A stretch of 64,000 nt of DNA. Origin: Candidatus Yanofskybacteria bacterium. GTDB lineage: Bacteria > Patescibacteriota > Minisyncoccia > 2-02-FULL-40-12 > GWA2-44-9. How positions within the stretch are numbered: position 1 is the first letter of the stretch; each line of letters opens with the position of its first letter. Under the pieces are notes generated by a model. The model ran no database searches and was not told where the DNA came from. It was given only the letters and a program-made list of their open reading frames with translations. The stretch lies in the NCBI GenBank assembly GCA_020847715.1, contig JADLBM010000014.1, positions 14,420 to 78,419 on the forward strand, given 5' to 3'. The translations under genes were made by a program, and so were the position numbers. Positions 1-64,000 of this stretch are shown one piece after another.

Positions 1-228
1 CGCTGCTTTCGCCTGATGCGCGCTTCCTTCTTATCAATGCGTATGCGACCAACACGTCCGAGCTTGCGCTCAAGAATCTTCTTGAAGATGCGATGGCGGG
101 TCGTGGTGGAACGATTGAGGCAGGACAGCTGTGCCTCCAGCAGCGCGGGGGACGCCTCCTCTCGACCGGCATCTTTGCCCGCTGGTCGCGCTCGGCGTAG
201 ACTGGACAACACCTAATTCGTGTTGTAT
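1..228 (-). CDS. partial hypothetical protein: N-terminal part, continues beyond the window start. Basic and lysine/arginine rich (…RHRIFKKILERKLGRVGRIRIDKKEARIRRKQ…).
   Basis: Open frame on the minus strand from a GTG/TTG near 225-228 running off the window edge. Composition is protein-like, unlike the Arg-rich plus-strand ORF 16..216. No SD seen. Confidence 0.25.
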
Positions 229-383
229 TGTTTATCCACGCCTGCACACTGCGTGCGGTAGCGTGCGTGCCCTAATCCGGCGCGCGCTGTTTGAAAACCC
301 CTGACGGCCGTCGGAAGCGTATATCCGGCCGCTGTCACCCGCTCTGGCCGTATCGCACGGACAGAGCCGGAAAGGAACCTGCG

Positions 384-1247
384 ATGATTGACGGAACTGC
401 TGGACCCAGCCTCAAAGATGTCAAACCGATCCGTCTCCACTGGGCAGTCATACTCATGGCGTCCGTCTGGGGTGGATTTCTCTTTGCAGTCCATAAGAGT
501 GCGCTGGGCGACGACTTCAAGTTCCTCCTGGGAATGCTTGCGCCTGCCGTTTTGATGCTCTACATCTATGTGCTCGGCGGCCCAAAGAAGCTCTTCATGG
601 ATTGGTTCGCATGCAACTTTTGGGGCTACTACTGGGTGTTGCGGCGAACCGGGCAGAACACCTTTGCTGGCGAGGTCGTAAACGCTCGCAACCGTGAGTA
701 TGCTGCGCGAGGGGAGTGGGCAATCTATCTCCCCATCGGTGGCTGGTTCAACCGGCCCTACTTTCGGTATGGCAATCAGAGCCCGCTTGGCACGCTTGTG
801 ATCACCCGGGTGCGCCGGGAGTGGCTGGAAGACTTTGCGGAAATCACCGTGCAGGATCACATCGGCAATCGCCTGTCACATCATCCAGCGTGGTTCCTCG
901 AGCGTCTTTCCCAACTTCTTCCGCGGGAGCTTCCTTTTGGAGCAGAGGCGTTGCATCGCCTCATGACAACGGACGCCGAGCGGCTGGAGGTCGCAAAGAA
1001 AGTCGTCGAACAGGAGCGCGATGAGGCGAGGGCATCTTGGAAGAAGGCGAGCGCTGTAGCGTGCGGAGAGCTGGGAGTGCTGACAAAGGTCCTCCGAATC
1101 GCCGAGTCGAGCACCCGACTCCGGACGACCCGCGAGGGCAGAAAAATCTACGACCTCGTCGCCTACGAGGTGAACTGCATCAAGTTCTCGATGTCGCACT
1201 GGCTTCATCCTGAGGTTCGCTTGGACGACAAGAAGCCGTCCGCCTAA
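384..1247 (+). CDS. hypothetical membrane protein
   Basis: Long ORF, re-started at the internal ATG (MIDGTAGPS…). Hydrophobic segments. Followed by a terminator hairpin. Confidence 0.5.
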   Translation: MIDGTAGPSLKDVKPIRLHWAVILMASVWGGFLFAVHKSALGDDFKFLLGMLAPAVLMLYIYVLGGPKKLFMDWFACNFWGYYWVLRRTGQNTFAGEVVNARNREYAARGEWAIYLPIGGWFNRPYFRYGNQSPLGTLVITRVRREWLEDFAEITVQDHIGNRLSHHPAWFLERLSQLLPRELPFGAEALHRLMTTDAERLEVAKKVVEQERDEARASWKKASAVACGELGVLTKVLRIAESSTRLRTTREGRKIYDLVAYEVNCIKFSMSHWLHPEVRLDDKKPSA

Positions 1248-1252
1248 CCCTC

Positions 1253-1285
1253 ACCCCCGCCTTGCAAAGGGCGGGGGTCTTTCTA
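1253..1285 (+). terminator. rho-independent terminator (cccccgcc-ttgcaaa-gggcggggg + T-rich)
   Basis: Perfect GC hairpin followed by tctttct. Confidence 0.6.
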
Positions 1286-1427
1286 TACTGGGAGTGCTAT
1301 GAAGAAGAAGCTCCTCATCTTGCTGGGGATTGCTATCGCGGTAGGTATCGCGTTCGTGTTCTCGCGGCCGGCGGCAATCGCTCCGAATGGCGAATCTCCG
1401 CTTCCCACGGCAACGCGGTAGCACCCT

Positions 1428-2537
1428 ATGCGCGACCCCATCTCCACGCGCCTGATTGAGGCGTTCTATCGCTCTGCGGCAAAGCCGCTTCTGTTTCGGG
1501 CAGATCCCGAGCGTGTGCACGACCGCTTCACGGCGGTTGGCAGAGTGCTTGCATCCACCGGACTCACGCGGCGACTCACGCGTGCACTTTTTCGCTACGA
1601 CGACCCGATCCTTGCAACCGATGTCGCCGGCGTCCATTTTGAGAATCCCGTCGGTCTTGCGGCAGGGTTTGATAAGAATGCCCAGCTGTGGAACATCCTT
1701 CCGGATGTGGGATTTGGTTTTGCTGAGCTGGGAAGTATCACTGGAAAGCCATGTGAAGGAAATCCAAAGCCGCGACTGTGGCGTATGCCCGAGCGCGAAG
1801 CTCTGCAGGTGTACTACGGACTGAAGAACGACGGCGCGGAGGCTATCGCCGCGCGACTTCGCGGTGTGCGTTCGCGCATGCCTCTTGGCATTAGTGCCGC
1901 AAAAACCAACAGCGCCGAAACAAGCGATCCCGACGCTGCTATTTCGGACTACTGCGCCGTCATCGACGCATGTCGCGACATCGCCGGCTACTACACGATA
2001 AATATTAGCTGTCCCAACGCATTCGGTGGGCAACCGTTTACGGATCCCGCTCTACTCGACCGGCTTCTTGCGGCAGTCGATGCGCGGGCGGTTCGGCAAC
2101 CGGTGTTCGTGAAGCTCTCACCCGATCTCGACGACACGCAGCAGGATGCCGTTCTTGAGGTGCTCGGCGGACATCGAGTGCAGGGTATCGTGTGTACGAA
2201 TCTTACGAAGGATTACCGGCGGGTCGGCATTGAGGACGCACAGGTTCCGGGGCGTGGCGGTATTTCAGGGCGCGTTGTCCAGCAGGTTGCGGAGCGGCAG
2301 CTTGCGCGCATGTGGCAGCGGACGCAGGGGAAATATGCACTCATCGGTGTCGGCGGCATTTTCACGGCGGAAGACGCATATCGAAAAATTCGACTCGGGG
2401 CATCGCTGGTCCAGCTCATCACCGGTATGGTCTACCGAGGACCGCAGGTTATCGGACAGATTAATCGCGGTCTTGCCGCGCTGCTCCGTCGCGACGGGTT
2501 CAAGAGTGTCGCCGAGGCGGTTGGAGTAGGGACCTAA
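1428..2537 (+). CDS. pyrD: dihydroorotate dehydrogenase (quinone), class 2
   Basis: 369 aa. Motifs GLAAGFDKN, ISCPN and GVGGI are typical of class 2 DHODH. Confidence 0.9.
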   Translation: MRDPISTRLIEAFYRSAAKPLLFRADPERVHDRFTAVGRVLASTGLTRRLTRALFRYDDPILATDVAGVHFENPVGLAAGFDKNAQLWNILPDVGFGFAELGSITGKPCEGNPKPRLWRMPEREALQVYYGLKNDGAEAIAARLRGVRSRMPLGISAAKTNSAETSDPDAAISDYCAVIDACRDIAGYYTINISCPNAFGGQPFTDPALLDRLLAAVDARAVRQPVFVKLSPDLDDTQQDAVLEVLGGHRVQGIVCTNLTKDYRRVGIEDAQVPGRGGISGRVVQQVAERQLARMWQRTQGKYALIGVGGIFTAEDAYRKIRLGASLVQLITGMVYRGPQVIGQINRGLAALLRRDGFKSVAEAVGVGT

Positions 2538-2710
2538 ACAGAACACCCAGATGAGCGTTCTGTTGTTATGTGGGGACCTAGCGGGTATCGATCCCGCGAC
2601 CGCGCTTCCACAGAGCGCTGTGATACCATTTCACCATAGGTCCCATATCAACGAAGCAGCTTGCAGGACGGGAGGAATTATACCAGAATTCCACCGACTA
2701 CGCAATTTCC

Positions 2711-3292
2711 ATGCCGGTCATTACCATCGTTATTTCTGAGATTGCGGCGGTTCTCACCCGCTTTGCGGGGCACACCTGGTACGACGCTGTTTCGTACGGT
2801 CTTGTCGTTCCGGTGCTCGCGTTCGTGCCGAGCGCTATCCATCGACAGGCACCGCAGCTTTCGCCACGATGGCGAACAATGATGGAATGGCTGGCATTCG
2901 CACTCCTCGCAATCACTGCGCCGGCGACGGTGAAGCTGCACGCGATGGGGTTTCAGTACGACCGCTTCCTGCACTTCGCCGCGGCCTTTCTATCGCTCTT
3001 TGTCGCTGTCGGTATACTCACGGCGTATCGGCCGGAATTTGTGCGGCGGGGCTCGCGGCTCGTCGGTGCTGCGGCGCTATTCATGGTTGCCGCTCTCTTC
3101 GTGTGGGAGGGACATCAGTATACCGCCGACCGTATCTTCGGGACGCGACTGTTCTATGATTCACAGCAGTCTATGAAGCGAGACTTCTGGGAAGATATTG
3201 GATTTGGTATGCTGGGCATTATCGGTGGGCTCTGCGTGCTTGTCCCTCGGCGGGGACAGCTCGCCGAACTCACGCTACCACCTATCTCATGA
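2711..3292 (+). CDS. hypothetical integral membrane protein
   Basis: 193-aa ORF with several hydrophobic helices. Confidence 0.5.
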   Translation: MPVITIVISEIAAVLTRFAGHTWYDAVSYGLVVPVLAFVPSAIHRQAPQLSPRWRTMMEWLAFALLAITAPATVKLHAMGFQYDRFLHFAAAFLSLFVAVGILTAYRPEFVRRGSRLVGAAALFMVAALFVWEGHQYTADRIFGTRLFYDSQQSMKRDFWEDIGFGMLGIIGGLCVLVPRRGQLAELTLPPIS

Positions 3293-3753
3293 GCGTTCCG
3301 GTATTCAAGACTTCACTGGTCATCGCGGTCGTGGCAGTTGCCGTTATTGCGGGGGCATGGTATTTTCTTGCCCCTCCAGATGCTACTCCAGTTGCACTGA
3401 GCGGCCGCATTGAGGGCATTACCGGATACCCGAGCGAGTTCAATCCGGAACAAACGGTATGCGCTCAGTCTGTGACCGATGCCGCGCTTGTCCGTTGTGT
3501 GGACGCGCCGGAGCAGGAGGGTTCGGTTGCGCCTACATTTAGCATCAAAGTTCCGGCGGGGCGATACACGGTCTATGCCATCTTGAAGGATCCAGCCGAC
3601 CTTGGGCTTACCGAGCAGAAAAAAGCGTACTGGAGCGCATTCGTCACCTGCGGATTCCTTGCGTCATGCGCCGACCACTCTCCGCTTGAAGTTATTGTGA
3701 GTTCGGGTGCTACCGTGACCGGCATTCAGCCGCACGACTGGTATACCAACTAG
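3289..3753 (+). CDS. hypothetical exported/membrane-anchored protein
   Basis: 154-aa ORF with an N-terminal hydrophobic helix. Its ATGA start overlaps the upstream gene's stop. Confidence 0.5.
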   Translation: MSVPVFKTSLVIAVVAVAVIAGAWYFLAPPDATPVALSGRIEGITGYPSEFNPEQTVCAQSVTDAALVRCVDAPEQEGSVAPTFSIKVPAGRYTVYAILKDPADLGLTEQKKAYWSAFVTCGFLASCADHSPLEVIVSSGATVTGIQPHDWYTN

Positions 3754-3756
3754 ACT

Positions 3757-3888
3757 ATGTTCAAATCTCTTTCCGACGACGAGAAAAAATTCGTGTGGTT
3801 CTGGATTTTCGTTTTCAGCTCGGCAGTCGGCTTTTGGGTCGTCTTTGTTCACTGGGCATGGCAGCTTGCCCGAGCATCTCTGGCATAA
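3757..3888 (+). CDS. possible small hydrophobic peptide (43 aa, MFKSLSDDEKKFVWFWIFVFSSAVGFWVVFVHWAWQLARASLA)
   Basis: Short ORF read by eye. Ends just before a strong bidirectional terminator. No clear SD. Confidence 0.25.
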   Translation: MFKSLSDDEKKFVWFWIFVFSSAVGFWVVFVHWAWQLARASLA

Positions 3889-3892
3889 AAAG

Positions 3893-3925
3893 ACCCCCGC
3901 ATCGGTTCGTTGATGCGGGGGAGCG
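3893..3925. terminator. bidirectional terminator hairpin (cccccgcatc…gatgcggggg)
   Basis: 10-bp perfect stem between convergent genes, with A-run and T-run flanks. Confidence 0.6.
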
Positions 3926-3928
3926 GGA

Positions 3929-4327
3929 CTAGGCCTCGGGGAAGAGCGAGTGATGCACGGAGTGCATGTTCGGATTTCCGTGCTGCTCCGCCTCTTCCTG
4001 ACACGGTCGGCACCGGCCGGCCAGCAGGTTCGCTGCGAGGCGCTTCCACGGGATGGCCTTCCGGCAATCAAGGCAGACGCCGTACGTTCCGGCCGCGAGA
4101 CGCGTGAGCGCGATGCATGCGGCGCGGTGCCGCTGCTGCGCCACACTGATCTCCAGCGCGGTCACGGTCGAGTTGACCTCGTGGTCGACGCTCTCGACGG
4201 AGTCGCCGACCGTGCGATTGACCACCTGCCCAGCCAGCCCATTGCGGGTCGACCGGAACAGTGCGGCGGACTCGTCTCGGATGGCCTCCAGCCTCTTTCT
4301 GATGGTGGCCTGACTCAAGTGCGACAT
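3929..4327 (-). CDS. DksA/TraR-family C4 zinc-finger protein
   Basis: C-terminal CLDCRKAIPWKRL…GRCRPCQ matches the DksA/TraR C4 zinc finger. Start re-set to MSHLSQ. Confidence 0.7.
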   Translation of the reverse strand: MSHLSQATIRKRLEAIRDESAALFRSTRNGLAGQVVNRTVGDSVESVDHEVNSTVTALEISVAQQRHRAACIALTRLAAGTYGVCLDCRKAIPWKRLAANLLAGRCRPCQEEAEQHGNPNMHSVHHSLFPEA

Positions 4328-4423
4328 GCGCACCTCCTCGAGGATTACAATAACATATTTAGCGTAATTGGTCAATATCTGGCGTCCTTCAAATTCCCGC
4401 CGTTTTCGCTATACTACCTCCAC

Positions 4424-6184
4424 ATGACGCATCAAGAGCTCCGTGAACGGTATCTCGCATTCTTCCGCTCGAAAGGGCACGCGGTTATTCCGTCCGCACC
4501 CGTGGTGCCACTGAATGATCCAACCGTGCTGTTCACGACCGCGGGGATGCACCCTCTGGTTCCGTACCTGCTGGGAGAGCCTCATCCAGCGGGCACGCGT
4601 ATCGCCGATGTCCAGAAGTGCATCCGCACGGGCGACATCGACGATGTTGGCGACGACACGCACCTCACATTCTTCGAGATGCTGGGGAACTGGTCTTTCG
4701 GGGACTACTTCAAGCAGGAGGCTATCTCGTGGAGCTTCGAGTTTCTTACATCCTCGGAGTGGCTCGGTATTCCGCTGGAGCGACTCGCGTTCACCTGCTT
4801 CGTCGGCGATGAGCATGCTCCAAAAGATGAAGAAGCCGCCGGCATCTGGCGCTCGCTTGGTGTTCCGGAGGAGCGTATCGCGTTCCTCGGCCGCGATGAT
4901 AACTGGTGGGGACCCGCCGGCACGACCGGTCCCTGTGGCCCCGACACCGAGATGTTCTACTGGATCGACAACGCGACTCCCGCACCGGAGCGCTTCAATC
5001 CGTCCGACAAGCGTTGGGTCGAGATTTGGAATGATGTGTTCATGCAGTATCGGAAGACTGAATCCGGTTCCTACGAGAAGCTCGCGAAACCGAATGTCGA
5101 CACCGGCATGGGGCTTGAGCGCACACTTACCGTGCTCACCGGCAAGCGCTCGGTGTACGAAACGGAGCTCTTCGTGCCGCTCCTTGCCGCGCTCCGCGAG
5201 CAGGCGACACTCGAACACGAGCACCGTGAGAAGTTTCTACGCATCCAAGCCGACCACCTGCGCGCCGCCGCGTTCATGATGACCGATGGCGTCGAACCAA
5301 CGAACAAAGACCGTGGGTATGTACTTCGCCGCCTCCTGCGCCGGAGCATGGTGTACGCGCGCCAGCTGGGCATGCACGAGTACTGGTGGCGCCCGATGAT
5401 GGACGCGCTTCGTGGTGTGCTCGGGGGCGTATACCCGGAGCTGGTCGCCAACGAGGAAGTCATTGACCGTGTCATCACTGCGGAGGACAAGAAATTTAGC
5501 ACAACGCTCGACAAAGGCCTCCGCGAGTTCGGGAAGCTTGAAGTTATCGATGGAGAGGCCGCATTCAATCTGTATCAGACCTATGGATTCCCGTGGGAGC
5601 TCACCTACGAGCTCGCCCATGCAAGAGGATTGAGCCCCGATCGCGGCGCGTTCGAACTTGCGTTCACAAAGCACAAAGATCTCTCCCGTACCGCATCAGC
5701 CGGCACCTTCAAGGGCGGTCTCGCGGACCATTCCGAGGTCGTCGTCCGCTACCACACCGCAACACACCTGATGCATCAGGCGCTGCGTACGGTGCTGGGC
5801 GACCATGTTATTCAAAAGGGGAGCAACATCAACGCCGAGCGCACACGGTTCGATTTCTCGCACCCGCAGAAGGTTACACCGGAAGAATTGCACCGCGTGG
5901 AGGAGCTCGTGAACGGGTGGATTCAGCGCGACCTACCCGTCACGCGCGAGATGATGTCGCAGGAGCGGGCGCGCGAGCTTGGCGCTATCGGCGCGTTCGG
6001 CGAGAAGTACGGGGACACGGTTTCTGTCTATACCGTCGAAGACCCCGCAACGCACGAGGTGGTCAGCCGTGAGTTCTGCGGCGGTCCCCATGTGGAGCAC
6101 ACGGGTGTCATCGGCCATTTCCGTATCCTGAAAGAGGAGGCCGTCTCCGCCGGCATCCGCCGCATCAAGGCGGTGCTGGAGTAG
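4424..6184 (+). CDS. alaS: alanyl-tRNA synthetase, short form (~586 aa: catalytic + tRNA-binding + editing domains, no C-Ala domain)
   Basis: N-terminal region matches the AlaS catalytic core. The C-terminal part carries the HxxxH…CGGxH editing-domain motif (HTATHLMH…FCGGPH). Start re-set to MTHQELRERY at 4424. Confidence 0.9.
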   Translation: MTHQELRERYLAFFRSKGHAVIPSAPVVPLNDPTVLFTTAGMHPLVPYLLGEPHPAGTRIADVQKCIRTGDIDDVGDDTHLTFFEMLGNWSFGDYFKQEAISWSFEFLTSSEWLGIPLERLAFTCFVGDEHAPKDEEAAGIWRSLGVPEERIAFLGRDDNWWGPAGTTGPCGPDTEMFYWIDNATPAPERFNPSDKRWVEIWNDVFMQYRKTESGSYEKLAKPNVDTGMGLERTLTVLTGKRSVYETELFVPLLAALREQATLEHEHREKFLRIQADHLRAAAFMMTDGVEPTNKDRGYVLRRLLRRSMVYARQLGMHEYWWRPMMDALRGVLGGVYPELVANEEVIDRVITAEDKKFSTTLDKGLREFGKLEVIDGEAAFNLYQTYGFPWELTYELAHARGLSPDRGAFELAFTKHKDLSRTASAGTFKGGLADHSEVVVRYHTATHLMHQALRTVLGDHVIQKGSNINAERTRFDFSHPQKVTPEELHRVEELVNGWIQRDLPVTREMMSQERARELGAIGAFGEKYGDTVSVYTVEDPATHEVVSREFCGGPHVEHTGVIGHFRILKEEAVSAGIRRIKAVLE

Positions 6185-6186
6185 AT

Positions 6187-6215
6187 TGACGTGAGCGGTT
6201 TTGTGCAGTATATTC
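6187..6215 (+). promoter_or_regulatory. sigma70-like promoter (TTGACG-17-TATATT)
   Basis: The -35/-10 hexamers with 17-nt spacing sit upstream of a GGAGGTG SD and the ATG at 6232. Confidence 0.4.
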
Positions 6216-6231
6216 GCGCTGGAGGTGACGC

Positions 6232-6543
6232 ATGGATTCGGAGAAGCTGTTCATCGTCTTTCTCATGTTCGGGGCGCCAGGAGCTGGGGTGTTCTTGGGT
6301 GTGGAGGGGACGATGCTGACGCTCGGCCTCGTAACCGCCACAGCATTGGCGGTCTCCTGGGTAACCGGCTTTACGAAAGAGCTGGGCGGCGGCGACTCTC
6401 TCATGCTCGGACCACTGAGCGACATCCTCGCGGTCATCGCAATCGCACTCTCCGTCACTGCTCTCGCCGCATGGGTGACTGTGGGGTTCCGATTCCTGTT
6501 CGTGACCGCGCATCCGCTCACCTGGGGCATGTTCTTCCGCTAG
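6232..6543 (+). CDS. small hypothetical membrane protein
   Basis: 103 aa, three hydrophobic helices, good SD. Confidence 0.5.
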   Translation: MDSEKLFIVFLMFGAPGAGVFLGVEGTMLTLGLVTATALAVSWVTGFTKELGGGDSLMLGPLSDILAVIAIALSVTALAAWVTVGFRFLFVTAHPLTWGMFFR

Positions 6544-6620
6544 TTCTGTCGGGGGCCTCGCATCACGCGGGGCCATTTTTGTACCTATCGTGAAGGCGCA
6601 TGTTCTGGTATATACATATC

Positions 6621-7028
6621 ATGAGCATTACCACGCGCTTCATTCTTGTATGCCGAGAAGCATTTCTGACGGCCGGCACCAATAATCTGAACCTTATCGG
6701 CATCTTCACGCAGATCAACGCCGAGCAATTCCCGTTCGCCTATCCGCACTTTGCGCTGGTGGTAAACTTCGATGTTGATAGGAGCGGGGAACACCGTCTT
6801 GAGGCCGACATTGTGGGTCCGACCGGCGCGCGTGTTGCGCATTCCGACCTGCCGGTAGTCGCCCATGCGGGGAACATGCAGGTCATCGCAAACTTCGAGC
6901 ACATGCAGTTCGCGGCACCCGGGACCTACACGTTCCGTGTTTCCATTGACGGCGCGCTTCTGGGTGAGCGTTCGCTCGACGTAAAGCCGGTTATTGCCCC
7001 CGGTCCTCAACAGAACAACCTTGCGTAA
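6621..7028 (+). CDS. hypothetical protein
   Basis: ORF 6600..7028 re-started at MSITTRF. No recognisable motif. Confidence 0.4.
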   Translation: MSITTRFILVCREAFLTAGTNNLNLIGIFTQINAEQFPFAYPHFALVVNFDVDRSGEHRLEADIVGPTGARVAHSDLPVVAHAGNMQVIANFEHMQFAAPGTYTFRVSIDGALLGERSLDVKPVIAPGPQQNNLA

Positions 7029-7971
7029 CTTCTGGTCCACGCTCCCGACGCCATTCTTCGTGCTCGCCCCGATGGCGGATGTTACCGACGTGCCGTTTCG
7101 GTCCATTGTGGCACAGTGCGGGCGACCCGATGTGTTCTACACCGAATTCGTATCGGCGCATGGCTTGGCCTCATCAGGACGCGAGCGGCTCTTGTTGGAT
7201 CTCGCGCTCACCGACCGCGACCACCCTATCGTGGCACAGTTCTTCGGCACGGTACCCGAGCATCTGCATGCGGCGGGGAAGCTTGCGCGAGAGCTTGGGT
7301 TTGATGGTGTCGACATCAACATGGGTTGTCCCGACCGCGCCATCATGAAGCAGGGCGCAGGTGCGGCGCTAATGCGGGAACCGTCGCGTGCGGTCGAGCT
7401 TATCGCGGCGTTGCGCGAAGGTGCTGGCGACCTGCCGGTTGCCGTGAAGACGCGGCTTGGCCTGCGGAGTACCGATGAAATGGATGCGTGGGTAGGGATG
7501 GTGCTGTCGGCAAAGCCCGATGTGCTCGTGGTGCACGGCCGTACCGTTAGTGAAATGAGCAAGGTGCCTGCGCACTGGGAGCTCATCGGTCGCGCTGCGC
7601 AGATGGCGCATGATGCAGGCGCGCTCTGCATTGGAAATGGCGATATCATGAGCCGCGCGCAGGGACTTGAGAGGGCGTCATTGTCGGGGGTTGATGGTGT
7701 TATGGTCGGGCGCGGCATCTTCCATAATCCATGGTTGTTTGCAGGTTCTCCCGAGCTGCGTACGCCCGCCGAGCGCCTCCGCCTCCTGCTCGCGCACACG
7801 GATGCGTGGGTCGCGCACTGGGGTGGTATCAAATCGTTCGATCTCATGAAGAAGTTCTATAAGGTGTATGTGTCCGGATGGGACGGTGCCGCGCACCTTC
7901 GCGCAAAACTTATGGAGGCGCACGACGCCGAAACCGTCCGCTCCATCGTCGCAGAAAGTGGTATCCTCTGA
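6994..7971 (+). CDS. dus: tRNA-dihydrouridine synthase
   Basis: Dus-family motifs LAPMADVTD and GVDINMGCP, ~320 aa. Confidence 0.85.
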   Translation: MPPVLNRTTLRNFWSTLPTPFFVLAPMADVTDVPFRSIVAQCGRPDVFYTEFVSAHGLASSGRERLLLDLALTDRDHPIVAQFFGTVPEHLHAAGKLARELGFDGVDINMGCPDRAIMKQGAGAALMREPSRAVELIAALREGAGDLPVAVKTRLGLRSTDEMDAWVGMVLSAKPDVLVVHGRTVSEMSKVPAHWELIGRAAQMAHDAGALCIGNGDIMSRAQGLERASLSGVDGVMVGRGIFHNPWLFAGSPELRTPAERLRLLLAHTDAWVAHWGGIKSFDLMKKFYKVYVSGWDGAAHLRAKLMEAHDAETVRSIVAESGIL

Positions 7972-7973
7972 AC

Positions 7974-10900
7974 ATGCCGACGACACCGGAATTCGAACGC
8001 CGCTACGGGATGCTGAATCCCCGCCAGAAGGAGGCGGTTGATGCGATTGACGGTCCGGTGATGGTTATCGCAGGTCCCGGCACGGGAAAGACAACCATCC
8101 TCACGCTTCGTATTGCGAATATTCTTACGAAGACGGACACACCGCCCGACGCCATTCTCGCGCTGACATTCACCGAATCCGGTGCCGCAGAAATGAAAGC
8201 GCGCCTCGCCGTGTTCATCGGAACCGACGCGTATCGCGTCACGATGACGACATTCCACTCCTTCTGTAATGGCATTATCCAAGAGTACCCAGAATCGTTT
8301 GGGGCGCTCGCAGGGGCGGCATCGCTTGCGGAGACCGACCAAGCAGTCCTTGTGCAGGAACTCATCGATACGACCGCTGGGCTTGAGCTGTTACGGCCAG
8401 TGAACGCACCCGATTTGTACTTGAAGGCCGTACTTGCGAGCATCAACACGCTGAAGCGGGAGGATGTGGAGCCGGAACGACTACGGCAGATCGCCGAGCA
8501 GCAGGAGCGCGCCGTGATGACCGCCGACGACGTGTACCACGAAAAGGGTGCATATAAAGGAACAATGAAGGGCGTGTACAGCGATGCGTTGAAGCAGGCT
8601 TCGAAACTGAAAGAACTTGCGGCGGTGTATCAGGCGTACCAGCACGCACTTCGGGAGCGAAAGCTGTACGACTACAACGATATGGTTATGGAGGTGGCGC
8701 GCACGCTTCGCACTGACGAGGAGCTACGACTTCTCCTGCAGGAGCGATACCACTATTTCTTGGTGGACGAGCATCAGGACACGAACAATGCACAGAACAC
8801 GGTCATTGAGCTCCTTGCATCATTCTGGGAGCGGCCGAATCTGTTTGTAGTCGGCGATGCGAAGCAGGCGATCTATCGCTTCCAAGGTGCGTCTACGGAG
8901 AATTTTACCTATTTCCAAAACAAGTATCAGGAAGTTCGCCTCATCGAACTTGATGCCAATTATCGGTCGAGTCAGGCGCTTCTTGACGCGGCCCATGGTG
9001 TGCGGCCGTCGGGAGGAGATGGTCTCCACGCGCAGAGCGCACATCCGGACGCACTCATTAGTCTGCTCGCCTGTAGTGATCCTGATGCGCAGTCGTGGAT
9101 CGTCACGCAACGGATCCGCGAGTACATCGAGCAGGGGACTCCGCCCGAACAGATCGCCGTTCTGTATCGCGACAATGCCGACGGGCTCGCACTTGCGGAG
9201 TTCTTGCAGCGGGCAAATATTCCGTATGCCATATCGGCGACGCGCGACATGACCGCCGACCCACTCATGCGGCAGCTCCTCGCTATTCTCGATGCGGCGG
9301 CGCAGTTCGGGAGCGCGGAGGCGCTGTATCCGGCGCTTCACGCTCCGGTGCTGGCAATTGATCCGCTTGACCTCTACAAGCTCATTGACGCGTGCCGTCA
9401 GGGGCGGAATCCCTACGATGTCATGCGGTCTCCCGCGCTCATGCATCAGGCGGGCATCGATGATGTGCCGCGGATGCAGGCGCTCGCGGCGTCGCTGGCG
9501 CGATGGTCGCGCCAGATGCGGCAACCGACCGCGGCGGAAACGCTTGAGCTGGTCGTTCGAGAGTCCGGCGTGCTGGATGCTGCGGTGGCAGATGCAGATT
9601 CCCATGACCGGCTCGCCCTCCTCCATGGGCTGTATGACCGAATTCGTTCCCATGTCCAGCGCGATCGGGCGCTCACGCTTGCAGCATTCGTAGAGCATCT
9701 CGCATTCCTCCGTGAACGCGGCATCTCGCTCACCGCCAAAGGCGGTGGCGTCGCGCCGGGGAAAGTGCGCCTCATGACCGCGCACAAGAGCAAGGGACTG
9801 GAGTTCGATGTCGTGGTTCTCATTGATTGCGTTGATGGTCACTGGGGCTCGCGCACTCGCCGTTCGCTCATCAAGCTGCCACCCGAGGTGTTCGCAAAGC
9901 CTGCCGGTGCGGTCCCGAGCGCACCTGAGGGAGACGACGAAGAGCGGAACCTGTTCTATGTTGCTCTCACGCGTGCCCGTCGGCAGGTCATCCTCGCGCT
10001 CCCTGAGCGAGACCGCGACGGGAATGAACAGCTTCCGGCGCGCTACATTGCCGATATTCGTCCTGAGCTCGTCGTGCGTCCCGAGATGGCTGCCGCGGAG
10101 GAGGCGTGGACCGCTGCGCGCGCAGTTCGGTTCGCGGCGGCGCCGGAGCGTGCCGCACAAATTGGCGAGAAGGCGTTCTTGAACGACCTCTTTACGCGAC
10201 AGGGACTCTCGGTTACCGCGTTGAACAACTACCTCGCCTGTCCGTGGCGGTATTTCTATTCAAACCTTGTCCGCATTCCTGAGGCGCCCGCATTCGCCCT
10301 CATGTACGGCAATGCAGTGGATCGCGCGCTGCAGGAGTATTTCGACAAGCTTCGAGAGGGAGAGCGCGGAACGAAAGCAGAGCTTTGCGCAATCTTTGAG
10401 CGCTTCCTCGCGGACCAACCGCTACAGACGGTGGAGCTCGCTCGGGCGCGTGCCAGAGGCATTGCCGCATTGAGTGCGTACTACGATCGGTACCACAGTG
10501 AATGGCATGCGAACATCATCAACCAACTTCGCATCCCTGCCGTCGAGCTTGCGGATGGACTCATCCTGAATGGGAAAATAGACAAGGTAGAGCTCCTCGA
10601 TGCCTCGGGAGCAGTTCGCGTCATAGATTACAAAACCGGCGCGCCGAAAAGTCGCGGGCACATTGCCGGAACCACAAAGAGCGGGGATGGGAACTACCTT
10701 CGCCAACTCGTGTTCTACAAACTGCTCTTAGATCGCTGGCAGAATGGCCGCTACCGCACGGGAGTCGGAGTCATCGACTTTGTCGAGCCGGATGAACGAG
10801 GAAAGCTCCACCGTGAGGAATTCGCGCTGACGCCTGCGATGGTTTCCGAGCTTGAGGCAATCATTCAGAGGGTCGCGCAGGAGATTCGCGAGCTCACCTT

Positions 10901-10985
10901 TTGGAATGCCCGATGCGATGACCGTGATTGCCGCTCCTGCGCGCTTCGTGCAGGAATGAAGGGGTTGCCGCCTGCTTCGATATAA
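7974..10985 (+). CDS. ATP-dependent helicase/nuclease: UvrD/PcrA-like SF1 helicase fused to a C-terminal PD-(D/E)xK (Cas4/AddB-type) nuclease domain
   Basis: Walker A GPGTGKT, and UvrD motifs TFHSFC and VDEHQDTN. The C-terminus has CPWRY…DYKTG…CDDRDCRSC, a four-Cys nuclease signature. Start re-set to MPTTPEF. Confidence 0.85.
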   Translation: MPTTPEFERRYGMLNPRQKEAVDAIDGPVMVIAGPGTGKTTILTLRIANILTKTDTPPDAILALTFTESGAAEMKARLAVFIGTDAYRVTMTTFHSFCNGIIQEYPESFGALAGAASLAETDQAVLVQELIDTTAGLELLRPVNAPDLYLKAVLASINTLKREDVEPERLRQIAEQQERAVMTADDVYHEKGAYKGTMKGVYSDALKQASKLKELAAVYQAYQHALRERKLYDYNDMVMEVARTLRTDEELRLLLQERYHYFLVDEHQDTNNAQNTVIELLASFWERPNLFVVGDAKQAIYRFQGASTENFTYFQNKYQEVRLIELDANYRSSQALLDAAHGVRPSGGDGLHAQSAHPDALISLLACSDPDAQSWIVTQRIREYIEQGTPPEQIAVLYRDNADGLALAEFLQRANIPYAISATRDMTADPLMRQLLAILDAAAQFGSAEALYPALHAPVLAIDPLDLYKLIDACRQGRNPYDVMRSPALMHQAGIDDVPRMQALAASLARWSRQMRQPTAAETLELVVRESGVLDAAVADADSHDRLALLHGLYDRIRSHVQRDRALTLAAFVEHLAFLRERGISLTAKGGGVAPGKVRLMTAHKSKGLEFDVVVLIDCVDGHWGSRTRRSLIKLPPEVFAKPAGAVPSAPEGDDEERNLFYVALTRARRQVILALPERDRDGNEQLPARYIADIRPELVVRPEMAAAEEAWTAARAVRFAAAPERAAQIGEKAFLNDLFTRQGLSVTALNNYLACPWRYFYSNLVRIPEAPAFALMYGNAVDRALQEYFDKLREGERGTKAELCAIFERFLADQPLQTVELARARARGIAALSAYYDRYHSEWHANIINQLRIPAVELADGLILNGKIDKVELLDASGAVRVIDYKTGAPKSRGHIAGTTKSGDGNYLRQLVFYKLLLDRWQNGRYRTGVGVIDFVEPDERGKLHREEFALTPAMVSELEAIIQRVAQEIRELTFWNARCDDRDCRSCALRAGMKGLPPASI

Positions 10986-10988
10986 AAA

Positions 10989-11012
10989 CGACCCCGCGCG
11001 AAGCGCGGGGCG
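10989..11012. terminator. bidirectional terminator hairpin (ccccgcgc-gaag-cgcgggg)
   Basis: Perfect GC stem-loop between the helicase and small minus-strand ORFs. Confidence 0.55.
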
Positions 11013-11023
11013 GTGAAGAACTG

Positions 11024-11140
11024 GCTACTTGCTGGGCGAGGACGCTCGGCAGAGCTTCTTCTGGATGGGTCTGCGAACCAGCGCCCACCACAGGATGCGC
11101 ATGCCGATTGCGGCGAGCGCGACGGCGACGATCCAGGTCA
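11024..11140 (-). CDS. possible small membrane peptide (MTWIVAVALAAIGMRILWWALVRRPIQKKLCRASSPSK)
   Basis: Read by eye. Single TM helix plus basic tail. Below the ORF-track size cutoff. Confidence 0.3.
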
Positions 11141-11150
11141 TGTTCTCCTC

Positions 11151-11342
11151 CTACTGCCGGAGCAGGTTCTGGAGACGGGCAGCTTCCGCTTCCTCCTGCT
11201 GTCGGCGCACCTTCGCGGCGTGCTCGGCGGTGTAGGTCCGCCGCGCCCACCGACTCAACGACACGGCGGCGAAGACGGCTCCTGCGATGAGCGGGAACGC
11301 GACGGCGGTGACCGCCGCCACCTTCTTTTGGCCCTCGGTCAT
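11151..11342 (-). CDS. possible small membrane protein (63 aa, MTEGQKKVAAVTAVAFPLIAGAVFAAVSL…)
   Basis: Internal ATG of ORF 11151..11699. One TM helix plus a charged coiled tail. Confidence 0.35.
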   Translation of the reverse strand: MTEGQKKVAAVTAVAFPLIAGAVFAAVSLSRWARRTYTAEHAAKVRRQQEEAEAARLQNLLRQ

Positions 11343-11412
11343 ACGACCTCCTTCGAAATCCATTATAGCATATACAACAGAAAAGTCAACTATCACGCAA
11401 CCGGACCACCCG

Positions 11413-11492
11413 GCCCCTGGAAGGGTCAGTTGCTGTACCAAAGCCGAGCGGACAGCGATGGCGGCGTTACGCACTCTGACCCGAGTAGGGGC
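11413..11492 (+). repeat. copy 1 of a conserved ~60-nt structured element (core …TCAGTTGCTGTACCAAAGCCGAGCGGACAGCGA…TTACGCACTCTGAC…), enclosed by the stem gcccct/aggggc
   Basis: Near-identical to 58061..58145. Two nested internal stems (GUCAG/CUGAC, GCUGU/ACAGC) plus a distinct but complementary outer stem. Confidence 0.6.
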
Positions 11493-11570
11493 TGGGTGGG
11501 GAGGAGGCGTGAGCGACCGTCCACATGTGCGGCGTTGGCGCCTGTAACAGGTTGCGCTATACTGGGGTAC

Positions 11571-13586
11571 GTGAAGATCATCAACGTCCTGAAGGACGAT
11601 ACGCTCGCAGAGATCCTCGATCTGTTCCGGCAGGCACCTGCCGGCGAGGTCATCCTCGTCTTGCCCCGTGTCGGCAAGCTCTTTCGTACCGAAGACCACT
11701 TTGCGGCGTTCGCATCGGAGGCCTCACAGGGCGGAAAAACCGTTTCCTTGCTGACTGCGAACGCAACCACCGCGCAACTAGCGCGGAAGTTCGGATTTAC
11801 GGTTATGGCGTCGGGAAATGTGAAAAAGCCCGTTGCGGTGAAGGGAAAGAAGAAGGCGACCGCGCCCACTGCTCAGCTTGCGACCGCGCCGCTTCCCGCG
11901 GATGACGACATTCAAGACTTCGGAGACAACGCCGATCTTGGCGATGTTGTCCTCCCTTCGGATCAAACGATGGGCATTAGTCCGAGCGGCTCCGATGAAG
12001 TAGATCCCCTCCACGGCATGACGCTCCTCGATGAAGAGGGGAATCCAGTAGACGAGAACGAAGATGGGGAGCCCGACCAGCCCGACAACGACGACCTCAC
12101 CATCGGCGACGAATCGGCCGACCTGCTTGCGGCGTCCGAGGATGCGCCCACCGCAACGCTCGCTGCCGCAGTCGATGGCATCCGGCACGGCACCACTCGG
12201 AAAACCATCACACCCGCCGCTCGAGCAGAGCGTCCCATGAGGGTACCCGTTCAGCGTAGTGCCGCTCGCGATGACCTCGACTACATCGACGCCATGTGGC
12301 GCGATAAGGTTGGCCGCTCTTCGGCCCGCCCGCTCGCATCCTCACGACTTGCGGCGCGCATCCCGTCGTTCCTATCGCGCGTATTCGGAGGTGCGGCGCG
12401 TTCGCTAGGCACCGTTCCGACATCAAAGCGTGTGGCTGCTGGTATGTTAGGGGGCACCATCATTGTTCTCGCGGCTGTCGTCTATATGGTGACCGGTTCC
12501 GCACGGGTTTCCCTTGTTCCGGTTGCGCACTCGGTGGATGCTCAATACACCGTGCAGGCATCGGATGTCTTTTCGAGCATCGACGACACATTCCTGAAGA
12601 TTCCGGGGCAGCTCCTCGAGGTCAGCAAGACGCAGTCCGTTACGGTTCCTGCAACGGGTACGCGGGATGTTGCCTCGAAGGCACGGGGGAGCATCGTCAT
12701 TTCCAACGAGTACTCGTCATCCCCGCAAACGCTCATCGCTACCACCCGTTTCCGCTCCGAGGACGGCCACATCTTCCGCACGCTCCAGTCGGTCGTCGTC
12801 CCTGGAAGCACCATGGAAGCCGGAAAGCCGGTTGCGGGGACGGTTCGTGTTGAGGTTATCGCCGACAAGCCGGGTCCGGAATACAATGTTCCCGCTGGAA
12901 AGTTTGTCATTGCGGCATTCCTCGAGAAGGGCGACACCGAGAAGGCCGGCAAGCTGTACGGAACGTCGTTACAGACGATGTCTGGCGGCGCGAGCGGACC
13001 GTCCAAAGTCGTCACGCAAGCTGATTTTGACCAAGCCAAAGCGCTCGCAACGGCGGGTGTAAAAGAACAGATCAAAGCCGCGCTTGCCGCGCAGGGGAGC
13101 ACGCTCATGGTCATTCAAGCGGATGCGCCCACGTTCGCAGAGGCGCAGGCGACTGCCCAGCCGGATGACGCGGCAGAAACCGTCACCGTCACCGCATCCG
13201 CGCGACTCAAGACCATCGCATTCCGAGCGGAAGACCTCAACGAGCTCATCCGCCGATTTGCGCTGAAGAAGGATCGTCTTGTTGTCGATCCTGGAGCACT
13301 CAAGGCTGAATACACCGAGGTGCGCTTCAAGGAGGACATGGGGATTTTGAGTTTCACACTCTCGCTGACCGGCTCTGGCTATCAGCCGATTGACGTATCG
13401 GCAATTCAGAAGGATGTCGCTGGCAAGAATGGCAGTGAGATTCGTGAGTATTTCCGCCAACAGAGCGAGATTCAGTCTGCCACCATCACGCTGTCGCCAT
13501 TCTGGGTGCGAAGTGCGCCTGCAAAATCGGGCAGAATCCACGTCGATATCGTATTCCCAGCCGAAGGCGAGACATCCACGGAATAG
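11571..13586 (+). CDS. large hypothetical membrane protein (~670 aa): cytoplasmic N-domain, one TM helix, large extracytoplasmic domain
   Basis: Long ORF. The first in-frame start after the upstream stops is GTG at 11571 (VKIINVLKDD…). TM segment LGGTIIVLAAVVYMV. No recognisable catalytic motif. Confidence 0.55.
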   Translation: MKIINVLKDDTLAEILDLFRQAPAGEVILVLPRVGKLFRTEDHFAAFASEASQGGKTVSLLTANATTAQLARKFGFTVMASGNVKKPVAVKGKKKATAPTAQLATAPLPADDDIQDFGDNADLGDVVLPSDQTMGISPSGSDEVDPLHGMTLLDEEGNPVDENEDGEPDQPDNDDLTIGDESADLLAASEDAPTATLAAAVDGIRHGTTRKTITPAARAERPMRVPVQRSAARDDLDYIDAMWRDKVGRSSARPLASSRLAARIPSFLSRVFGGAARSLGTVPTSKRVAAGMLGGTIIVLAAVVYMVTGSARVSLVPVAHSVDAQYTVQASDVFSSIDDTFLKIPGQLLEVSKTQSVTVPATGTRDVASKARGSIVISNEYSSSPQTLIATTRFRSEDGHIFRTLQSVVVPGSTMEAGKPVAGTVRVEVIADKPGPEYNVPAGKFVIAAFLEKGDTEKAGKLYGTSLQTMSGGASGPSKVVTQADFDQAKALATAGVKEQIKAALAAQGSTLMVIQADAPTFAEAQATAQPDDAAETVTVTASARLKTIAFRAEDLNELIRRFALKKDRLVVDPGALKAEYTEVRFKEDMGILSFTLSLTGSGYQPIDVSAIQKDVAGKNGSEIREYFRQQSEIQSATITLSPFWVRSAPAKSGRIHVDIVFPAEGETSTE

Positions 13587-13590
13587 GCCG

Positions 13591-13619
13591 TTGACAGCCT
13601 GAAAGGGGTCTGCTATCAT
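13591..13619 (+). promoter_or_regulatory. sigma70 consensus-like promoter (TTGACA-17-TATCAT) for the infA-ribosomal operon
   Basis: Exact -35 hexamer, 17-nt spacer, good -10, ~55 nt upstream of infA. Confidence 0.55.
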
Positions 13620-13674
13620 GGCCTAGCTTTGTTGCTCTGCCTCAGTGGCAGACTTCGGGCTTTTGTAAGCACCC

Positions 13675-13887
13675 TTGAGCGACCAGAAAAAGCAAAAAGT
13701 CATCGGCACCGTCATTGAGGCGTTGCCCGACGCCACGTTCCGCGTCCAGCTCGACGACGGAACCGTTGTGCTGGCATACTTAGCGGGCCGCATGCGGCTT
13801 CACTATGTCAAAGTTATGCTCAGCGACAAGGTGACCCTCGAGCTGAGCCCCGACCGCACCCGTGGCCGGATCGTATATCGCAACTGA
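13675..13887 (+). CDS. infA: translation initiation factor IF-1
   Basis: 70 aa, S1-like. [34 protein letters not shown]…GRIVYR aligns with IF-1. TTG start. Confidence 0.85.
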
Positions 13888-13897
13888 GTCTTCTGCT

Positions 13898-14011
13898 GTG
13901 AAAGTACGCGCTTCTGTAAAACCGATGTGCAAGAACTGTAAACTCGTACGGCGCAAAAAGCGCTTGTATTGTGTGTGCAAGATTGCAAAGCACAAGCAGC
14001 GTCAGGGATAA
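13898..14011 (+). CDS. rpmJ: 50S ribosomal protein L36
   Basis: Read by eye: 37-aa [37 protein letters not shown], the classic L36 zinc ribbon. GTG start. Below the ORF-track size cutoff. Confidence 0.85.
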
Positions 14012-14029
14012 CACCTATTTCAATTCCAC

Positions 14030-14416
14030 ATGCCCCGTATTTTCGGTGTCACGATTCCAGATAATAAGAAGATCCTGTACTCCTTGCCGTACCTGTTTGG
14101 CATTGGGTTGACGACCGCGGGGGTCATCTTGAAGAGCGCGGGTATCGACCCGACCAAGAAGGCCAGCGAACTGTCGGGTGAAGAGCTCGGAAAGATCCAA
14201 AAGATCATCGAGCGCGCATACAAGATCGAGGGAGACCTTCGCAAGGAGATCGGTTCCAACATCAAACACTACCGTGAGACGGGGACCTGGCGCGGCTCGC
14301 GCCTCGCTCGCCGCCTGCCGGTGAAGGGCCGCAGTAAGACCAACAGTCGCACGACGCGCGGAAACGTTCGCCGGACGATGGGTTCCGGTCGCGCGAAGGC
14401 AGCTGAGAAGACATGA
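14030..14416 (+). CDS. rpsM: 30S ribosomal protein S13
   Basis: MPRIFGVTIPDNKKI…, canonical S13. Confidence 0.95.
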   Translation: MPRIFGVTIPDNKKILYSLPYLFGIGLTTAGVILKSAGIDPTKKASELSGEELGKIQKIIERAYKIEGDLRKEIGSNIKHYRETGTWRGSRLARRLPVKGRSKTNSRTTRGNVRRTMGSGRAKAAEKT

Positions 14417-14424
14417 TCTGACAT

Positions 14425-14859
14425 ATGGGAAAGAGGACTATCATCACAAAAGAAGGAGAATCCGCCGCCCCCGAGGCTGCTGCAGCTCCCGCACGCAAGA
14501 GCGCCAAGAAGCAGGTGCTCAACGGTGTCGTGCACATCAATATTTCGTACAACAACACGCTCATCGCCGTGTCTGATTTGGCTGGCAATGTTATCGCATT
14601 CTCCAGCGCCGGCCTTTTGGGCTTCAAGGGGAGCAAGAAGTCCACACCGTACGCCGCCAACCTCGTCGCAAAGGATGCCGTTGAGAAGGCAAAGCGGTTT
14701 GGTCTTACCAATGTTCGCATCGTGGTAAAGGGCGTCGGTCCGGCTCGTGAGAGCGCCGTCCGCGGTGTCGCCGGTACGGGTCTCAACATCACTTCACTGA
14801 TGGATACCACGCCGGTTCCGCATAATGGCGTGAAGTCTCCGAAGCCTCGCCGCATCTAG
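14425..14859 (+). CDS. rpsK: 30S ribosomal protein S11
   Basis: Canonical S11 core (VHINISYNNTLIAVSD…). Confidence 0.95.
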   Translation: MGKRTIITKEGESAAPEAAAAPARKSAKKQVLNGVVHINISYNNTLIAVSDLAGNVIAFSSAGLLGFKGSKKSTPYAANLVAKDAVEKAKRFGLTNVRIVVKGVGPARESAVRGVAGTGLNITSLMDTTPVPHNGVKSPKPRRI

Positions 14860-14871
14860 CAATTTCTACAC

Positions 14872-15516
14872 ATGGCACGTTACCTCGGACCAAAAGAAAA
14901 GATCGAACGACGACTGGGCGAACGCCTCGGGTTGAAGGGTGAGCGCAGCAACTCACCGAAGTCAGCTCTCGTGAAGCGCCCGTATCCGCCCGGCCAGCAC
15001 GGCAGCGGACGTCGTCCCCGAAAGCTCTCTGAATTCGGTACCCAGCTGCGCAGCAAGCAGAAGGTCCGCCAGATGTACCGCCTCCTTGAGAAGCCGTTCA
15101 AAGCATATGTGAAGAAGGCGCTCGAGAATGTGAAGCGCGAATCCCCGTACATCGGTGTGGTGCGCTCACTGGAAACCCGCCTCGACAATGTCGTCTTCCG
15201 GATGGGTATCGCACAGTCCCGCGATCAGGCTCGCCAGATCGTCGGTCACGGCCACATCACGGTGAACGGCAAGCGCGCGAAGACTCCTTCGTACGTGGTC
15301 CGCATTGGTGATGTCGTCGGTGTTCGCGAGCAGTCGAAGGCGTCCCCATACTTCACCGCCCTGTTGCCCCGCTGGTTCGCCACCTATGTCGTTCCTGAGT
15401 GGCTCGAGGTCGATAAGACCAAGCTCACCGGTTCGCTGAAGGCGATTCCGACGGCAGATCAGAGCGGCGTTCAGTCAGGCGACCTGCAGGCACTCATCGA
15501 GTATTACAGTCGGTAA
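14872..15516 (+). CDS. rpsD: 30S ribosomal protein S4
   Basis: MARYLGPKEKIERRLG…, canonical S4. Confidence 0.95.
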   Translation: MARYLGPKEKIERRLGERLGLKGERSNSPKSALVKRPYPPGQHGSGRRPRKLSEFGTQLRSKQKVRQMYRLLEKPFKAYVKKALENVKRESPYIGVVRSLETRLDNVVFRMGIAQSRDQARQIVGHGHITVNGKRAKTPSYVVRIGDVVGVREQSKASPYFTALLPRWFATYVVPEWLEVDKTKLTGSLKAIPTADQSGVQSGDLQALIEYYSR

Positions 15517-15606
15517 CCATAATCTGCGTCCTCAGCGACGGTTCCGCGAGTCCCCACCCAGTAACCTCCTTCCCTCGCGATTCCCGACCCGAGTCCGCAT
15601 GCAGTC

Positions 15607-16344
15607 ATGATCCAGCTCCCCGAAGCAATCAGCGTAGTGAAGAAAGAAGGAAATGTTGCCGTCTTCGAGATCGGTCCGTTGATGCCGGGCTATGGAGCTA
15701 CGGTCGCAAACCCGCTCCGCCGCGTGCTGCTCTCGTCCCTCGAGGGCGGTGCGGTCACCTCGCTGAAAATCAAGGGTATCGACCATGAGTTCGCCGCGAT
15801 TCCGGGCGTCCATGAGGATATCATCCAGATCATCCTGAATCTCAAGAAGCTCCGCTTCCGCGTCTTCACCGACGAGCCGGTTCTTCTGAACATCGTCGCA
15901 AAGGGTGAGACCACCGTTACCGGCGAAGACATCCAGCTTACATCGGATGTCGAGCTCTGCAATCCGGAGCAGGCCATCTGCACGCTTACCGACAAGAAGA
16001 TTACGCTCGAGATGGAGCTCACGGTCCAGAAGGGTCGTGGGTATGTGTCCGTGGAGCAGCGCCAGAAGGAGAAGCTCCCCATCGGCGTTATGGCCGTGGA
16101 TGCCGCCTTTTCGCCCGTCCGCGTGGTAAACTTCACCATCGAAGATGTCCGCGTCGGGCAGCGCATCGACTTCAACAAGGTCGTTATGGAGGTGCAGACC
16201 GACGGTTCCATCCAGCCCGAGCAGGCGATGAAAGAAGCGGCGACCATTTTGGCCGACCACTTCAATGTCGTCGCCCAGATCGCGGTGCCGGAACCGGAGG
16301 CAAAGCCCGCCAAAAAGGCCAAGAAAGCGAAGAAGAGCGAGTAA
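15607..16344 (+). CDS. rpoA: DNA-directed RNA polymerase subunit alpha, N-terminal domain only (245 aa, no alpha-CTD)
   Basis: Alpha-NTD dimerisation and assembly motifs. Ends in a Lys/Ala-rich tail. rplQ starts 39 nt later, so no CTD is encoded here. Confidence 0.9.
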   Translation: MIQLPEAISVVKKEGNVAVFEIGPLMPGYGATVANPLRRVLLSSLEGGAVTSLKIKGIDHEFAAIPGVHEDIIQIILNLKKLRFRVFTDEPVLLNIVAKGETTVTGEDIQLTSDVELCNPEQAICTLTDKKITLEMELTVQKGRGYVSVEQRQKEKLPIGVMAVDAAFSPVRVVNFTIEDVRVGQRIDFNKVVMEVQTDGSIQPEQAMKEAATILADHFNVVAQIAVPEPEAKPAKKAKKAKKSE

Positions 16345-16382
16345 CTGGACTGAAATACTAAGTCGTGATATTGTAAAGCGCC

Positions 16383-16730
16383 ATGAAACGTGGAAGCAAC
16401 AGACTATTCGGCAGGGAATTCCAACAGCGCAAAGCCTTTCTGAAGGCCCTGTTGACGGCACTCGTGAGCCACGGCAAGATCCGCACCACGGTTGCCCGCG
16501 CGAAGTCCATCCGTCCTGCCGCTGAAAAGCTGGTCACGCAGGCGAAGCGCGGTACACTGGCGAGTCGCCGGCTCCTGCTCCGCTCGGTCGGCACCAAGGC
16601 GGCCGCAACGCTCGCCAAGGATATTGCGCCGAAGTTCGCTTCTCGCGCTGGGGGATACACCCGCATCGTGAAGCTCGGCCAGCGCGCATCCGATGGATCG
16701 CCGATGGCAGTCATTGAATTTGTCCAATAG
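16383..16730 (+). CDS. rplQ: 50S ribosomal protein L17
   Basis: Canonical L17 sequence. Confidence 0.95.
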   Translation: MKRGSNRLFGREFQQRKAFLKALLTALVSHGKIRTTVARAKSIRPAAEKLVTQAKRGTLASRRLLLRSVGTKAAATLAKDIAPKFASRAGGYTRIVKLGQRASDGSPMAVIEFVQ

Positions 16731-16733
16731 ACC

Positions 16734-17075
16734 ATGATCGTACACGAGATTGACGCAACCAATCAGTCCCTCGGCCGCATGGCGAGTCGCATCGCGATGA
16801 TGCTGCGCGCCAAAGATACCCCGGGCTGGACTCCGAACATCATGCCGGAGGTTCAGGTGGTCGTACATAACCTCGATAAGGTCGTGTTCAAAGGCACGAA
16901 GGCAACCAGCACCGTCTACTACCGCCACTCGGGATACCCGGGCGGCCTCCGCGAGCGCACGCTCGAGGAGATGTGGGAGCGCAACAAGAAGGAAGTCTTG
17001 CGCCTCGCCGTTCGTGGCATGTTGCCGGAGAACCGCCAGCGCGATCAGCTGCTCAAGAACCTCATCGTCAAATAA
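16734..17075 (+). CDS. rplM: 50S ribosomal protein L13
   Basis: Canonical L13 sequence. Confidence 0.95.
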   Translation: MIVHEIDATNQSLGRMASRIAMMLRAKDTPGWTPNIMPEVQVVVHNLDKVVFKGTKATSTVYYRHSGYPGGLRERTLEEMWERNKKEVLRLAVRGMLPENRQRDQLLKNLIVK

Positions 17076-17080
17076 GCACT

Positions 17081-17623
17081 ATGGCATCCACTGACACCAC
17101 CAACCTGCAGGAACCGACGACCAATCCGACCTTTGTGGACACCGTCCGCGAGGAGGATGATATCGATCTCGGTCCCGTGACGCTCGAAGAGCTCCCCGAG
17201 GGTGCTCGCGAGAAGTACTTCGAAGCCGTCGGCCGCCGCAAGGAGGCTGTTGCCCGCGTCCGCTTGATGACCCGCAAGTCCGGCGATCCGGCGACCGAGG
17301 ATGCCGCACTCATGACGGTCAACGGCAAGGACTATGCCGCATACTTTTTGGATAAGAACCTCATTCTCCGCGTCGAGCAGCCGCTCCGCCGCCTGAAGTC
17401 GCTCCAGCGCTTCAAGGTGAGCGCAAGGGTGCAGGGTGGTGGTATCTCCGGACAGGCTGATGCGGTTCGCCACGGTATCTCCCGCACGCTCGAGCTCTTC
17501 GACGCGAACTTCCGCAAGAAGCTCAAGAAGGCAGGATTCCTCACCCGCGACTCCCGCAAGGTGGAGCGCAAGAAGCCGGGGCTCAAAAAAGCACGAAAAG
17601 GACCCCGCTGGGCGAAACGATAA
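17081..17623 (+). CDS. rpsI: 30S ribosomal protein S9 (with an N-terminal extension)
   Basis: C-terminal GGGISGQADAVRHGISRTL…KKPGLKKARKGPRWAKR is canonical S9. Start re-set to MASTDTT. Confidence 0.9.
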   Translation: MASTDTTNLQEPTTNPTFVDTVREEDDIDLGPVTLEELPEGAREKYFEAVGRRKEAVARVRLMTRKSGDPATEDAALMTVNGKDYAAYFLDKNLILRVEQPLRRLKSLQRFKVSARVQGGGISGQADAVRHGISRTLELFDANFRKKLKKAGFLTRDSRKVERKKPGLKKARKGPRWAKR

Positions 17624-17658
17624 CATTCTGGCGATCTGCATTGTTGCAGGTCCGCGAT

Positions 17659-17682
17659 GGCCGACCTTCTGGGTCGGCTTTT
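17659..17682 (+). terminator. rho-independent terminator after rpsI (gccgacc-ttct-gggtcggc-tttt)
   Basis: Hairpin plus T-run directly after the S9 stop. Confidence 0.55.
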
Positions 17683-17915
17683 CGCACGACCCGGTCGGCA
17701 TCGCTCTCCGGTCCTCCCTCACCGTATGCCCGATACGGCTCGGTTCGGTCCTCGCCTGCGCCTCGCATCTCATCCAGAATGTTACGTTTCGGAAGATGCT
17801 CACCACTCGCTCGGACCTCGTCGGGGTCGAAGCGGATTTATCGCTGATTGAGAAAAGCGCGTAGAATGGTTGTAAGCCATTCTACGGTGCGGTATAACGG
17901 TGACGGAGGTGAGGG

Positions 17916-18134
17916 ATGCCAAGCTACGGCATACAGTACCTGGCGGACTACGAGGAGCTCGGGAAGACGACGGAGCGGGTCATTTTTCAGGCAAGAGACG
18001 ACCGGCGAGCTATCCGCAGTTTCTGTCGACGTGCGGCCAACCTGCGTTGCAGACGCGACAACATCGAGGGCGAGATTTTCCTGTTTCGCCTCAATCGTCG
18101 ACACACTGACGGCACCAGAATCGCTATCGCCTAA
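17916..18134 (+). CDS. small hypothetical protein (72 aa): first cassette of the small-gene island
   Basis: Strong SD (ACGGAGGTGAGGG) 5 nt before the ATG. Followed by a terminator at 18141..18168. Confidence 0.4.
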   Translation: MPSYGIQYLADYEELGKTTERVIFQARDDRRAIRSFCRRAANLRCRRDNIEGEIFLFRLNRRHTDGTRIAIA

Positions 18135-18140
18135 CACGTT

Positions 18141-18168
18141 GGCAGAGCCCTTCCCGGGCTCTTTTTAC
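18141..18168 (+). terminator. rho-independent terminator (gagccc-ttcc-cgggctc-ttttt)
   Basis: Perfect hairpin plus T5. Confidence 0.6.
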
Positions 18169-18189
18169 TGCCATTGCCAGCCCCGCTGC

Positions 18190-18495
18190 AGAGTGATAGT
18201 ATTCTAACGCGACTGGAAAGTCTCTGGCGGGGCTGGGGGAAGACTCCAAGAACCCAAGGTCAGCCGTTGGAGTACAGGGACGAGAGGGGATTGCTTCGTA
18301 CGCGAGGCAATAGCCCAGACTGGTAGCTAAGGCAGCTAATCCGGCAGGACCGGAGCCGAAGCTCCAGAGTCGGGGACTTAGACTCCCTACGGGAGTGCAC
18401 TCCGTATAGGGAAGTCCGGACTTAGTCCTCCGCACCAACCGACTGGTACAGTCGCTTCGTACACGCCCGCGCTTCGGCTCGGGCGTCTTTTTATT
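18190..18495 (+). ncRNA. candidate structured non-coding RNA (~300 nt), class unknown. Ends in an intrinsic terminator (cgcccgcgcttcggctcgggcg + T5).
   Basis: No credible ORF on either strand. Bounded by two terminators. Many local hairpins (ggagc-cgaa-gctcc, ctccc-tac-gggag, cgactg-gta-cagtcg, attgc…gcaat). Contains GGAAAGUC and GGGAAGUCCGGAC strings. Confidence 0.35.
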
Positions 18496-18546
18496 TGCAT
18501 ATTTACTTTCTCGAAGATTAGTGGTATAAAAGCTGCGGAGGCTCCT

Positions 18547-18771
18547 ATGAGCATTTTGGGTAGATTCAGTGCATCGGCGTTGCTGTTGTTCAGTGCGGGT
18601 CTTTTCTCCGGTGTGATGCAGAGTCAATGGAGCGCCGCAGGGCGCCTCATGGTCGGCATCGTCTGTATCGGGTGCTTCGGCATGACCATCGCGAATGAGG
18701 TGATTTCCGCGATTCGCGACTCAAAGCGAGAGGGGTCAGCGGGTGCCGGGGATACCGCAGGCATCAAGTAG
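18547..18771 (+). CDS. small hypothetical membrane protein (74 aa)
   Basis: SD GCGGAGG. Two hydrophobic helices. Own promoter-like TATAAA upstream. Confidence 0.45.
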   Translation: MSILGRFSASALLLFSAGLFSGVMQSQWSAAGRLMVGIVCIGCFGMTIANEVISAIRDSKREGSAGAGDTAGIK

Positions 18772-18840
18772 GCGCAACTCGCATGCGAGTTCTGAGTCCG
18801 CCCCGCGGACTCTTTTCTTCCCAATTTCCGGAGGTGAGAA

Positions 18841-19005
18841 GTGGATCTCGTTCTGAACTGCGAGCTGTGCGGGGATTCGATGGTCGTCACGGAGCTCCTG
18901 AGGTGTCCGAACTGCGGACTAAGCGTCGCGCTCTGCGAGGATTGCATCAGCGAGCACGATTGCGTGGCCGCGCAGGAGGAGCTCGAAGCGCGCGAGTGCG
19001 AGTAG
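18841..19005 (+). CDS. small Cys-rich zinc-ribbon protein (54 aa; CELC…CPNC…CEDC)
   Basis: GTG start 6 nt after GGAGG. Two CxxC pairs. Below the ORF-track size cutoff; the overlapping listed ORF 18783..19010 is Arg-rich off-frame. Confidence 0.4.
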   Translation: MDLVLNCELCGDSMVVTELLRCPNCGLSVALCEDCISEHDCVAAQEELEARECE

Positions 19006-19021
19006 GGTGAGTCACTGTCTT

Positions 19022-19050
19022 CCCGAGCCCACGCATGTGGGCTCTTTTTC
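19022..19050 (+). terminator. terminator (gagcccac-gca-tgtgggctc + T5); family member also at 21379..21410
   Basis: Perfect hairpin plus T-run. Near-identical copy downstream of the 21108 gene. Confidence 0.6.
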
Positions 19051-19100
19051 ATTGACATTTCCTATATAATTTTGCACAATAGCCATCGGAGGATACCCAA

Positions 19101-19343
19101 ATGGAGCAGCTCCTTGCGCAATTGGCTCAGTTCATGGACCCGCAAGACCACGATCTCGACACGTTCAAGCTCGAACGACTCGTCGCGGCGCTCAAGAAGG
19201 CGCGGGAGGCGCGGCTACACGTGACGGTGGATCTCCAGCTTGTGCGGGTGGTCGTCATCAAGACGCCCGAAACGGCGGGCGCTGCGGAGGCGCTTCGGCA
19301 GGAGATGGCCGTGATGGACATGCTCGACATGCTGCGCTCCTAG
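19101..19343 (+). CDS. small hypothetical protein (80 aa, helical/acidic)
   Basis: SD CGGAGGA. Followed by a hairpin terminator at 19352..19378. Confidence 0.45.
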   Translation: MEQLLAQLAQFMDPQDHDLDTFKLERLVAALKKAREARLHVTVDLQLVRVVVIKTPETAGAAEALRQEMAVMDMLDMLRS

Positions 19344-19449
19344 CGCTACCGACCGGAGATGCTGTCTCCGGTTTTTTGTTTGAAGCTTGCTCGGGTTTTG
19401 TATTTGGCAAAGAAGGCTAAGCGTGGTACAACAACGGCGGAGGTGAGGT

Positions 19450-19884
19450 ATGGAGCGAAGCCGCGTTGTGGTGACATCTCGGTACGGGGGTCAACTCGAA
19501 TGCACCTTTGATGGATACCGTCAGGAACCCGAACGGCTGGGTCCCGATGGAGCCCCGGAGAAGGTTGTGCAGTGGCGGGGGACGGGCGTTCTCGTTGATA
19601 ATGGCAGACGCTTTCCGTTCCTATTTACCACCGAACCCGAGCATGACCACCGATTCTACGCGCTTCGTGCTGCGGTGATTGCGATCCGGGACGACCGAGG
19701 CAATCGCCGGAATCCGATGTTCGTGTTCAACTGGCTCTCGATCGAGACGGATGTCGTCGAAACCATCCGATGGATGCTGAGATCGCGAATGGAAGAAGTG
19801 CTTCCGACCATTCGCATTCCTTCGCTTTCGGCAACCGCCCTCATGATGCGCGGCCTGATCTCGACGATTGACCGCATCACATAA
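19450..19884 (+). CDS. hypothetical protein (144 aa)
   Basis: SD GGCGGAGGTGAGG before the ATG. No recognisable motif. Confidence 0.5.
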   Translation: MERSRVVVTSRYGGQLECTFDGYRQEPERLGPDGAPEKVVQWRGTGVLVDNGRRFPFLFTTEPEHDHRFYALRAAVIAIRDDRGNRRNPMFVFNWLSIETDVVETIRWMLRSRMEEVLPTIRIPSLSATALMMRGLISTIDRIT

Positions 19885-19942
19885 TCCCCATGAGGCTTGG
19901 CAGGAAGATTGCGTTGCGGTAATATTGCGGTAGAGGTGTGAG

Positions 19943-20002
19943 ATGAAGAAAGCAAAGACCCGAAAGGTGAAGACGCGACGGAAGGTTCGGATTCTGCGCT
20001 GA
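19943..20002 (+). CDS. possible 19-aa basic micro-protein (MKKAKTRKVKTRRKVRILR)
   Basis: Read by eye. SD GAGGTGTGAG before the ATG. Immediately followed by a dedicated terminator at 20016..20044. Confidence 0.25.
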   Translation: MKKAKTRKVKTRRKVRILR

Positions 20003-20015
20003 CCCAGCGCCACGA

Positions 20016-20044
20016 CCGAGGTTTACCCTCGGTCTTTTCTTTTC
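20016..20044 (+). terminator. terminator (ccgaggtttaccctcgg + tcttttcttttc); repeat family also at 21009..21035 and 22127..22156
   Basis: Hairpin plus T-run. Three near-identical copies, each ending a cassette. Confidence 0.6.
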
Positions 20045-20080
20045 GGGAGCGCACTGGTATAACCACCTCGGAGGTGTGAG

Positions 20081-20407
20081 ATGCAAATGGTTCTTTCAGA
20101 AGCCGAAAGTCGGGCAAATCTGCTTAGGAGGTTCATAAGCATTCGCCCAGGCATGCTGTTTTCCTACCAGAAAGAGGGCGACTCCTCGCTGAAGCATCGA
20201 TTCTGTATTGCCATCAAGCAGTCGGGATCGCTGAGCTGGACTGTCGTCGAGCTGACGCGCGGGAACCGTGAGAAAATCACGAAGGGCCTGCCGTGCCGGC
20301 GCACCGACCTGAGCGCCTTCTCCATGTCGTGCATGAACATACCCGACACAACCGGGTACACGCGAAAAGCGCTCGCCGAGCTCGCTGGCGCCTCTGGGCG
20401 GAAGTGA
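20081..20407 (+). CDS. hypothetical protein (108 aa)
   Basis: SD CGGAGGTGTGAG. First of a contiguous three-gene operon. Confidence 0.45.
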   Translation: MQMVLSEAESRANLLRRFISIRPGMLFSYQKEGDSSLKHRFCIAIKQSGSLSWTVVELTRGNREKITKGLPCRRTDLSAFSMSCMNIPDTTGYTRKALAELAGASGRK

Positions 20408-20410
20408 CGC

Positions 20411-20731
20411 ATGGAACGCGCATTCAGTGAGCAAGAGCGGCAGGAGGCAAAGCGGAGGCTCCTCGCATACCTGCGCGAGATGCCTGATGACGGGAAGTGC
20501 TGTGTGTCGTGTACCTGCGGCCAGCACTCCTATACGGTCGCCGACCTCATTCAGGCGGTCGAACAGGAGACGGGCGAGGGGAAGAACCTCATCAGCCTCT
20601 TCCTTGAGGAAGACTTCCTTGAGACGGATGAGCTGCCGGTTCCAGATCCGCCACGGTCATTCTTCGGCCGTCTCTGGGACTCACTCAGGAGCCTCCGCGT
20701 TCCCGTGGAGGACAAGCACATCAAGCCGTGA
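20411..20731 (+). CDS. hypothetical protein (106 aa; CCVSCTCGQH Cys cluster)
   Basis: Starts 4 nt after the previous stop. No recognisable family. Confidence 0.45.
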   Translation: MERAFSEQERQEAKRRLLAYLREMPDDGKCCVSCTCGQHSYTVADLIQAVEQETGEGKNLISLFLEEDFLETDELPVPDPPRSFFGRLWDSLRSLRVPVEDKHIKP

Positions 20732-21003
20732 GCGACCGCGCGAGCGCCGATGAGTATGCGGAGATTGTCAGGAGGGCGCGAGCGATTTTTCTCGAGGCGT
20801 ATACCCGTTCTGATGGAAGCGTGCGAACACGCCCTGTGCCGATCGCCTGCTCCGATCACGACGGCATTCTTGCCATGAACGTATTCGTGGCGACAGGTCT
20901 GTTCGAGCTTGCCGTTCAGGCAGACCAGCCTCCCGATGGTTCGTGTCGGCTTTTCCGAATCACGACCGCAGGCATCGAGTTTGCTGAGCTGACGAAGTCG
21001 TAG
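20728..21003 (+). CDS. hypothetical protein (91 aa)
   Basis: Start overlaps the previous stop by 4 nt. Terminator follows at 21009..21035. Confidence 0.45.
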   Translation: MSDRASADEYAEIVRRARAIFLEAYTRSDGSVRTRPVPIACSDHDGILAMNVFVATGLFELAVQADQPPDGSCRLFRITTAGIEFAELTKS

Positions 21004-21107
21004 TCTGACCGAGGTTTACCCTCGGTCTTTTCTTATCTGAAATAGACTCACGTGGAGCCTATTTACAAAATATATAAATGTAGTATTATAAAGACAAGGA
21101 GGTGCGC

Positions 21108-21371
21108 ATGGAGCAAGTCAGCTCAGCGGGGCAGCGTCCCACCAGCAGCATCGAAGGCGTTTCGACGAACCTGTCGCCTGAGGAATTCGCGGAGGTGATG
21201 CAGGCTGTCCGCGACGAGCGTGTCGTGTGGGACCTCTCGAAGGCGGTCTTCCTTCCTTTCGCGTGTGCAGGGGAGTTTGCCTCCGGAGAGTTCGTCCACA
21301 AGGGGCAGCGCTACCGGTTCACGGAGTCGTGGGAATCTCCGACGACCCTCATGCAGATCCGCGAGACCTAG
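21108..21371 (+). CDS. hypothetical protein (88 aa)
   Basis: SD GGAGGTGCGC before the ATG. Terminator at 21379..21410. Confidence 0.45.
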   Translation: MEQVSSAGQRPTSSIEGVSTNLSPEEFAEVMQAVRDERVVWDLSKAVFLPFACAGEFASGEFVHKGQRYRFTESWESPTTLMQIRET

Positions 21372-21446
21372 ACCGTTTCCCGAGCCCACGCTGTGGGCTC
21401 TTTTCTTTTCTGGAACATATTGCAGAATAGGTACGGAGGTGGGCAT

Positions 21447-22119
21447 GAGGATAGAAGAGTTGGTCGAGCTGCTGCGCGTTCGTGGCACCCGTGGGTTGGC
21501 GGTCGACATCGACGAAACCCTGTCGGACTCCAACCGGCACTGGTTCGACGCCATGTTCGCATTCGCCCGTCCGCACGGGAAGTCGCGCGACGACATCATG
21601 CGCGACCACAAGTTCGTCGAGGATGTGCCTGAGTGGCGCACGCCGGAGGCACGCGCGCGCATTCACGCGCTCCTACACTCCAACGAGTTCTGCACTGACA
21701 TCCCCGTTATCTCCGGCGCGCTGGAAGGGGCGTGGAGGGTCCACCTAATGGCGCGTATCGCCGCGTACATCACTGCCCGACCCGAAGCCGTCCGTCAGGG
21801 GACACTGCAGTGGCTCAAGCACCGAGGGTTTCCTGAGGCGCCCATCATCATGCGGGATGAAGATGTCGACCTGTCCGCCCACAACGACGGGAAGAACGGG
21901 TGGAAGGCGCGCATGCTTTCGGCCGCATACCCCTTCATCCTCGGTATCGTGGACGACAACGCCGGACTCACGCGAGCGCTCCGCGCTGTGAACTATGCGG
22001 GCACGCTGTTTCTGTACGGTCCCCAGTGGCAACCGGTGAACGCCAGTCCGAGCGTGATACTCTGTCCGACATGGAATGATGTCTCACAGGCGATACACCT
22101 GCGCTCCTGCGCATGGTAG
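21447..22119 (+). CDS. HAD-superfamily hydrolase, 5'(3')-deoxyribonucleotidase (NT5C)-like
   Basis: Motif I GLAVDIDETL (DxDxT) near the N-terminus. Start re-set to MRIEELV after the SD ACGGAGGTGGGC. Confidence 0.55.
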
Positions 22120-22206
22120 CTCTCGACCGAGGCTCACCCCTCGGTCTTTTCTTTTCTAAAATATGTGGTATTATGTGTCTGTTCGTTTCCAATGAAAGGG
22201 GAACCA

Positions 22207-22947
22207 ATGCTGCAAGGCATGTTGGCGGCCGCGCTCGGCGCGGCTACGGGAACGGTTCTGGCGCTCATGATGGGCGCGCTGTGGCCGCTGGGCACCCTTC
22301 TGGGTGGCTTGGTCGGCTATCTCTCGTACAACACTCGCGAGGTCGCCGAGGCGACCCGACGGGCTCTTTCGGAGGTCCCGTGGCGCGTCTTCGCTCGGCG
22401 ATGGCCTGCGCTTCTGTGGAGCGTTCTCGCATTCACCTGTATCTCGCAGACCGTTGCCGTTCTGGTCTGGCCCTTCATGCATGAGATTGGGGTGCAGACC
22501 CCCGGTGTCATCTGGCGGATCCTTGTGGTTGCGACCCTCTTCGGCCCGTTGCCCGGCTTTTTTGGCGGTGTCGCCGCCATGATTGACCCCGATCCCACGA
22601 GTGTCTGGAGCTCCACCAAGCTTTACCGCTGGATGGCCATCAACCTGAACCTCGTCGTGCTCGCGTTCTACTGGGCTCCCGTCCTGCTCTTCCGTACGGC
22701 CAAGTGGTTGTTCGGAGTGCTCCAGCTCGGCATTCTCGCGATGCGCATCTGCGCGATGATGGCTCCACACATCCTCCGCGATGTGTACAGCGAGAAGCGG
22801 CTCATCGCCGGTCTCTCGGCGTTCCAAGGGGCGGTCATCGGCTACCTCGCCCACGACTGGGTCTTTGCGGGTGTCGCCGGCCTGTCGTTCTTCGTACTGC
22901 AGGTGAGCTTCATCCACCGACGCCTCGCGCCGCAGCAGGGGTGGTGA
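22207..22947 (+). CDS. hypothetical polytopic membrane protein (~246 aa)
   Basis: Six or more hydrophobic helices. Start re-set to MLQGML. Confidence 0.5.
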   Translation: MLQGMLAAALGAATGTVLALMMGALWPLGTLLGGLVGYLSYNTREVAEATRRALSEVPWRVFARRWPALLWSVLAFTCISQTVAVLVWPFMHEIGVQTPGVIWRILVVATLFGPLPGFFGGVAAMIDPDPTSVWSSTKLYRWMAINLNLVVLAFYWAPVLLFRTAKWLFGVLQLGILAMRICAMMAPHILRDVYSEKRLIAGLSAFQGAVIGYLAHDWVFAGVAGLSFFVLQVSFIHRRLAPQQGW

Positions 22948-22948
22948 C

Positions 22949-23356
22949 ATGATTACCACCTACGCCGTCGTCGGCGCTTTCGCGCTCTGGTACGCCTACT
23001 TCGGAACCGAATACTACCTGAACGGTGGAGCCCTCGGCCGAGGCCCCAGTCTCATGCCGTTTCAGTGTTTCTGGGACGAAGTCCGCCAAAACATCCCGGG
23101 AGGGTTGACCCGCAAGGCAGCCTTCATCCGCGAGCTTGCCGCACTGAAGCCCCATGGCGCCATCGTCGGGCGTCGTCGCGTCTGGCGGTATGCCGATGTT
23201 GCGGCTCACAGCCTCTACCGCGAGTGCGCGGCCGATGTGCTTCGAGGTTCGATTGAGTTCTGGGCAACGGTCGTTGGGGTTGTGAGTGTTGGCGCCATGC
23301 TCGGCATCGGCCTCAGCCTACTGCTCAAAGACGCACTCCACCTTCTGCTGTCGTAG
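22949..23356 (+). CDS. hypothetical membrane protein (135 aa)
   Basis: Translationally coupled to the previous gene (TGAcATG). Terminator at 23365..23398. Confidence 0.5.
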   Translation: MITTYAVVGAFALWYAYFGTEYYLNGGALGRGPSLMPFQCFWDEVRQNIPGGLTRKAAFIRELAALKPHGAIVGRRRVWRYADVAAHSLYRECAADVLRGSIEFWATVVGVVSVGAMLGIGLSLLLKDALHLLLS

Positions 23357-23364
23357 TACACCAC

Positions 23365-23398
23365 ACACCTCATGCAATACGCATGAGGTGTTTTCTTT
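23365..23398 (+). terminator. terminator (cacctcatgc-aatacg-catgaggtg + ttttc)
   Basis: 10-bp stem plus T-run. Ends the small-gene island. Confidence 0.55.
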
Positions 23399-23431
23399 AC
23401 AACAACGCCCCGGTGAGGGGGCGTAGAGGGG

Positions 23432-23926
23432 CTAGGCTTTTGGTAGGTCATCATCGTCTCTGACCCGTCGAGTAGCTTCCTCAAGGTCGGGAGAATCGTC
23501 CCGTTCTTCGCTGTTGCCAAGCCTTGCTGCCATGTCGCAGACACGTTCGTCGATGGCAAGGTCGCATCCAGTAGCGGCCGCGATGGCAATTCCATCAGCA
23601 TCAGAAGTGTTCTGCGTCCATCGAGTGTTACCCTGTGCGAAGCGCACCACGGACATGGAGTCGTCGTCCCCGTTCGGAACGATGGCGACTCGCTCGACAC
23701 GGACATCGAATCGCTTGAGCAGATGAACGGTCAATCCGTGACACACAGGAAACTCGTATGAGCTTGTGTGTTTGACTTGCTGCGCCGCCGCGCGAATAAG
23801 CGCGACAACCTCTTCGCCGAAGTACATATTAAGTTGCCTCGATCCACTCACCTCATGGAGTACAATGAGCGGCTCTCCTGTTTGCGCGTGCCTTCCGATT
23901 GCAACGATCTTGAAAAGGATCTCCAT
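23432..23926 (-). CDS. bifunctional nuclease (BFN/DUF151) family protein
   Basis: IVLHEVSGSRQLNMYFGEEVVALIRAA…DGIAIAAATGCDLAIDERV matches the BFN-domain pattern. Confidence 0.7.
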   Translation of the reverse strand: MEILFKIVAIGRHAQTGEPLIVLHEVSGSRQLNMYFGEEVVALIRAAAQQVKHTSSYEFPVCHGLTVHLLKRFDVRVERVAIVPNGDDDSMSVVRFAQGNTRWTQNTSDADGIAIAAATGCDLAIDERVCDMAARLGNSEERDDSPDLEEATRRVRDDDDLPKA

Positions 23927-23981
23927 CCCACCCTCCTCTGTACGAGCCTAGGAAAGAATCCGGAACCCGTCAATGCCACGA

Positions 23982-24770
23982 CTAGAGCTTAATAATGTTC
24001 ACGCCGCCCCGCGTATCGATTTCGAGAATGCGGTAGCTCTGGCTGCCGAGATCAATCACAATGTGGTCGCGGCCACGGAACCACGCGGCGCGACGGATAG
24101 GCACCGAAAGGCGCGTAATCTGCTGGCGATCTCCCTCAGTGTGGAACGGCTGGTAGTCGGTGTTGCGGAGCCACAGCACAAAGACATCGTTTCGCGTCCA
24201 CCAGAGAATACGGCTGTTGTCGGTGGGGCGTGCGAATCCCAGCACCGATTCCGCAACGATGGAGGCAGATGCCGCATCGGTACGCCAGAGCGTCGTGCCC
24301 TTGAGCGTGAAGATGCCATCAGCCACACCGACTGCTGCCTTGTGTGGCTCAGATGAAAGTCGCGCAAGCGAGAGCGAAGCCGACGCTTCGTGCTTAAGAT
24401 CGATGACCGATTCGTCATCGAGAGGTAGAAGCATGACCGAAGGGAAATCAGTCAGGAAGCCCTCCTGCACAATTGCTTCTTTTCGCCATGTCGAGTGCCC
24501 GTCGCGCGAGAGGCGCACCTGGTAGGTGCCGGGGAGGAGGCGATCCTGCCCCGCACGATTGCCGAGGAACGAGGTCGAACCGCTCAGCTGGTCGTCTACG
24601 AAAAGCTCAGCTGATGTATTGACTGTTACCGCGATAGCTCCGGTGCGAACAAACTGGCCAGCGTTCCAATCGTAGGCGTAGCCCTGGGCATACCGGATGA
24701 CCACCCACGTAGCGACCGCAAACACGACAACTGCAATCCAAAAGAGGATCCTTCGCGTCCGTTTCTTCAT
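23982..24770 (-). CDS. hypothetical membrane-anchored protein
   Basis: Start re-set to MKKRTRRILFW, then a TM helix and a ~230-aa extracytoplasmic part. Confidence 0.5.
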   Translation of the reverse strand: MKKRTRRILFWIAVVVFAVATWVVIRYAQGYAYDWNAGQFVRTGAIAVTVNTSAELFVDDQLSGSTSFLGNRAGQDRLLPGTYQVRLSRDGHSTWRKEAIVQEGFLTDFPSVMLLPLDDESVIDLKHEASASLSLARLSSEPHKAAVGVADGIFTLKGTTLWRTDAASASIVAESVLGFARPTDNSRILWWTRNDVFVLWLRNTDYQPFHTEGDRQQITRLSVPIRRAAWFRGRDHIVIDLGSQSYRILEIDTRGGVNIIKL

Positions 24771-24832
24771 GTCCCAAGTATACCGCATCCGCGTATTGAA
24801 ATATAGGCGAAATACCGCTATATTCAGGCGCA

Positions 24833-25837
24833 ATGACCCGCAAGATCGGCATCGACCTTGGCACCACAAATACCGTCGTTTTCACGCCGAAGAAGGGCAT
24901 CGTCATCAACGAGCCATCGGTTGTCGCTGTTTCAGTGCTCGATAACAAAATCCTTGCGGTCGGCAATGCGGCGAAGGATATGATTGGCCGCACACCCGAC
25001 AGCATCACCATCGTTCGTCCGCTCATTGATGGGGCGGTTGCCGATTACCGCGTAACCGGAGCGATGCTCCGGTACTTCATCAAGAAGGCGAGCGGCGTGT
25101 TCAATCTCCTCAAGCCGGAAGTGCTCGTATCGGTACCCGCGGGCATCACGAGCGCTGAGAAGCGCGCCGTTATCGAGAGCACGCTCGGTGCTGGCGCAAA
25201 AGCAGTCTACCTCGTAAAGGAGCCGGTGCTTGCCGCCATCGGTGCGCAAATTCCCATCAACAGCCCTATCGGCAACATGATCCTTAACATCGGCGGAGGA
25301 ACCACGGAGCTCGCCGTTATCTCGTTGGGCGGCATCGTATCCGCAAAGTCAGTTCGCGTCGGTGGGAACAAGTTCGACCTCGCCATCGTCGAGTACATCA
25401 AAAAGAAGCACGGCCTTGCGGTAGGGGAGCGCACCGCGGAGCTCATTAAGATCAATATCGGCAGCGCACTCCGCGGCACCCATGAGGATTCACTGAATGT
25501 GAAGGGTCGCGACCTTACGACCGGCCTTCCGAAGACCGTGCAGGTCACGAGCAACGAGGTCACTGAGGCGCTGGGAGAGCACCTGCGTGAGATTGTGCAG
25601 ATTATCAAGGGCGTACTCGAGATGACGCCTCCTGAGCTTTGCTCGGACATTATGGATCGCGGCATTATCATCTCCGGCGGCGGCGCCCTCCTCCGCGACA
25701 TTGCCGACCTCATCACGAAGGTGACGGGTGTTCCGGCACGTGTCGCGACCGACCCACTCTTCTGTGTTGCGCGCGGCACCGGAAAGGTGCTCGAGAACCT
25801 CGAGACCTACAAACGCAACGTCATCGCGAAGCGGTAG
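24833..25837 (+). CDS. mreB: rod-shape-determining protein MreB
   Basis: Actin-fold motifs GIDLGTTNT… of the MreB family. Confidence 0.9.
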   Translation: MTRKIGIDLGTTNTVVFTPKKGIVINEPSVVAVSVLDNKILAVGNAAKDMIGRTPDSITIVRPLIDGAVADYRVTGAMLRYFIKKASGVFNLLKPEVLVSVPAGITSAEKRAVIESTLGAGAKAVYLVKEPVLAAIGAQIPINSPIGNMILNIGGGTTELAVISLGGIVSAKSVRVGGNKFDLAIVEYIKKKHGLAVGERTAELIKINIGSALRGTHEDSLNVKGRDLTTGLPKTVQVTSNEVTEALGEHLREIVQIIKGVLEMTPPELCSDIMDRGIIISGGGALLRDIADLITKVTGVPARVATDPLFCVARGTGKVLENLETYKRNVIAKR

Positions 25838-25850
25838 GCATACTTCACGC

Positions 25851-26918
25851 GTGAAACTCGCTATCGTACACGACTGGATTGTCGACATGGGAGGCGCTGA
25901 GCGCGTGCTTATTGCGCTGCATCGACTGTGGCCGGAAGCGCCCATCTATACACTGGTCGCGAAGCCATCGACCGTGCAGCAATGGTTTCCGAACGCAACC
26001 ATCGTTCCGTCAGTCCTCCAGCGACTTCCTCGCGCATGGGCATACTATCCCGCGCTCGCGCCGATGATGCCATCGGCTATTGAGTCGTTTGACCTCTCTG
26101 GATTTGATACCGTTCTTTCTTCGTCCGCGCTCTTCTCAAAGGGCATCGTCGTCCGCCCCGGCACGCGCCACCTGAGCTACTGCTACAGCCCCGCGCGCAT
26201 GCTCTGGGACCGTTCCGCATCGTACGAACGCCGCGGGATATTCTCGCGGCTCTATCGCCATACGCTTCGTATCTGGGATGTCGCCGCCGCACAACGCCCC
26301 GACGAGCTCATCGCCATTTCCGCAACTGCTGCCGCCCGTATTTCGAAGTACTACCGGCGCTCCGCTATCGTCGTCCCGCCACCGACCCGCTCCGCCCCGC
26401 TTCCCGTCGCAGCATCCGCTCCCGCGCATCCATTCTTCTTGATTGTCGCACGACTCGTGCCACACAAGTCCCTCGAGCTGGTCGTTGACGCGTTCGCAAA
26501 ACTCAAATACCAGCTGGTTATCGTCGGCGACGGCCCGCTCCGGAGACGCCTGAGTCGCCGCGCACGCGCGAACATCACCTTCGCCGGAGCGGTATCCGAC
26601 GAACAACTCGACGAGCTCTACGCCACCTGCCAGGCGGTCGTCGTCCCAAACGAAGAGGACTGGGGGCTCACGGCGGTAGAAGCAATGATGCACGGAAAAC
26701 CCGTGCTCGCACTTCGTCGCGGAGGAGCGACCGAAACGGTTATCGAAGGCCTAACGGGAGAATTTTTCGATGACCCCATTCCGGAAGCACTTGCCGACGG
26801 CATCAAGCGCATCCGAACGAATATCCACACGTACGACGCCGAGAGAATCCGTACGCACGCAGATCAGTGGAACTCCGAGCGCTTCGAGCGCCGCATGCGC
26901 ACGCTCATCGAAGTATGA
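25851..26918 (+). CDS. glycosyltransferase family 4 (GT4-like)
   Basis: GTG start. C-terminal motif (EDWGLTAVEAMMHGKPVL) typical of GT4. Confidence 0.8.
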   Translation: MKLAIVHDWIVDMGGAERVLIALHRLWPEAPIYTLVAKPSTVQQWFPNATIVPSVLQRLPRAWAYYPALAPMMPSAIESFDLSGFDTVLSSSALFSKGIVVRPGTRHLSYCYSPARMLWDRSASYERRGIFSRLYRHTLRIWDVAAAQRPDELIAISATAAARISKYYRRSAIVVPPPTRSAPLPVAASAPAHPFFLIVARLVPHKSLELVVDAFAKLKYQLVIVGDGPLRRRLSRRARANITFAGAVSDEQLDELYATCQAVVVPNEEDWGLTAVEAMMHGKPVLALRRGGATETVIEGLTGEFFDDPIPEALADGIKRIRTNIHTYDAERIRTHADQWNSERFERRMRTLIEV

Positions 26919-28903
26919 TTACGCTCATCACCGTCAATTTCAATAACGCGAATGCCACTCTCAGGCTACTCCGAGCACTCGAACAGCAGTCAGAGCGAGA
27001 ATTCGATATCATTGTCGTCGATAACGACAGCACTGATGACGACCGTGCCGCGCTCGGAGCATATGCCGCGCAGAGCCCACTGAGGCTGGATATCATCTAT
27101 AGTGCGTGGAACCGAGGGTTCTCCGGCGGGAACAATCTTGCGATTCGGAAGGCGCTTGCCCACGGAAGCGATTGGCTTCTCCTCATCAACAACGACACGA
27201 CGGTCTCGCCGGATTTCATCGAACGCCTCGTGGCGCAGCTACCTGCCGCTCCCTGTATTGCGGGCATCCTGCTTCACGAAGGGGAGCATACCGCATTTGC
27301 CGGTATCGTCCGCTGGCTCCATCCGACACTTCCGCACCAGTACACCCTTCAGCATCGCGACGCCCTTCGCTATGCGATTGGTGCGGGTATGCTCGTTCAC
27401 CGCAGTGTATTTGAATCGGTAGGGCTCCTCGATGAGGCGTACTTTCTATACTTCGAGGATGCCGACTTCTCGCTTCGGGCGCAGCGTTTCGGCATTCCCG
27501 TCGTATTCCTCTCCGACCCCGTCATCTTGCACCGTCCGTCCGAGAGCACCTCGAAGCTCGGGCACCCGCTCCTCGTTCGTTACCACGCGCGAAATGCACT
27601 GCGCTTCAATTGGCGCAATGGTCCGTGGTGGGTACGAGCGCTGGTACCGTTCGCAGTCGGATACGGCATCGCATACGAAACGCTCAAGCTTCTCGTGGGG
27701 CGACATCCCACTGAAAGTCGCGCAACGCGCGCGGGCATCATGGATTTCATTTGCGGTCGGTGGGGGCGTATCGGTACCGAGGCGAGCATCGCCGTCGAGT
27801 GCGAGTCGCTCGAGGATACCTCGTGGGGCGTGGCCCGAATGATTCGCGGCGCACTGGGAGAAATTGCTGCGCATCCTGACGAGTACTCACAGTACCGGTT
27901 CGATCTCTATTTTAAGAGTCGCGTTCCCGACGAACCGTGGCTCCAGAGTCCATTGTTTCGTACGCATGTCGTCCGCGCACCCCGGTGGCTTCCGGTGCCG
28001 CTTTCATTCAGCCTATACTACTACCTCCTCCTTCCGTTGCGCCTCTGGGTGGATCGGCCCGCACTGACGTACTGGCCGAACTACATGCTCCCACTCATTG
28101 CGCCACGGCCATCGCTTGTCATGCTTACTGAGGATGTGTGGCACGAGGCGCGCAACCCGCATCGGGCGCTTCGCTACCGGCTTGGGTATCGGATATTTGC
28201 AACATGGGCTGCTCGTTCCGCGAGCTGCATTATGGCGATATCCCATGCGTCGAAAGTGCGTATTGCAAACCTATTCAAGGTCTCGGAAGAGCGCATTGCG
28301 GTCAACGAACTTGCAGTAGATGCCTCCTCGCACACCGTCGAGCCGATGCCGGGGCCGTACCTCTTGTTTGTCGGACAAGCGCTGGAACGACGACACCTTC
28401 GCGAGACCATCGAGGCGTTCGAACGCGTCGCTCCGCAGCGTCCCACACTCCGCCTTGTCGCCATCGGACCCGACAAGTACGATACACCGATCATCGACCA
28501 CATGGTCACGGAAGCGAATGAGCGTCTCAGGCGTCCGGCGATTCAACACCTCGTCTGGGTATCCGGAGCCGACCTCCTCCGATTCTACGCCGGTGCCGCC
28601 GCCATCGTGTATGTATCTGATGTTGAGGCGTTCGGCCTCCCGCCGCTGGAGGCGCTCAGCTACGGAGTGCCTCCCATCGTGCGGGAAGACCCGCTGAATC
28701 GAGAGATTTACGGCGAGCACGCATTCTACGCACGCACCGGAAGCACCGACGATATCACCGAGGCAATGCTCTGCGCACTCGACGACCACGCCCACCGAGC
28801 ACGCATCACAGCGGCGGCACCAATCATTGTTGCGCGGTATACTTGGAAGGCGCATGCTGACCGGCTCCGAACTATTATCGAACGGCTCATTCGTCGCCCA
28901 TGA
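26915..28903 (+). CDS. bifunctional glycosyltransferase: N-terminal GT2 plus C-terminal GT4/GT1-like domain
   Basis: N-terminus TVNFNN…VVDNDSTD…YFEDADFS is GT2-like. C-terminus EAFGLPPLEALSYGVPPIV is GT4-like. ATGA overlap with the upstream gene. Confidence 0.75.
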   Translation: MITLITVNFNNANATLRLLRALEQQSEREFDIIVVDNDSTDDDRAALGAYAAQSPLRLDIIYSAWNRGFSGGNNLAIRKALAHGSDWLLLINNDTTVSPDFIERLVAQLPAAPCIAGILLHEGEHTAFAGIVRWLHPTLPHQYTLQHRDALRYAIGAGMLVHRSVFESVGLLDEAYFLYFEDADFSLRAQRFGIPVVFLSDPVILHRPSESTSKLGHPLLVRYHARNALRFNWRNGPWWVRALVPFAVGYGIAYETLKLLVGRHPTESRATRAGIMDFICGRWGRIGTEASIAVECESLEDTSWGVARMIRGALGEIAAHPDEYSQYRFDLYFKSRVPDEPWLQSPLFRTHVVRAPRWLPVPLSFSLYYYLLLPLRLWVDRPALTYWPNYMLPLIAPRPSLVMLTEDVWHEARNPHRALRYRLGYRIFATWAARSASCIMAISHASKVRIANLFKVSEERIAVNELAVDASSHTVEPMPGPYLLFVGQALERRHLRETIEAFERVAPQRPTLRLVAIGPDKYDTPIIDHMVTEANERLRRPAIQHLVWVSGADLLRFYAGAAAIVYVSDVEAFGLPPLEALSYGVPPIVREDPLNREIYGEHAFYARTGSTDDITEAMLCALDDHAHRARITAAAPIIVARYTWKAHADRLRTIIERLIRRP

Positions 28904-30483
28904 ACCATAGCATTACCCTCAATCGTATATTTGCGCTCTACGTACTCGCGTTCGCCGGCATCATCACCGGCCTTCTTCCGCGCGAGACCGCTCTTGTGTG
29001 CGCGGTGGGGTTGGGCGCATGGATGCTCTGGCGCCCACTCGAGGATGGGGTTCAGCTGTTCATCCGTTGTATTCCGTTGTTCATCGCACTTCCGCTCACC
29101 ACCACCTACGACAACCTTACGATGTGGCGCCCACTCGCGCTCATCCTCGTGCTCCGCGCTGCGCTCGACCCCGCCGTGCGCGCACATCTGCGGGGGCTCA
29201 TTATGGATGCGCTCCGCCGTCCGAACGCATGGTTGAAGGGGCATGCGGTAACGCGACGCCTCCTGATTCTCCTTGCCATCGCGATGCTCTCCCTTTGGGG
29301 CGCGCAGTATCCGCTTACCGGAGCCATTCGCATCATCTATTTCATTAACCTCTCCCTTGTGCCGGTCATCGTCGGGTATCTCGTGCGGCAGGGGAGGCTT
29401 GCCGCTGAACGCGTCTTCGTAAGTATGGCACTCCCCACAATAATCGTGGTCGTCGGAGGCTACCTACAATTAGCTTCAACGTACCTCGTCGATGTGTATC
29501 AGTTTATGCGACTCTGGGGGGAAAACATTCAGATGCGACAGTATGGCATCGAGTGGTCTCGCACGGCGGTCGAAGTAGGGAACACGTGGCTCGCATACTA
29601 CGGCGACCAGCTTTCCCTCCGTGTGTTCTCACTCTTCCCCGATTCGCACTCGTTCCCGACATTCGTTCTTTTGGGAATTCCCGCCCTCTTTGCTATTGCA
29701 GTTGGCCCGATCCTTCGCGCCGCAGAGACGCTGCCACTCCGTCGTCTGGCGCGGACGATTGCGACGAAATCAATCCTCTGGATACCCGCCGCCTACCTTA
29801 TCGCTATCCTCTCGGGTACCCGCGGCATTTGGGCGGCATCACTGGGCGTCGTTGCACTCGCTCCCATTCTTCTCCTTGCCATGCGGCACACTCGCGTTGA
29901 TGCGGTTCGCCAGCGCGTGTTCTCGTATACCTCGTCCTACCTTGTTGCATGGTTCATGCTATTCGCAGTGGCATGGCCGATATTCATTTCGCCGCAATTT
30001 CTAATCGGGAAAGCAGACATCAACATGCTCGGTCGCCGCATCCGAAGCGTCATCGATTTCGGAGAAACATCCAACGCTCTTCGGCTCGCCATCTGGAAGT
30101 CGTCCGCGGAGTCCATTGTCCGCCACCCATTCCTCGGGGTTGGCATTGGAAACTTTCCGGTTGTTCTCGATCAAGATATCCGCCTCGCGCGAGCCGGTTC
30201 GACCGCACACAACCTCTACCTCCACGTCGCAGCGGAGATGGGCATTGTTGCTGCACTCGAAGGAGTTATCCTACTCGCGAGCGCGTGGTATGCCGCGTGG
30301 CGGTGGTTTGCGCACGCGCGTGGACCCGCATTGGCGTATGCGGCCTCCCTCCTGTTGTATCTCCCGTGGGTGTTCGCATATGTACTGACCGACCCGATTA
30401 TCTTCGATGAACGGGTATTTCTTCTGTTCGCCACCGTGCTTGCGCTCGCATGGGCGTCTGCTGAACAACCAAACACCACATGA
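28900..30483 (+). CDS. O-antigen ligase / polymerase (Wzy_C)-like polytopic membrane protein
   Basis: 527 aa with ten or more TM helices. Loop motif AHNLYLHVAAEMG is typical of the O-antigen ligase family. Confidence 0.7.
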   Translation: MNHSITLNRIFALYVLAFAGIITGLLPRETALVCAVGLGAWMLWRPLEDGVQLFIRCIPLFIALPLTTTYDNLTMWRPLALILVLRAALDPAVRAHLRGLIMDALRRPNAWLKGHAVTRRLLILLAIAMLSLWGAQYPLTGAIRIIYFINLSLVPVIVGYLVRQGRLAAERVFVSMALPTIIVVVGGYLQLASTYLVDVYQFMRLWGENIQMRQYGIEWSRTAVEVGNTWLAYYGDQLSLRVFSLFPDSHSFPTFVLLGIPALFAIAVGPILRAAETLPLRRLARTIATKSILWIPAAYLIAILSGTRGIWAASLGVVALAPILLLAMRHTRVDAVRQRVFSYTSSYLVAWFMLFAVAWPIFISPQFLIGKADINMLGRRIRSVIDFGETSNALRLAIWKSSAESIVRHPFLGVGIGNFPVVLDQDIRLARAGSTAHNLYLHVAAEMGIVAALEGVILLASAWYAAWRWFAHARGPALAYAASLLLYLPWVFAYVLTDPIIFDERVFLLFATVLALAWASAEQPNTT

Positions 30484-31505
30484 CCACGCCGCTCGTGAGT
30501 ATCCAAATCGTTGTCCGGAACGGGGGAGCCTACCTTCACCGGTGCCTCGCGTCGGTGCGCGCACAGACCCACCCGAACTGCGAGGTCGTCGTATTGGACA
30601 ATGCTTCGACCGATGCAACTCGCGATATCGTGCGGTCATTCGGATTCCGTCTTATCGAGAGCGCGACCAACTGGGGTATGTGGCCAGGACAGGAGCGCCT
30701 CCTACCTGAGACGTCCGGTGACTACGTGCTCGCGCTCAGCGTTGATGTTATTTTACACCCGCGATTCGTCGAGGAGGCGGTTCGCGCCTGCGAGGGCGAC
30801 CGCGGCATCGCGGCAGTCCAAGGAAAATTCTACCAGTATGATGTCGAAAATCTTCCCGCCTCCGATGCCGATCTCCCGCGGTCTACCATCGACACCTGCG
30901 GATTTGCAGTGACCCGAGGACGAACGGTGGTGAATATTGGACACGGAAAACAGGACTGCGACGCACCAGATGCACCGCGGGCAATTTTTGGCGTTGAGGG
31001 AGCTGCTCCCTTCTTTCGACGGAGCGCCCTCGAGGATTGCCGCATCGAAGGCATGCTTATCGATCCGGACTACTTCTGGTATGGCGACGATCTCGACCTC
31101 GCGTGGCGCATGACCCTCCTCGGACACCGGCAGATGTTCATCCCAAGTGTCGTCGCATGGCACGACCGCTCTACAACGAAAGGGGGAGCGGCCATCCCGA
31201 TTATCGGACAGCTACGGCGCCTCCGTATTCGTCGTGCGATACCACTTATGAAGCGCCGCCTCGATTGGACAAATGTGCGGTTTACAATCATTAAAAATGA
31301 CTATATAATCAACATCTTCAGAGATGCCATACCCTTCGGAATGCGCGAATTAGGCGTCCTTGGGTATTCGGTACTCTTTGAGCCGGGTGTGCTTGGCGGC
31401 CTGGGACGATTCTTCCGCCTCCTTCCGCGTATGCTCCGGCGTCGCCGCGCGGTCATGCGCCGTGCGGTCGTTCCACCCGCACGCATGCACCAATGGTATC
31501 TATGA
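30480..31505 (+). CDS. glycosyltransferase family 2
   Basis: VSIQIVVRNG…VVVLDNASTD and the DxD region. Confidence 0.8.
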   Translation: MTTPLVSIQIVVRNGGAYLHRCLASVRAQTHPNCEVVVLDNASTDATRDIVRSFGFRLIESATNWGMWPGQERLLPETSGDYVLALSVDVILHPRFVEEAVRACEGDRGIAAVQGKFYQYDVENLPASDADLPRSTIDTCGFAVTRGRTVVNIGHGKQDCDAPDAPRAIFGVEGAAPFFRRSALEDCRIEGMLIDPDYFWYGDDLDLAWRMTLLGHRQMFIPSVVAWHDRSTTKGGAAIPIIGQLRRLRIRRAIPLMKRRLDWTNVRFTIIKNDYIINIFRDAIPFGMRELGVLGYSVLFEPGVLGGLGRFFRLLPRMLRRRRAVMRRAVVPPARMHQWYL

Positions 31506-32569
31506 CACCCATCGACTTCATTCAACCAATTCCGCCTCGCCGCCGCATCACCGGCCGGCACCTTCGCATTGGACTGGGCCTACTGGGTATCGGCGTTCTC
31601 GTCGCTCTGCTCTTCGGGCGCATCGGCAACGCAACCGTGTCGGTGGTTAATCGTATCACCCGCGGCAACAACCTCACCGCGAATGGTTCCGACCGCATCA
31701 CGCCAATCGATAAGGATCCGGAGTACGCCATGCCGGAGAATTCCAAGAAACGGCTCGACATTCTGGTCCTCGGTATTCGCGGTCGCGACGATGTCGAGAA
31801 CGGGGGACTCCTGACCGACACCATCGTACTCTTCTCCCTCGACACCACATCGGGCAAAGCAACCATGACATCCATTCCGCGCGACCTTATGGTCCGCATC
31901 ACCGACGAACGGAGCGACAAGATCAACGGGGTGTACGCCCACTACGGCGTGAACGGAAGCAAGAAGCTCTTCTCGCGCATTCTCGGTGTTGCCATCGACC
32001 ACGTTGTCGTCGTCGATTTTGCCGCCTTCAGCACAATCGTCGATACATTAGGCGGCGTGACCGTTACCCTTGAGAAGCCGTTCACAGAAACCACCCAGTG
32101 GGGATACGAGTTCTCTTTGCCGGCGGGGGAGAACACGCTCACCGGAGAGCAGGCGCTCTACTATGTGCGCAGCCGCTACGGCACCAGTGACTTCGACCGT
32201 TCTCGACGGCAAATGCAGGTGCTCCTCGCCATCAAGGCAAAAGCGGCGGCGCTTGATCTGACCAACGACCCGATTCGTGCTGTTCAACTCGCATCGACCG
32301 TGCGGAAACATGTTGAGACCGACCTGAACATCTTCGACATCGGAACAGCACGCGACCTCTTAGAGCAGCAAGAGAGTCTTGGACGCATCAAGCGGTACCA
32401 ACTTACGACCGAAAACCTGCTGTATGAAACACACCGTGACGGGGCATATGTGCTCCTCCCGCTGGGCGACACGCTCTCGCACATCAAAGAGTTTTTCTCG
32501 ACCATCCTGACCGATGCGCCGGTCATCTGGACGCCTACGCCAACTCCCACGGCATCGTCAACTCCATGA
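31502..32569 (+). CDS. LytR-CpsA-Psr (LCP) family protein
   Basis: TM anchor then LVLGIRGRDD…DTIVLFSLD…SIPRDL, the LCP core. Confidence 0.8.
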   Translation: MTPIDFIQPIPPRRRITGRHLRIGLGLLGIGVLVALLFGRIGNATVSVVNRITRGNNLTANGSDRITPIDKDPEYAMPENSKKRLDILVLGIRGRDDVENGGLLTDTIVLFSLDTTSGKATMTSIPRDLMVRITDERSDKINGVYAHYGVNGSKKLFSRILGVAIDHVVVVDFAAFSTIVDTLGGVTVTLEKPFTETTQWGYEFSLPAGENTLTGEQALYYVRSRYGTSDFDRSRRQMQVLLAIKAKAAALDLTNDPIRAVQLASTVRKHVETDLNIFDIGTARDLLEQQESLGRIKRYQLTTENLLYETHRDGAYVLLPLGDTLSHIKEFFSTILTDAPVIWTPTPTPTASSTP

Positions 32570-33417
32570 CGCTCTCCGTTATCATCGTCAACTTCCGGAA
32601 CGCCCCGCTCTTACGGTTGGCGCTCACGTCGCTCGCGCGAACCCTCGGCCGCCAGCTCTCGTATGAGGTGATTGTCATCGACTCCGAGAGCTCGGTTGAA
32701 ACACAGAATGTCGTGCACCACGACTGCGTCGGTCTGTTCGAGCGTCTCAGCATCATTCCATTTGCGGATAACATTGGATACACGCGCGGCGTGAACGAGG
32801 GGCTTCGTCGCGCAGCGGGAGCCTATATCCTGAATCTGAATCCGGACATCGTTATCCTCCCTGGAGCGGTCGAGGGAATGATGCAGTATCTCGCAGACCA
32901 CCCGCAGGTCGGACTCATCGGACCTGGACTCCTGAACTTCGACGACACTCGACAGGATTCTTGCTTCCGATTCTACACGCCGCTCACGATGCTTGCCCGC
33001 CGCATTCCGCTCCCGTTTACGAAGAGCCTCATTGAGCGATTCCTTCTGCGCGATCAGGACTGCTCTGAGCCGGTCGCTGTCGACTGGGTCATGGGGTCAG
33101 CTCTCATGATGACCCGCGAGGCCGTGGACCGCGTTGGCATGATGGACGAGCAATTTTTCCTCTATCTAAGCGAAGTTGACTGGGCATGGCGCTTTTGGGA
33201 AAATGGATTTACTGTCGTCTATCTACCGACTGTGCGCATGTACCATTACCACCAGCGGCAATCGAAAGGCCGCTTCGGTATTCTTGATATCATTGTGCGC
33301 GCGCAGACCCGATGGCATCTTCGCGATGCGATTCGGTACTTCCGGAAACACGGCGTGAGCGGTCAACGCCCGCAGGCGGCGCCAGAGACGCAAGAGCCGC
33401 TGATTTCATCTTTATAG
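32566..33417 (+). CDS. glycosyltransferase family 2
   Basis: LSVIIVNFRN…VIDSES…DWVMGSALMMTREA GT2 motifs. Confidence 0.8.
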   Translation: MTLSVIIVNFRNAPLLRLALTSLARTLGRQLSYEVIVIDSESSVETQNVVHHDCVGLFERLSIIPFADNIGYTRGVNEGLRRAAGAYILNLNPDIVILPGAVEGMMQYLADHPQVGLIGPGLLNFDDTRQDSCFRFYTPLTMLARRIPLPFTKSLIERFLLRDQDCSEPVAVDWVMGSALMMTREAVDRVGMMDEQFFLYLSEVDWAWRFWENGFTVVYLPTVRMYHYHQRQSKGRFGILDIIVRAQTRWHLRDAIRYFRKHGVSGQRPQAAPETQEPLISSL

Positions 33418-33420
33418 TCC

Positions 33421-34659
33421 ATGCAACGATCCCGCCTTATCCTCATCGCCTCCATTCTCCTGTCGCTCGGCATCGGTTTTGGTGCGGGATACGGATATGT
33501 AACTCGTCAGCAGGGAGCCGACATTGACCCCATCGTCAAGCAGATTATTAATCAAGACGAGGGCCGGTCCGCAGCAGTCGACTTTTCGCTCTTCTGGCAG
33601 GTCTGGGACCGCCTCCACGCCCGTTATGTCGAATCAGATAAGCTCGACACGCAGAAGTTGGTATACGGCGCTATTAGCGGCATGGTTGCGGCCGCGGGGG
33701 ATCCGTACACGGCATTCTTCGAGCCGGAGACGAACAAGAAGTTCCAAGAAGAAGTCTCTGGAGCATTCTCGGGTGTCGGCATGGAAATCGGCAAACGGGA
33801 TGGAAATCTGGTTGTTATCACACCCATCAAAGACTCTCCTGCCATGCGAGCCGGTATTCGAGCGGGGGATATTATTCTCACCGTGGACGGCACCCCAGTC
33901 GACGGGTGGAGCGTCGAGGAGGCGGTCTCACGCATTCGCGGAAAGAAGGGAACGACCGTGGCGCTCACGATTGCGCGCGACGGAGCGGGGGACATCCTCT
34001 CATTCACGCTCACCCGCGATACCATTCGTGTTCCGGCCGTTGAGTGGCGCATGCTCGACAGTTCCACTGCGTACCTCCAAATCATGTCGTTCAACGCGAA
34101 TGTCGACGATGAGTTCGCGCATGCAGCGCGCGAAATCGCTTCCTCCGGAGCGCAGCGACTCGTCCTCGATGTCCGCAATAATCCGGGAGGACTTCTGGAT
34201 TCTGCGGTGAATGTTGCTGGGTGGATGTTGAAGCCGGAGACCACCGTCGTACAAGAGCGCTTCTCCGACGGTCTCACGCAGCATCTCCGCACCAGCGGCA
34301 ACGCACGGCTCGCGTCGTTGCCGACCGTTATCCTCATCAATGGCGGCTCCGCATCGGCAGCAGAGATTATTGCCGGCGCGCTCCATGATGTGCGCGCGAT
34401 ACCGCTCATCGGCGAGACGTCGTTCGGAAAGGGTTCTGTGCAGCAGCTCGAAGAGTTCTATAACGGCTCCTCGCTCAAGGTCACGGTCGCGAAGTGGTTC
34501 ACCCCGAACGGGGTCAGCATCTCGGACTCCGGCATCGCCCCGACGACCGAAGTCATTATGGATCCAAAGGAATACGAGGCAAAGAAGTGGGAGCTCGGCA
34601 CCCCAGGGAAGGATCCGCAACTCGATCGGGCGCTTGAAATCGTCCGCGGGGTCAAGTAG
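33421..34659 (+). CDS. ctpA: carboxyl-terminal processing peptidase (S41)
   Basis: PDZ region plus S41 catalytic region (VILINGGSASAAEI…GKGSVQ). Confidence 0.85.
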   Translation: MQRSRLILIASILLSLGIGFGAGYGYVTRQQGADIDPIVKQIINQDEGRSAAVDFSLFWQVWDRLHARYVESDKLDTQKLVYGAISGMVAAAGDPYTAFFEPETNKKFQEEVSGAFSGVGMEIGKRDGNLVVITPIKDSPAMRAGIRAGDIILTVDGTPVDGWSVEEAVSRIRGKKGTTVALTIARDGAGDILSFTLTRDTIRVPAVEWRMLDSSTAYLQIMSFNANVDDEFAHAAREIASSGAQRLVLDVRNNPGGLLDSAVNVAGWMLKPETTVVQERFSDGLTQHLRTSGNARLASLPTVILINGGSASAAEIIAGALHDVRAIPLIGETSFGKGSVQQLEEFYNGSSLKVTVAKWFTPNGVSISDSGIAPTTEVIMDPKEYEAKKWELGTPGKDPQLDRALEIVRGVK

Positions 34660-34668
34660 GGTAGAGAT

Positions 34669-35118
34669 ATGAAAGTCGTCCTCCTCGACAACATCCGGGG
34701 TATTGGAAAGGTCGGAGAAGTGAAAGAAGTGAACGACGGGTACGCCCGCAATTTTCTCATTCGCCGGGGCCTTGGCAAGCCGGCAAGCGCCGGCGCCATA
34801 AAAGAATCAGAGCAGCTCAAAGCGGCAAAACTCGAAGCGCGTACGCTCGCGCACGCGCAGGCGGTCGCGATGGCGGCAACACTTGCGAACACCCCCATCA
34901 CCGTACGCGGGAAAGCCAACGACCATGGAACACTCTTCTCCGGCATCACGGAGACCGACATCGCTGAGCATCTCAGCGCGGCTGCTGGCGCACACATTGC
35001 ACCCACTGCAGTCAGACTCGACGGTCACCTGAAGACCCTCGGGGAACACACGGTTCATGTCCGTCTTACTGAGGATGTAGGCGTCGATATCGTCGTCCGC
35101 GTCGAAGCGGCCTCATAG
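34669..35118 (+). CDS. rplI: 50S ribosomal protein L9
   Basis: MKVVLLDNIRGIGKVGEVKEVNDGYARNFL…, canonical L9. Confidence 0.9.
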   Translation: MKVVLLDNIRGIGKVGEVKEVNDGYARNFLIRRGLGKPASAGAIKESEQLKAAKLEARTLAHAQAVAMAATLANTPITVRGKANDHGTLFSGITETDIAEHLSAAAGAHIAPTAVRLDGHLKTLGEHTVHVRLTEDVGVDIVVRVEAAS

Positions 35119-35127
35119 AGACAACAA

Positions 35128-35152
35128 CACACCGCCCCTTCAGGGGCGGTGT
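35128..35152. terminator. bidirectional terminator (ccgcccct-tcag-gggcgg)
   Basis: Hairpin between the convergent rplI and rpmA. Confidence 0.55.
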
Positions 35153-35172
35153 ATGTATATCGAGGGGAACGG

Positions 35173-35451
35173 TTAGGCTGCAACAACGGAGACCACTTTG
35201 ATTGCCTTGCGCGAACCGTCGTGGTTGACCTTCTTGCGGGTCGAGAACTTTACGACACCGGTAGCAACCGCGTAGATCGTATAGTCGGAACCCTGGCGGA
35301 CTCCGGTACCCGGCCAGAACGAGCTGCCAGTTTGTCGCACGATAATGTTGCCGGCCTTAGCCTTTTCGCCGTCATGGAGCTTCACGCCGCGGTATTTCGG
35401 GCGTGAGTCCTTTCCGTATTTACCTGCACCAATCGCTTTTACATGTGCCAT
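35173..35451 (-). CDS. rpmA: 50S ribosomal protein L27
   Basis: MAHVKAIGAGKYGKDSRPKYRGVK…, canonical L27. Confidence 0.95.
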   Translation of the reverse strand: MAHVKAIGAGKYGKDSRPKYRGVKLHDGEKAKAGNIIVRQTGSSFWPGTGVRQGSDYTIYAVATGVVKFSTRKKVNHDGSRKAIKVVSVVAA

Positions 35452-35513
35452 GGAGAGTTGTTTACAGTAACGCTATTCCTAGGTACAGTTGCCGGAACGG
35501 ACGAGAACCGGGG

Positions 35514-35939
35514 ATGTCGGCATCCGCTCGACCGATCAACGTGATGGGTATCATAACAAAAACAGGGGATAGGGTCAAGCGGTTTCGGGACCTCCTGTGG
35601 ACCGTCCTTATTGTCGCCCTCGCGGGGTGGTCTGCGTATAATCTCGGCCTCCTCCGCGCCCGGCAGGGGGTCCTTCCGGCTCAGGAGGCGTCACTGTTTC
35701 GCGCTCGAGCGACCTTCACCCCTCCGAGCTCAACAGGGCAGGGGAAGAGCACCCCCGCCGCAACCCCCGCCCGTACCGACCCCCGCGTGGTAGCCTCAAA
35801 AACCTCCTCCAGCAAGAAATACCACCACCCGTGGTGCTCCAGCGCCAACCGCATCAAGGAGGCTAATCGCCTCTGGTTCCCCACGGCTCAGGCCGCTCAG
35901 GCGGCCGGCTATACCCTCGCCGCCAACTGTAAGGAGTAG
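35514..35939 (+). CDS. hypothetical membrane-anchored protein with a C-terminal Ada-like Zn-binding-like motif
   Basis: TM helix, Ser/Thr/Pro linker, then C-terminal YHHPWCSS…EANRLWFPTAQAAQAAGYTLAANC, which resembles the Ada Zn-binding fold pattern. Confidence 0.45.
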   Translation: MSASARPINVMGIITKTGDRVKRFRDLLWTVLIVALAGWSAYNLGLLRARQGVLPAQEASLFRARATFTPPSSTGQGKSTPAATPARTDPRVVASKTSSSKKYHHPWCSSANRIKEANRLWFPTAQAAQAAGYTLAANCKE

Positions 35940-36018
35940 TCTCCTTCGCTCCCCACCGCATTTTGTAGCCGCTCCGCGCTCCCTCCCCACTCGTGCCTCG
36001 GGTGGGGAGCGGAGGGGG

Positions 36019-36759
36019 TTAGATGAGCTGCGAAAGCCAGTCGCGGTGTTCCCACTCCCAGAGGGTCTTCGCGGCGAGGAATGCCTGAAGATCGTGGGGA
36101 TGCGCGCCAAGCTCGCTGAATTCGAAGCGTCCCTCCATCGGACCCCATTGGTGCGTGCATCCTTTTCCACCGGCGCTCACACGGAACATGCCACCCTTGG
36201 TGCGAAGCGAGACGCCGCAGAGCTGGCAGGTACGGCATTGGTCGAGGCGAAGGACCCAGCTTGTCGTCGGGCGCTCAACATTCGGTATCTCTGTGAGTGC
36301 ACTCAGGTATGCAGCCGTCTGCATGGTGTAATCGCGATACACCGCCTTACTGGTTTTGATGTCGAGCACTCCGACAACGCCATTGATGCGAGCAAGCGCG
36401 TCGATGGTGCCGGCATAGCGGTGCGTACGACTCACAACCCGCTCTTCGATCATGAGCGGCTCAACGTGGTTGTTACGGAGAAATTCACGGAATGCATCGA
36501 CCGACGGCTCAATAACTGAGGGGACCGCCTCGTGCGTACCACGAAGGATTGCCTCCACGGCCTCATGGACCATCGTGCCCTCGCGCGCACTGGCTTCTTT
36601 TGCATCGTCGGCCGCCTTGAAACTCCGCATGCCTCCGTAGTAGCGGTAGAGCGCCGGCTTCGCCTTGATGGACACGATTGATGTGACCCGAGGGTACCAG
36701 ACGCCATCAATGGTGTACCCGGCTCGCTCTTGGAATTCTGCCAGAGATTCGTACTCCAC
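36019..36759 (-). CDS. PD-(D/E)xK nuclease, Cas4/RecB-like
   Basis: GTIDALARINGVVGVLDIKTSK…YTMQTAAYLSA (D…D/ExK…QxxxY) plus a Cys cluster (CRTCQLC…C). Confidence 0.7.
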   Translation of the reverse strand: MEYESLAEFQERAGYTIDGVWYPRVTSIVSIKAKPALYRYYGGMRSFKAADDAKEASAREGTMVHEAVEAILRGTHEAVPSVIEPSVDAFREFLRNNHVEPLMIEERVVSRTHRYAGTIDALARINGVVGVLDIKTSKAVYRDYTMQTAAYLSALTEIPNVERPTTSWVLRLDQCRTCQLCGVSLRTKGGMFRVSAGGKGCTHQWGPMEGRFEFSELGAHPHDLQAFLAAKTLWEWEHRDWLSQLI

Positions 36760-37440
36760 CTATTTGATATTGATGTACTCGTTCCAGTACGCAAAAAGCT
36801 CCGCCGTTGCACGAATATCGTCGAAGCAGTACCGCGCGATGTCGAGGTATTTGCCCTCCTTAAAGAAGCGGGGGACCTCATACCCCGTAATTCCACCTTC
36901 CTTGCTGGAGCGGATCCCAAGCGCCTGACACCACATATGCAAACTCATCGTGCGGCGCACCGCACCGAAGAATCCAAGACGGTCGTACAGATCGATATGC
37001 TCATCTCCGTAGCGATAGGGAACGAGGTTCTTTGTCGGGCGGACCTTGTTGACCGCAGAGCGGACCATGAGGAACGGACAGTCGAACGAGCGTCCGTTGA
37101 ATGTGACGAACTGGTCGTAGAACGCAATGGTGCGCCAGAACTTCTCAAGTACCTGCGCCTCGGTTCCGGAGGCGTAGACGATGCCATTCTCCTCAAATTC
37201 TGACGGCTCGACACCCGGCGCTTGGTAGTACACCGCACCCTTGCCGGTGTCAGGATTCAAGAGCGCAATAGCCACCACCTGTCCCGTAAGAGGGGAGAAG
37301 CTCAGCTGTTCTGGCACCAACTCCTTCTCTTCTGGAGTGCGGGCGGCCTTCAGGAGGTACTCCTGCGCCTGCTCATCGAGAGAATCAAAGTCGACTCCAA
37401 CGGTTTCGATGTCGAATACGACGCGTGGCATAGGGCTCAT
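36760..37440 (-). CDS. 3'-5' exonuclease, DEDD type, related to the PolB exonuclease domain
   Basis: VVFDIETVG (Exo I), FNGRSFDCPF (Exo II), YCFDDIRAT (Exo III). Start re-set to MSPMP. Confidence 0.7.
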   Translation of the reverse strand: MSPMPRVVFDIETVGVDFDSLDEQAQEYLLKAARTPEEKELVPEQLSFSPLTGQVVAIALLNPDTGKGAVYYQAPGVEPSEFEENGIVYASGTEAQVLEKFWRTIAFYDQFVTFNGRSFDCPFLMVRSAVNKVRPTKNLVPYRYGDEHIDLYDRLGFFGAVRRTMSLHMWCQALGIRSSKEGGITGYEVPRFFKEGKYLDIARYCFDDIRATAELFAYWNEYINIK

Positions 37441-37502
37441 CGTACCGCTTGCCAGGGGGTGGCGCAAGGAGTACCATTCCGCCCAATAGTCGGAGGTGGA
37501 CC

Positions 37503-37934
37503 ATGTTGGCAATAGCGCTTCTGCTACTTGTTGCCGGGGCACCTGGAGACCACCAAAAGAAGAGCACAAACCGTTCGGTATCGGCGTCGCTCCAGCGCCT
37601 TGCAAAGGAGCCGGTCAGAATCCTTCGGATACCTTCGCGTCCGGTTGTCATGTCGCCTCGCCCAATTGAGGTGGAACTCCATGTGACCGTGCGAAGCACT
37701 TCTGAAGAGCTCTGGTGTCCTGGCATTGAAATTGAGTGGGGGGACGGTGAGCTGTCCGCTGTCACACCCGACTGCGACCCGTTTGAGCAGGCGAGTGACG
37801 AGGACAAGCTGGAGCAGCGGTACGGACCGTTCTCGCATCTCTACCGAGTGAAGGGGCAGCACACGATTCTCGTGAACGTCATGAAGAACGGGAAGAGGAT
37901 TCGGCAGGTGACGAACAAGCTCGACTACCGCTGA
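37503..37934 (+). CDS. hypothetical secreted protein
   Basis: N-terminal signal-like helix. No recognisable motif. Confidence 0.45.
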   Translation: MLAIALLLLVAGAPGDHQKKSTNRSVSASLQRLAKEPVRILRIPSRPVVMSPRPIEVELHVTVRSTSEELWCPGIEIEWGDGELSAVTPDCDPFEQASDEDKLEQRYGPFSHLYRVKGQHTILVNVMKNGKRIRQVTNKLDYR

Positions 37935-37945
37935 GGATCGTCAGA

Positions 37946-37972
37946 TGGCACACCATTCTCGGTGTGCCTTTT
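37946..37972 (+). terminator. terminator (ggcacacc-attctc-ggtgtgcc + tttt)
   Basis: Perfect 8-bp stem plus T-run. Confidence 0.55.
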
Positions 37973-38336
37973 CTTGCCGTCCGCACAGCGAGGGGAGACC
38001 CGGCGCCCGCTGTTTCAATGCGTCGTACAATGTAGGTTATGCGACTCTATAACCCCGCATACTCCCCTACATATGCCCAAAAAATAGGCTTTCCAAGAAT
38101 GTGCCAAAAATCATATTGCCCTCTTTTTTGTACATGCACACGATCCCCTCCACTCGCCGTGCGACTCCTCTCTCCGTACCGCTCTGCGGCATCGCATGCG
38201 TCATCCTAAACGACTTCTCCGGAGTACAAAAAACGACGCCCGCGAAACGGCGCCGCCCGTCGAGATTCAGTTCTGTCTATTCTTCACGTCCGACGATTTC
38301 CGTTTTTCCTTCACTCCCCCTCCCCCATTGGTACGC

Positions 38337-39581
38337 CTAGAGGTAATCTGCGGGATTGAGCGTTCCTTCGAAGTAGTTGAAGTAGAGATCATCTCCCTTG
38401 AGGTAGGTGAAGAACTCTTTATAGAGCGAGAGGTGAAGGTGAGAACCGGTCACCTTTCCGGTGGTACCTTCGTAGCCGATGATGTCGCCGGTCTTTACCT
38501 GCGAGCCGACCTTCAAGAATGAGAGCGAGCTCATGTGGCCATACACGCTCACCATATTATTGGTGTGCTGGATGGCAACCCAGTTCCCCCATCCGCTATT
38601 CGTTCCATTCGCGACAATACGGCCATCTCCGATAGTCTTAATCGGCGTTCCATAACCCGATGCGATGTCGATGCCGTTATGCGGTGCTCCCCCGTAGGCG
38701 CCACGCTTTGCGTACTTGGTCATGCCGTACCCCTGTGTCAGATGGTAATCATCCTCCGGCCAACTAAAAAGCTTCGTCCCGCGGGGAGGAACACGATCCG
38801 CCTTGATGTGGACGATGTAGAGTCCACCGGAAACAACCTTCAATTCAAGTTCGCGGAGCTCTTTGAAGAACGCTGCCTTCTGCTTCTCAATCTCAGTTAG
38901 CTGTTTCTGGTAGGCCGCCTCTTGCCCTTTGGTCACCTGCAACACGCGATCGCGCTCTCCCTTGACACCGGCGAGCTGCTGACGACGCTGGAGCGCCTGC
39001 GCATTAAGATCCTCCAGTTGGTGCTGTTTCCCCTCGAGCTCGGCCTGATCCCGCTCAAGCGCAACTTTCGCATCTTTCAGGTCGGCAATCATGCCAAGGA
39101 GCCGGTCTTGAATGGTCGCGAGATCGTGGAACTGCTGAAGGAAACTCGAAAGGTTCGCGTACTTAAAGAGGCTTGCCGCAAGATCCTCGTGATCGCGCTG
39201 TTCAAGGAATAGGACCATGCGCCCGATGGTCTCCCGCTTGCGACTCATATCGTCGCGCTTGTCGATAATCTGCGCTTCAATCTGACCAATCTCAGTCTTC
39301 GTGAGATCAATCTTCTTTCCGGTCGCAGCAATCTGCGCTTCAATCTGACCAATCTGTCCCTTGAGAACGGCGATCTCTTTCTTTAGCGTATCCGCCTTTG
39401 CTCGCTCAGTGGCGATACTCGAACGGAATTGTGCCGCTTGCTGCTCGAGTTTTTCAATTTGCCCCTGAAGCTCTTGGATACGCGCCTCCTCAGGCGTGAG
39501 CGCGAACGCACGGGAGGGGAAGAGCGCGCACAAAACAAGGAGAGCTCCGGCAAGAACGATTCCGCGATGAAATGTGTTCAT
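38337..39581 (-). CDS. M23 family metallopeptidase with an N-terminal coiled-coil (EnvC-like)
   Basis: Signal peptide, ~200-aa coiled-coil, then C-terminal HNGIDIA…GHMS…GSHLHLS M23 motifs. Confidence 0.85.
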   Translation of the reverse strand: MNTFHRGIVLAGALLVLCALFPSRAFALTPEEARIQELQGQIEKLEQQAAQFRSSIATERAKADTLKKEIAVLKGQIGQIEAQIAATGKKIDLTKTEIGQIEAQIIDKRDDMSRKRETIGRMVLFLEQRDHEDLAASLFKYANLSSFLQQFHDLATIQDRLLGMIADLKDAKVALERDQAELEGKQHQLEDLNAQALQRRQQLAGVKGERDRVLQVTKGQEAAYQKQLTEIEKQKAAFFKELRELELKVVSGGLYIVHIKADRVPPRGTKLFSWPEDDYHLTQGYGMTKYAKRGAYGGAPHNGIDIASGYGTPIKTIGDGRIVANGTNSGWGNWVAIQHTNNMVSVYGHMSSLSFLKVGSQVKTGDIIGYEGTTGKVTGSHLHLSLYKEFFTYLKGDDLYFNYFEGTLNPADYL

Positions 39582-39592
39582 CCTCCGTACGG

Positions 39593-40888
39593 TTATACGA
39601 GCTTCTTCAATGCGTTTGCGATACGTGTTCGAACCTGTTCTGGGCCGATGACCGCCGCAATATCGAGAGGGCCGGCACTGTTTTGCCGACCGGAGAGGGC
39701 GACCCGCAACGGCCAGTAGATACTCCCCTTCTTGCCCGCGAAACGGTCCGCGGCGGCAGCATCAAGTGCGGCCTGCGTGAGCTCTCCAGATTCTGCAAGC
39801 TGGGCGCAGAGCTCCAGCGCTCCGCGCGTTGTCTCAAGAGCATCATCTTTCCATGCCAGCAACGCACCCTCGTATTCCGGTTCCTCCCAGAAGTACGAAA
39901 ATTGAGCAATATCGGTCAGGCGCTCGAGCCGCTCAGTCATGAGCGGAACCGCGGCGTCAGGAAGGTCGGGCTTTCCGATAAGCACCTTGAATGTTTCAGA
40001 CGGAAGTCGCTTCAGGTATTGCGCGTTGGTCCAGTTGAGCTTTTGCTGGTCAAACACCGCGCCAGAGGTGTGCACGCGCGACAAATCGAACTGCTCCGCC
40101 ATGGCACGCATATCAAGGAGCTCCGCATCGTAGGTGTACCCCAACTGTCCCATGAACGACACAAGCGCTTCCGGAAGGTAGTCGGTTTGATAGTCGGCAA
40201 TGTTCGTCGCTCCGTGACGCTTCGACATCTTCGAGCGATCAGGACCAAGGATAAGCGGCAAGTGCGCAAAAACGGGCGGAGTTGCCTGGAGCGCCTCGTA
40301 GATAAGAAGCTGCTTCGGCGTGTTCGAGATATGATCCTCACCGCGAATGACATGCGTAATCTCCATATCGAGATCGTCCACGACGACGGCAAAGTTATAG
40401 AGCGGCGTATCGAGATCCTTCGCAAGCACAACTTGACCGACATGCTGCGCTCGGACCGCAACCCTGCCGCGAATGACATCGTCGAATGCAATCTCCCGTT
40501 CCGAATCAGTGGGCGGCGTCAGCGCGATAACACGGTCCCGTGCGGTACGTCCATCACGCTCCATATCCGCTTTCTCCTCGTCGCTATACTCGCGCCAAAA
40601 TGCGGAACCACTCTCCAATAGGCGCTCGAGGTACGCGCGATACACCGGAAGGCGCTCCGTCTGTCGTATGATGTGCTCATTATCCCAATCGAGCCCAAGC
40701 CACTGAAGACCCTCGATGATGTTCGTTTCGTACTCCTTTTTGCTGCGCTCGAGGTCGGTATCTTCGATGCGAAGGATAAATTGGCCGCCATGGTGACGAG
40801 CAAAGAGCCAATTAAAAAGCGCCGTACGGGCGGTTCCAATATGGAGATTGCCGGTCGGGGATGGGGCGATGCGTACGTTGACGGTCAT
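39593..40888 (-). CDS. gltX: glutamyl-tRNA synthetase
   Basis: HIGTARTALFNWLFARHHGG class-I signature and a KMSKRH motif. Start re-set to MTVNVRIAPSPTG. Confidence 0.9.
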   Translation of the reverse strand: MTVNVRIAPSPTGNLHIGTARTALFNWLFARHHGGQFILRIEDTDLERSKKEYETNIIEGLQWLGLDWDNEHIIRQTERLPVYRAYLERLLESGSAFWREYSDEEKADMERDGRTARDRVIALTPPTDSEREIAFDDVIRGRVAVRAQHVGQVVLAKDLDTPLYNFAVVVDDLDMEITHVIRGEDHISNTPKQLLIYEALQATPPVFAHLPLILGPDRSKMSKRHGATNIADYQTDYLPEALVSFMGQLGYTYDAELLDMRAMAEQFDLSRVHTSGAVFDQQKLNWTNAQYLKRLPSETFKVLIGKPDLPDAAVPLMTERLERLTDIAQFSYFWEEPEYEGALLAWKDDALETTRGALELCAQLAESGELTQAALDAAAADRFAGKKGSIYWPLRVALSGRQNSAGPLDIAAVIGPEQVRTRIANALKKLV

Positions 40889-40995
40889 GGATACAGCATA
40901 CGAGAAAAACCCGCATCGTTCAAACCGGAAGGGCATCACAAGGCAAAAGACGTCAAGACGTCGCAATCCCCTACAAGTATGCTTCAATACAGACA

Positions 40996-42891
40996 ATGTT
41001 CGTCATCCGCGTCGTCCCGTTGGCATCGCTTCCGGCGACCGCTCCGGCGGTGCTGGATTACTTCTGGAACACTCCCCTGCCCGCAGGTGCGGTTGTGCGT
41101 ATTTCGTGGGGTCACCGAAGCTCGTCCGCGGTTGTCCTTCACTCGCTCGACGTTCGTCAGGCGAAGCTCGCCGTAAAAAGCTCGGACTTTGCGCTCAAAC
41201 GGATAGACGCCATCCTTATCGAGGATCAACAAGCGACGCACGGACAGCTCGCCCTCGCACAGTGGCTCGCGACACAGTACGCCGCATCACTGGCAACATC
41301 GTTGAAGACGGTACTCCCGCCGTTCTTTGGAAAGCGCGGGCATCGCATCGCCCTCCCCGTAGAATCCGAACAGAAGGGTGACGCACCACCCGGCACATTC
41401 CTCCTTACCCAGCCGGATACCGCCCTCACCGAGCTTCGCGCCCATATCAAGCACGCCAAGGGACCACTCGTGGTCATCGCGCCCGAGCGGTCAATCGCCG
41501 AGCATCTTGCAGAAGCACTCTCCGACGAGCACCCGCTCCTCATGCATAGCGCGCTCTCGACGAAAGCTCATGCCGCAGTCTACCGAGCGGTCGCTTCCGG
41601 TGATGCGCGGGTCGTGATCGGCACTCGTGGGGCGCTATTTCTCCCATGGACTGCGCTCGCCCACATCGTCGTCGAAGACCCACTCAACGAAGCGTATAAG
41701 AGCGAAGCGGCACCGCGCTACAACACGCCCGATGTCGCCCGCCAGCTCGCCACGCTGCACGGAGCCGCACTCACGTGGCTCTCGCCTGCCATTAGTACCG
41801 TCCATTTCCATCTCCGTGAAACAGGAGTTCTCCGCATTGCCGACCGCAAGCCCCACTGGCCGACCGTGACGCAGGTCTCGATGGACCGTGAACAGCTCGA
41901 CGGGAACCGTTCATTCCTTTCCCGCGCCGTCCAAGATGCGATTCTCGATGCGTATGAACAGCAGCGCCCACTCCTGCTCATGTCGGCACGGAAAGCATAT
42001 GCAACGGCAATGCGGTGCGTACGGTGTCATGCCGCTCCCCAGTGCGACACCTGCCACATCCCGCTCCGTCTGCACCGTACGGTGGAGGATATGCTCGTGT
42101 GCTACCACTGCGGCACATTTGTATCCGTTCCAAAACAGTGCCCATCCTGCACGGCCGGGGCATTGAAACCAGCCGGAATACCGGGGAGTCAGAAGATTGC
42201 CGAAGCGGTCGCAACGCTTCTGGACCGGCATGGCTACCCGAAGCTAGTCCCTCCAATCCTCGACGGAGATCTTGTGCGGAGCGAGGCCAACGAGCGCGCC
42301 ATGCTCGCTCAGTTCGATGCGATGGAGCGGCCACTGATGGTTGCATCATCCATGATTTTCGGGCACCGCTACCGGCGCACATTTGATACGGTCATCGTCT
42401 CGCATCTGGACGCGCTTGGGTTCAGCCCTGACTTCAGGACGAACGAGCGGCTCGTTGCCCAGCTCGAGCGGCTTGCCGATTTTATGCCGTCTCGCATGAT
42501 CATCCAGCACTGGCACGATGAGAGCCAGCTCGGAGACCTCTCTGCACGATCGTGGGAAGCGCTCTATCGGGACGAGCTTACCCAACGCAAAATGCTCCGA
42601 TGGCCACCGTATGCCCGCATCGTTAAGCTGACCGCCCGACATCGCGACCGGCGAGCACTCGGTCGACTGACCGCCATCGGTGCGGATCGGCTGAAACGCG
42701 CCATCGAGCATATCGGCGCGCGCGGAACTCAGATTCTCGGACCGTCGCCGGCGCTCGTCGAACGGGCACGGGGACAGTGGACCCAGCATTTGATTCTCAA
42801 GAGCACACTGAGCGGGCACCGGCTCACCGAACTGCTCGGATACCTTCCGGTCGGGTGGACGGTAGATGTTGACCCAAGGTCAATCACATGA
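40996..42891 (+). CDS. priA: primosomal protein N' (PriA)-like; Walker A/B appear degenerate
   Basis: PriA architecture and Cys-rich zinc-binding region (CVRCHAAPQCDTCH…CYHCG…CPSC). Has LTQPDTALTE where GxGKT is expected, and VEDPLNEAYK where DExH is expected. Confidence 0.7.
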   Translation: MFVIRVVPLASLPATAPAVLDYFWNTPLPAGAVVRISWGHRSSSAVVLHSLDVRQAKLAVKSSDFALKRIDAILIEDQQATHGQLALAQWLATQYAASLATSLKTVLPPFFGKRGHRIALPVESEQKGDAPPGTFLLTQPDTALTELRAHIKHAKGPLVVIAPERSIAEHLAEALSDEHPLLMHSALSTKAHAAVYRAVASGDARVVIGTRGALFLPWTALAHIVVEDPLNEAYKSEAAPRYNTPDVARQLATLHGAALTWLSPAISTVHFHLRETGVLRIADRKPHWPTVTQVSMDREQLDGNRSFLSRAVQDAILDAYEQQRPLLLMSARKAYATAMRCVRCHAAPQCDTCHIPLRLHRTVEDMLVCYHCGTFVSVPKQCPSCTAGALKPAGIPGSQKIAEAVATLLDRHGYPKLVPPILDGDLVRSEANERAMLAQFDAMERPLMVASSMIFGHRYRRTFDTVIVSHLDALGFSPDFRTNERLVAQLERLADFMPSRMIIQHWHDESQLGDLSARSWEALYRDELTQRKMLRWPPYARIVKLTARHRDRRALGRLTAIGADRLKRAIEHIGARGTQILGPSPALVERARGQWTQHLILKSTLSGHRLTELLGYLPVGWTVDVDPRSIT

Positions 42892-42903
42892 CATAATCAG
42901 ACC

Positions 42904-43377
42904 ATGCAGCTGACCCATGTCCCCCACCCCGTGCTCGCGAAACAGTGCGCCCCGCTCACACCGGCGGATTTGAAGGCAGGCGTTCATGCAGCGCTCATCA
43001 AGGAGATGAAGAAAGACATGGTCGCCAATAATGGCATTGGACTTGCGGCAAATCAGGTCGGCCTCGATCTTGCCCTCTTCGTCATCGACGAGGCTCTCGC
43101 CGCCGAGAATAACGTGCCATCGGCATTCGCGAATCCAGAAATTACCGAATACGGCAAAGAAGCCGATGAGATCGAGGAGGGGTGCCTCTCCATCCCCGGC
43201 ACCTGGCTCACCATCCGTCGCGCCAAGAAAATCATGTTCAAGGGGCTCGACGAGCACGGAAATAAGGTAAAGTTCCGCGCCCGCGGCATGCTCGCCCGCG
43301 TCCTCCAGCATGAGACGGACCACCTCTTCGGCCTCACCATCAAGGATCGTGCAACAAAAAAGTCCCGCTCCTCGTAA
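42904..43377 (+). CDS. def: peptide deformylase
   Basis: GIGLAANQVG, EGCLSIPG and HETDHL motifs. Confidence 0.9.
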   Translation: MQLTHVPHPVLAKQCAPLTPADLKAGVHAALIKEMKKDMVANNGIGLAANQVGLDLALFVIDEALAAENNVPSAFANPEITEYGKEADEIEEGCLSIPGTWLTIRRAKKIMFKGLDEHGNKVKFRARGMLARVLQHETDHLFGLTIKDRATKKSRSS

Positions 43378-43393
43378 GGGCGGGACGTTCGCA

Positions 43394-43636
43394 CTACCAC
43401 ATCAGCGTTGTCGCGCTCGAGACCCTCGCACCGCTGATGACACCATTCCAGACAAACCCAACGATGGACAGGAGCGTCAGCATCACGGAACAGACTCCCA
43501 CCAGTAGCCCTGCCGGCGTGCGCCATCCGCGTCTGCCCAAGAGACTAATGGCGATGATGCCGAGTACCACCCCGATGAGGAGTACTCTCCAGAGCATCAC
43601 CCCAGGAAACATCTCAAACATCGCCGGATCACCCAT
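43394..43636 (-). CDS. small hypothetical membrane protein
   Basis: Two hydrophobic helices. Sits between def and fmt on the opposite strand. Confidence 0.35.
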   Translation of the reverse strand: MGDPAMFEMFPGVMLWRVLLIGVVLGIIAISLLGRRGWRTPAGLLVGVCSVMLTLLSIVGFVWNGVISGARVSSATTLMW

Positions 43637-43731
43637 GCAACCTCCTTCGGAGAACGGCAAGACCTACAATACATTATAATCAGCATGCAGTCAATTTTTC
43701 TCCCCCTCTGCGCGCGGTATACTGAACCCAC

Positions 43732-44721
43732 ATGTCTATCGTTATTCCTGCCCCGAAATCTGCGGTACGCGTCTCAGTAGCATCTCGCTCGGAGGCGCGC
43801 ATTGTGTTCTTCGGTACGCCACTCTTCGCCGTACCCGCGTTGCGGCGACTCACCGCCGATGGCTGGCCAATTGCCGCCGTCATCACTGCACCCGACCGTC
43901 CGGTCGGTCGTCGCATGCTTCTCACTCCGAGTCCCGTCAAGAGCGCAGCGCTTGAGCTGGGCATCCCCGTGTGGACACCCCAAACACTGAAAGACGACGA
44001 AGTGTTCGTCCGATTCTCAGACCTCCAGCCGACGATTGGCATCGTGGTTGCCTACGGAAAACTCATCGGACAACGCTACCTCGAAGCGGTCTCGAGGGGG
44101 TTTCTGAATATTCACCCCTCACTGCTTCCGGCATATCGTGGGCCTTCCCCCATCCAGTCTGCTATTCTCGACGGCTGCTCGAATACCGGCGTCTCCCTCA
44201 TGCAACTGGATGCCGAAATGGACCACGGCCCCGTGGTCGCACAGGAGTCATGGGCTATCCCTCGAGGCTTTGACGCGCCGATGTGTGAAGATGAACTCTC
44301 GCACCTCGGGGCCGATCTCCTCGCGCGCTCCCTGCAGAACTACCTCGACGGTACGCTCGTGCCTATTCCCCAGAACGACGCCCTCGCGACATTCACGAAG
44401 AAGTTCGAGCGGCCCGACGGAAGAATTGTTTGGGCACAGGCCGCTACTGAGATTAGCAACCGCATCCGTGCGCTTGCGGCGAATCCGGGCACATGGACCA
44501 CCTGGAATGAGCACACCCTCAACATCGCGCACGCCCACCCGATAGACAGCGCATCCACCGAAGCCCCCGGAACCGTTGTTCTGCACGGCTCCGAAGTGTG
44601 CGTCGTGTGTGGCACCGGTATGCTTGCGCTGGAAACCATTCAACTCGAAGGCGGCACCCGACAACAGGCACGCGACTTCGTAAACGGTCGCCCCGCGTTC
44701 GTGGGAGCAGTTCTGTCTTGA
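43732..44721 (+). CDS. fmt: methionyl-tRNA formyltransferase
   Basis: IVFFGTP…NIHPSLLPAYRG formyltransferase core and C-terminal domain. Confidence 0.9.
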   Translation: MSIVIPAPKSAVRVSVASRSEARIVFFGTPLFAVPALRRLTADGWPIAAVITAPDRPVGRRMLLTPSPVKSAALELGIPVWTPQTLKDDEVFVRFSDLQPTIGIVVAYGKLIGQRYLEAVSRGFLNIHPSLLPAYRGPSPIQSAILDGCSNTGVSLMQLDAEMDHGPVVAQESWAIPRGFDAPMCEDELSHLGADLLARSLQNYLDGTLVPIPQNDALATFTKKFERPDGRIVWAQAATEISNRIRALAANPGTWTTWNEHTLNIAHAHPIDSASTEAPGTVVLHGSEVCVVCGTGMLALETIQLEGGTRQQARDFVNGRPAFVGAVLS

Positions 44722-44758
44722 CCTCAAGTGCATACACTGCATACTAGAAGCGGTCACT

Positions 44759-45313
44759 TTGACATGCGCGGAGCAGACCATGGAATCCTTGATCGAGCTC
44801 GTCATGCCCTGGGATATTGCCGTTCTCCAGGAGATTGGTGACAACCAGAAACTATCCGCGAACCCTGCGGAAGCGCTGGCAACCCAACGATCGTGGTGTC
44901 TTGACATTTTTCGCCTGCTCGCCCGTATTGCTGAGCGGCGTAGTGCGCGACGGGCATACATCGCAGATCTTACTCATACTCCCGATGAACACGAGATGCT
45001 CTGGGCGGCTTTGGGAAAGGATATCCTCACATCCATGCTGGCCGGCCAGAACATCGCCGTCATCGATTCGGAAAGTGTTCGCGCCCTCCTTCGTCTGAAC
45101 CCGCACCTTACCGAACAATTCCAAGAAGTGCGCAACCCCTTCTTCGATCTGTTCTTTGGGTGTCGCATCGCTCACCAGCTCTACCTTCCAATGAGTGGCA
45201 TCGACAACCCGAAAAACGAGCTCCTCATTCGAGAGGCTTGTGAGAAGCACATCGAAATCATCCACTGGCAGGTCATCCAAGAGTTTGTTGTTCGAGCGCC
45301 GCGGAGCACCTAG
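44759..45313 (+). CDS. hypothetical protein
   Basis: 184-aa ORF. No recognisable motif. Confidence 0.45.
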   Translation: MTCAEQTMESLIELVMPWDIAVLQEIGDNQKLSANPAEALATQRSWCLDIFRLLARIAERRSARRAYIADLTHTPDEHEMLWAALGKDILTSMLAGQNIAVIDSESVRALLRLNPHLTEQFQEVRNPFFDLFFGCRIAHQLYLPMSGIDNPKNELLIREACEKHIEIIHWQVIQEFVVRAPRST

Positions 45314-45389
45314 CTCGCGGCGTTCTTTCTTGCCGATATCGCTCTCCTGTGCTATAATCCCACGGCTGTATTTAATTCATACCCTCGCT

Positions 45390-45956
45390 ATGTCTCTCGG
45401 CGTCAACGACCTCAAACCAAAGACGTATTTCATTTATGAAGACCAGCCCTACATGGTGCTGGAGACCCATCACCTGAAGATGCAGCAGCGCCGTCCGGTG
45501 GTGCAGACGCGCATGCGCAATCTGCTCAACGGGAAGGTGCTCGAGCGCAACCTCGCCCAGTCCGACTTCTTCGAGGAAGCGGATGTCCAGCGGAAGAGCG
45601 TGAAATTCCTGTATAACCACCGCGACCAGTACTGGTTCGCCGATCCGAATGACCCGAGCAACCGCTTCGAGCTTCCGCAGGAGACCATCGGTGATCAGGT
45701 GCGTTTCATGAAGCCGAACACCGTCCTCGAGGCGCTCTCGTGGGATGACAAGGTCATCAACATCTCGCTTCCCATCAAGATGCAGTTCACGGTCACCGAG
45801 GCTCCCCCGGGCATCAAGGGAGACACCGCCACGGGAGGGACCAAGCAGGTCGTCCTCGACACCGGCGCGACCATCAACGCACCGCTGTTCGTGAACGAAG
45901 GCGACGTCATTGTAGTAAACACGGAAACCGGAGAGTACGTCGAGCGCGCGAAGTAA
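45390..45956 (+). CDS. efp: elongation factor P
   Basis: LKPKTYFIYEDQPYMVLETHHLKMQQRRPVVQTRMRNL…, canonical EF-P. Start re-set to MSLGVNDL. Confidence 0.9.
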   Translation: MSLGVNDLKPKTYFIYEDQPYMVLETHHLKMQQRRPVVQTRMRNLLNGKVLERNLAQSDFFEEADVQRKSVKFLYNHRDQYWFADPNDPSNRFELPQETIGDQVRFMKPNTVLEALSWDDKVINISLPIKMQFTVTEAPPGIKGDTATGGTKQVVLDTGATINAPLFVNEGDVIVVNTETGEYVERAK

Positions 45957-46002
45957 CCAATCAGAGTGCGCAAAAAACGCCGGGCACTTGCTCGGCGTTT
46001 TG

Positions 46003-46656
46003 CTACGCTTCGGCTTCTGTAAGCACAAGGTTCACCAGCTCCCGCTCGGTTATATGGGCACCGTACCGTTCGGCAATGATCCGCTCGACCATACGCGCGT
46101 CGAACTCCTCGATGCTCAAACTGCTCGTGATGAGCCGAGGATCATCCCATATGCGGCGGCCGCGCTCAATATTGAGCCAGTACTGGACGCGCTCGAACTC
46201 CCACAGATCACGAAGCCACGGATCACGCGGCACGGCCTCGAGACTGGGAGAGAATCGCCGCAGGACAACTCCCGAAGCTTGCAGTCGATGACGAACCTCG
46301 TGGGCAGCGATCGCGAGAATGCGACAGCGCATACTCACCGGCTCCGCGCCACGCGTCACCGAAACTTCATCGTTCAAGATCTGCAGATCATGCAGGATCT
46401 TCCGCTCCATGCGGTGCGGGTAAATAAAGTAGGACTCTTCCCCACTTTTGAAAGATACGTAGTACGCTACGTAATCCGTAATGACGTCGTGCACGATAAT
46501 GGGAGCGCGCGCCGATGCCCCAAATATTCGCTCATCGAACCAGCGGATGTACCACATGAGAGCGAGGGCCATATGCGCGTCCCGCGTCTCGATGTTGTGA
46601 CACCGGATCCGCCAGAAGTGCAGTCGCTTGAACTCACGAAAGGCAAGTTCTCGCAT
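46003..46656 (-). CDS. hypothetical protein with an HExxH motif (possible zinc metallopeptidase)
   Basis: AAHEVRH motif. Otherwise no recognisable family. Confidence 0.45.
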   Translation of the reverse strand: MRELAFREFKRLHFWRIRCHNIETRDAHMALALMWYIRWFDERIFGASARAPIIVHDVITDYVAYYVSFKSGEESYFIYPHRMERKILHDLQILNDEVSVTRGAEPVSMRCRILAIAAHEVRHRLQASGVVLRRFSPSLEAVPRDPWLRDLWEFERVQYWLNIERGRRIWDDPRLITSSLSIEEFDARMVERIIAERYGAHITERELVNLVLTEAEA

Positions 46657-46720
46657 CTCGCCTCCCCTTCAAAGAACGTTCCGGAAAGCGTATCGAAAAG
46701 CGCGCGGCGGCACAAGCGCC

Positions 46721-47230
46721 CTACTCTTCGCTGCGAGACGTGCGCATGAACGGGAGGATTGCCAGCGATGCCGCGGGCCACGCCCAACGGGCGTACGTCC
46801 CAGCAAGGGGGTCGTAGAGAACTCCCGCGATGCTCCGTGCAGCCGCTTCTTCGGTAAGGGCGAGGGCGATGCTTGCCAAGAGCCCTATCTGTACCAGAGA
46901 GATTGCGACCACATGCCATAGCGCAAGCTCACCGAGTGTGAGGCGCCCTCGCCGCACTGATGAAGAAAGAATGCTGAACACAACGAGGTACCCCGCGAGG
47001 AACACGAGTGGAAGCGCGTACGCCCGCAGATACTCAGGAAGACGCGCGGCAAGCTCTGGAACGAAGGGGAAGAGAACTGCGAGCGTGTACGCCACATAGA
47101 TGGCAAGGAGTGACACCAGCGCCCGCGTACGCCCGACTGATATCCCGTAGAGCACGAGCACAAGCGCCACAAGCGCCACGCCAAGCCCCCGTGGATCTCG
47201 GAGTGCCCTGACAATGACCGCCATGTCCAT
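46721..47230 (-). CDS. hypothetical membrane protein (CvpA-like topology)
   Basis: Four hydrophobic helices, 169 aa. Confidence 0.5.
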   Translation of the reverse strand: MDMAVIVRALRDPRGLGVALVALVLVLYGISVGRTRALVSLLAIYVAYTLAVLFPFVPELAARLPEYLRAYALPLVFLAGYLVVFSILSSSVRRGRLTLGELALWHVVAISLVQIGLLASIALALTEEAAARSIAGVLYDPLAGTYARWAWPAASLAILPFMRTSRSEE

Positions 47231-47248
47231 ACCGTTAGTATACTCCTC

Positions 47249-48007
47249 CTATTTCGGGAAGAGCGTAATGAGAAGGTCGCCGGGTGGCGTCCCCTGCGGG
47301 CCGGCATTCCCCTCTTTCGGAAACGCGATGAGATATCTGCCGTCGATGTGATTCGGGATGTGGAGCTCGAGCGTACGCTTCCCCTTCCGGCGACCGGCGC
47401 CTCCGCACTCGTCACACACATGCTGTGGCACCTCACCGTCACCGCCGCACTCGGGACACACTGCCACCTGCGCGAATGTGCCGAACGGGGTTCGCACCGC
47501 CTGCCGCACGCGCCCCTGTCCCTTGCACTGCCCACACGCCTTCACCTTCCCCCCGCGGGCACCGGAGCCGCCGCACTCGATGCATGGCGAGAATGCCTCG
47601 AACTCATACACCTTTCGTTTCCCAAGGTCTCCCTTGCCAATGGTCATGTGAAGCTGGAGGTCTTCGCCCTTCTCCGGTTTTTGCCGCTGGGCACCCATGC
47701 CTCCCCCGAACATATCAAAAATACTCTCGAACCCGCCACCCATTCCACTAAAATCGAAATCTTGGAACCCACCCTGCTGACCACCAAATCCTGCAGGACC
47801 TTCGGCCGAGCCAAACCGGTCATAGCGCGCCTTCTTGTCGGGGTCACTCAACACCTGGTACGCCTCATTGATCTCTTTGAAGCGCGCTTCATTGCCACCC
47901 TTCTTATCTGGGTGGTGCTGGTGGGCAAGTTTCCGGTACGCCTTTTTAATCTCCTCTGCCGAGGCGCTTCGTGAAACTCCGAGTGTTGTATATGGATCTG
48001 CTGCCAT
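47249..48007 (-). CDS. dnaJ: chaperone DnaJ (short form: J domain, G/F region, Zn finger, truncated CTD)
   Basis: [31 protein letters not shown]-domain. CxxCxGxG repeats. Start re-set to [10 protein letters not shown]. Confidence 0.8.
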
Positions 48008-48057
48008 AGTGGTGCGCATGTGCTGCCCGCCGTAAGGGGCGGGCTCTCTGCAAAATC

Positions 48058-48858
48058 CTACAATGAAAGCACCTCGGCTTTCACATCCTGCTCCTCCACA
48101 CGGACGAACTTCGTTGCCTTGAGAAGCGCGAAGATACCGACACCAGTCCAGATGGCCACCTCGCGGAAGATGAACGACACCGACCACAAGGCAAGGAAGA
48201 GCGCGAAGGCAAGAATTGGCGGCACGAGCGGCCCGAGTGGGCCAAGCACACGCTTCACCCAGTCGTCGACGAACCGAGCCAAATCCCTTTTCACTTGCGC
48301 CTGCATTCCTGCCGGAAGCTGGGACAACTGCTGCTGGACCAGCGGCTGGTCATAGGTACTTTCCAATGAACTCTGTAGCCCCTTGCTCACGACTCGGAAG
48401 TCCGCTTGCTGACTCGACGGAAGCAGATAAAAACCCAGCGATATCATGAGGAACGCGCCGAGCAGGATGAACTTTACCCCTTGCCCGAGCGTTGCATTCA
48501 CCCGTAACCTCCTTCGGTCTACCATATCCCCTTGGATGCGACGAGATGCCTCATACCAGAAGAAAAGGAGCACCGGCAACACCGAGAGGTACCAGATGTC
48601 CGGTCGCCAGAACAGAATGAAGGTGGCCCATGACGCCAGCATCGCCGCAAGACGCTCCACCGGCCGCGGCAGCAGCATCCATGCGTTCGCGGCGACTGCC
48701 GCAAGGAGGACCACGGCGACCGACGGCCAGAGTGCGGCCATGAAGCTCGAAAAGCGGTCTGGACTCTCAAGCCACGGGCGTGCGGTTGCCCAGGTAAGCG
48801 TCGCGCACAGCACGACCGCGACAATGAGCCCAATGCGCTTGTAATCCACGGCCTTCAT
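48058..48858 (-). CDS. hypothetical membrane protein
   Basis: Multiple TM helices. Lies between dnaK and dnaJ. Confidence 0.5.
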
Positions 48859-48882
48859 GCATTCTATCCTACCACAGCGGAC

Positions 48883-50745
48883 CTATTTCTGCTCCTCAGG
48901 CTTCACCTCCTCGGCTGTCTGAGCGGCCGGTGCTCCCTCCGGTTTCTGCTGGTAGAGGGCGGCACCCACCTTCTGTGCGGCCTGTCCTAGCGCGTCCCCA
49001 GCCTCCTTCACCTTCGCCATGTCGCCGCCCTGCAGCGCGGTCTTCAGCGCGGCGATCTTCTCTTCGAGGTCCTTGGTGTCTTCGGCGCTAATCTTCTCCT
49101 TGTTGTCGGCAATCATTTTCTCGGTGGTCCACACCAGCGTCTCCGCTGCGTTCTTTGCGTCCACCTCTTCCTTTTTCTTGGCATCTTCGGCGGCGTGCTC
49201 CTGCGCTTCACGCACCATGCGCTCCTTCTCCTCTTTCGAGAGCCCGCCAGAACCTTCGATGCGAATGGAGTGCTCCTTGCCCGTGCCCTTATCTTTTGCC
49301 TTCACATGCAGAATACCGTTCGCATCGATATCGAACGTAACCTCAATCTGCGGAACGCCGCGCGGTGCCGGCGGAATACCATCGAGGTTGAACTCGCCCA
49401 AATACTTATTGTCCCCGAACATCGGCCGCTCGCCCTGCGCGACACGAATCTGCACAGAGGGCTGATTGTCCGCCGCAGTGCTGAATGTCTGCGATTTGCT
49501 GGTCGGCACGGTCGTGTTCTTCTCGATCATCGGCGTCATCACGCTCCCGAGCGTCTCGATGCCCAACGTGAGCGGGGTTACATCGAGCAATAGCACGTCG
49601 CGCACATCGCCCTGCATGATGCCGCCCTGAATAGCCGCGCCGATGGCGACAACCTCATCCGGATTAATGTCGCGGTGCGGATCTTTCCCGAAGAGTGCCT
49701 TCACGGCCTCAACGATAGCCGGCATGCGGGTCTGCCCGCCGACCATCACCACCTCGTCGATATCCGAGAGCTGGAATCCGGCATCCTTCACGGCCTGCTG
49801 TGTCAGCTCAATAGAGCGGTCGATGAGATCCTTCGTGAGAGACTCGAGCTTTGCGCGCGTAAAGGTGAGTGCGAAGTGCTTCGGACCTGCGGCATCAGCC
49901 GTGAGGAACGGGATGTTCACATCGGTCTGAGCCGTGCTGGAAAGCTCGTGCTTTGCCTTCTCTGCCGCATCCTTGAGGCGCTGGAGCGCGAGCTGGTCTT
50001 TGCTGATATCAACGCCCTGCTCCTTTTTGAACTCGTCGGCGAAGTAACCAATGATACGCTGGTCGATGTCGTCGCCACCCAGGTGGGTGTCGCCACCGGT
50101 CGCCCGCACTTCGATTGTGTCCTGCGACACTTCAAGAACCGAAATGTCGAATGTCCCGCCGCCGAAGTCGTAGACGACGATTTGTTCATCCTTCTTCTTG
50201 TTGAACCCATACGCCAGTGCGGCCGCGGTCGGCTCGTTGATGACGCGCTTCACGGTCAAACCCGCGATCTCGCCGGCATCCTTCGTGGCTTGGCGCTGGG
50301 CATCGTCGAAGTACGCCGGAACCGTCACGATGGCTTCCGTAATCTTCGTCCCAAGCTTCGCTTCAGCATCCGCCTTAAGTTTCTGGAGCACCATCGCCGA
50401 AATCTCGGCCGGCTTGTACCACTTATCTCCCATCTTCACCTCGACCGAGTCTCCCGCGCCCTGTCGGATCTCGTAGGGTAGCAGCTTCTGGTCGCGTTGT
50501 ACTTCGGGGTCACTAAACCGGCGACCGATGAGTCGCTTCACAGAGAAGAGTGTGTTCGTCGGGTTCGTCACAGCCTGCCGCTTCGCGGTCACACCCGCGT
50601 AGCGCTCACCGTTCTTTCCCAGCGCCACAATCGACGGTGTTGTCCGCACACCTTCGCTGTTCTCCAATACTCGGGGCGTTCCCCCGTCGACGACCGCCAT
50701 GCAGGAGTTCGTCGTTCCCAAGTCGATACCAAGAATATTGCTCAT
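48883..50745 (-). CDS. dnaK: chaperone DnaK (Hsp70)
   Basis: [17 protein letters not shown] and the full Hsp70 domain order. Confidence 0.95.
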
Positions 50746-50813
50746 GTGTGTTATGTAATTCGTCCCTCAGTCTCGACCGGAACCGTGTTCCGGTCGCTCA
50801 GAGGGACCAATGG

Positions 50814-51236
50814 TTACTTCACCTCCACCTCGATGGCCTTCGGCTTCGCCTGCTCGGTTTTCGGCAGGGTCACCTTCAAGACACCGTGCTCAAATGTCGC
50901 CTTCGCCTCGCCTTCCTTCACCGATACCGGCAGGGACAACATGCGCATGAAGTGTCCACGGCGAATCTCACGGCGGAAGTACTCTTTGCTCTTCTCCTCC
51001 TTCTCTTCGGTCGCACCGCCTTCCACCTTCAAGACGCCGTCTTCGACGGTCACCTTGATGTCCTTCGGGTCGGTCTTTGGCACCTGCAGTTCAACGATAA
51101 GGTCGTGCTCGGTCTGATACACATCCATCGCCGGCTCCATCGACCGCTTCACGGCCGGAATGAATCCGAACGACGGAAACTCTTCATCGAAGAAACGCTC
51201 GATCTCACGGAACGGATCATGTCGGATGATTGGCAT
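50814..51236 (-). CDS. Hsp20/alpha-crystallin small heat-shock protein
   Basis: Alpha-crystallin domain (…GVLKVTLPK). Start re-set to MPIIRHD. Confidence 0.8.
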   Translation of the reverse strand: MPIIRHDPFREIERFFDEEFPSFGFIPAVKRSMEPAMDVYQTEHDLIVELQVPKTDPKDIKVTVEDGVLKVEGGATEEKEEKSKEYFRREIRRGHFMRMLSLPVSVKEGEAKATFEHGVLKVTLPKTEQAKPKAIEVEVK

Positions 51237-51261
51237 AGGTAGAATGGATGAGATAAATACC

Positions 51262-51732
51262 TTACTGATAGATAACAACGCGTGCGGGACGAATGACGCG
51301 ACCCCGCAGCGTATAGCCCGCGCGCACCTCGCTCTGAACGGTGTGACTCGGACCATCGGCTACCATGGAGACGGCTTCCATCGTAGCAGGGTCGAACGGC
51401 TGGGCGGCCGTCGCAATGCGCTCAACCCCGAATTTCTTCATCGTTGCAAGGAACTGTGCGCCGATCTGCTGGAATCCTGCGAACCATTCGCTCTGTTCAC
51501 GCACGATTGGCGGCGCGTGAGCGATGGCCTGCTCAACATGGTCCAGGACATCGACCATCTCCCGGACGACCGAGGTAGCGCCAAAGTGCGCGACCTCGGT
51601 AAGCTCTCCCTCCATACGCCGACGATAGTTGTCAAAATCAGCCGCAAGTCGCAGATACTGCTCCTTCGGAACCGTCTCAACAGCAGGTTCCGGCGGGTGT
51701 TCGTGTTCAGTGGTGTCGTTGGTCATAGACAT
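51262..51732 (-). CDS. grpE: nucleotide exchange factor GrpE
   Basis: LRLAADFDNYRRRM signature. Start chosen 1 nt after the hrcA stop. Confidence 0.85.
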   Translation of the reverse strand: MSMTNDTTEHEHPPEPAVETVPKEQYLRLAADFDNYRRRMEGELTEVAHFGATSVVREMVDVLDHVEQAIAHAPPIVREQSEWFAGFQQIGAQFLATMKKFGVERIATAAQPFDPATMEAVSMVADGPSHTVQSEVRAGYTLRGRVIRPARVVIYQ

Positions 51733-51733
51733 G

Positions 51734-52507
51734 TTAGGAATGGGCAATACGCTGTGCCAGCTGGGCGACATAGGTCATGAGACCGATATTGCGTCGGTAG
51801 TCCATACGCATGGGGCCTACGAGCGTCAGAGTGCCCTCGTGACCCTTCGGGAGGCGGTATCGTGCGCAAATCATGGTCTCATCCTTCATGCGGTCGTCAG
51901 AGTTTTCGGCACCGATGAGAACGCGCACTTCGCCCTTTGATGAACGCGCGGGCATGTACGCCGAACCGAACGCCTGCCGCATAATGCTGTCCGCCATCGC
52001 ATCGAACTGGTCGAAAAACTCCGCAAGTCCGGCGATGCGGCCGACCTCTTGAAACTCAGGGAATGCCATTAGGTTGGAAATGCCGAACTTATACGCTTCT
52101 TCGCGCTCACTCATCGAAGCCATCACGAGTGCTCCAGAAATTTGCCCTACGATGCGGGCCAGCGCCTTGTTGATCTGCTCCGGATCGCGCAAGTCGATAG
52201 CGGCGAGCGCCTCATCAATGCGATGGCGATGCGGATGGCTGATGCTCACCCCCTCGCTCGCGATTAGCTGATTCACATAGAGACGGTACGCCTTCGCGGT
52301 CGGCACGCGCCCGCCGGAGGTGTGCAGCTGCTCGAGGTAGCCCGTCGCTTCAAGGTCTGCCATCTCGTTGCGAATGGTCGCCGAGCGTACGTCGAAATAG
52401 CCGCTCTGCGCGATGGCCTTGCTTGAGACCGGCTCGGCGGTCTGGATGTATTCCTCGATGACCTTGGCGACCAGCTGGTGCTGTCGCGGGGTTAGCAATC
52501 CGTTCAT
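51734..52507 (-). CDS. hrcA: heat-inducible transcription repressor HrcA
   Basis: LTPRQHQLVAKVIEEYIQTAEPVSSKAIA… HrcA N-terminal winged helix. Start re-set to MNGLL, downstream of CIRCE. Confidence 0.85.
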   Translation of the reverse strand: MNGLLTPRQHQLVAKVIEEYIQTAEPVSSKAIAQSGYFDVRSATIRNEMADLEATGYLEQLHTSGGRVPTAKAYRLYVNQLIASEGVSISHPHRHRIDEALAAIDLRDPEQINKALARIVGQISGALVMASMSEREEAYKFGISNLMAFPEFQEVGRIAGLAEFFDQFDAMADSIMRQAFGSAYMPARSSKGEVRVLIGAENSDDRMKDETMICARYRLPKGHEGTLTLVGPMRMDYRRNIGLMTYVAQLAQRIAHS

Positions 52508-52526
52508 CACAGTGCCAGTATAGGAA

Positions 52527-52555
52527 ACTGGCACTCAGCAGTCAAGAGTGCTAAT
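52527..52555 (-). promoter_or_regulatory. CIRCE operator (TGGCACTC-N9-GAGTGCTAA) upstream of hrcA
   Basis: One arm matches the CIRCE consensus TTAGCACTC-N9-GAGTGCTAA exactly; the other has two mismatches. ~20 nt upstream of the hrcA start. Confidence 0.7.
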
Positions 52556-52625
52556 TATCCACACACGCCCCCTCCCAAAAGTTGACAAAATCCACTTATT
52601 TCGTACTCTATGTTCGGAGGTGCAC

Positions 52626-53209
52626 ATGGAGCACGAGTGGCAATTGCCGCCCACCGTGGACCGCATGGAGGTGAACGCAGCACTCACTGTTCTCACGGAG
52701 CGGTTCGATGCCGATGCGGCTCGCCTGGTCATTAGGGCGTTTTGCGACATGCCAGTGTCCGCGAGCAGCTTCGATGAATTCCGTGACTCGAAGCGAACAA
52801 ACCGCACAATCACAGGAGAAACCCCTGAGTTCGGTTCGGTCGGCATCCGTGAAACCGTGGACGAATCGCGGTGGGAGGGAGGGGCGGAGCATGTTGCTCG
52901 CGTTGGACAGTTCAAGGTCTACCCATGTCCAACGCGGCGCACGAGACTGTTGCATTCCGGCGTTACTGGAAAGGCAGTCTCGCGACCGCGTTCGACATCA
53001 TTCAGGAGCAGCAACTCGCATTCCGCGCTTCTGACAAACTCCCGCTTGCTCTCGCGCGCATCGTTTGGAGCCCCCAGTCTCCCTCCCTCTTGGTGCGACT
53101 GAGAGTCGCAATCCAATATCGGAATTTCCCCGCCCTCTGGAGATCCATGAAGTACTGGACGCCGCGCGCGGTTTCAATGTACACCCATCCGTCATACAGG
53201 CTTTCATAG
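52626..53209 (+). pseudogene. hypothetical gene apparently split by a frameshift near 52905-52930 (frame A 52626..~52925, frame B 52925..53209)
   Basis: Frame A (SD GGAGGTG, MEHEWQLPPTVDR…) is protein-like for ~100 aa, then turns Arg/Ser-rich. Frame B (MSNAAHETVAF…) becomes protein-like exactly there and ends at a terminator. Confidence 0.35.
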
Positions 53210-53225
53210 ATGAGCACCCCCGTTC

Positions 53226-53250
53226 CACGGGGGATTTTTTTACGCTGATA
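53226..53250 (+). terminator. terminator (cccccgt-tcca-cggggg + T7)
   Basis: Hairpin plus a long T-run on the plus strand. Confidence 0.6.
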
Positions 53251-53266
53251 CGATATACTAGACGAC

Positions 53267-54520
53267 ATGAAGAAGAAGCTTCTCCGGTTTTGGAAGGCGC
53301 TCGGACCCGGCATCATCACGGGCGCAGCAGACAACGACCCCTCCGGCATTACCACCTACTCAATTGCAGGCGCCCGCTTCGGCACCGCACCGCTCTGGAT
53401 TCTCCTCTACATCCTGCCATTCATGATCGCCATCCAGAACATGTGCGCGCGTATTGGCGCACTCTCGGGATGCGGACTCGCGGGCAACATCCGCCGCCAC
53501 TACCCCGCCGGACTTCTTGCGATTGTCGCTGTGGCGCTCGTAGCCGCTAATATATTCAACGTTGGCGCCGACATCTACGGTATGGCGGGTGCGCTGAACC
53601 TTATCATTCCGCTCGATATTCGCCTCCTCGGCACCCTCATGGCAATCGCTATCATGGCATTGGTTATCACGCTTCGATATCGCCACATTGAGAGCATCTT
53701 TCGCTGGTTTGCCATTTCACTGTTCGTATACGGCATCGCGCTGTTCTTGGTGAATCCAGACTGGATGACCATCGCGCGTTCGCTCCTAATCCCCGTATGG
53801 ACGAACGGCGACGCATTCTTCCTCACGCTGTTTGCCATGATGGGGACCACCATTTCACCATACCTGTTCTTCTGGCAGGCCTCACAGGAAGCGGAGGACG
53901 TTCGCCAGGATCGCCCCACTCTACGCGTATGCAAGTTCCGCACCGTGCGGCCGGGCATTCTCCACCAAATTGAGCTCGACACACGCCTAGGCATGATTGC
54001 GTCGAACCTCGTTTCATTCTTCATTGTGTCACTCACCGCCTCCACTATTTTCACCGCCGGTAGCGACGACATCACAACACTCCGCGACGCCGCTCTGGCG
54101 CTGAAGCCGCTGGCAGGAGAGTATGCCTTCATCCTCTTTGCGCTCGGCGTGGTCGGGTCTGGCCTCCTCGCCATTCCGGTTCTCGCTGGTTCCGCCGCCT
54201 ATGTGGTTGCCGAGTTTATGGGATGGTCTGCATCGCTCGACAAGCCATTCAATCGCGCCCGCCAGTTCTATCTTGTCATGGTCGGAGCGGTCGCAGTAGG
54301 CATGCTTATGCCATTCCTTGGCATGACACCCGTACAGGCGCTCTACTGGGCTGCTATCATCAACGGCATGATTGCCCCGCCGCTCATTATGCTCATCATC
54401 CACATGGCCAATAATCCCGACATCGTCGGTCCGCACCGCAGCAGCGCACCCGTGCACTACCTCGGCGTCATCGCCATGATGCTCATGTTGACCGGCACCT
54501 TGTTCGTGGTATTTTCCTAG
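53267..54520 (+). CDS. mntH: NRAMP-family divalent metal (Mn2+/Fe2+) transporter
   Basis: GAADNDPSGI motif and 11-12 TM helices. Confidence 0.9.
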   Translation: MKKKLLRFWKALGPGIITGAADNDPSGITTYSIAGARFGTAPLWILLYILPFMIAIQNMCARIGALSGCGLAGNIRRHYPAGLLAIVAVALVAANIFNVGADIYGMAGALNLIIPLDIRLLGTLMAIAIMALVITLRYRHIESIFRWFAISLFVYGIALFLVNPDWMTIARSLLIPVWTNGDAFFLTLFAMMGTTISPYLFFWQASQEAEDVRQDRPTLRVCKFRTVRPGILHQIELDTRLGMIASNLVSFFIVSLTASTIFTAGSDDITTLRDAALALKPLAGEYAFILFALGVVGSGLLAIPVLAGSAAYVVAEFMGWSASLDKPFNRARQFYLVMVGAVAVGMLMPFLGMTPVQALYWAAIINGMIAPPLIMLIIHMANNPDIVGPHRSSAPVHYLGVIAMMLMLTGTLFVVFS

Positions 54521-54526
54521 CCGCAT

Positions 54527-55933
54527 ATGCCCATCCACCTCTACAATTCGCTCACCCGGAACGTTGAACCCCTCACTCCACGCACCGAGGGCGTCATCCA
54601 GATGTTCGTCTGCGGACCGACCGTGTTCGACTTCATCCATGTCGGCAACGCTCGCACCTTCACCATTTTCGATGTTGTTGCCAAATGGCTTCGGTATCGC
54701 GGGTATGAGGTCACGTACCTCCAGAACATCACCGACATCGACGACAAGATCATTCGTCGCGCAGGCGAGCAAGGCCGCGACCCGCTCGAGTACGCCCGCG
54801 AGTACGAGCAGTACTACCGCGACGACATGCAGGCACTCGGAAACACCGCCGTCACCCAGTACCCCCGCGCCACCGACCACATCGAACAGGTCAAAGCTCA
54901 GGTGAAAACCCTCATTGCGAAGGGTAATGCCTACCTCATCGAGGGCGACGGCTGGTACTACGACCTCACAACCTTTCCCGACTACGGCAAACTCTCCGGC
55001 CGCACAGGCCTGCAAGCAGATGATGCCGTCTCCCGCATCGACGACGCCGAAAAGAAGCGCAACACGGGCGATTTCGCGCTGTGGAAGCTCTCGAAACCGG
55101 GCGAGCCCACATGGGACGACGCCGAGCTTGGCGCCGGACGCCCAGGGTGGCACATCGAGGACACCGCCATCACCCAGCACTATTTTGGGCCGCAGTACGA
55201 CCTCCACGGCGGCGCGATGGACCTCAAGTTCCCCCATCATGAAGCCGAGATTGCCCAGCAGGAAGCCGCCTCCGGCCTCGTGCCATTCGTACGACACTGG
55301 ATGCACGCAGGGTTCCTACAAATCGACCAGAAGCGTATGGGCAAGAGCATGGGCAACATGCTTGGCCTTCGCGAGGCACTAAAGCGCTGGTCGCCGGAAA
55401 CGCTCCGCTTCTTCCTGCTCTCAGGACACTATCGCGCACCGCTGGACTTCTCCGAGGCGAGCCTTGATGCCGCGCAAGCCGCGGTACAGCGCATCACCGA
55501 GCTTCTTACAAAAGTACACGCGCTTCCGCCATCACAGAAAGATGATAGCGCGCTCATGCACATCATCACCGAAACACGCAGAGCGGTCGAAGATGCGATG
55601 GACAATGACTTCAATACTGCCGCCGCATTCGGCGCCGTATTCGCGCTCATCTCCGCCGCCAATAAAGCATTCACCGAGAATCGCGTTGGCACGGAAGCCA
55701 GCGCAGCTCTCAAGGCGTTCTTCGAGTTCCTCTCGGAGCAATTCGGCATCGTTCCTGCGGGCGGCGCCCCACTCTCCGCCGACATTCAGAGCCTCGTAGA
55801 CGAGCGACAGCTTGCACGTGAACAAAAGGATTTCGCGACCGCCGACCAACTCCGTGATGAGCTCGCCAAACTAGGCTACACCGTCGACGACACCGCCTAC
55901 GGCCCTCTCGTGAAGGAGAAGATCAAGAGTTAA
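54527..55933 (+). CDS. cysS: cysteinyl-tRNA synthetase
   Basis: CGPTVFDFIHVGNAR (HIGH-like) and KRMGKSMGN (KMSKS) motifs. Confidence 0.9.
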   Translation: MPIHLYNSLTRNVEPLTPRTEGVIQMFVCGPTVFDFIHVGNARTFTIFDVVAKWLRYRGYEVTYLQNITDIDDKIIRRAGEQGRDPLEYAREYEQYYRDDMQALGNTAVTQYPRATDHIEQVKAQVKTLIAKGNAYLIEGDGWYYDLTTFPDYGKLSGRTGLQADDAVSRIDDAEKKRNTGDFALWKLSKPGEPTWDDAELGAGRPGWHIEDTAITQHYFGPQYDLHGGAMDLKFPHHEAEIAQQEAASGLVPFVRHWMHAGFLQIDQKRMGKSMGNMLGLREALKRWSPETLRFFLLSGHYRAPLDFSEASLDAAQAAVQRITELLTKVHALPPSQKDDSALMHIITETRRAVEDAMDNDFNTAAAFGAVFALISAANKAFTENRVGTEASAALKAFFEFLSEQFGIVPAGGAPLSADIQSLVDERQLAREQKDFATADQLRDELAKLGYTVDDTAYGPLVKEKIKS

Positions 55934-56057
55934 GGAAGCGGAGAAGCGCGGAGCGGAAACCGACTAGAAAGCAAGCACTGGTTTTCAACTCGCCATCAAC
56001 ACTTCGGTTGCCCCCGCTCTGTAATTTTCGGATAATGCGGGAGCATCCAATCGAGCC

Positions 56058-57425
56058 ATGGCGAACGTACTCCCCGACACCACTCCCCCGCAAAACCTCG
56101 ACGCCGAGCGTTCGCTCTTGGGGTCGCTCCTGTCAGACCGCGAGGCCATCAACAAGGTCATCGATATGGTCAACGCGGAGCACTTCTACCAGCGGAATCA
56201 CCAGCTCATCTGGACCGCACTCTCGAGTCTCTGGGAACACCATGAGAACATCGACATCCTCTCCGTCTCCACGAAGCTCGGCGACATGGGGCACCTTGAT
56301 GCCATCGGCGGAGTCGCCGCGCTCACCGCGCTTGCGAGCGAAATTCCGACCGCTGCGCATGTACAGACCTACGCGCGCATCGTCCAACGGAAGAAATCCC
56401 TCCGCGACCTGCTCGACGTCTCGCATCGCATTAAAGCGCTCGCGTACCGCGAAGACGACGACATCGACGCCGTGCTCGGCGAGGCGGAACAGCAGCTCTT
56501 CTCGGTCACCCAGAAAACCCTCAGTAATAAGTTTGATGCCCTCGCCGGAGAACTCGACCGTGCCATGGAGCGCATCCAGACCCAAGACGACGGTCAGCTC
56601 CGCGGCGTACCCACAAAGCACACAAAGCTGGATCAGACACTCGGCGGATTCCAGAAGTCCGACCTTATCATCCTCGCCGCCCGTCCATCGGTCGGTAAAA
56701 CCGCCTTCGCAATTGACATCGCCCGCCGTGTTGCCGAGAGTCAAACACCCGTCGGCATCTTCAGCTTGGAAATGAGCGTCGACCAAGTCGTCGACCGTCT
56801 CATCGCCGCAAAGGCGCGCGCTTCGTTGTGGCGTCTCCGCACGGGAAAGCTCTCCCATGAAGGCGAGCACAACGACTTCCTCAAGATTACCAACGCTATC
56901 TCTGAGCTCCGCGATATGCCCGTCTTCATCGACGATACGCCAGGCCTGAATGTGATGCAGATGCGCGCCATGGCGCGGCGCCTGAAAGCCGAGCACGGCC
57001 TCGGCATGCTCATCGTGGACTACTTGCAGCTCATGAGTGCCCGCCGCAACTACGACTCCCCCGTCCAGCAGGTCACGGAAATCAGCCGCGGCCTCAAAGC
57101 GCTGGCGAAGGAGCTGCAGATTCCTGTCATCGCCCTCTCTCAGCTCTCGCGCGCCGTCGAGAACCGCGAAGGCAACCGGCCTCGCCTGTCCGACCTCCGC
57201 GACTCCGGCTCCATCGAGCAAGACGCCGACGTGGTCATGTTCATCCACCGCGACGACAAGATCAACTTCCAACGCGCCCAGGAGCAGGGCCGGCAAAACC
57301 TCGCCCAGCTCGTCATCGCCAAACACCGCAACGGCCCCACCGGCGAGATTGATTTCCACATCAACCCTGAAAACCTCGAGTTCTCCGAGGTCGACACCGT
57401 GCACACCGACTCTGACTTCCTGTAA
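56058..57425 (+). CDS. dnaB: replicative DNA helicase DnaB
   Basis: DnaB N-domain plus RecA-like domain (ILAARPSVGKT, LIVDYLQLM). Confidence 0.9.
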   Translation: MANVLPDTTPPQNLDAERSLLGSLLSDREAINKVIDMVNAEHFYQRNHQLIWTALSSLWEHHENIDILSVSTKLGDMGHLDAIGGVAALTALASEIPTAAHVQTYARIVQRKKSLRDLLDVSHRIKALAYREDDDIDAVLGEAEQQLFSVTQKTLSNKFDALAGELDRAMERIQTQDDGQLRGVPTKHTKLDQTLGGFQKSDLIILAARPSVGKTAFAIDIARRVAESQTPVGIFSLEMSVDQVVDRLIAAKARASLWRLRTGKLSHEGEHNDFLKITNAISELRDMPVFIDDTPGLNVMQMRAMARRLKAEHGLGMLIVDYLQLMSARRNYDSPVQQVTEISRGLKALAKELQIPVIALSQLSRAVENREGNRPRLSDLRDSGSIEQDADVVMFIHRDDKINFQRAQEQGRQNLAQLVIAKHRNGPTGEIDFHINPENLEFSEVDTVHTDSDFL

Positions 57426-57430
57426 TCCTC

Positions 57431-58030
57431 ATGGATCCCTCCTTTGAACGTATCGCAAAACTCCTTCAGACACTCCCCGGCGTCGGCCCGCGCGCGTCGG
57501 TGCGGCTCGTGCTCGCGCTCCTCGACCGCCCACAGGCACAGCTCGACGAGCTGGGGAGCGCCATTAGCCAGCTCAAAGAGCGCGTTCGCCAGTGCACCGA
57601 GTGCTTCAATGTGAGCGAGGACGAGCTGTGTGGTATCTGCCGCGACCGGCGACGGGACGCCCGCTCGCTACTGGTCGTCGAGAAAATCACCGATCTGCAA
57701 TCCGTCGAGCGCGCCGGACTCTGGCGCGGCCTCTACCATGTCCTCGGCGGCGCCATTTCGCCGGTGGATGGCGTAGGACCGGAACACCTCCGCATTCGCG
57801 AGCTCACCGAACGCGTCGACCGCTTTGTCCAGCAAGCAGGGGCCGTGGAAATCGTCCTCGCCACGAACCCGACCTCCTCGGGAGAAATGACCGCACTCTA
57901 CATTCGCGACCTCTTCGCACGCGTCCCGGGCATCAAGGTCACGCGCCTTGCCCGCGGACTTGCGACCGGCACGCATCTCGAATACGCCGACGAAATCACG
58001 CTGAAGCATGCGCTCGACAGTCGGAAGTAG
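57431..58030 (+). CDS. recR: recombination protein RecR
   Basis: LPGVGPRAS HhH, CTECFNVSEDELCGIC zinc finger, Toprim domain. Confidence 0.9.
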   Translation: MDPSFERIAKLLQTLPGVGPRASVRLVLALLDRPQAQLDELGSAISQLKERVRQCTECFNVSEDELCGICRDRRRDARSLLVVEKITDLQSVERAGLWRGLYHVLGGAISPVDGVGPEHLRIRELTERVDRFVQQAGAVEIVLATNPTSSGEMTALYIRDLFARVPGIKVTRLARGLATGTHLEYADEITLKHALDSRK

Positions 58031-58060
58031 CCTCAGCGCAGGCAACCAAGAAGCAGATGA

Positions 58061-58145
58061 CCGGGCATGAAGGGAGTCAGTTGCTGTACCAAAGCCGAGC
58101 GGACAGCGACGGCGACGTTACGCACTCTGACGAGCGCATGCCCGG
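58061..58145 (+). repeat. copy 2 of the conserved ~60-nt structured element, enclosed by a perfect 9-bp outer stem ccgggcatg/catgcccgg
   Basis: Core identical to 11421..11480 apart from a 2-nt indel and 2 substitutions. The outer stem differs from copy 1 but remains complementary. Confidence 0.6.
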
Positions 58146-58189
58146 CCATCTGCGCACTCGGATCAATACATGCAGATAGTGCAACATAA

Positions 58190-58213
58190 CAAAACGCCCC
58201 TGTCGGGGCGCTG
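58190..58213 (-). terminator. terminator of rplU on the minus strand (gcgcccc-gaca-ggggcg + TTTTGTT)
   Basis: Hairpin plus T-run when read on the minus strand. Confidence 0.55.
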
Positions 58214-58215
58214 TG

Positions 58216-58533
58216 TTATTTTGCGGAGATCTTCGTGATTTTCACTTTCGTGAACGGCTGACGATGACCCTTCTTCTTGTGGTAGCGGGTCTTTGCTTTG
58301 TAGCGGAAGACCATCTTCTTCTCGCCTTTGCCCTCGGCAACCACCGTCGCGGCGACCGTTGCGCCCTCGATGAACGGCTGACCGATGACGGCCTTCTTCT
58401 CGGTCGCGATCAGAAGCACCTCGTCGAAGACGACTTTGTCGCCCTCGTGTTCGAGCTTCTCAATCTCAAGCTCAAGTCCTTCGTGGACGATGTACTGCTT
58501 CCCGCCGGTTTTGATGACAGCAAACGTAGTCAT
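58216..58533 (-). CDS. rplU: 50S ribosomal protein L21
   Basis: MTTFAVIKTGGKQYIVHEG…, canonical L21. Confidence 0.95.
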   Translation of the reverse strand: MTTFAVIKTGGKQYIVHEGLELEIEKLEHEGDKVVFDEVLLIATEKKAVIGQPFIEGATVAATVVAEGKGEKKMVFRYKAKTRYHKKKGHRQPFTKVKITKISAK

Positions 58534-58608
58534 GATGAGATGAAAAATGCCTGAATATCCTAGCAGAAACGCAAAATACTGTCAATTCCCGCCCCATCGG
58601 AGAAGATA

Positions 58609-58640
58609 TTGACCTCCATTGTATATGTGGTATAATGGGT
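58609..58640 (+). promoter_or_regulatory. strong sigma70-like promoter (TTGACC-16-TGgTATAAT, extended -10)
   Basis: Near-consensus -35, a TG-extended -10, ~40 nt before the SD/ATG at 58679. Confidence 0.5.
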
Positions 58641-58678
58641 CATCGCAGTTTGAAAATCAACACAAAACCGGAGGGTTC

Positions 58679-59452
58679 ATGAGGCAGGACTTGGCGCACA
58701 CGTTGAAGGACGTCGCCGGTCGGCGGTACACGCCGCACAAGAGCGGGTGGACCCCTGACCCCGCGCTGCTGGGCGAGGTTGACCTCGAACTCCTCGAGGG
58801 CGTGGACGAGTCCCCCCGTCGCATCCCCATGCGGCCGCGCATGCGCTCCCACGAGGCGCGCCGCAGCGGTTTCCGCTTCGGAGTGCTGCAGCGTGGGCTC
58901 GCCGCCCAGGTGGGCCGCCCGTGGAACGAGGTGTTCAGCGAACTCCTCGAAAAGCTCCCCGGTGACCGCGTCTGGGACATCCGGGAGGCCATCGGTTGGG
59001 CGGTGCAGACCAACTGCCGCCTCGCCAGCGACGGGTCCGTGTGCTGGACGAGGGACGGCCACCAGTGGTGGCCTGTGCGCGGCATGTACGTGCACCCCGA
59101 GACCGGCATCCTCTGCGAGGCCACGCCTCCCGCGAAGCCGGTCCGACTGCCGAAGGTGGTCAACCCGCTCACGGGCACGATGATGGAGGGCGCGTGGGCC
59201 CGCGACAACTACCGTCCCATCGACAAGAGCCGCTTCGCCCAGCGTGAGAACGGCATCTGGTACATCTACCAGGTCGCCGTGCACGCCCCCACGGACACGT
59301 ACGCGACCCGCTGGGACTGGCGGAACGACCGCGAGCAGGTCATCACCTACGGAGAGGTGCCCGCCGTGGACCGGCGGTACATCGCCTCCAAGAAGCAGGC
59401 CTGCCGCCGCCGACTCCGCGTCCTCGGGGTTCGCAACGACCCCGCGGCCTAG
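58679..59452 (+). CDS. hypothetical protein (257 aa, Arg/Trp-rich)
   Basis: SD CCGGAGGG before the ATG. Own promoter and terminator (59461..59495). No recognisable motif. Confidence 0.5.
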   Translation: MRQDLAHTLKDVAGRRYTPHKSGWTPDPALLGEVDLELLEGVDESPRRIPMRPRMRSHEARRSGFRFGVLQRGLAAQVGRPWNEVFSELLEKLPGDRVWDIREAIGWAVQTNCRLASDGSVCWTRDGHQWWPVRGMYVHPETGILCEATPPAKPVRLPKVVNPLTGTMMEGAWARDNYRPIDKSRFAQRENGIWYIYQVAVHAPTDTYATRWDWRNDREQVITYGEVPAVDRRYIASKKQACRRRLRVLGVRNDPAA

Positions 59453-59460
59453 AGCTTCCC

Positions 59461-59495
59461 GCCCCCGCTCCGACACTTGGAGCGGGGGCCTTTCA
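59461..59495 (+). terminator. terminator (gcccccgctcc-gacactt-ggagcgggggc + ctttc)
   Basis: 11-bp perfect stem. Confidence 0.55.
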
Positions 59496-59563
59496 ATTGA
59501 CGCACGCCGCTTAGCTGTGCCAGAATATGCCGCTACGAGAGCTCATTCATAAAGGAGACAGCA

Positions 59564-60520
59564 GTGAACATGGAATATCGCCACGAGCGTCTGGGAGCCA
59601 TTCAGGGCGTCCTCTGGCGAACGATGGCGCTCAACCTGACCGTTGCCGTCCTCAAGACCGTCGGCGGACTGGTAACGGGCATCACGGCTATCTGGGCTGA
59701 CGGCCTACACAGCATTGGCGACTCCCTGAGCAACATCGTCGGCTTGCTCGGCGTTCGCCTCGCGCGGCGCGAGCCAGACGAGGAGTACCCGTACGGATAC
59801 GACAAGTTCGAATCCATCGCGACCCTCGTTATCACGGGCATCATTTTCGTGACACTCTTCGAGGTCATTCGAGCAGGCATTGCGCGTCTGCGTGAGCCCA
59901 GCGATGCAATCGTGAACGGAACAACCATCGCCCTGCTCGTGTCGTCGATGACCATCAACCTCTTCGTGGTCTGGTACGAGGGACGGGCTGGGAAGCGCCT
60001 GAAGTCGGAACTCCTGATTGCGGACTCCAACGAAACAAAATCCGATGTCTTCGTGACGCTGGGCATCCTCTCGGGCGTGAGCACCATGGCGATATTCCCC
60101 GCCCTTGCATGGCTCGACGGTGTTCTGACCCTCTTGGTTGCGTGTGCCATCGGACACGTCATCTACGAAATCGTTACCAGCACCGCACGCGTTCTGGGTG
60201 ACGCGCAAGTCGTAGACCCACGCCGAGTGCACGCCATCGCCACGGCAGTCCCCGGCGTACAGTTTTGCCACGCCATTCGGAGCCGTGGCCGCGAGACGGG
60301 GTTCTACCTCGACCTCCACATCGGCGTTGAGCCGACCATCACCATCGAGGAGGCGCACGACGTTGTGTGCCATAACGTGAAACGCGCCCTCTACGACACG
60401 TTCCCCGAGCTCAAATCGGCGCACATCCACATCGAGCCCAACAATGAGAAGGGACGCACCCGCGAGGGCAGCGTCTTCGCCACTCGTGATCCGTACGGAC
60501 ACAACGGCAACGGCATCTAG
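59564..60520 (+). CDS. cation diffusion facilitator (CDF) family metal efflux transporter
   Basis: Six TM helices with the HSIGDSLSN motif and a cytoplasmic C-terminal domain. Confidence 0.85.
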   Translation: MNMEYRHERLGAIQGVLWRTMALNLTVAVLKTVGGLVTGITAIWADGLHSIGDSLSNIVGLLGVRLARREPDEEYPYGYDKFESIATLVITGIIFVTLFEVIRAGIARLREPSDAIVNGTTIALLVSSMTINLFVVWYEGRAGKRLKSELLIADSNETKSDVFVTLGILSGVSTMAIFPALAWLDGVLTLLVACAIGHVIYEIVTSTARVLGDAQVVDPRRVHAIATAVPGVQFCHAIRSRGRETGFYLDLHIGVEPTITIEEAHDVVCHNVKRALYDTFPELKSAHIHIEPNNEKGRTREGSVFATRDPYGHNGNGI

Positions 60521-60530
60521 CGTTCCCCAC

Positions 60531-60558
60531 AGCGCGCCCATCCAAAAGGATGGGCGCT
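60531..60558 (+). terminator. terminator (gcgcccatcc-aaaa-ggatgggcgc + T5)
   Basis: 10-bp perfect stem plus T-run after the CDF gene. Confidence 0.6.
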
Positions 60559-60564
60559 TTTTGT

Positions 60565-60651
60565 TTGGCGCTCTCGCGTCCCCTTCAAATCCAACAGGGT
60601 CACGATACCAAAACACCGCCCGTGCGGGTGGTGTTTTGGTATTTGTAGCCC
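60565..60651 (+). repeat. left direct repeat (R1) of the islet: TTGGCGCTCTCGCGTcCCCTTCAAATCC, then a 15-bp hairpin, then tATTTGTAGCCC
   Basis: Matches 63128..63227 (R2) in order and sequence: 27/28 identity in block 1, analogous hairpin, identical 11-nt tail shared with the tRNA 3' end. Confidence 0.55.
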
Positions 60652-60867
60652 TGGCGATGCGTTATCAAAACCCCTCATGAAGCTGGTCCAGGATCTCACA
60701 GCACTCGCCCAGAGGAGGCACTATACCCTGTAAAGCCTCCGAAATCAAGCATTAAACCCACTCCCACCCGTTTGTAAAACCTGTCTCCTCTGATAGAAAT
60801 CGCAGGTGTGCTAGCCCTGTCCATACAGGGCTTTCCTTATGGAATGGAAAGAGTACTATGTAGTGGT

Positions 60868-61122
60868 ATGTCCAACCCAGAGACAAACCGCGATGAGCGC
60901 GAAATACTAGCCAGCATCGATGCGAAGCTCACTGCGCTTTTGTCTGTAGCGCTCCGCTGTAATTCCGACGTAGTAGATAGGGTGAGCGTAGCAAGCGCAA
61001 AGAATGTTGGCTTCCTTACCTCTTGTGGGCTTTCCATTGAGGAGGTGGCAGCCGTGCTCGGAACTACCAAAGATAGCGCACGCAAGATACGTGATAACAA
61101 TAAAAAGAATGGCAAAAAGTAA
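60868..61122 (+). CDS. small HTH protein (sigma-70 region-4/LuxR-like), paralog 1
   Basis: C-terminal GLSIEEVAAVLGTTKDSARKIR plus a Lys-rich tail (…NGKK). Start re-set to MSNPETN. Confidence 0.45.
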   Translation: MSNPETNRDEREILASIDAKLTALLSVALRCNSDVVDRVSVASAKNVGFLTSCGLSIEEVAAVLGTTKDSARKIRDNNKKNGKK

Positions 61123-61306
61123 GACCGTGTCCAATCCCGAGACACTGATTGAAAAAACGCTAGAGGAAATAAAGCGCCTGCTTGTGTTGCAGCTTTCCAG
61201 CGCCAATGTCTCCAACGATGACATCGGTGCTGCGTTGGGCGTTTCTTACAAAACCGTTGAACGCATGCTCCCCAAAAAGGGTCGTGCGAAGAAGCGCGAT
61301 TAACCA
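61112..61306 (+). CDS. small HTH protein, paralog 2 (64 aa)
   Basis: NVSNDDIGAALGVSYKTVERML HTH. Its ATG is embedded in the NGKK codons of paralog 1 (ATGGCAAAAAG). Below the ORF-track cutoff in its own frame; read by eye. Confidence 0.4.
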
Positions 61307-61308
61307 TT

Positions 61309-61563
61309 ATGGCAAAGCCCCTAACACTCGAGGACATCGACATGCGCTTGCGCCAGCTGGCATTCCTGCTCGCGCAGCAGACGCTCGTGTCTTCGCTCAA
61401 AGAGGCAAAGCAGCGCGAGAAAATCGCATTTCTTAGCTGTGCAGGCCTTAGTAATGAAGACATAGCCGTGCTGCTTGGCACTACACCTCGCACTGTAACC
61501 GTCGAGTTGTCCGTACTACGGACAGCCGCCAAGAAGCCGAATGGCAAAAAGGCTAAATCCTAA
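61309..61563 (+). CDS. small HTH protein, paralog 3 (84 aa)
   Basis: GLSNEDIAVLLGTTPRTVTVELSVLR HTH plus an …NGKKAKS tail. Similar length and layout to paralog 1. Confidence 0.5.
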   Translation: MAKPLTLEDIDMRLRQLAFLLAQQTLVSSLKEAKQREKIAFLSCAGLSNEDIAVLLGTTPRTVTVELSVLRTAAKKPNGKKAKS

Positions 61564-62266
61564 TATTGTCGAGAAACTTGTAGAGCACACGGGCTACACC
61601 GAGCAAAGCGTGCGTAACGCTATCACCGCAATACGTAAAGAACACGGGTTTACGGCTACCACGCTGAATGGCGCCGCCCATGAATATGCGGGGCGGAAAG
61701 GTACTACCATTTGGCGCATGCTGGACGACGAGGATAGGGCCAGCATACCCAATATCGCCCCTGCAGTGCAGACCGTTGTGGTCAGTAAGAAAAGTGGGAA
61801 AGCTATAACCAATGTCAAGCCTAGCGTCGTTGTACTTACCTATGCAACAACCGACTCTTTTGGCCAGAAGCATGTAGAGGAAGCAAACCGTGCTTATAAC
61901 GCACAGTGCTACACCGCCGCATTCATTTTGTGTCGCAAGATTTTTGAGAATCTCATCATAAACGACCTTTTACTAAAACAGTTCCCTGATAAAAATGCCG
62001 CCAACCGAGCGCTGTACTACAACGAGGCCCAATCTCGTTTCAAGGACTTCTCCGAGATAGTAGATAATCTGTATAAGCAGCGCCTATCCTTTCCGGTGGC
62101 ATGCAGAAAACCTATCGAGCGACTACAAACCAAGCTGGGAGTGTTCATGGGCGGTGCTAATGACTATACGCATTCGTGGTATCACATCTGCGATAAAGCG
62201 GAATTCGATAAGGCTGACGTGCAACAAATAGCCGATCTGATTAGCACAATAGCTGCCGGCATATAA
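61541..62266 (+). CDS. hypothetical protein (241 aa); C-terminal half possibly DUF4145/HEPN-like
   Basis: Its start is nested in the NGKK codons of paralog 3 and its N-terminus resembles paralog 2 (MAK…NPxxxEK). The C-terminal AFILCRKIFENLI…GGANDYTHSW loosely resembles DUF4145. Confidence 0.45.
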   Translation: MAKRLNPNIVEKLVEHTGYTEQSVRNAITAIRKEHGFTATTLNGAAHEYAGRKGTTIWRMLDDEDRASIPNIAPAVQTVVVSKKSGKAITNVKPSVVVLTYATTDSFGQKHVEEANRAYNAQCYTAAFILCRKIFENLIINDLLLKQFPDKNAANRALYYNEAQSRFKDFSEIVDNLYKQRLSFPVACRKPIERLQTKLGVFMGGANDYTHSWYHICDKAEFDKADVQQIADLISTIAAGI

Positions 62267-62429
62267 GTTCAGCGTGAGCCGCACTCAGGGTGCGCTTCAA
62301 GGCACAATGCTGTTTACAATACCCTACTCGTAGGGCATAATTAGGATACAATTCATCGCCTAAACCTGCAGAGACGGCTCGGCGGGCATGGCGCAAAAGG
62401 ACTCCACGCGGCAACCCTAATATACGGAC

Positions 62430-62972
62430 ATGAAAGAAGGTGCGTACAAAGCAGCAATAAGCATCCTGGCGCTAGGCCTAGCCGCCTCAATCTATGTGGG
62501 GATTCAAGCCTCGCGTATTGAAAATCAGATCTCCCTCCCAAGCTTCGGCTATCACGACCTAAGAGAGTATGGATACGATGTTATCTCGGTAAGTGGAACG
62601 CTCGCTGGAGTGGAGGGCGGGAACATTGCCAACAGACTCAACACGAACGAGTTTACCTGCAACCGAGCAACTGGAACATGTCGCCTCGCTCAGGCCGAGA
62701 TAGGCTCTGGAGGCTTTCTATGGGTATATGCTGAGACTTTTGATATAGCATCCTGGGATTCAAACTTTGTTGTATTCAAAACGCAGCCAGGCAGCCTCGC
62801 CTGCGCCGCGTGGACATATCGCATCGACCGCATTAAAAAGGAGCTCATCGGTATCCGCGAGAAAGCAAACGGCTACGATAGCGATCGCTGTGCAGGCGTC
62901 GGACTCGAAAAATTTTCCGTCAAAATCATTGATGGGTTCGACGCCTCTGAGAAGATTCGGAAATCGAAGTAG
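62430..62972 (+). CDS. hypothetical secreted/membrane-anchored protein (180 aa)
   Basis: N-terminal hydrophobic anchor. Four Cys. No recognisable family. Confidence 0.45.
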   Translation: MKEGAYKAAISILALGLAASIYVGIQASRIENQISLPSFGYHDLREYGYDVISVSGTLAGVEGGNIANRLNTNEFTCNRATGTCRLAQAEIGSGGFLWVYAETFDIASWDSNFVVFKTQPGSLACAAWTYRIDRIKKELIGIREKANGYDSDRCAGVGLEKFSVKIIDGFDASEKIRKSK

Positions 62973-62980
62973 CGCCTCAT

Positions 62981-63003
62981 TGCCCCGACGGGGTTCCTGC
63001 AGG
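62981..63003 (-). other. tRNA-derived fragment (CCCCGACGGG+GTTCCTGC = tRNA 3' acceptor and anticodon-stem segments, T-loop deleted)
   Basis: An 11-mer and an 8-mer identical to segments of the tRNA at 63221..63259, in the same orientation, ~220 bp from the tRNA. Confidence 0.4.
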
Positions 63004-63127
63004 CATGAAGCAGTTCATGCCCTCGGATACCCTTCAAATCCATGCGACGGGATTTCTCTTCCTCCGCCACTCTCGGGTCGCTTCACGACAACCTCCGTGG
63101 CTTCCCCAGAGCCCGGGTCTCTCGAAC

Positions 63128-63227
63128 GCCAAGCAGTTGGCGCTCTCGCGTACCCTTCAAATCCCGAGGGGTTCAATATACGAAAAGACATCCACATGTA
63201 TGGATGTCTTTTCGTATTTGTAGCCCC
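63128..63227 (+). repeat. right direct repeat (R2): TTGGCGCTCTCGCGTaCCCTTCAAATCC, a 14-bp hairpin (cgaaaagacatcca/tggatgtcttttcg), then tATTTGTAGCCCC running into the tRNA 3' end
   Basis: See R1. The hairpin also serves as the tRNA's terminator when read on the minus strand. Confidence 0.55.
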
Positions 63228-63295
63228 GACGGGATTTGAACCCGTGTTCCTGCGCTGAGAACGCAATGTCCTAGACCAGGCTAGACGACAGGGCC
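63221..63295 (-). tRNA. tRNA, read as tRNA-Glu (anticodon CUC); 75 nt, no encoded CCA
   Basis: Cloverleaf folded by hand on the minus strand. Acceptor GGCCCUG/CGGGGCU (two G-U). U8, A14. D-stem GUCU/GGAC with an 11-nt D-loop containing GG. Anticodon stem UUGCG/CGCAG, loop UUCUCAG (U33, A37). 4-nt variable loop. T-arm ACGGG-UUCAAAU-CCCGU. Discriminator A. Confidence 0.6.
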
Positions 63296-63349
63296 AAGCG
63301 GTGTATCATTATAACCCGTCTGGACAGGTTTTGCAAATAGGAGGGTTCC

Positions 63350-63796
63350 GTGAAGGTCATCTTCCTGGACATTGATGGCGTGATGAACCGACGAGACACC
63401 GCGCCCCGCACGCGCTCTGCCGGATTCGACCCCGTTCCCATCAGCTGTCTCAACGAGATACTGGCGGCGACCGGTGCGAGCATCGTGGTCACGGGCGCTC
63501 TCGGGCGCGCGATGTACCTCGACGACCTCAAGCTCTTTTTCCAGCATTCCGGCATCTCGGGAGACGCAATCATCGGCGTGACCGAATTCGGAGGCGGAAC
63601 TCGCGGCGAAGACATCACCGCATGGCTCGACGAGCATCCGGACCATCGTGAGTACTACATCGTCATCGATGACGCGGGAATCGAAGATATCAGACCGCAC
63701 GGAAGCCGCTTCATCAAGACCGACTGGAACACGGGACTCACTCCGGCCTGCATCCCGCACGCCGTTCGCCTCCTCAACCGCAAGCGCCACCTCTAA
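63350..63796 (+). CDS. HAD-like hydrolase (polynucleotide 3'-phosphatase/HAD-family)
   Basis: N-terminal VIFLDIDGVMN (DxDGV motif I). GTG start with SD AGGAGGG. Confidence 0.5.
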   Translation: MKVIFLDIDGVMNRRDTAPRTRSAGFDPVPISCLNEILAATGASIVVTGALGRAMYLDDLKLFFQHSGISGDAIIGVTEFGGGTRGEDITAWLDEHPDHREYYIVIDDAGIEDIRPHGSRFIKTDWNTGLTPACIPHAVRLLNRKRHL

Positions 63797-63833
63797 GGTG
63801 GCGCCGTTTTTCGCTCAAACCCCTTCTACTCTT

Positions 63834-64000
63834 CTACTTGGAGAGCCAGCGAGCCGATTGCCGAACCAGCAGCTGCGGTGCCCGTTGTGGTTCTGCCATG
63901 ATCTCGCGCACGATGCGTTCCATGCGGACGCCTTGGCTCCCCTTCACAAGAATGATGTCGCCACTCCGAATGAGCTTCTGCACTTCCGGCGCCGCAGTTG
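63834..64000 (-). CDS. partial (3' end) Mur-ligase family protein, MurF-like C-terminus
   Basis: Minus-strand frame ends …IRSGDIILVKGSQGVRMERIVREIMAEP…, resembling the Mur ligase C-terminal domain. Gene continues beyond the window end. Confidence 0.5.
   Translation of the reverse strand, partial: TAAPEVQKLIRSGDIILVKGSQGVRMERIVREIMAEPQRAPQLLVRQSARWLSK

Follow-up and report, generated by a model that had tools for sequence, protein, structure and literature searches.

The Correia elements of Neisseria and the enterobacterial ERIC sequences are transcribed palindromic MITEs that can affect mRNA processing or stability, and the BIME-1 or RIP (RIB) elements of E. coli consist of inverted REPs around a conserved central IHF site. 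The attC sites of integrons (57–141 nt) are recombination sites set by the fold of one DNA strand and not by sequence. The PATEs of the IS200/IS605 group carry two different subterminal hairpins (LE and RE), have a fixed tetra- or pentanucleotide 5′ of the left end as their target, and show a replication-tied orientation. REP/REPIN–RAYT systems include a cognate single-copy RAYT (Y1 HUH) gene that is usually flanked by REPINs. The REPINs themselves (i.e., REP doublets), which occur with RAYT transposases in, e.g., Pseudomonas fluorescens SBW25 and E. coli, are ca. 100-nt hairpin repeats in which compensatory changes are frequent and which were proposed to move as single-stranded DNA (ssDNA) (PMC3116915).

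In the 64-kb stretch analyzed here (referred to as the window), which derives from a Candidatus Yanofskybacteria (Patescibacteria) MAG, a sequence-only reading had pointed to two near-identical copies of a structured core. Both were indeed recovered. An exact 34-mer (GTCAGTTGCTGTACCAAAGCCGAGCGGACAGCGA) was located on the + strand at 11425-11458 and 58076-58109, with no third site in the window even when up to three mismatches were allowed and no match in 100 dinucleotide-preserving shuffles (chance expectation of 0), and BLAST aligned 11420-11480 with 58069-58131 at 93.7% identity over 63 nt. The element proved to be larger than the ca. 60–80 nt originally supposed, i.e., about 105–120 nt, with the following parts in the window:

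11400-11505, + strand: copy 1 (subfamily A), whole covariance-model match (cmsearch with model R1, 90 bits, E = 1e-18)
11401-11402, + strand: copy 1 basal clamp CC, followed by loop GGA (11403-11405)
11406-11419, + strand: copy 1 outer stem 5′ arm CCACCCGGCCCCTG, with 11486-11499 as its partner in the minimum free energy (MFE) fold
11420-11422, + strand: copy 1 purine loop GAA, preceding the inner stem
11423-11429, + strand: copy 1 inner stem 5′ strand GGGTCAG, with CTGACCC (11476-11482) as its partner
11430-11474, + strand: copy 1 near-invariant apical core of 45 nt TTGCTGTACCAAAGCCGAGCGGACAGCGATGGCGGCGTTACGCAC, 100% identical to that of Hainich groundwater contig L003
11476-11499, + strand: copy 1 3′ half, with inner strand CTGACCC (11476-11482) and loop GAG (11483-11485)
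11486-11499, + strand: copy 1 outer stem 3′ arm TAGGGGCTGGGTGG, followed by loop GGA and clamp GG up to 11504
58052-58154, + strand: copy 2 (subfamily B), whole covariance-model match in the recR 3′ region (cmsearch, 73 bits, E = 1e-14)
58053-58069, + strand: copy 2 outer stem 5′ arm GCAGATGACCGGGCATG, part of inverted repeat I6 (17 nt, 94% complementary to 58137-58153)
58076-58131, + strand: copy 2 inner stem and core, i.e., GTCAG (58076-58080), core (58081-58125), linker T, and CTGAC (58127-58131)
58137-58153, + strand: copy 2 outer stem 3′ arm CATGCCCGGCCATCTGC, part of I6

Folding supported the structural expectation for both copies, with z-scores vs. shuffled sequence of –5.3 for copy 1 (RNA MFE of ca. 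–63 kcal/mol) and –4.5 for copy 2 as RNA, and with a stability as ssDNA that was likewise far above that of shuffled sequence. The GUCAG/CUGAC helix closing the core was seen in both copies. The GCUGU/ACAGC stem-loop that had been drawn within it was 2–6 kcal/mol worse than the MFE (pair probability of at most 0.03), and the core was found to prolong the rod via UGC/GCA, GUA/UAC, GCCG/YGGC, and GC/GC pairing towards a GNACA loop at the tip. The outer stems were complementary as described and longer, although that of copy 2 (GCAGATGACCGGGCATG/CATGCCCGGCCATCTGC) contains one A/C mismatch in its 17 bp.

A genome-collection scan with an exact 22-mer (GTACCAAAGCCGAGCGGACAGC) yielded no match because two loop or pair positions vary, and a relaxed pattern (TGTACCAAAGCCNAGCGNACAGC) was used to retrieve further copies. 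Together with the window (2 copies), this gave 16 copies in six genomes or populations (JADZAY, 1; CAYZRE, 4; CAYHIK, 6; JBBTQV, 2; and Hainich contig L003, 1), at a low 2–6 copies seen per genome as far as pattern-limited counts go. Across them the core was 93–100% identical, and its conservation between genomes exceeded that of coding DNA. The outer arms, in turn, sort into subfamilies (A–E) that are common to several genomes, with arms that are wholly different between subfamilies; the arm type of copy 1, for example, was also present in L003, L011, L013, and L019. The earlier view that each window copy is enclosed by its own stem thus holds, except that the A and B stem types are not private to these copies. 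Within the same genome, members of the same subfamily were 95–97% identical over 115–119 nt and had unrelated flanks. The element is carried by independent assemblies (from NCBI, ENA, JGI, and Logan), and contigs were seen to end at it (L001 inside the element, L012 33 nt beyond).

No counterpart was found elsewhere. Rfam 15 at gathering threshold reported two tRNAs only for the window, and tRNAs plus an LSU fragment only for the 110 kb of loci with the 14 other copies, while an E-value search with copy 1 returned sR53 alone (E = 3, 9.9 bits). Distant BLAST searches of phage and plasmid collections gave no match, and three sub-patterns run against viral contigs gave nothing or a single chance match (L005) that lacks the 5′ half of the core. 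Similarly, no copy was present in ca. 100 kb around recR in eight more distant populations. When translations of five open frames through the core were compared with a protein database, only the already known L004 ORF was retrieved (E = 6), and a coding core was dismissed upon reading because the observed changes are non-synonymous in frame 1. A tRNA- or tmRNA-like nature was rejected as well, as the Rfam tRNA model was negative and the sole genes that ARAGORN called in the window, for tRNA-His and tRNA-Glu, lie apart from the element. By eye only, the GCCGAGCGG word looks like a class II D-arm. Other by-eye likenesses (to the 11-nt tetraloop receptor, 5S rRNA words, the dif XerC arm, and HUH nick-site words such as GTTAC) comprised a few bases each and were discarded. 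The ca. 105–120-nt repeat is therefore without an earlier description in Rfam, the phage and plasmid collections, or the literature searched. So far, the family is known from just a few "ultra-small" groundwater bacteria, which form a small patescibacterial clade around Candidatus Yanofskybacteria.

An unbranched rod fold was obtained for all 16 copies, and the inverted repeats flanking the core were upheld in every additional copy. From base to tip, the common rod starts with a 2–5-bp clamp and a purine-rich 3×3 loop, continues with the outer stem (12–21 bp), and, beyond another purine-rich internal loop, the inner stem (5–7 bp), and is capped by the 45-nt near-invariant apex with its GNACA loop. 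In the 16-copy alignment, which was fitted to the model, paired cells amounted to 96.3% vs. 27–38% with the partners slid, both partners changed at 17 pairs (14 of the 15 outer-stem pairs and three in the inner stem), and none of 500 shuffles scored as high in covariation as observed. Specifically, the inner helix reads GGGTCAG/CTGACCC in some copies vs. GCTCGC/GGGAGC, GGACAG/CTGTCC, or GTTCAG/CTGAAC in others. Even within the core, pair 17-30 is G·U in 14 copies, A-U in one, and G-C in one, and pair 10-37 is C-G in 15 copies and U·G in one. The proposal that covarying stems around an invariant core mark a real structured element was thus borne out by 14 further copies from relatives, with nearly every stem position covarying.

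The covariation also distinguished the two strands. Distinct transition mismatches, read on the strand that carries the core, comprised 24 G·U vs. 4 A·C (p = 1.8e-4), indicating that one specific strand folds, being the + strand in this window. This core strand was the more stable one in 14 of the 16 copies, and opposed unpaired positions on it were purine-purine in 70 of 73 cases. In the ortholog of copy 2 on L006, moreover, two C-to-T changes in the 3′ outer arm create G·U pairs on the core strand. As a control, a 450-nt foldback in a relative showed no strand bias (11:13). Nevertheless, ssDNA hairpins likewise tolerate G·T wobbles and tandem G·A pairs, so that the strand signature alone is no proof of RNA, and in combination with the covariation it would fit a structured RNA and a strand-specific ssDNA fold alike.

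All 16 copies are intergenic, and their orientation relative to the neighboring genes is mixed. They adjoin unrelated housekeeping genes, in agreement with the sequence-only reading that the element is not the leader of one gene class. Seven of the 16 lie between convergent genes, near stop codons, L016 and L014b run antisense to the co-directional genes on either side, and L014 bears opposite orientations 385 nt apart. In the window, copy 1 was indeed situated upstream of a large gene (11571-13586, 66 nt further on), whose 671-aa product contains no Pfam domain, so that its earlier label as a surface protein is only putative, and copy 2 between the convergent recR (57431-58030) and rplU (58216-58533, minus strand) genes. 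Three context features outside the element bear on their possible transcription:

11362-11389, – strand: promoter-like site TTGACT-16-TATAAT (11 of 12, TG-extended), pointing away from copy 1 and towards a 63-aa ORF (11151-11342)
11535-11563, + strand: promoter-like site TTGGCG-17-TATACT, downstream of copy 1 and before gene 11571-13586
58193-58212, no single strand: bidirectional terminator-like hairpin, between copy 2 and rplU

If both flanking promoters are real, copy 1 would lie between divergent promoters and be transcribed by neither. Copy 2, with the terminator-like hairpin located beyond it, is predicted to be part of the recR transcript, in the sense direction and within the 3′UTR, and its L006 ortholog displays the same arrangement at the recR 3′ end. 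The L011, L014a, and L014b copies are antisense and located between a terminator and the next promoter, L014m also lies between a terminator and a promoter, and at least five copies fall outside predicted transcription units. Sense sigma-70-like promoters were searched for in the 120 nt preceding each copy; 15 of the 16 had none, and the sole match was a weak one (9 of 12) about 98 nt upstream of L014m. An internal promoter was considered and rejected upon reading, as the –35-like TTGCTG is not accompanied by a –10 at the correct spacing. The mixed orientation to genes and the lack of a sense promoter (with its one weak exception) make our results lean away from a discrete small-RNA gene. Separate canonical terminators adjoin many copies; no T-run follows the element in any of the 16, and a terminator scan called neither window copy. 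Finally, a Pfam scan of ca. 35 larger window ORFs and of the genes beside most copies revealed no transposase, RAYT/Y1-HUH, or reverse transcriptase.

Three syntenic sites differed in presence or absence of the element among relatives. At the recR–rplU site, it is present in the window, L001, and L006, and absent in L007, L008, and L022–L027. The promoter region between the small ORF and the 671-aa gene contains it in the window, while CAYZRE has the same promoter and small ORF without the element (L011, about 7250-7290). Conversely, the site downstream of rpsI is occupied in CAYZRE and empty in the window. JADZAY was discarded as an empty site for copy 1 since the 666-aa neighbor there is not homologous. 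The recR–rplU site of L008 carries the 450-nt foldback mentioned above, which shares its feet (GTCAGTT...CTGACGAG) with the element. A relationship between both repeats was rejected, and the foldback, having neither core nor strand bias, was treated as a different repeat. Once in place, the element appears to be well kept: in the one orthologous copy checked (Yanofskybacteria SJ643, L006 10649-10755), it was 86% identical to copy 2, vs. 33–45% for the adjacent spacers and 81% for the recR CDS. This suggests either in-place purifying selection (and thus a host-level function) or gene conversion.

Compared with the systems above, the element most resembles REPINs in forming ca. 100-nt hairpin units that are multi-copy, strictly extragenic, located beside unrelated genes, and persistent in a lineage, with two-sided compensatory changes and, as proposed for REPINs, a single-stranded form (ssDNA or mRNA) that may be the active one. 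However, the arms of a REPIN (its REP 16-mers with GTAG) are invariant and its spacer is least conserved, which is the reverse of the situation here. Moreover, the feet lack GTAG (the flanks reading GCGAGC... and ...GRAGCG), no RAYT was present among the Pfam-scanned genes, and the copies remain far below the hundreds that are typical of REPINs. Like BIME-1/RIP, the element is a composite intergenic palindrome whose inverted arms enclose a conserved central module. In contrast to its one-strand bias and covarying arms, BIME arms are conserved REPs and their center is a duplex protein site that has no strand-specific fold. The two stems split by internal loops, the terminal structure, and the length recall attC, although attC keeps its basal R″/R′ boxes (AAC/GTT) and varies at the tip, whereas here the tip is invariant and the base variable. 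No AAC/GTT boxes (RYYYAAC...GTTRRRY) were found at the stem bases, and the copies are dispersed singly among housekeeping neighbors without an integrase or cassette array.

Correia and ERIC sequences are likewise intergenic repeats (ca. 100–150 nt) with long hairpins, but they have conserved TIRs, target-site duplications, and similarity over their whole sequence, as opposed to subfamily-specific arms around an invariant apex. In line with this difference from MITEs, the flanks were not directly duplicated at the boundaries (within B2, A, and E), the arms were not common across subfamilies, and no IS was seen. PATEs, finally, are also non-autonomous, lack TIR and TSD, and form strand-specific ssDNA hairpins. 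The present element is nevertheless a single rod, the 5′ flanking bases differ between copies, and L014 holds it in both orientations less than 500 bp apart, which argues against a simple replication-strand rule as for IS200/IS605.

Of the options raised by the sequence-only reading, the data lean towards a REP/REPIN-like dispersed repeat with a single folding strand, and with moderate confidence we favor a non-autonomous element of this kind that acts via a single-stranded hairpin and whose apex serves as a handle for a putative trans-factor. New copies would then be placed in intergenic "safe" spacers via a single-stranded intermediate of fixed polarity, with ssDNA being somewhat likelier than RNA. 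The stems, which need only pair, would drift into subfamilies by compensatory and G·U-type changes, sequence-specific reading of the apex would fall to a trans-acting enzyme or protein whose gene lies at another genomic location, and inserted copies would be retained for long periods. Mobility as the origin of the copies is suggested by the unrelated flanks of same-subfamily members that are 95–97% identical. Against the REP/REPIN-like reading stand the absence of a mobilizing gene among the Pfam-scanned genes, the low copy number, the invariant center with variable arms, the lack of a simple replication-strand rule, the ortholog that is better conserved than its spacers (86% vs. 33–45%), and the sense position of copy 2 and this ortholog in the recR 3′UTR. 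Neither a target-site duplication, nor a target motif, nor an excision footprint could be defined from the copies compared.

The observations on the recR copies would also suit a functional structured RNA module, an explanation that we consider possible but hold only tentatively. The core strand would then be transcribed in neighboring mRNAs or as small RNAs, the rod protecting or processing RNA ends (as a 3′-exonuclease block or RNase III substrate) and the apex binding a conserved protein or RNA, with copies having arisen by duplication and been retained as useful. The 24:4 excess of G·U over A·C, the A-U / G·U / G-C series at single positions, and the purine-purine loops form the classic signature of an RNA helix, within-core pairs 17-30 and 10-37 vary with pairing kept, the core is preserved better than coding DNA, and copy 2 and its ortholog precede a terminator. 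Yet ssDNA hairpins could bear the same strand signature, and a transcribed module fits poorly with the mixed orientation (L016 and L014b being antisense), the at least five copies outside predicted transcription units, the absence of both an Rfam match and, save for the weak 9-of-12 site at L014m, a sense promoter.

A double-stranded DNA site, in which a nucleoid or regulatory protein binds the 45-bp center and the inverted repeats permit cruciform extrusion (much as in BIME/RIP elements with an IHF site, or in insulators that separate the supercoiling of adjacent transcription units), could explain why copies often sit exactly between transcription units (copy 1, L011, L014a, L014b, and L014m), independent of orientation, and why the sequence of the center is conserved. 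We nevertheless deem it improbable, since a duplex or cruciform predicts equal strands, whereas the G·T excess of 24:4 and the 70 of 73 purine-purine oppositions fall on the same strand and the foldback control is unbiased; duplex binding, moreover, does not require full covariation of a ca. 20 bp stem. It is more improbable still that the copies are ordinary hairpin terminators or attenuators of the adjoining genes that share a loop sequence by accident. Their very stable stems and the seven copies near the stop codons of convergent genes would suit such a role, but no U-tract follows any copy, the scan passed over both window copies, canonical terminators stand separately beside many of them, some copies are located upstream of promoters or in divergent promoter regions, and a 45-nt invariant structured apex is no feature of a terminator. 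Insertion into pre-existing terminator hairpins was rejected too, as outer stems of the same subfamily are found in different genomes and are thus part of the element. Chance similarity or an assembly artefact, for which nothing was found in favor, has a negligible probability given an expectation of 0 matches and the recovery of the element from independent assemblies of six genomes or populations.

Returning to the REP/REPIN-like reading, a bolder version of it, which we regard as rather doubtful, would make the element the cis part of a novel, Patescibacteria-native mobilization or maintenance system, i.e., a rod-shaped single-stranded replicator in which the apex either is recognized as a hairpin by a putative nuclease or recombinase or itself forms a small nucleic-acid domain with catalytic or ligand-binding activity, and the stems are free to evolve as long as they pair. 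If true, this would be a REPIN-like "Darwinian replicator" that turns the design of every described REP, MITE, and attC element inside out and resides in some of the smallest genomes among bacteria.

Patescibacteria (CPR) have streamlined genomes of ca. 1 Mb in which repeats and mobile DNA are generally considered rare, so that a multiplying repeat with an ortholog better kept than its spacers is unexpected. It is also of practical relevance since assemblies break at it, and it should be given a name and a covariance model, which would allow it to be annotated and not be confused with coding sequence or terminators. If it acts as RNA, it would constitute a previously undescribed, clade-specific, multi-copy structured RNA of Patescibacteria. 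With an invariant structured apex on stems wholly rewritten by compensatory change, the element is the reverse of REP/REPIN, MITE, and attC. It is thereby a clean natural system in which to ask what recognizes the tip of a hairpin in Patescibacteria, and, if a partner protein exists, the apex would be a ready-made bait for it.

The 34-mer GTCAGTTGCTGTACCAAAGCCGAGCGGACAGCGA was found exactly at 11425–11458 and 58076–58109 on the + strand, in agreement with the two copies of the element located by the sequence-only reading; no third site was present in the window at up to three mismatches, and no shuffle gave a match. Both copies are 93.7% identical across 63 nt, and the complementary arms reported around each were indeed present, and longer than originally given:

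Copies of the element in the window, with their outer arms
11400–11505, + strand: copy 1, arms CCACCCGGCCCCTG / TAGGGGCTGGGTGG (14 bp, two G·U)
58052–58154, + strand: copy 2, between convergent recR and rplU, arms GCAGATGACCGGGCATG / CATGCCCGGCCATCTGC (17 bp, one A/C mismatch)

Folded as RNA, copies 1 and 2 scored far better than shuffled controls (z = –5.3 and –4.5, respectively), and likewise as ssDNA. The inner GCUGU/ACAGC hairpin that had been proposed was not favoured (2–6 kcal/mol above the minimum-energy fold, with a pair probability ≤0.03). Instead, the core (i.e., the near-invariant 45-nt apex) extends the rod via UGC/GCA, GUA/UAC, GCCG/YGGC, and GC/GC, ending in a GNACA loop.

The RecR encoded in the window is 100% identical to a protein named from a Candidatus Yanofskybacteria MAG, which places the window on a Patescibacteria (CPR) chromosome; only housekeeping genes are present in it (alaS, pyrD, rpsK-rpsD-rpoA, rpsI, mreB, and glycosyltransferases, as well as gltX, priA, fmt, efp, the dnaK operon, cysS, dnaB, recR, and rplU). 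The exact core 22-mer had no match among 185,579 species-representative genomes; its one match was a Hainich groundwater contig (L003; well H41, 0.1 µm fraction), which shares with copy 1 only the 45-nt centre (100% identity), while both stems differ yet still pair. JADZAY (Yanofskybacteria SJ643, a relative with 90% RecR identity) carries the element in the syntenic recR–rplU spacer, its core differing by two G-to-A changes. A genome scan in which those two positions were relaxed yielded 12 matches in four MAGs, and nhmmer added one further copy. The total number of distinct copies is 16 (two in the window, one in JADZAY, four in CAYZRE, six in CAYHIK, two in JBBTQV (H41-bin111), and one on the Hainich contig). 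In line with the repeat suspected from the window, a covariance model seeded with six of these copies recovered exactly these 16, with no further copy in the rest of the window or in ~100 kb around recR of eight more distant relatives. No match to the element was found in Rfam, in phage or plasmid collections, or in the literature searched. The family is real and reproducible, with strong structural support and an odd conservation pattern, and is apparently undescribed so far. The CAYZRE and CAYHIK records are labelled 'Saccharibacteria' yet are clearly close to the Yanofskybacteria window.

The outer stems turned out not to be copy-specific, as arm types define subfamilies common to several genomes. 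Same-subfamily copies inside one genome are 95–97% identical over 115–119 nt and have unrelated flanks.

Subfamilies by 5′ outer arm
A, ccacccNNgccctgg: copy 1, L003, L011, L013, L019
B, ccNgggcatgcgc: copy 2, L006 (JADZAY), L012, L017, L018
C, D, and E, three further arm types: CAYHIK only

All 16 copies fold alike into an unbranched rod:

Parts of the rod, from base to tip
1: GC clamp, 2–5 bp
2: purine-rich 3x3 loop (GAG/GGA, GGA/GGA, GAA/AAA, and similar)
3: outer stem, 12–21 bp
4: second internal loop, purine-rich
5: inner stem, 5–7 bp (GTCAG/CTGAC, GGACAG/CTGTCC, GTTCAG/CTGAAC, GCTCGC/GGGAGC, or GGTCGC/GGGACC)
6: core, 45 nt

The compensatory change claimed from the two window copies was upheld across the family. 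In alignment A5, which was itself fitted to the model, standard pairs occupied 96.3% of 541 cells (vs. 27–38% with partners slid by 1–3 columns) and both sides had changed in 17 pairs (i.e., 14 of 15 outer-stem pairs and three inner-stem pairs); the ungapped stem register was already visible before any model. The observed covariation score was reached by none of 500 shuffles. The near-invariance of the core leaves little covariation to be read from its internal pairs; the two that are informative fit the rod (pair 17–30 being G·U in 14 copies, A-U in one, and G-C in one, and pair 10–37 being C-G in 15 and U·G in one).

Strand specificity was assessed by aligning the 5′ arm to the reverse complement of the 3′ arm, with G·T and A·C mismatches treated symmetrically. 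Raw mismatches on the core strand numbered 33 G·T/T·G vs. four A·C/C·A, or 24 vs. 4 when collapsed to distinct subfamily-by-position events (p = 1.8e-4), and three of the four A·C cases fell outside the main stem. Moreover, opposed unpaired positions were purine-purine in 70 of 73 instances on the core strand, and core-strand RNA was more stable than the other strand in 14 of the 16 copies (mean difference, 9 kcal/mol). A 450-nt control foldback from the recR–rplU spacer of another relative gave 11 G·T vs. 13 A·C. Selection acting on a single-stranded form, always of the same polarity, has therefore shaped the element. This form could be RNA or ssDNA; G·T/U wobbles and tandem purine pairs are tolerated in either.

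All copies lie in intergenic spacers, beside unrelated housekeeping genes (recR/rplU, rpsI, rplC/tuf, secY, ssb/rpsF, uvrC, a P-type ATPase, and dsbA). Flanking genes are convergent at ~7 copies, divergent at three, and tandem at ~6, and orientation relative to co-directional neighbours is mixed (sense at L017; antisense at L016, L014b, and L011). Several of the copies are apparently located outside transcription units. Copy 1 is situated between minus-strand TTGACT-16-TATAAT (11/12) and plus-strand TTGGCG-17-TATACT, both promoters firing away from it. L011 (CAYZRE), L014a, and L014b (both CAYHIK) are antisense and separate two minus-strand units, lying between one unit's terminator and the following unit's promoter, and L014m is sense, between a terminator and a promoter. 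In the 120 nt upstream of each copy, the only sigma-70-like sense promoter was a weak 9/12 match ~98 nt ahead of L014m, the other 15 copies having none. Copy 2 and its JADZAY ortholog are located 22–49 nt past the recR stop codon, before a bidirectional terminator shared with rplU, and thus lie in the recR 3′ UTR in sense orientation.

Beside copy 1, a conserved hydrophobic small ORF (~50–63 aa; window 11151–11342, minus strand; L011 about 7290–7450, plus strand) has a near-consensus TTGACT-16-TATAAT promoter and a GGAGG ribosome-binding site, runs divergently from the 671-aa gene here and in CAYZRE, and matches nothing in Pfam. Cumulative GC skew climbs to ~22 kb and declines steadily from there to the window end (turn at about 22000–26000); if this turn is a replication switch point, copies 1 and 2 lie on opposite replication strands despite both being on the + strand.

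Relatives differ in which sites are occupied. At recR–rplU, the element is present in the window, strain L001, and JADZAY, and absent in L007, L008, and L022–L027. The small ORF and the 671-aa gene are separated by a divergent promoter region of 131 nt with the element (window) and 27 nt without it (CAYZRE), the empty site still having the same TTGACT/TATAAT promoter and CCACATG...TATACT landmarks. Conversely, the spacer after rpsI holds the element in CAYZRE and none in the window. The element is also a point at which assemblies break. The orthologous window and JADZAY copies are 86% identical, vs. 33% and 45% for the spacers on either side (recR CDS, 81%), so that a copy can be kept in place by constraint, or homogenised through gene conversion with other copies. 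In CAYZRE, L011 1054–6233 (671-aa gene ... rpsK-rpsD-rpoA ... rpsI) is syntenic with window 12535–17624 (67–75% nt identity); this block is inverted relative to its A-type element, which sits at the rpsI end and not at the 671-aa-gene end.

Other repeats were encountered at or near these loci. The recR–rplU spacer of L008 (10610–11075; also L009 and L010; a relative with 76% RecR identity) contains a different element, i.e., a ~450-nt near-perfect foldback (RNA MFE –219.7 kcal/mol, z = –10.3; feet GTCAGTT...AACTGACGAG) that lacks the 45-nt core and shows no G·U/A·C strand bias (11:13). Its segments recur at 74–88% identity in L017 1899–1984 (CAYZRE, beside an element copy) and L003 9809–9857 (Hainich), and these genomes therefore hold at least a second palindromic dispersed repeat family. 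JADZAY carries an extra solo 5′ half-arm (GGGCATGCGCTCGTCAG; L006 10617–10635) upstream of the element, perfectly complementary to its 3′ half, and the last recR codons in the window (GCATGCGCTCGACAG; 58006–58020) are complementary to 58127–58141 at 14 of 15 positions; either could allow alternative pairing or be left over from a second copy. Normally, little DNA lies between rplC and tuf, the S10 operon being compact there. In L014 (CAYHIK010000009.1, 880–4758), ~3.5–3.9 kb separates both genes, with short ORFs without Pfam domain, an EamA-like fragment, and three element copies (one inverted); a 226-nt terminator-element-promoter module is duplicated there (1521–1746 and 3057–3278, 90% identical). 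Further repeats and inverted repeats are:

Additional repeats
L016 4401–4464, L021 7108–7171, L020 3284–3347 and 3408–3470: ~64-nt repeat in three CAYHIK contigs, 82–98% identity, unrelated to the element
Window 63156–63240: 85-nt inverted repeat (27-nt arms 63168–63194 / 63201–63227 plus 16-nt outer arms) overlapping the tRNA-Glu 3′ end (63220–63295, minus strand) and containing an inverted partial tRNA T-arm copy
Window 60565–60651: 77% similar to 63137–63226
Window 35943–36015: between convergent genes, 15-bp stem (CCTTCGCTCCCCACC / GGTGGGGAGCGGAGG) with a 43-nt loop, no U-tract, and no element core

Among known families, the element behaves most like a REPIN, although it lacks GTAG and has variable arms around an invariant centre, whereas REPIN arms are invariant and their centre is variable. 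It does not have the TIR and TSD that define MITEs, the two hairpins, target motif, and replication-linked orientation of IS200/IS605 PATEs, or the R boxes and cassette context of attC sites. It can thus be filed with the structured extragenic repeats, a kind already known, though outside every named family. Chance similarity is contradicted by the statistics, a cruciform or duplex DNA site by the strand bias, and a plain terminator by the missing U-tract, the element also failing the defining features of intrinsic terminators.

A REP/REPIN-like dispersed element best fits the data, since this is a small, non-coding, hairpin-forming, multi-copy repeat with subfamilies, sits in safe intergenic spacers regardless of host-gene orientation, is gained and lost between relatives, and has stems that evolve by compensatory change, as reported for REPINs (PMC3116915). 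Such an element would insert into these spacers while ignoring the orientation of host genes and, judging from its one-strand pairing signature, would work in a single-stranded form. Here, ssDNA is slightly ahead of RNA, because no copy has an evident promoter of its own and many are apparently not transcribed. The chief rival reading, a functional structured RNA module, is kept in play by the RNA-like substitution pattern, the recR 3′ UTR copies, and the in-place conservation. Both readings are compatible rather than exclusive, and REP-type elements are often co-opted. Because the apex is fixed while every stem position has been rewritten, it would be the obvious candidate for the part read by a putative trans-acting factor; no partner gene was seen among the Pfam-scanned genes of the window and beside the copies. 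The interest of the family lies mainly in its host, i.e., streamlined CPR genomes, and in its inside-out architecture.

Follow-up and report, generated by a model that had tools for sequence, protein, structure and literature searches.

We found that a small-gene stretch of approximately 6 kb, directly 3' of the ribosomal-protein operon in the NCBI MAG of a tiny, uncultured Yanofskybacteria (Patescibacteria/CPR) bacterium, differs among close relatives in the content, order and alleles of its mini-genes when assembled haplotypes are aligned. The explanation we prefer, with somewhat better than even confidence, is a recombination-prone flexible (hypervariable) islet of insulated moron-like units, in which homologous and ectopic reshuffling takes place partly at repeated modules. 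The islet occupies the space from the rpsI terminator to a PEGA-like/mreB/glycosyltransferase cluster, and it is neither phage nor integron. The whole stretch of DNA analysed (64 kb) is called the window, and its positions 17,916-23,398 hold 13 small ORFs of 19-246 aa and a non-coding RNA candidate of about 280 nt, in about 11 transcription units. The ORFs and modules stood where the original prediction had placed them. The cargo is lineage-restricted and mostly of unknown function (10 of 13 proteins); besides small ORFans it has a nucleotidase of the HAD type, a protein with a nuclease domain, a pair of membrane proteins and a conserved basic micropeptide. Three haplotypes were compared, namely A (the window), B (same species) and C (sister species), all of them MAG or short-read contigs. 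Promoters and terminators are consensus predictions by E. coli-type rules, and the promoters of this phylum are uncharacterised.

The intrinsic terminator of the rpsI (S9) operon was read from the sequence at 17660..17685 (+ strand, GCCGACC-TTCTG-GGTCGGC-TTTTCGC), within a structured stretch (17624-17800, z -4.3) that was 100% identical in haplotype B, and the islet starts 3' of it. The left border of the variable region is a conserved 37-nt element, CGCTCGGACCTCGTCGGGGTCGAAGCGGATTTATCGC (17808..17844, +), which had one copy only in the window and 0-1 mismatch across haplotypes A, B and C, with unalignable intergenic surroundings in C; the left A/B breakpoint is 17844/17845. The following units up to 23398 all lie on the + strand. 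The g01 cassette (17891..18167), with -10 TATAAC (17893), SD GGAGGTG (17905) and an E-type terminator (18144-18162), contains an Arg-rich ORF of 72 aa (17916-18134) that was found in haplotype A only, being absent from B and C; no family match was found for its protein, and its putative coding status is taken from the expression signals only. The ORF-free unit (18174..18492) has the promoter TTGCCA-17-TAGTAT (18174-18202) and a terminator at 18464-18486, and the structured RNA candidate in it (approximately 18208-18492, ~280 nt, fold z -3.3) matched no Rfam family. This candidate was about 86% identical to positions 8170-8456 of locus L087, with three 1-nt indels, and 81/81 predicted pairs were kept, 3 of them compensatory, with a weak shuffle control (72/500). 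In haplotype B the RNA unit was deleted and the terminator alone was left.

The g02 cassette (18522..18816; -10 TGGTATAAA, SD GGAGG, E-type terminator 18794-18812) encodes a membrane protein of 74 aa (18547-18771), with 54% aa identity to B and 44% to C. The g03 cassette (18829..19048), where an own -10 was not seen, has SD GGAGGTG, a GTG start and an E-type terminator (19025-19044), and its Cys-rich, zinc-ribbon-like product of 54 aa (18841-19005) gave a weak Zn_ribbon_DUF2089 match under the cut-off. The g04 cassette (19049..19436; promoter TTGACA-17-CACAAT, ORF 19101-19343 of 80 aa, terminator 19351-19373) ends with the promoter of g05 (19437..19884, ORF 19450-19884, 144 aa, SD GGAGGTG), which is without its own terminator and belongs to a family with 3 members only among 5.8e9 clusters. 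The g06 cassette (19897..20044; promoter TTGGCA-17-TAATAT, SD GAGGTG, D-type terminator 20014-20034) encodes the basic micropeptide of 19 aa, MKKAKTRKVKTRRKVRILR (19943-20002), and its homologue in C, with 20 aa (MRRKARVWKTKDRRKVRVLR), has its own SD and D-type terminator. The g07-g08-g09 cassette (20055..21037; -10 TGGTATAAC, SD GGAGGTG, D-type terminator 21007-21027) sits between near-identical 31-nt D repeats (20014, 21007) and contains g07 (20081-20407, 108 aa, family confined to haplotypes A, B and C), g08 (20411-20731, 106 aa) and g09 (20728-21003, 91 aa).

The g10 cassette (21062..21409; promoter TTTACA-16-TATTAT, SD GGAGGTG, E-type terminator 21382-21400) has an ORF of 87 aa (21108-21371), and the g11 cassette (21435..22156; SD GGAGGTG, D-type terminator 22125-22146) encodes a HAD-superfamily phosphatase (NT5C-like) of 224 aa (21445-22119). 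The match of g11 to Pfam NT5C (7.4e-5) was slightly under the cut-off and that to PHROG 415 was 3e-7, the motifs DxDxT (VDIDET) and GIVDDN were read in the sequence, and the orthologue in species C has an NT5C annotation on record. The g12-g13 cassette (22166..23398; -10 TGGTATTAT, terminator 23365-23391) encodes two membrane proteins, g12 (22207-22947, 246 aa), from an uncharacterised membrane family of ~250 aa with 194 representatives, and g13 (22949-23356, 135 aa). A strain-specific cassette on the minus strand (23400..23981, own terminator 23423-23406) encodes a bifunctional-nuclease-domain protein of 164 aa (23432-23926, Pfam BFN_dom 1.9e-8), and it was found again in SRR11294023. The array had been described as one of single-gene cassettes, almost every gene with its own terminator, but not every unit is single-gene: g07-g08-g09 and g12-g13 each form an operon, and g05 lacks a separate terminator. 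Cassette duplication had also been suggested, but no paralogy was found among the island proteins: the coding sequences are mutually unrelated with no common family, and the only repeated elements in the islet are the terminators (29-39 nt) and the -10/Shine-Dalgarno module.

The SD GGAGGTG had been described as preceding almost every gene; it was exact at 6 of 13 ORFs, and GGAGG or GAGGTG was found at 3 more, while translation of g08, g09 and g13 is coupled and the SD of g12 is weak. Outside the island, GGAGGTG is likewise found ahead of the leading genes of operons (4327, 6232, 37503, 52626), so it is the canonical SD of the organism and no copied module. Promoter-like sites lie upstream of the RNA unit, g04, g06 and g10, and a TGGTAYAAM-N6-GGAGG module lies upstream of g01, g02, g05 and g07.

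Our own hairpin and T-run scan of the 64 kb gave 27 sites (+ strand 18, - strand 9); the island, with 8.6% of the window, has 9 of the 18 (binomial P=6e-6), or 10 of 27 when both strands are counted (9 +, 1 -; binomial P=5e-5). A separate terminator scan of 15-26 kb found 21 sites vs 8.4+/-3.2 in shuffles. Two hairpin families, D (GACCGAGG..CCTCGGTC, 3 copies) and E (GAGCCC..GGGCTC, 4 copies), were seen inside the islet only, across the window (64 kb) and the loci L083 (18 kb) and L087 (20 kb), with none in the other 58 kb of the window, whose 17 other terminator-like hairpins are all of unrelated sequence. The predicted near-identity of three terminators and of a second pair was borne out: the D copies at 20014 and 21007 match at 30/31 nt, loop and tail included, at 22125 the identity is 87-91% over 33-39 nt, and the E copies at 19020 and 21377 have 96.6% identity over 29 nt. 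But single copies of the D stem with T-run are also present in unrelated metagenome contigs (more than 120; loops varied, GC 32-71%) and in 16 viral contigs, and CCGAG/CTCGG stems are present in terminators of other relatives. The D design is therefore generic, and part of the terminator similarity could be convergence. Both this and the canonical SD speak partly against the proposed reuse of terminator/RBS modules.

Compensatory stem changes were found at the hairpins 3' of g02 (stem pair C-G in C, T.G in B and T-A in A), g10 and g13 (A-T/G-C, A vs B), which shows selection on these predicted hairpins. The g10 region has 6 differences in 700 nt, 3 of them inside the 19-nt hairpin, and these 3 clustered differences from B make it the same as the 19025 copy minus 1 nt, which probably reflects one event of gene conversion between terminators. 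Transcription and termination would presumably occur at the predicted signals.

Four other sequencing runs yielded haplotype A and three yielded B, and the g04-g05 arrangement was seen in two further runs, so the differences are not an assembly artefact. Haplotype B, with flanks 98.8-99.5% identical to the window, is without three cassettes (17845-18462, 19049-19436 and 23400-23981), the last of which is absent from C too. Between A and B, g06, g07, g09 and g10 are 99-100% identical (g06 identical), whereas identity is 74% for g02, 70% at nucleotide level for g05 and 82% for g12, whose internal patch at 22300-22650 is only ~55% identical. The most divergent allele of the islet is g05, with dS 1.12 (core genes 0.01-0.11) and dN/dS 0.22 between A and B; g05 of A has 80% aa identity to species C vs 66% to same-species B, and dN/dS 0.17 vs C. 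The order in species C is ncRNA-g02-g06-g07-g08-g04-g05-g11-g12-g13, with four other genes present and g01, g03, g09 and g10 missing; its g04-g05 block is moved and lies between two near-identical E hairpins, and an E hairpin follows g08. These differences agree with the proposed recombinational assembly and lineage-specific hypervariability, and conservation of the same genes in the same order was not found across strains.

Breakpoints (17844, 19021, 19048, 19437, 19933, 20729, 23399) coincide with hairpin edges, T-runs, stop codons and SDs, and A/C homology blocks begin or end at hairpin edges. Other divergence boundaries are inside genes, near 19800 in g05 and at 22300 and 22650 in g12, so the repeated modules are not the sole crossover points; the three A/B indel junctions had no target duplications and no conserved core sites. 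Over the island ORFs, dN/dS was 0.04-0.73 (A vs B) and 0.15-0.48 (A vs C), with 0.34 for g03 vs B, 0.44 for g04 vs C (70.5% aa identity), 0.15-0.20 for g07 and g08 vs C, and 0.04 vs B and 0.19 vs C for g11, which shows that most predicted ORFs are under purifying selection and are real genes. About nine units are kept between A and C with dN/dS <0.5, and the dS of shared islet genes vs species C is similar to that of core genes, so a large part of the islet is of old, vertical descent and no recent acquisition.

The gap from rpsI to the PEGA-like gene and mreB is 6.3 kb here vs 0.1-0.5 kb in the more distant relatives L007, L008, L010 and L011. No match for island proteins was found by tblastn in 80 related loci gathered via S9, and among the fetched loci the island genes are missing from every relative outside the genus. 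In relatives this site is occupied by unrelated genes, for a restriction-modification enzyme, a peptidase, a phosphatase and a PilT-like ATPase, and two relatives have analogous arrays: L006 has a promoter module of 56-76 nt five times downstream of S9, and L003 has an ORF of 151 aa between a 33-nt terminator pair, with a Type ISP restriction-modification enzyme. The GC of the island equals that of its flanks, with no anomaly pointing to foreign origin. The annotation has no integrase between 6 kb upstream and 8.5 kb downstream, the island borders have no integrase, att repeat or tRNA, no attC-like site was found in the islet, and no phage genes surround the units, the flanks being rpsI and mreB.

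A unit of the flexible islet that we propose would start with a promoter, in many cases of the extended -10 type (TGGTAYAAM) with 6 nt between it and the SD; then would come the organism's full-consensus SD (GGAGGTG), between one and three small ORFs or else a single RNA of ~280 nt, and a GC-rich hairpin with a T-run. Since start and stop signals come with every unit, gain, loss, exchange or re-ordering of units could proceed without polar effects, and the locus would therefore tolerate rapid flux. Homologous recombination with diverged alleles of relatives, presumably brought in by DNA uptake, would drive this flux, with a contribution from ectopic recombination between short intergenic modules (D and E terminators, -10/SD module), where crossovers are expected. 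It is possible, at clearly lower probability, that the terminators are passive, that is, a favoured hairpin design with an occasional local copy, and that cassette flux comes from ordinary homologous or illegitimate recombination. The wide occurrence of the D and CCGAG/CTCGG stems, the boundaries inside ORFs and the A/B junctions would fit with this, but the loop and tail match of 20014 and 21007, the g10 changes toward the 19025 copy, the moved block between E copies in C, the A/C blocks bounded by hairpin edges, and the confinement of D and E to the islet all argue against it.

We consider it unlikely that the array is a co-regulated module (e.g. of small envelope or ribosome-associated factors that are highly expressed beside the ribosomal operon) with modules serving uniform expression and incidental strain variation. 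Four to seven units do have fixed -10-to-SD spacing and a consensus SD, the units kept in C have core-like dS, the array has the rpsI operon on one side and the mreB/glycosyltransferase cluster on the other, and the micropeptide could conceivably be ribosome-associated; however, three units are dispensable within the species, four genes are missing in C, unit order is not kept, cargo at the same site in relatives is unrelated, and no family is common to any island proteins. A decayed prophage or other integrative element with true phage morons is more doubtful still. The promoter-gene-terminator build with presence/absence variation fits the moron definition, phages commonly carry HAD nucleotidases and nucleases, and the HAD protein matches PHROG 415, but 9 of 10 proteins had no PHROG match, blastn vs 50,697 phage records and RNA-motif patterns in viral contigs gave no matches, the borders and GC are as described above, and the shared genes date to the species split. 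Generic hairpin designs exist, but an ordinary conserved cluster with terminators alike through genome-wide REP-like palindromes is hardly credible, being contradicted by the A/B/C comparison of content and order, the absence of the genes from fetched relatives outside the genus, and the unrelated sequences of the 17 other hairpins.

Phage morons (the Hendrix/Juhala concept) are autonomous units of promoter, gene and terminator that have been inserted among the conserved genes of a prophage. The islet units are like them in having a promoter-like site, strong SD and intrinsic terminator, small accessory proteins, and variable presence in close relatives with conserved neighbours, but they lie at a chromosomal core junction (rpsI/mreB) without phage genes or composition shift, about 11 in tandem, and many date back to the species split, so the moron likeness that had been noted is an analogy in architecture. 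As in integron and super-integron arrays, which had also been invoked, tandem co-oriented small genes, mostly unknown, have a palindrome 3' of each and vary in content and order, but there is no IntI, attI or attC, units have their own promoters and not Pc, and the palindromes are near-perfect hairpins of 17-22 nt with a T-run, i.e. terminators. REP/BIME palindromes, and Neisseria DUS and Haemophilus USS pairs that double as terminators, occur in hundreds of copies genome-wide; the islet hairpins resemble them as short GC-rich palindromes 3' of genes with a conserved stem, potential terminators and recombination substrates, but here all copies fall in a single 6-kb locus within 64 kb, in one orientation, and a RAYT transposase was not seen.

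A further likeness is to flexible genomic islets at fixed chromosomal hot spots (additive flexible genomic islands), for example the Listeria hypervariable hot spot lmo0443-lmo0449 (PMC5541211): in common are one site between conserved core genes that holds different gene sets by strain or species, mosaic divergence far above core, and no need for a dedicated mobility gene. The Yanofskybacteria islet differs in being very small (6 kb), in a reduced CPR genome, with near-entirely monocistronic units or tiny operons that reuse terminator and -10/SD modules, and with no tRNA or integrase at the border. Our best guess for the roles of its cargo is nucleotide scavenging and envelope, host or phage interactions. 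The array would thus be a variant of known flexible islets that is built from self-contained moron-like units.

The islet at 17,916-23,398 contained 13 plus-strand ORFs of 19-246 aa (g01 to g13), directly downstream of the L13 and S9 genes (16734-17075 and 17081-17623, assigned by Pfam). Consensus scans and the reading of every intergenic region predicted that the units carry their own promoter and terminator, most cassettes being preceded by promoter-like sites. One cassette had no ORF (the RNA unit), with a promoter-like site at 18174-18202 and a terminator at 18464-18486. The original prediction of an array of small genes with near-identical terminators was confirmed at this position, but its claim that nearly every gene had a GGAGGTG Shine-Dalgarno (SD) and its own terminator held only in part, since the exact SD preceded 6 of the 13 ORFs, g07-g09 and g12-g13 formed small operons, and g05 had no terminator of its own. 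The base composition was that of the flanks (GC 0.57-0.62 in the islet vs 0.56-0.64 outside), and a mildly positive GC skew at 18-21.5 kb was the sole composition signal. The remainder of the window encoded ordinary core functions such as aminoacyl-tRNA synthetases, DnaK, PriA, Fmt, Nramp and a CDF transporter. Neither a set of 20 other window ORFs nor the Pfam lists of two same-species contigs (L083 and L086), read from 6 kb 5' to 8.5 kb 3' of the islet, included a recombinase.

A scan for hairpins followed by T-runs across the whole 64 kb returned 18 plus-strand and 9 minus-strand sites. The plus-strand terminator hairpins of the islet were at 18144, 18794, 19025, 19351, 20014, 21007, 21382, 22125 and 23365, and a minus-strand hairpin at 23423 lay at its right edge, which was a clear excess (binomial P=6e-6 on the plus strand, 5e-5 with the two strands pooled). 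A second scan found 21 sites in 15-26 kb vs 8.4+/-3.2 in shuffles. The islet terminators comprised two families and three unique hairpins. Family D (GACCGAGG-loop-CCTCGGTC-TTTTC) was found at 20014, 21007 and 22125, with 30 of 31 nt equal between the first two copies, loop included; family E (GAGCCC-loop-GGGCTC-TTTT) was found at 18145, 18794, 19025 and 21382, and the copies beginning at 19020 and 21377 were 96.6% identical across 29 nt. The 17 other terminator-like hairpins of the window were all different from each other. Both families were restricted to the islet in the three haplotypes compared, namely the window (A), a same-species haplotype (B) and a sister species (C), when the 58 kb outside the islet and the flanks in B (L083) and C (L087) were scanned. 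The D pattern also occurred as single copies in at least 120 unrelated metagenome contigs and in 16 viral contigs, with varied loops, GC of 32-71% and no island homologues; the D hairpin is a generic design.

A second repeated module, TGGTAYAAM-N6-GGAGG(TG)-N5-6-ATG, preceded g01, g02, g05 and g07, but GGAGGTG was also found 5' of first operon genes outside the islet within the window, which means that it is the canonical SD of the organism with no sign of having been copied as a module. Cassette duplication was not borne out, because no paralogy was found among the island proteins and there were no DNA repeats besides the terminators. In four places (17891-17918, 18522-18549, 19424-19452 and 20055-20083) the spacing from the -10 box to the SD was constant at 6 nt, which would place the predicted mRNA starts on the SD or immediately 5' of it and leave 5' UTRs of only about 12 nt. 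The compact promoter-RBS layout recurred in C (L087 7736, 8484 and 9975).

Haplotype B was recovered from three sequencing runs as Logan contigs (L083, L084/L086 and L085), and its flanks shared 98.8% and 99.5% identity with the window. B lacked three segments, which in the window hold g01 with the greater part of the RNA unit (17845-18462), the g04 cassette (19049-19436) and a minus-strand nuclease-domain gene (23400-23981). The deletion junctions were in or beside T-runs and SDs, and no target duplication was seen at them. The genes that remained were a mosaic. The A/B identity was 99-100% for g06, g07, g09 and g10, 74% for g02 (dS 0.40) and 70% for g05 (dS 1.12), and g12 had a dS of 0.36 with an inner patch of about 55% identity, so that islet divergence by dS and by sliding identity plot far exceeded that of the core genes on either side (dS 0.01-0.11). 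The intergenic modules were almost identical between A and B. Other runs (L001 and L002) contained a 100% identical haplotype A, and its order g03-g04-g05-g07 was repeated in L228-L230, so mis-assembly is unlikely.

The sister species C (L087, GCA_020852375.1), whose core DNA was 72-81% identical to the window, had the order S9, four unrelated genes, RNA unit, g02, g06, g07-g08, g04, g05, g11, g12-g13, PilT-like ATPase, PEGA-like gene and mreB, and lacked g01, g03, g09, g10 and the nuclease gene. The g04-g05 block followed g06-g08 in C, whereas it preceded g06-g08 in the window, and in C it lay between two near-identical E hairpins (TAGTCCCGAGCCCGCC...). With the segments lost in B, this moved block supported the suggestion of a lineage-specific hypervariable locus that varies in gene presence and order. 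The A/C homology blocks began or ended where an E hairpin does (19021), at the stop codons of g05 (19888) and g08 (20729), and at the g06 SD (19933). The g05 protein of A was 80% identical to that of C but only 66% identical to that of B, a pattern that points to allele exchange or to an old polymorphism common to both species.

Some hairpins changed with their pairing kept. The stem after g02 had T-A in A, T.G in B and C-G in C, and the stems after g10 and g13 each had G-C in B vs A-T in A, all of them compensatory. The 19-nt hairpin of g10 held 3 of the 6 A/B differences in about 700 nt; its three changes in A gave the 19025 copy minus one base, and B and C retained GCCC..GCGGGC. The A version is probably the product of ectopic gene conversion between terminator copies.

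The left border had its own features. The ~180 nt past the S9 stop (17624-17800) had an unusually strong fold (z -4.3), were 100% identical in B, and included the rpsI terminator (17660-17685) with more hairpins; a 3'-UTR element and a small RNA are both conceivable here. A 37-nt element (CGCTCGGACCTCGTCGGGGTCGAAGCGGATTTATCGC, 17808-17844) differed by 0-1 mismatch across A, B and C and marked the exact left edge of the variable region, the surrounding intergenic DNA being unalignable in C. An att-like duplication of this element was ruled out, as it was single-copy. Far from the islet, at 60800-63000, GC fell to about 0.50-0.51 vs about 0.59 elsewhere in the window; this stretch spanned three ORFs without a Pfam match (60837-61547 on the minus strand, 61541-62266 and 62430-62972), adjoined a tRNA-Glu gene (63220-63295), and is possibly another small insert, foreign or variable.

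To compare more distant relatives, 80 loci were fetched via the S9 protein, and none of them had a tblastn match to any of the 13 island proteins (E<=1e-3). The same position had different content among these genomes. In four loci (L007, L008, L010 and L011) the PEGA-like gene (minus strand) and mreB came only 0.1-0.5 kb past S9 and the site was empty, vs a gap of 6.36 kb in the window; five others (L003, L004, L006, L009 and L012) had other cargo 3' of S9. The cargo of L003, the closest S9 relative, included a 151-aa ORF between a 91%-identical pair of 33-nt terminators (11979-12533), followed at 12541-16202 by a 1037-aa Type ISP/MmeI-like restriction-modification enzyme and a DUF2726 protein. 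The more distant L006 had a trypsin-like peptidase, a transglutaminase-like protein, a histidine phosphatase and ORFans; its small-gene array at 6685-11358, with two paralogous ~200-aa genes, was analogous to the islet but reused promoters rather than terminators (a 56-76-nt module, GGTGGGGAAGTGGGA..TTGACC-17-TAGAGT, five times). These arrays with their own reiterated modules indicated that variable cargo and reiterated modules lie 3' of rpsI in several related genomes. At the other end, a 353-aa PilT/T2SSE-type ATPase adjoined the PEGA-like gene in C (L087 12495-13556) and in L004 (12364-13425), and its spot was taken by the bifunctional-nuclease-domain gene in A and by nothing in B.

The dN/dS of islet genes was 0.04-0.73 (A vs B) and 0.15-0.48 (A vs C), vs 0.01-0.11 for core genes, which indicated that selection on most ORFs is purifying, though relaxed; g01, g09 and g10 are putative genes, called from their signals. 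Apart from weak matches for g11 and g03, no significant hits came from Pfam, PHROGs, PADLOC or NCBIfam, with no significant PADLOC or NCBIfam match for any island protein. The g11 product, predicted to be an NT5C-like HAD nucleotidase, was indeed a HAD-superfamily phosphatase (PHROG 415, 3e-7) with intact DxDxT and DD motifs and a dN/dS of 0.04, but its NT5C score (7.4e-5) fell just below the cut-off. The zinc-ribbon hint in g03 was weak, and a match of g08 to LmuB (0.0012) was judged to be due to chance. Sequence searches of the PDB with g11, the g12 family profile and the g06 micropeptide gave nothing meaningful. The 90%-identity clusters of the islet proteins had 1-3 members each; g05 and g07 had no relatives beyond A, B and C, and modelling g05 with AlphaFold on an alignment of 3 sequences gave an unusable structure (pLDDT 48). 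g12 belongs to an uncharacterised family of ~250-aa membrane proteins (194 representatives), one relative of which sits after EF-P in another CPR contig; a paralogue after EF-P in the window was looked for and not found. In g12 the variable middle region of the family (22300-22650, residues ~32-148) is the patch of ~55% identity between strains, with nearly identical gene ends and flanks of 99%, and may be an exposed, diversifying segment. The 19-aa g06 (19943-20002), missing from the MAG annotation, had the same sequence in B and a 20-aa homologue in C (L087 8782-8844) with its own SD and a D-type terminator. This strongly basic micropeptide (MKKAKTRKVKTRRKVRILR / MRRKARVWKTKDRRKVRVLR), which has its own promoter, SD and terminator and is conserved across two species, might bind the ribosome or nucleic acids, which is only a guess.

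The RNA unit (18208-18492, ~280 nt) is a candidate structured RNA. Its counterpart in C (L087 8130-8456) was about 86% identical with three single-base indels, and the promoter position was conserved. All 81 predicted pairs were retained in C, three of them by compensatory change, in a comparison of two sequences with a weak shuffle control (72/500). It matched no Rfam family in either species, at the gathering threshold or at E<=10.

Several known systems had to be weighed against this architecture. Units with their own signals fit the suggested likeness to phage morons or accessory arrays, but the islet lies between rpsI and the PEGA-like gene/mreB rather than in a phage or prophage, and the composition shift expected of morons was absent. 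Nine of ten island proteins had no PHROG match, and searches of phage and viral records with the left part of the islet and with the RNA motifs found nothing; with neither phage genes nor a composition shift, the islet is not a prophage. The suggested super-integron-like series lacking attC sites and an integrase was right on both absences. An integron has the tyrosine recombinase IntI, attI and Pc beside the array, none of which was at the islet. Its attC sites are imperfect palindromes of 57-141 bp (R''/L''/L'/R'), whereas the islet repeats are 17-22-nt hairpins with a T-run, and its cassettes are promoter-less, whereas most islet cassettes have promoter-like sites. An integron was therefore ruled out.

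REP/BIME elements (RAYT-associated) reach a high intergenic copy number genome-wide, and the examined flank (58 kb) gave no support to a REP-like explanation of the D and E hairpins. A diversity-generating retroelement was rejected, as the window had no template repeat, the tested ORFs included no RT, and the variable patches (~55-70% identical over about 350 nt) were too divergent. The turn of GC skew near 22-26 kb and the AT-rich stretch at 21060-21095 had raised the idea of an IMEX or dif-associated island, which would have a 28-bp Xer dif-like site at its border; it was rejected, as a dif core pattern was unmatched at <=3 mismatches. The flexible islet or hypervariable hot spot agreed with the locus in both position and mosaicism.

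The islet is best read as a flexible set of insulated, moron-like transcription units. Because each unit carries its own signals, it could be lost (as in B), moved (as in C) or swapped for a diverged allele (g02, g05 and g12) with its neighbours undisturbed. Homologous recombination with related DNA would account for the mosaic divergence; Patescibacteria may plausibly be naturally competent. The hairpin-bracketed block moved in C, the homology blocks ending at hairpin edges, the probable conversion between terminator copies and the confinement of D and E to the islet suggest that the short repeated modules may be some of the crossover points, which is the main uncertainty of this reading. We consider it unlikely that the locus works as a cassette system free of an integrase, with a fixed dock 3' of rpsI and with the terminator hairpins (perhaps also the -10/SD modules) as its recombination sites. 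Blocks would then excise and re-insert, or swap after DNA uptake, by short-homology recombination at hairpins, with the rpsI-downstream dock extending across several Yanofskybacteria/Paceibacteria genera; if true, this would be a cassette system functionally analogous to the integron and made of transcription signals.

Hypervariable islets are well known. To our knowledge, there is no earlier description of insulated, moron-like mini-units arrayed in tandem at the junction of core genes in a reduced CPR genome. Our literature search found no description of this type of architecture, only general mentions of hypervariable islands in CPR MAG curation (PMC7739484). The islet is a variant of the known hot spot kind, with unusual architecture in a little-studied phylum and modest novelty. 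It yields a conserved RNA candidate of ~280 nt, which is new, and a basic micropeptide of 19-20 aa, also conserved. Promoter-RBS and terminator parts are scarce for Patescibacteria, and TGGTAYAAM-N6-GGAGGTG with the D/E hairpins offers compact parts that are possible genetic tools. The fast-evolving, strain-specific small proteins and the membrane proteins are candidates for host or phage interaction, and the islet provides a small, concrete locus for accessory-gene exchange in ultra-small, probably competent bacteria without dedicated mobility enzymes.

Follow-up and report, generated by a model that had tools for sequence, protein, structure and literature searches.

A stretch of ~285 nt on the plus strand of a Patescibacteria (CPR) contig is tentatively read here as a strain-specific, independently transcribed gene for a small non-coding RNA. 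The window, i.e. the whole stretch of DNA that was analysed, is 64,000 nt long. In the proposed scheme, a sigma-70-type extended −10 promoter (18174-18202) would start the RNA near G18209, and synthesis would stop at a strong intrinsic terminator at 18463-18496. Pairing of the first seven nucleotides in a helix termed P1 would shut a multi-branched core of ~233 nt that has three or more stable arms. The RNA would be one cassette among the promoter-gene-terminator cassettes of a hotspot downstream of rpsI, and it would most likely act in trans, in a regulatory or protein-binding capacity, for the island or the host. CUCC/CCUCC-rich segments and the palindrome AAGUCCGGACUU are possible interaction sites. 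For the candidate RNA, we infer transcription, the exact ends and any function. The features of the unit and its flanks are as follows, in positions of the window.

18144 to 18162 (stem-loop, with the tract reaching 18167), plus strand: intrinsic terminator AGAGCCC-ttccc-GGGCTCT followed by TTTTT, from the terminator scan.
18174 to 18202, plus strand: promoter-like site TTGCCA-17-TGaTAGTAT from the promoter scan (9/12 matches plus TG), with the −35 hexamer TTGCCA at 18174-18179, a 17-nt spacer, TG at 18194-18195 and the −10 hexamer TAGTAT at 18197-18202.
18177 to 18236: 12-bp inverted repeat CCAGCCCCGCUG / UGGCGGGGCUGG with the −10 box and the predicted start between its arms, from stem enumeration and the minimum free energy (MFE) structure of 18170-18495.
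18209 to 18495, plus strand: predicted ~285-nt non-coding transcript, with the start taken from the promoter and the end from the terminator U-tract.
18209 to 18215, plus strand: 5′ strand GCGACUG of the closing helix P1, which pairs with 18449-18455 (MFE and ensemble).
18211 to 18222, plus strand: possible hairpin GACU-GGAA-AGUC, read from the sequence and missing from the MFE structures.
18215 to 18222, plus strand: first motif of the initial annotation, GGAAAGTC, of the GGAAAGUC type.
18218 to 18228 with 18369 to 18379, plus strand: possible 11-bp long-range helix (3 G-U pairs), AAGUCUCUGGC / GUCGGGGACUU, probability 0.40-0.46.
18290 to 18311, plus strand: 9-bp hairpin AUUGCUUCG-UACG-CGAGGCAAU, the most stable internal arm, probability 0.98.
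18320 to 18367, plus strand: composite arm of CUGG/CCAG, AGCU/AGCU, GGC/GCC and UCCGG-CAGGA-CCGGA, probability ~0.8.
18352 to 18365, plus strand: hairpin ggagc-cgaa-gctcc.
18384 to 18412, plus strand: arm UCCCUA/UAGGGA capped by GGAG-UGCA-CUCC, probability ~0.85.
18384 to 18396, plus strand: hairpin ctccc-tac-gggag.
18409 to 18421, plus strand: second motif of the initial annotation, GGGAAGTCCGGAC.
18440 to 18454, plus strand: hairpin cgactg-gta-cagtcg.
18449 to 18455, plus strand: 3′ strand CAGUCGC of P1, 7 nt before the terminator stem.
18463 to 18486 plus tail, plus strand: intrinsic terminator ACGCCCGcGC-ttcg-GCtCGGGCGT then CTTTTTATTT, from the terminator scan; stem 18463-18472 / 18477-18486, UUCG loop and tail CUUUUUAUUU, to 18496 (scan and ensemble).
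18503 to 18546, plus strand: promoter and ribosome-binding module of the downstream gene, TTTACT-16-TGgTATAAA, agctgc-GGAGG-ctcct-ATG, read from the sequence; the part TGgTATAAA-agctgc-GGAGG-ctcct-ATG occupies 18522-18549.
18547 to 18771, plus strand: gene for a 74-aa membrane protein.

The two bounding intrinsic terminators reported in the initial annotation were both picked up on the plus strand by the scan. The one at 18144-18167 is the end of the upstream 72-aa gene (17916-18134) as well as the left edge of the candidate unit. The hairpin at 18463-18486 has a pair probability of 0.98 in the partition function of 18209-18495. Terminator-like sites are frequent in this part of the window, with 11 in the 3-kb neighbourhood versus 2.8 expected from shuffled sequences. 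On the minus strand, both terminator hairpins are without a U-tract, as read from the sequence, and the promoter scan listed no promoter-like site between 17000 and 20000.

Transcription is predicted to start near G18209, on the basis of the promoter-like site. The promoters of tRNA-His and tRNA-Glu in the window (TTGCGT-17-TGgTATAAT and TTTGCA ... TATAAT) display the same design, TTGnnn-17-(TGn)TATAAT. This indicates that the organism uses promoters of the sigma-70 type, which makes the promoter of the candidate RNA credible. At 59% GC, DNA may contain promoter-like hexamers and hairpins by chance alone, a point that counts against an sRNA gene. The 12-bp inverted repeat around the predicted start is possibly an operator, or a stem in a read-through RNA; its right arm alone would enter the transcript.

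The stretch 18169-18495 is non-coding. Its open reading frames are a plus-strand frame of 50 aa that begins with TTG and minus-strand frames of 167, 46 and 55 aa, and there are no others. Codon-usage log-odds, from a model trained on 22 long open reading frames of the 64-kb window, range from −0.16 to −0.36 bits per codon for all six frames and all open reading frames of the region, compared with a mean of +0.38 for the long training frames and 0.00 to +0.44 for the small genes of the island. There is no ATG in the 327 nt of 18169-18495; windows of the same size that are free of ATG make up 1.5% of the 64 kb, with P = 0.15 given the dinucleotide content of the region itself. A GGAGG-type ribosome-binding (Shine-Dalgarno, SD) motif is likewise absent from 18169-18495. 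The initial annotation had seen no credible open reading frame on either strand and had set aside the Arg-rich minus-strand frame that covers both terminators, i.e. the 167-aa frame; this agrees with the negative log-odds and the lack of an ATG or SD. The region thus has its own promoter and an intrinsic terminator on one strand without coding potential, which is the operational class of the stand-alone bacterial sRNA.

The predicted fold is closed by P1, whose 7 bp have pair probabilities of 0.99-1.0 in the partition function of 18209-18495. As a perfect helix between the predicted +1 and the terminator base, it has a chance p of ~0.01 by a rough estimate of our own. P1 and the GACU-GGAA-AGUC hairpin are mutually exclusive, as the 5′ arm of the latter overlaps P1. 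MFE z-scores against shuffled sequences are −3.3 (18170-18495) and −2.9 (18207-18495) for the plus strand; the minus strand has a value of −4.8, so that it folds as well as the plus strand or better. After regression of MFE on GC across the 290-nt windows of the full 64 kb, the plus-strand fold ranks 27/1275. The structure signal is real and of moderate strength; other regions of the window are more structured. The region also carries internal short repeats: GCTTCGTACrCG occurs twice, as do, by eye, GGACTTAG and CGACTGG.

Most of what the initial annotation described has held up. All the hairpins that it quoted, and both GGAAAGUC-type motifs, lie where it had placed them, and the hairpin-rich character is supported; the plus-strand MFE z is a moderate one of about −3. 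The suggestion of an independent plus-strand transcription unit is reinforced by the promoter and by P1, which joins the predicted 5′ end to the terminator base. Overall, the observation is confirmed and the interpretation in part: the non-coding structured unit stands and a likeness to RNase P RNA does not. That likeness had been seen faintly, as two strands of the RNase P helix P4. Neither motif is a P4 strand. In the GACU-GGAA-AGUC hairpin, the competitor of P1, the first motif (GGAAAGUC) would supply the loop and the 3′ arm. The second (GGGAAGUCCGGAC) lies within the palindrome AAGUCCGGACUU, whose best RNase P-like reading, as the conserved region CR-I, is on the minus strand.

The candidate was also described as an unclassified non-coding RNA, and the Rfam check then proposed has been run, with no RNase P, tmRNA, 6S, SRP, OLE or HEARO match. 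With Rfam 15 at the gathering score, the whole window yields two tRNAs and nothing else. There is no covariance-model match to 6S, SRP, OLE, HEARO, GOLLD, ROOL, raiA, T-box or riboswitch families. tmRNA was rejected, as ARAGORN finds the two tRNAs alone in the window and Rfam nothing. At E ≤ 10 on 1001 nt and on 336 nt, both strands, Rfam gives terminator look-alikes and mammalian lncRNA noise, with no RNase P RNA of the bacterial A/B, the archaeal or the T type; this threshold over 4227 families equals a per-family E of ~0.002, at which scores of a few bits would stay hidden. The weak matches to SorY (RF02651), SorX (RF02784) and sX6 (RF02225) align to the terminator hairpin alone, and a Leu leader match is a further terminator look-alike.

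By its S9 protein, the window belongs to Patescibacteria (CPR), close to MAGs of the Paceibacteria type; the best species representatives are 85% and 82% identical in S9. Synteny with one relative (L002) is kept to the rpsI stop codon and is back at position 23974; in between are 6.3 kb here versus an unrelated 2.9 kb. Relatives with 83-96% identical S9 each have a different cargo after rpsI, and the 96% relative diverges immediately past the stop codon. The cargo is RadC in one locus (L082), a type IIG restriction-modification enzyme and GmrSD in two others (L085, L086), an SDH protease, PIN and an EcoRI methylase in another (L147) and hypothetical proteins in a further one (L148). As the cargo is different in every relative examined, the site downstream of rpsI is a hypervariable cargo hotspot.

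The neighbouring genes of the island each have their own promoter/SD module and a terminator. The island is a row of promoter-payload-terminator cassettes, and the RNA cassette alone is without an SD and a start codon. That it has the same format as its neighbours but lacks these signals supports the RNA as one more unit. Pfam, PHROGs and PADLOC gave no assignment of note for ten island proteins, and among these no mobile-element, reverse transcriptase, TnpB/IscB, Cas or toxin-antitoxin partner hints at a retron, omega-RNA, bridge RNA or tracrRNA. In a word-indexed search of 5.8 billion proteins, eight small island proteins, including the 72-aa neighbour, are without a homologue, and a PDB sequence search with the 72-aa protein returned nothing. 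RNAduplex runs of the RNA against ten island 5′ regions gave no useful signal; in the one case with z = −3.1, the pairing is to promoter DNA upstream of the start.

Among 95 loci, related ones and controls, nhmmer and blastn found no RNA homologue besides one identical sequence (L081). This is a 1155-nt Logan contig (SRR35280560), 100% identical, which carries no comparative information; an exact-protein look-up returned the same contig and nothing else. As the identical copy belongs to a public assembly made independently, the sequence does not stem from an assembly error in a single data set. BLAST of phages and plasmids with the RNA was empty, as were two scans of the JGI metagenomes and three of viral sequences (IMG/VR) with patterns taken from the RNA. 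The six translated frames gave nothing in a word-indexed search of the 5.8-billion-protein collection. The minus-strand open reading frame gave, by phmmer against 1.84 billion representatives, a single match to a tandem-repeat protein, which is an artefact. The sequence is absent from the syntenic interval and the 6-10 kb flanks of relatives whose S9 is 82-96% identical. The initial annotation had named beforehand a lack of conservation or covariation in relatives as evidence against a functional RNA, and no relative carries the sequence in the loci examined; with no homologue found, there is no conservation or covariation support. This weakens the functional claim, yet it is expected for the cargo of such a hotspot and does not disprove a strain-specific RNA.

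A relation to RNase P RNA had to be considered with particular care. RNase P RNAs of CPR bacteria often are without some helices and fall below Rfam thresholds, and in 10/35 circular CPR genomes no RNase P RNA was detectable until the threshold was lowered (Lui et al., PMC8172020). As these RNAs escape Rfam, and Rfam scores of a few bits would be hidden, RNase P was tested with models of our own. The reference set consisted of 57 loci with RNase P RNAs recovered by P4-motif scans of IMG/VR; natural examples in it are as short as 255-300 nt (255-275 nt in L137-L140). An nhmmer profile of the 57 gave a sole local match near the locus, on the minus strand at 18441-18398, where GCGGAGGAcuAAGUCCGGACUUCCCUAUACGGAGUG resembles the CR-I/P4 5′ strand and the start of P5. 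The match scores 2.4 bits and is the best in the window, with E = 0.86 for the whole window and 0.0085 in 600 nt. Within it, minus-strand 18431-18411 reads GGAGGAcuAAGUCCGGACU, against GAGGAAAGUCCGG in the CR-I/P4 5′ strand, with a 2-nt insertion. The CR-I-like segment 18398-18441 contains the palindrome AAGUCCGGACUU, which holds the second motif of the initial annotation (plus strand, 18409-18421). The plus-strand likeness consists only of GGAAAGUC at 18215-18222 and of GGGAAGUCCGGAC, the other face of the same palindrome.

With a full-length glocal profile (Viterbi) the locus did no better than 300 shuffles: z was −0.02 for the plus strand and 1.5 for the minus strand. A second glocal profile was limited to the C-domain, with the S-domain allowed as a free insertion. 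On the minus strand it scores −1.4 bits, with z = 4.2-5.5 against shuffles and rank 1/1274 among windows, and in 951 kb from other loci no window without RNase P scores as high. The genuine rnpB of one locus (L034) reaches 100 bits with this profile, and full-length RNase P RNAs outside the training alignment reach 33-124 bits. In the traceback, 27 bits come from CR-I alone and 10 bits from a CR-IV-like GAAGCAAUCC, and CR-V is essentially deleted. The region was selected for its CR-I motif, the source of those 27 bits. An Infernal model (R1) built from 17 RNase P C-domains gave no match with E ≤ 10 at 18150-18500 on either strand; six divergent RNase P RNAs kept out of the model scored 14.5-68 bits. 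A permissive chaining score for RNase P was uninformative, as noise averaged 65 bits. Plus-strand matches that looked colinear by eye (ACAGGGACGAG, GUAGCUAAGGCAGC and CCGGAGC) were discarded with z = −0.02 and 0.48.

On these sequence criteria the candidate does not belong to the RNase P RNAs. That the minus strand carries, from 18455 down to 18209, a minimal or highly diverged member of this family, or an rnpB relic that is transcribed, is highly improbable, even though RNase P RNAs in CPR can lack helices and pass below Rfam thresholds (PMC8172020), and natural ones of 255-275 nt exist. Such a reading would have P1 = GCGACUG/CAGUCGC, P2 = GGUUGG/CCAGCC, CR-I = GGAGGAcuAAGUCCGG, P5 = CUUC/GAAG and a shortened P4 of AAGUC/GACUU. 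The best match of the window to the RNase P profile sits here, the C-domain profile places the locus first, and by eye the order P1, CR-I ... CAGAGACUUUC, P1′ mimics that of RNase P. The absolute score is negative, however, against 33-124 bits for other RNase P RNAs, and Rfam (336 nt) and R1 are both silent at E ≤ 10, with a full-length z of just 1.5. The CR-V / P4 3′ strand, ACAGAAnnCGGCUUA around a bulged U and followed by the P1 3′ strand, is absent, and Viterbi deletes the CCGGCUU positions; the best manual candidate, CCAGAGACUUUC, has 5 bp, no bulge and lacks the conserved ACAGAA. J5/15, P15, J18/2, P3 and the bulged-U P4 are absent by traceback and by eye, as are the S-domain motifs J11/12 ACAGAGA and GUGAAA/GUAAGG on the CR-I-bearing strand, and the CR-IV-like GAAGCAAUCC is buried in a 9-bp hairpin. 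P1 and CR-I are 18 nt apart on the minus strand and have no spacing on the plus strand, which leaves no room for P3. The transcription signals are on the opposite strand, and an essential RNA is not expected in a strain-specific island that is missing from the syntenic loci of relatives. An isolated CR-I-like palindrome of borderline significance remains. Least probable of all is a drastically minimised RNase P-derived RNA (without P3, S-domain and canonical CR-V), or a plus-strand segment at 18405-18441 that is antisense to the CR-I/P4-P5 of the host RNase P (GAGGAAAGUCCGGACUUCC); in the antisense version, if true, a mobile island would titrate or modulate host tRNA processing.

A non-functional remnant is a rather unlikely but weightier rival of the sRNA gene. 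The sequence would be a decayed cassette, derived from a small gene or from part of an RNA gene (rnpB, for instance), with its terminator preserved and a promoter-like site present by chance, and any transcript would be noise. The whole island is orphan in character, from the 72-aa neighbour to the seven other proteins without homologues among 5.8 billion, and the different cargo in every relative points to rapid turnover; an orphan in such an island could be a decaying cassette and not a functional gene. The fold signal is only moderate, the internal repeats suggest scrambled sequence and the CR-I-like fragment occurs without the rest of RNase P. Against decay, the unit looks organised: it has neither ATG nor SD, its promoter follows the canonical design and P1 leads without a mismatch to the terminator base. 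Coding bias is retained in no frame. A cis-acting leader of the 74-aa gene, riboswitch-like or an attenuator, is unlikely. Here P1 would close a sensor domain, and the terminator would set read-through into 18547-18771. The layout is the classical one on one strand: a P1-closed domain, 7 nt, the terminator, ~50 nt, SD and ATG. In addition, GAGCCGAAGC (18353-18362) is complementary over 10 bp, without a mismatch, to the terminator loop and 3′ arm (18471-18480), and this pairing could form an anti-terminating structure. It involves, however, the 3′ arm of the terminator and not the 5′ arm, and the complementarity results in part from the near-palindromic nature of two CGAA/UUCG hairpins; stem enumeration found no stem that competes for the 5′ arm. 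In attenuators, anti-terminator pairing with the terminator 3′ arm is kinetically unfavourable. No riboswitch, T-box or leader family matches in Rfam. Between the terminator and its ATG, the 74-aa gene carries a TGgTATAAA-N6-GGAGG module of its own, of the same design as in three other island genes (GGTAyAAn-N6-GGAGG with matching spacing at 17891, 19425 and 20056), and this separate promoter argues against the RNA being simply the leader of that gene. The promoter scan did not list the module, as its hexamer ends in A.

To our knowledge, the non-coding RNA repertoire of Patescibacteria (CPR) is almost unknown. If transcribed, the RNA would be among the very few candidate regulatory RNAs described in this phylum, and it would be carried on a fast-evolving cargo hotspot beside a ribosomal-protein cluster. 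The candidate is an orphan of a single genome, and its value is that of a target for metatranscriptomics and not of a discovery. The negative result for RNase P is useful in itself: a tempting reading, plausible because RNase P RNAs of this phylum are aberrant, fails direct tests.

In comparison with known systems, the candidate shares with type A RNase P RNA (RF00010) a terminal helix that joins the 5′ and 3′ ends, a CR-I-like motif (GGAGGAcuAAGUCCGGACUUCC on the minus strand, GGAAAGUC on the plus strand), a size near that of the smallest natural examples recovered (255-275 nt) and a host phylum whose RNase P RNAs evade standard detection. Unlike RNase P RNA, it lacks CR-IV, CR-V, P3, a bulged-U P4 and S-domain motifs on the CR-I strand, it has no covariance-model or profile support beyond CR-I, its transcription signals (promoter, terminator) lie on the strand opposite to CR-I and it is located in a non-conserved island. 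Riboswitches and leader attenuators also display a P1-closed domain directly before a terminator and upstream of a co-oriented small gene; they differ from the candidate in that here a separate promoter lies between terminator and gene, no known aptamer family is present, and there is neither a convincing anti-terminator against the 5′ arm nor conservation. Typical base-pairing sRNAs are smaller than the candidate (~285 nt), which has a more compact, closed multi-arm fold and no identifiable target or chaperone, and the likeness to SorY, SorX and sX6 is limited to the terminator hairpin. With trans-acting sRNAs, the candidate has in common a stand-alone promoter, the lack of an open reading frame and a GC-rich 3′ hairpin with a U-tract. 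Its C-rich/CUCC motifs could pair with an SD, and GGAGG is the SD throughout the island. The small RNA candidate belongs to no described family; its type, that of a candidate stand-alone sRNA, is an ordinary one.

The interval between rpsI and a conserved gene encoding 295 amino acids is a hypervariable cargo hotspot, its gene content differing from relative to relative. In the relatives, the cargo consists of RadC, of a type IIG R-M enzyme with GmrSD, of an SDH protease and PIN with an EcoRI methylase, or of hypothetical proteins. Searches with eight small proteins encoded by the island in the window gave no homologue for any of them. Features in and bordering the hotspot are as follows.

17640-23970, hypervariable cargo hotspot
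17697-17765 (+), non-coding element of ∼60 nt, ∼75-140 nt past the rpsI stop codon
17838-18137 (-), 99-amino-acid open reading frame overlapping the 72-amino-acid gene
17891-17918, 19425-19452 and 20056-20083, copies of a promoter-SD-start block
17916-18134 (+), 72-amino-acid gene 5′ of the candidate orphan sRNA, with SD, promoter module and terminator
18522-18549, fourth, variant promoter-SD-start block
23982-24869 (-), conserved 295-amino-acid gene, far border of the hotspot

The ∼60 nt element is kept in three other lineages, at loci L003 (86% identity), L082 (82%) and L084 (79%), and the sequence 3′ of it differs throughout among the lineages that share it. CCUCC-rich arms lie on either side of its central hairpin, which displays a compensatory change (CCGUAU..AUACGG, CCGUAC..GUACG and CCCUAC..GUAGGG). 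The region around the element, 17601-17940, is among the most stable of the window (fold stability rank 4 of 1275). An Rfam search of the element returned C/D-box noise only. The element may be conserved as part of the rpsI 3′-UTR or as an sRNA; alternatively, it may mark the invariant border of the hotspot.

Expression modules are used repeatedly within the island. The block GGTAyAAC-N6-GGAGGTG-N4-ATG is present in three copies, in addition to the variant, and the terminators at 20014-20044 and 21007-21037 display 97% identity across 31 nt. Cumulative GC skew, positive upstream and negative downstream, reaches its maximum at ∼20000-24000, and the island is therefore located at the skew switch; gene orientation is unchanged across the peak. 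The switch possibly represents the replication terminus or a rearrangement breakpoint.

The 72-amino-acid gene is only weakly biased in codon usage, at 0.07 bits per codon, and its summed codon score is about 5 bits, whereas that of the overlapping minus-strand frame is 9.8 bits. Also on the minus strand in this region are words resembling the conserved RNase P RNA motifs CR-IV/CR-V, GCAACGCA and CGACAGAA (∼18050-18010), with a further one, GGCUUACAAC, at 17878-17868. These are probably chance occurrences.

The most stable predicted fold is found elsewhere in the window, 3′ of tRNA-Glu and its terminator.

62973-63220 (-), region of greatest predicted fold stability in the window

This fold (GC-corrected z = -4.7) contains two direct repeats of ∼40 nt, at 63163-63126 and 63040-63001, each consisting of GGAUUUGAAGGGUAnnCGAGnGC followed by a hairpin; an Rfam search of the region gave no match.

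A genuine rnpB is present in the SAR86 locus L034, at 11900-12232 (+) of that locus, ∼6 kb 3′ of rpsI. Many IMG/VR 'viral' contigs (L089-L146) terminate exactly at an RNase P RNA gene, a pattern compatible with prophage attachment at rnpB.
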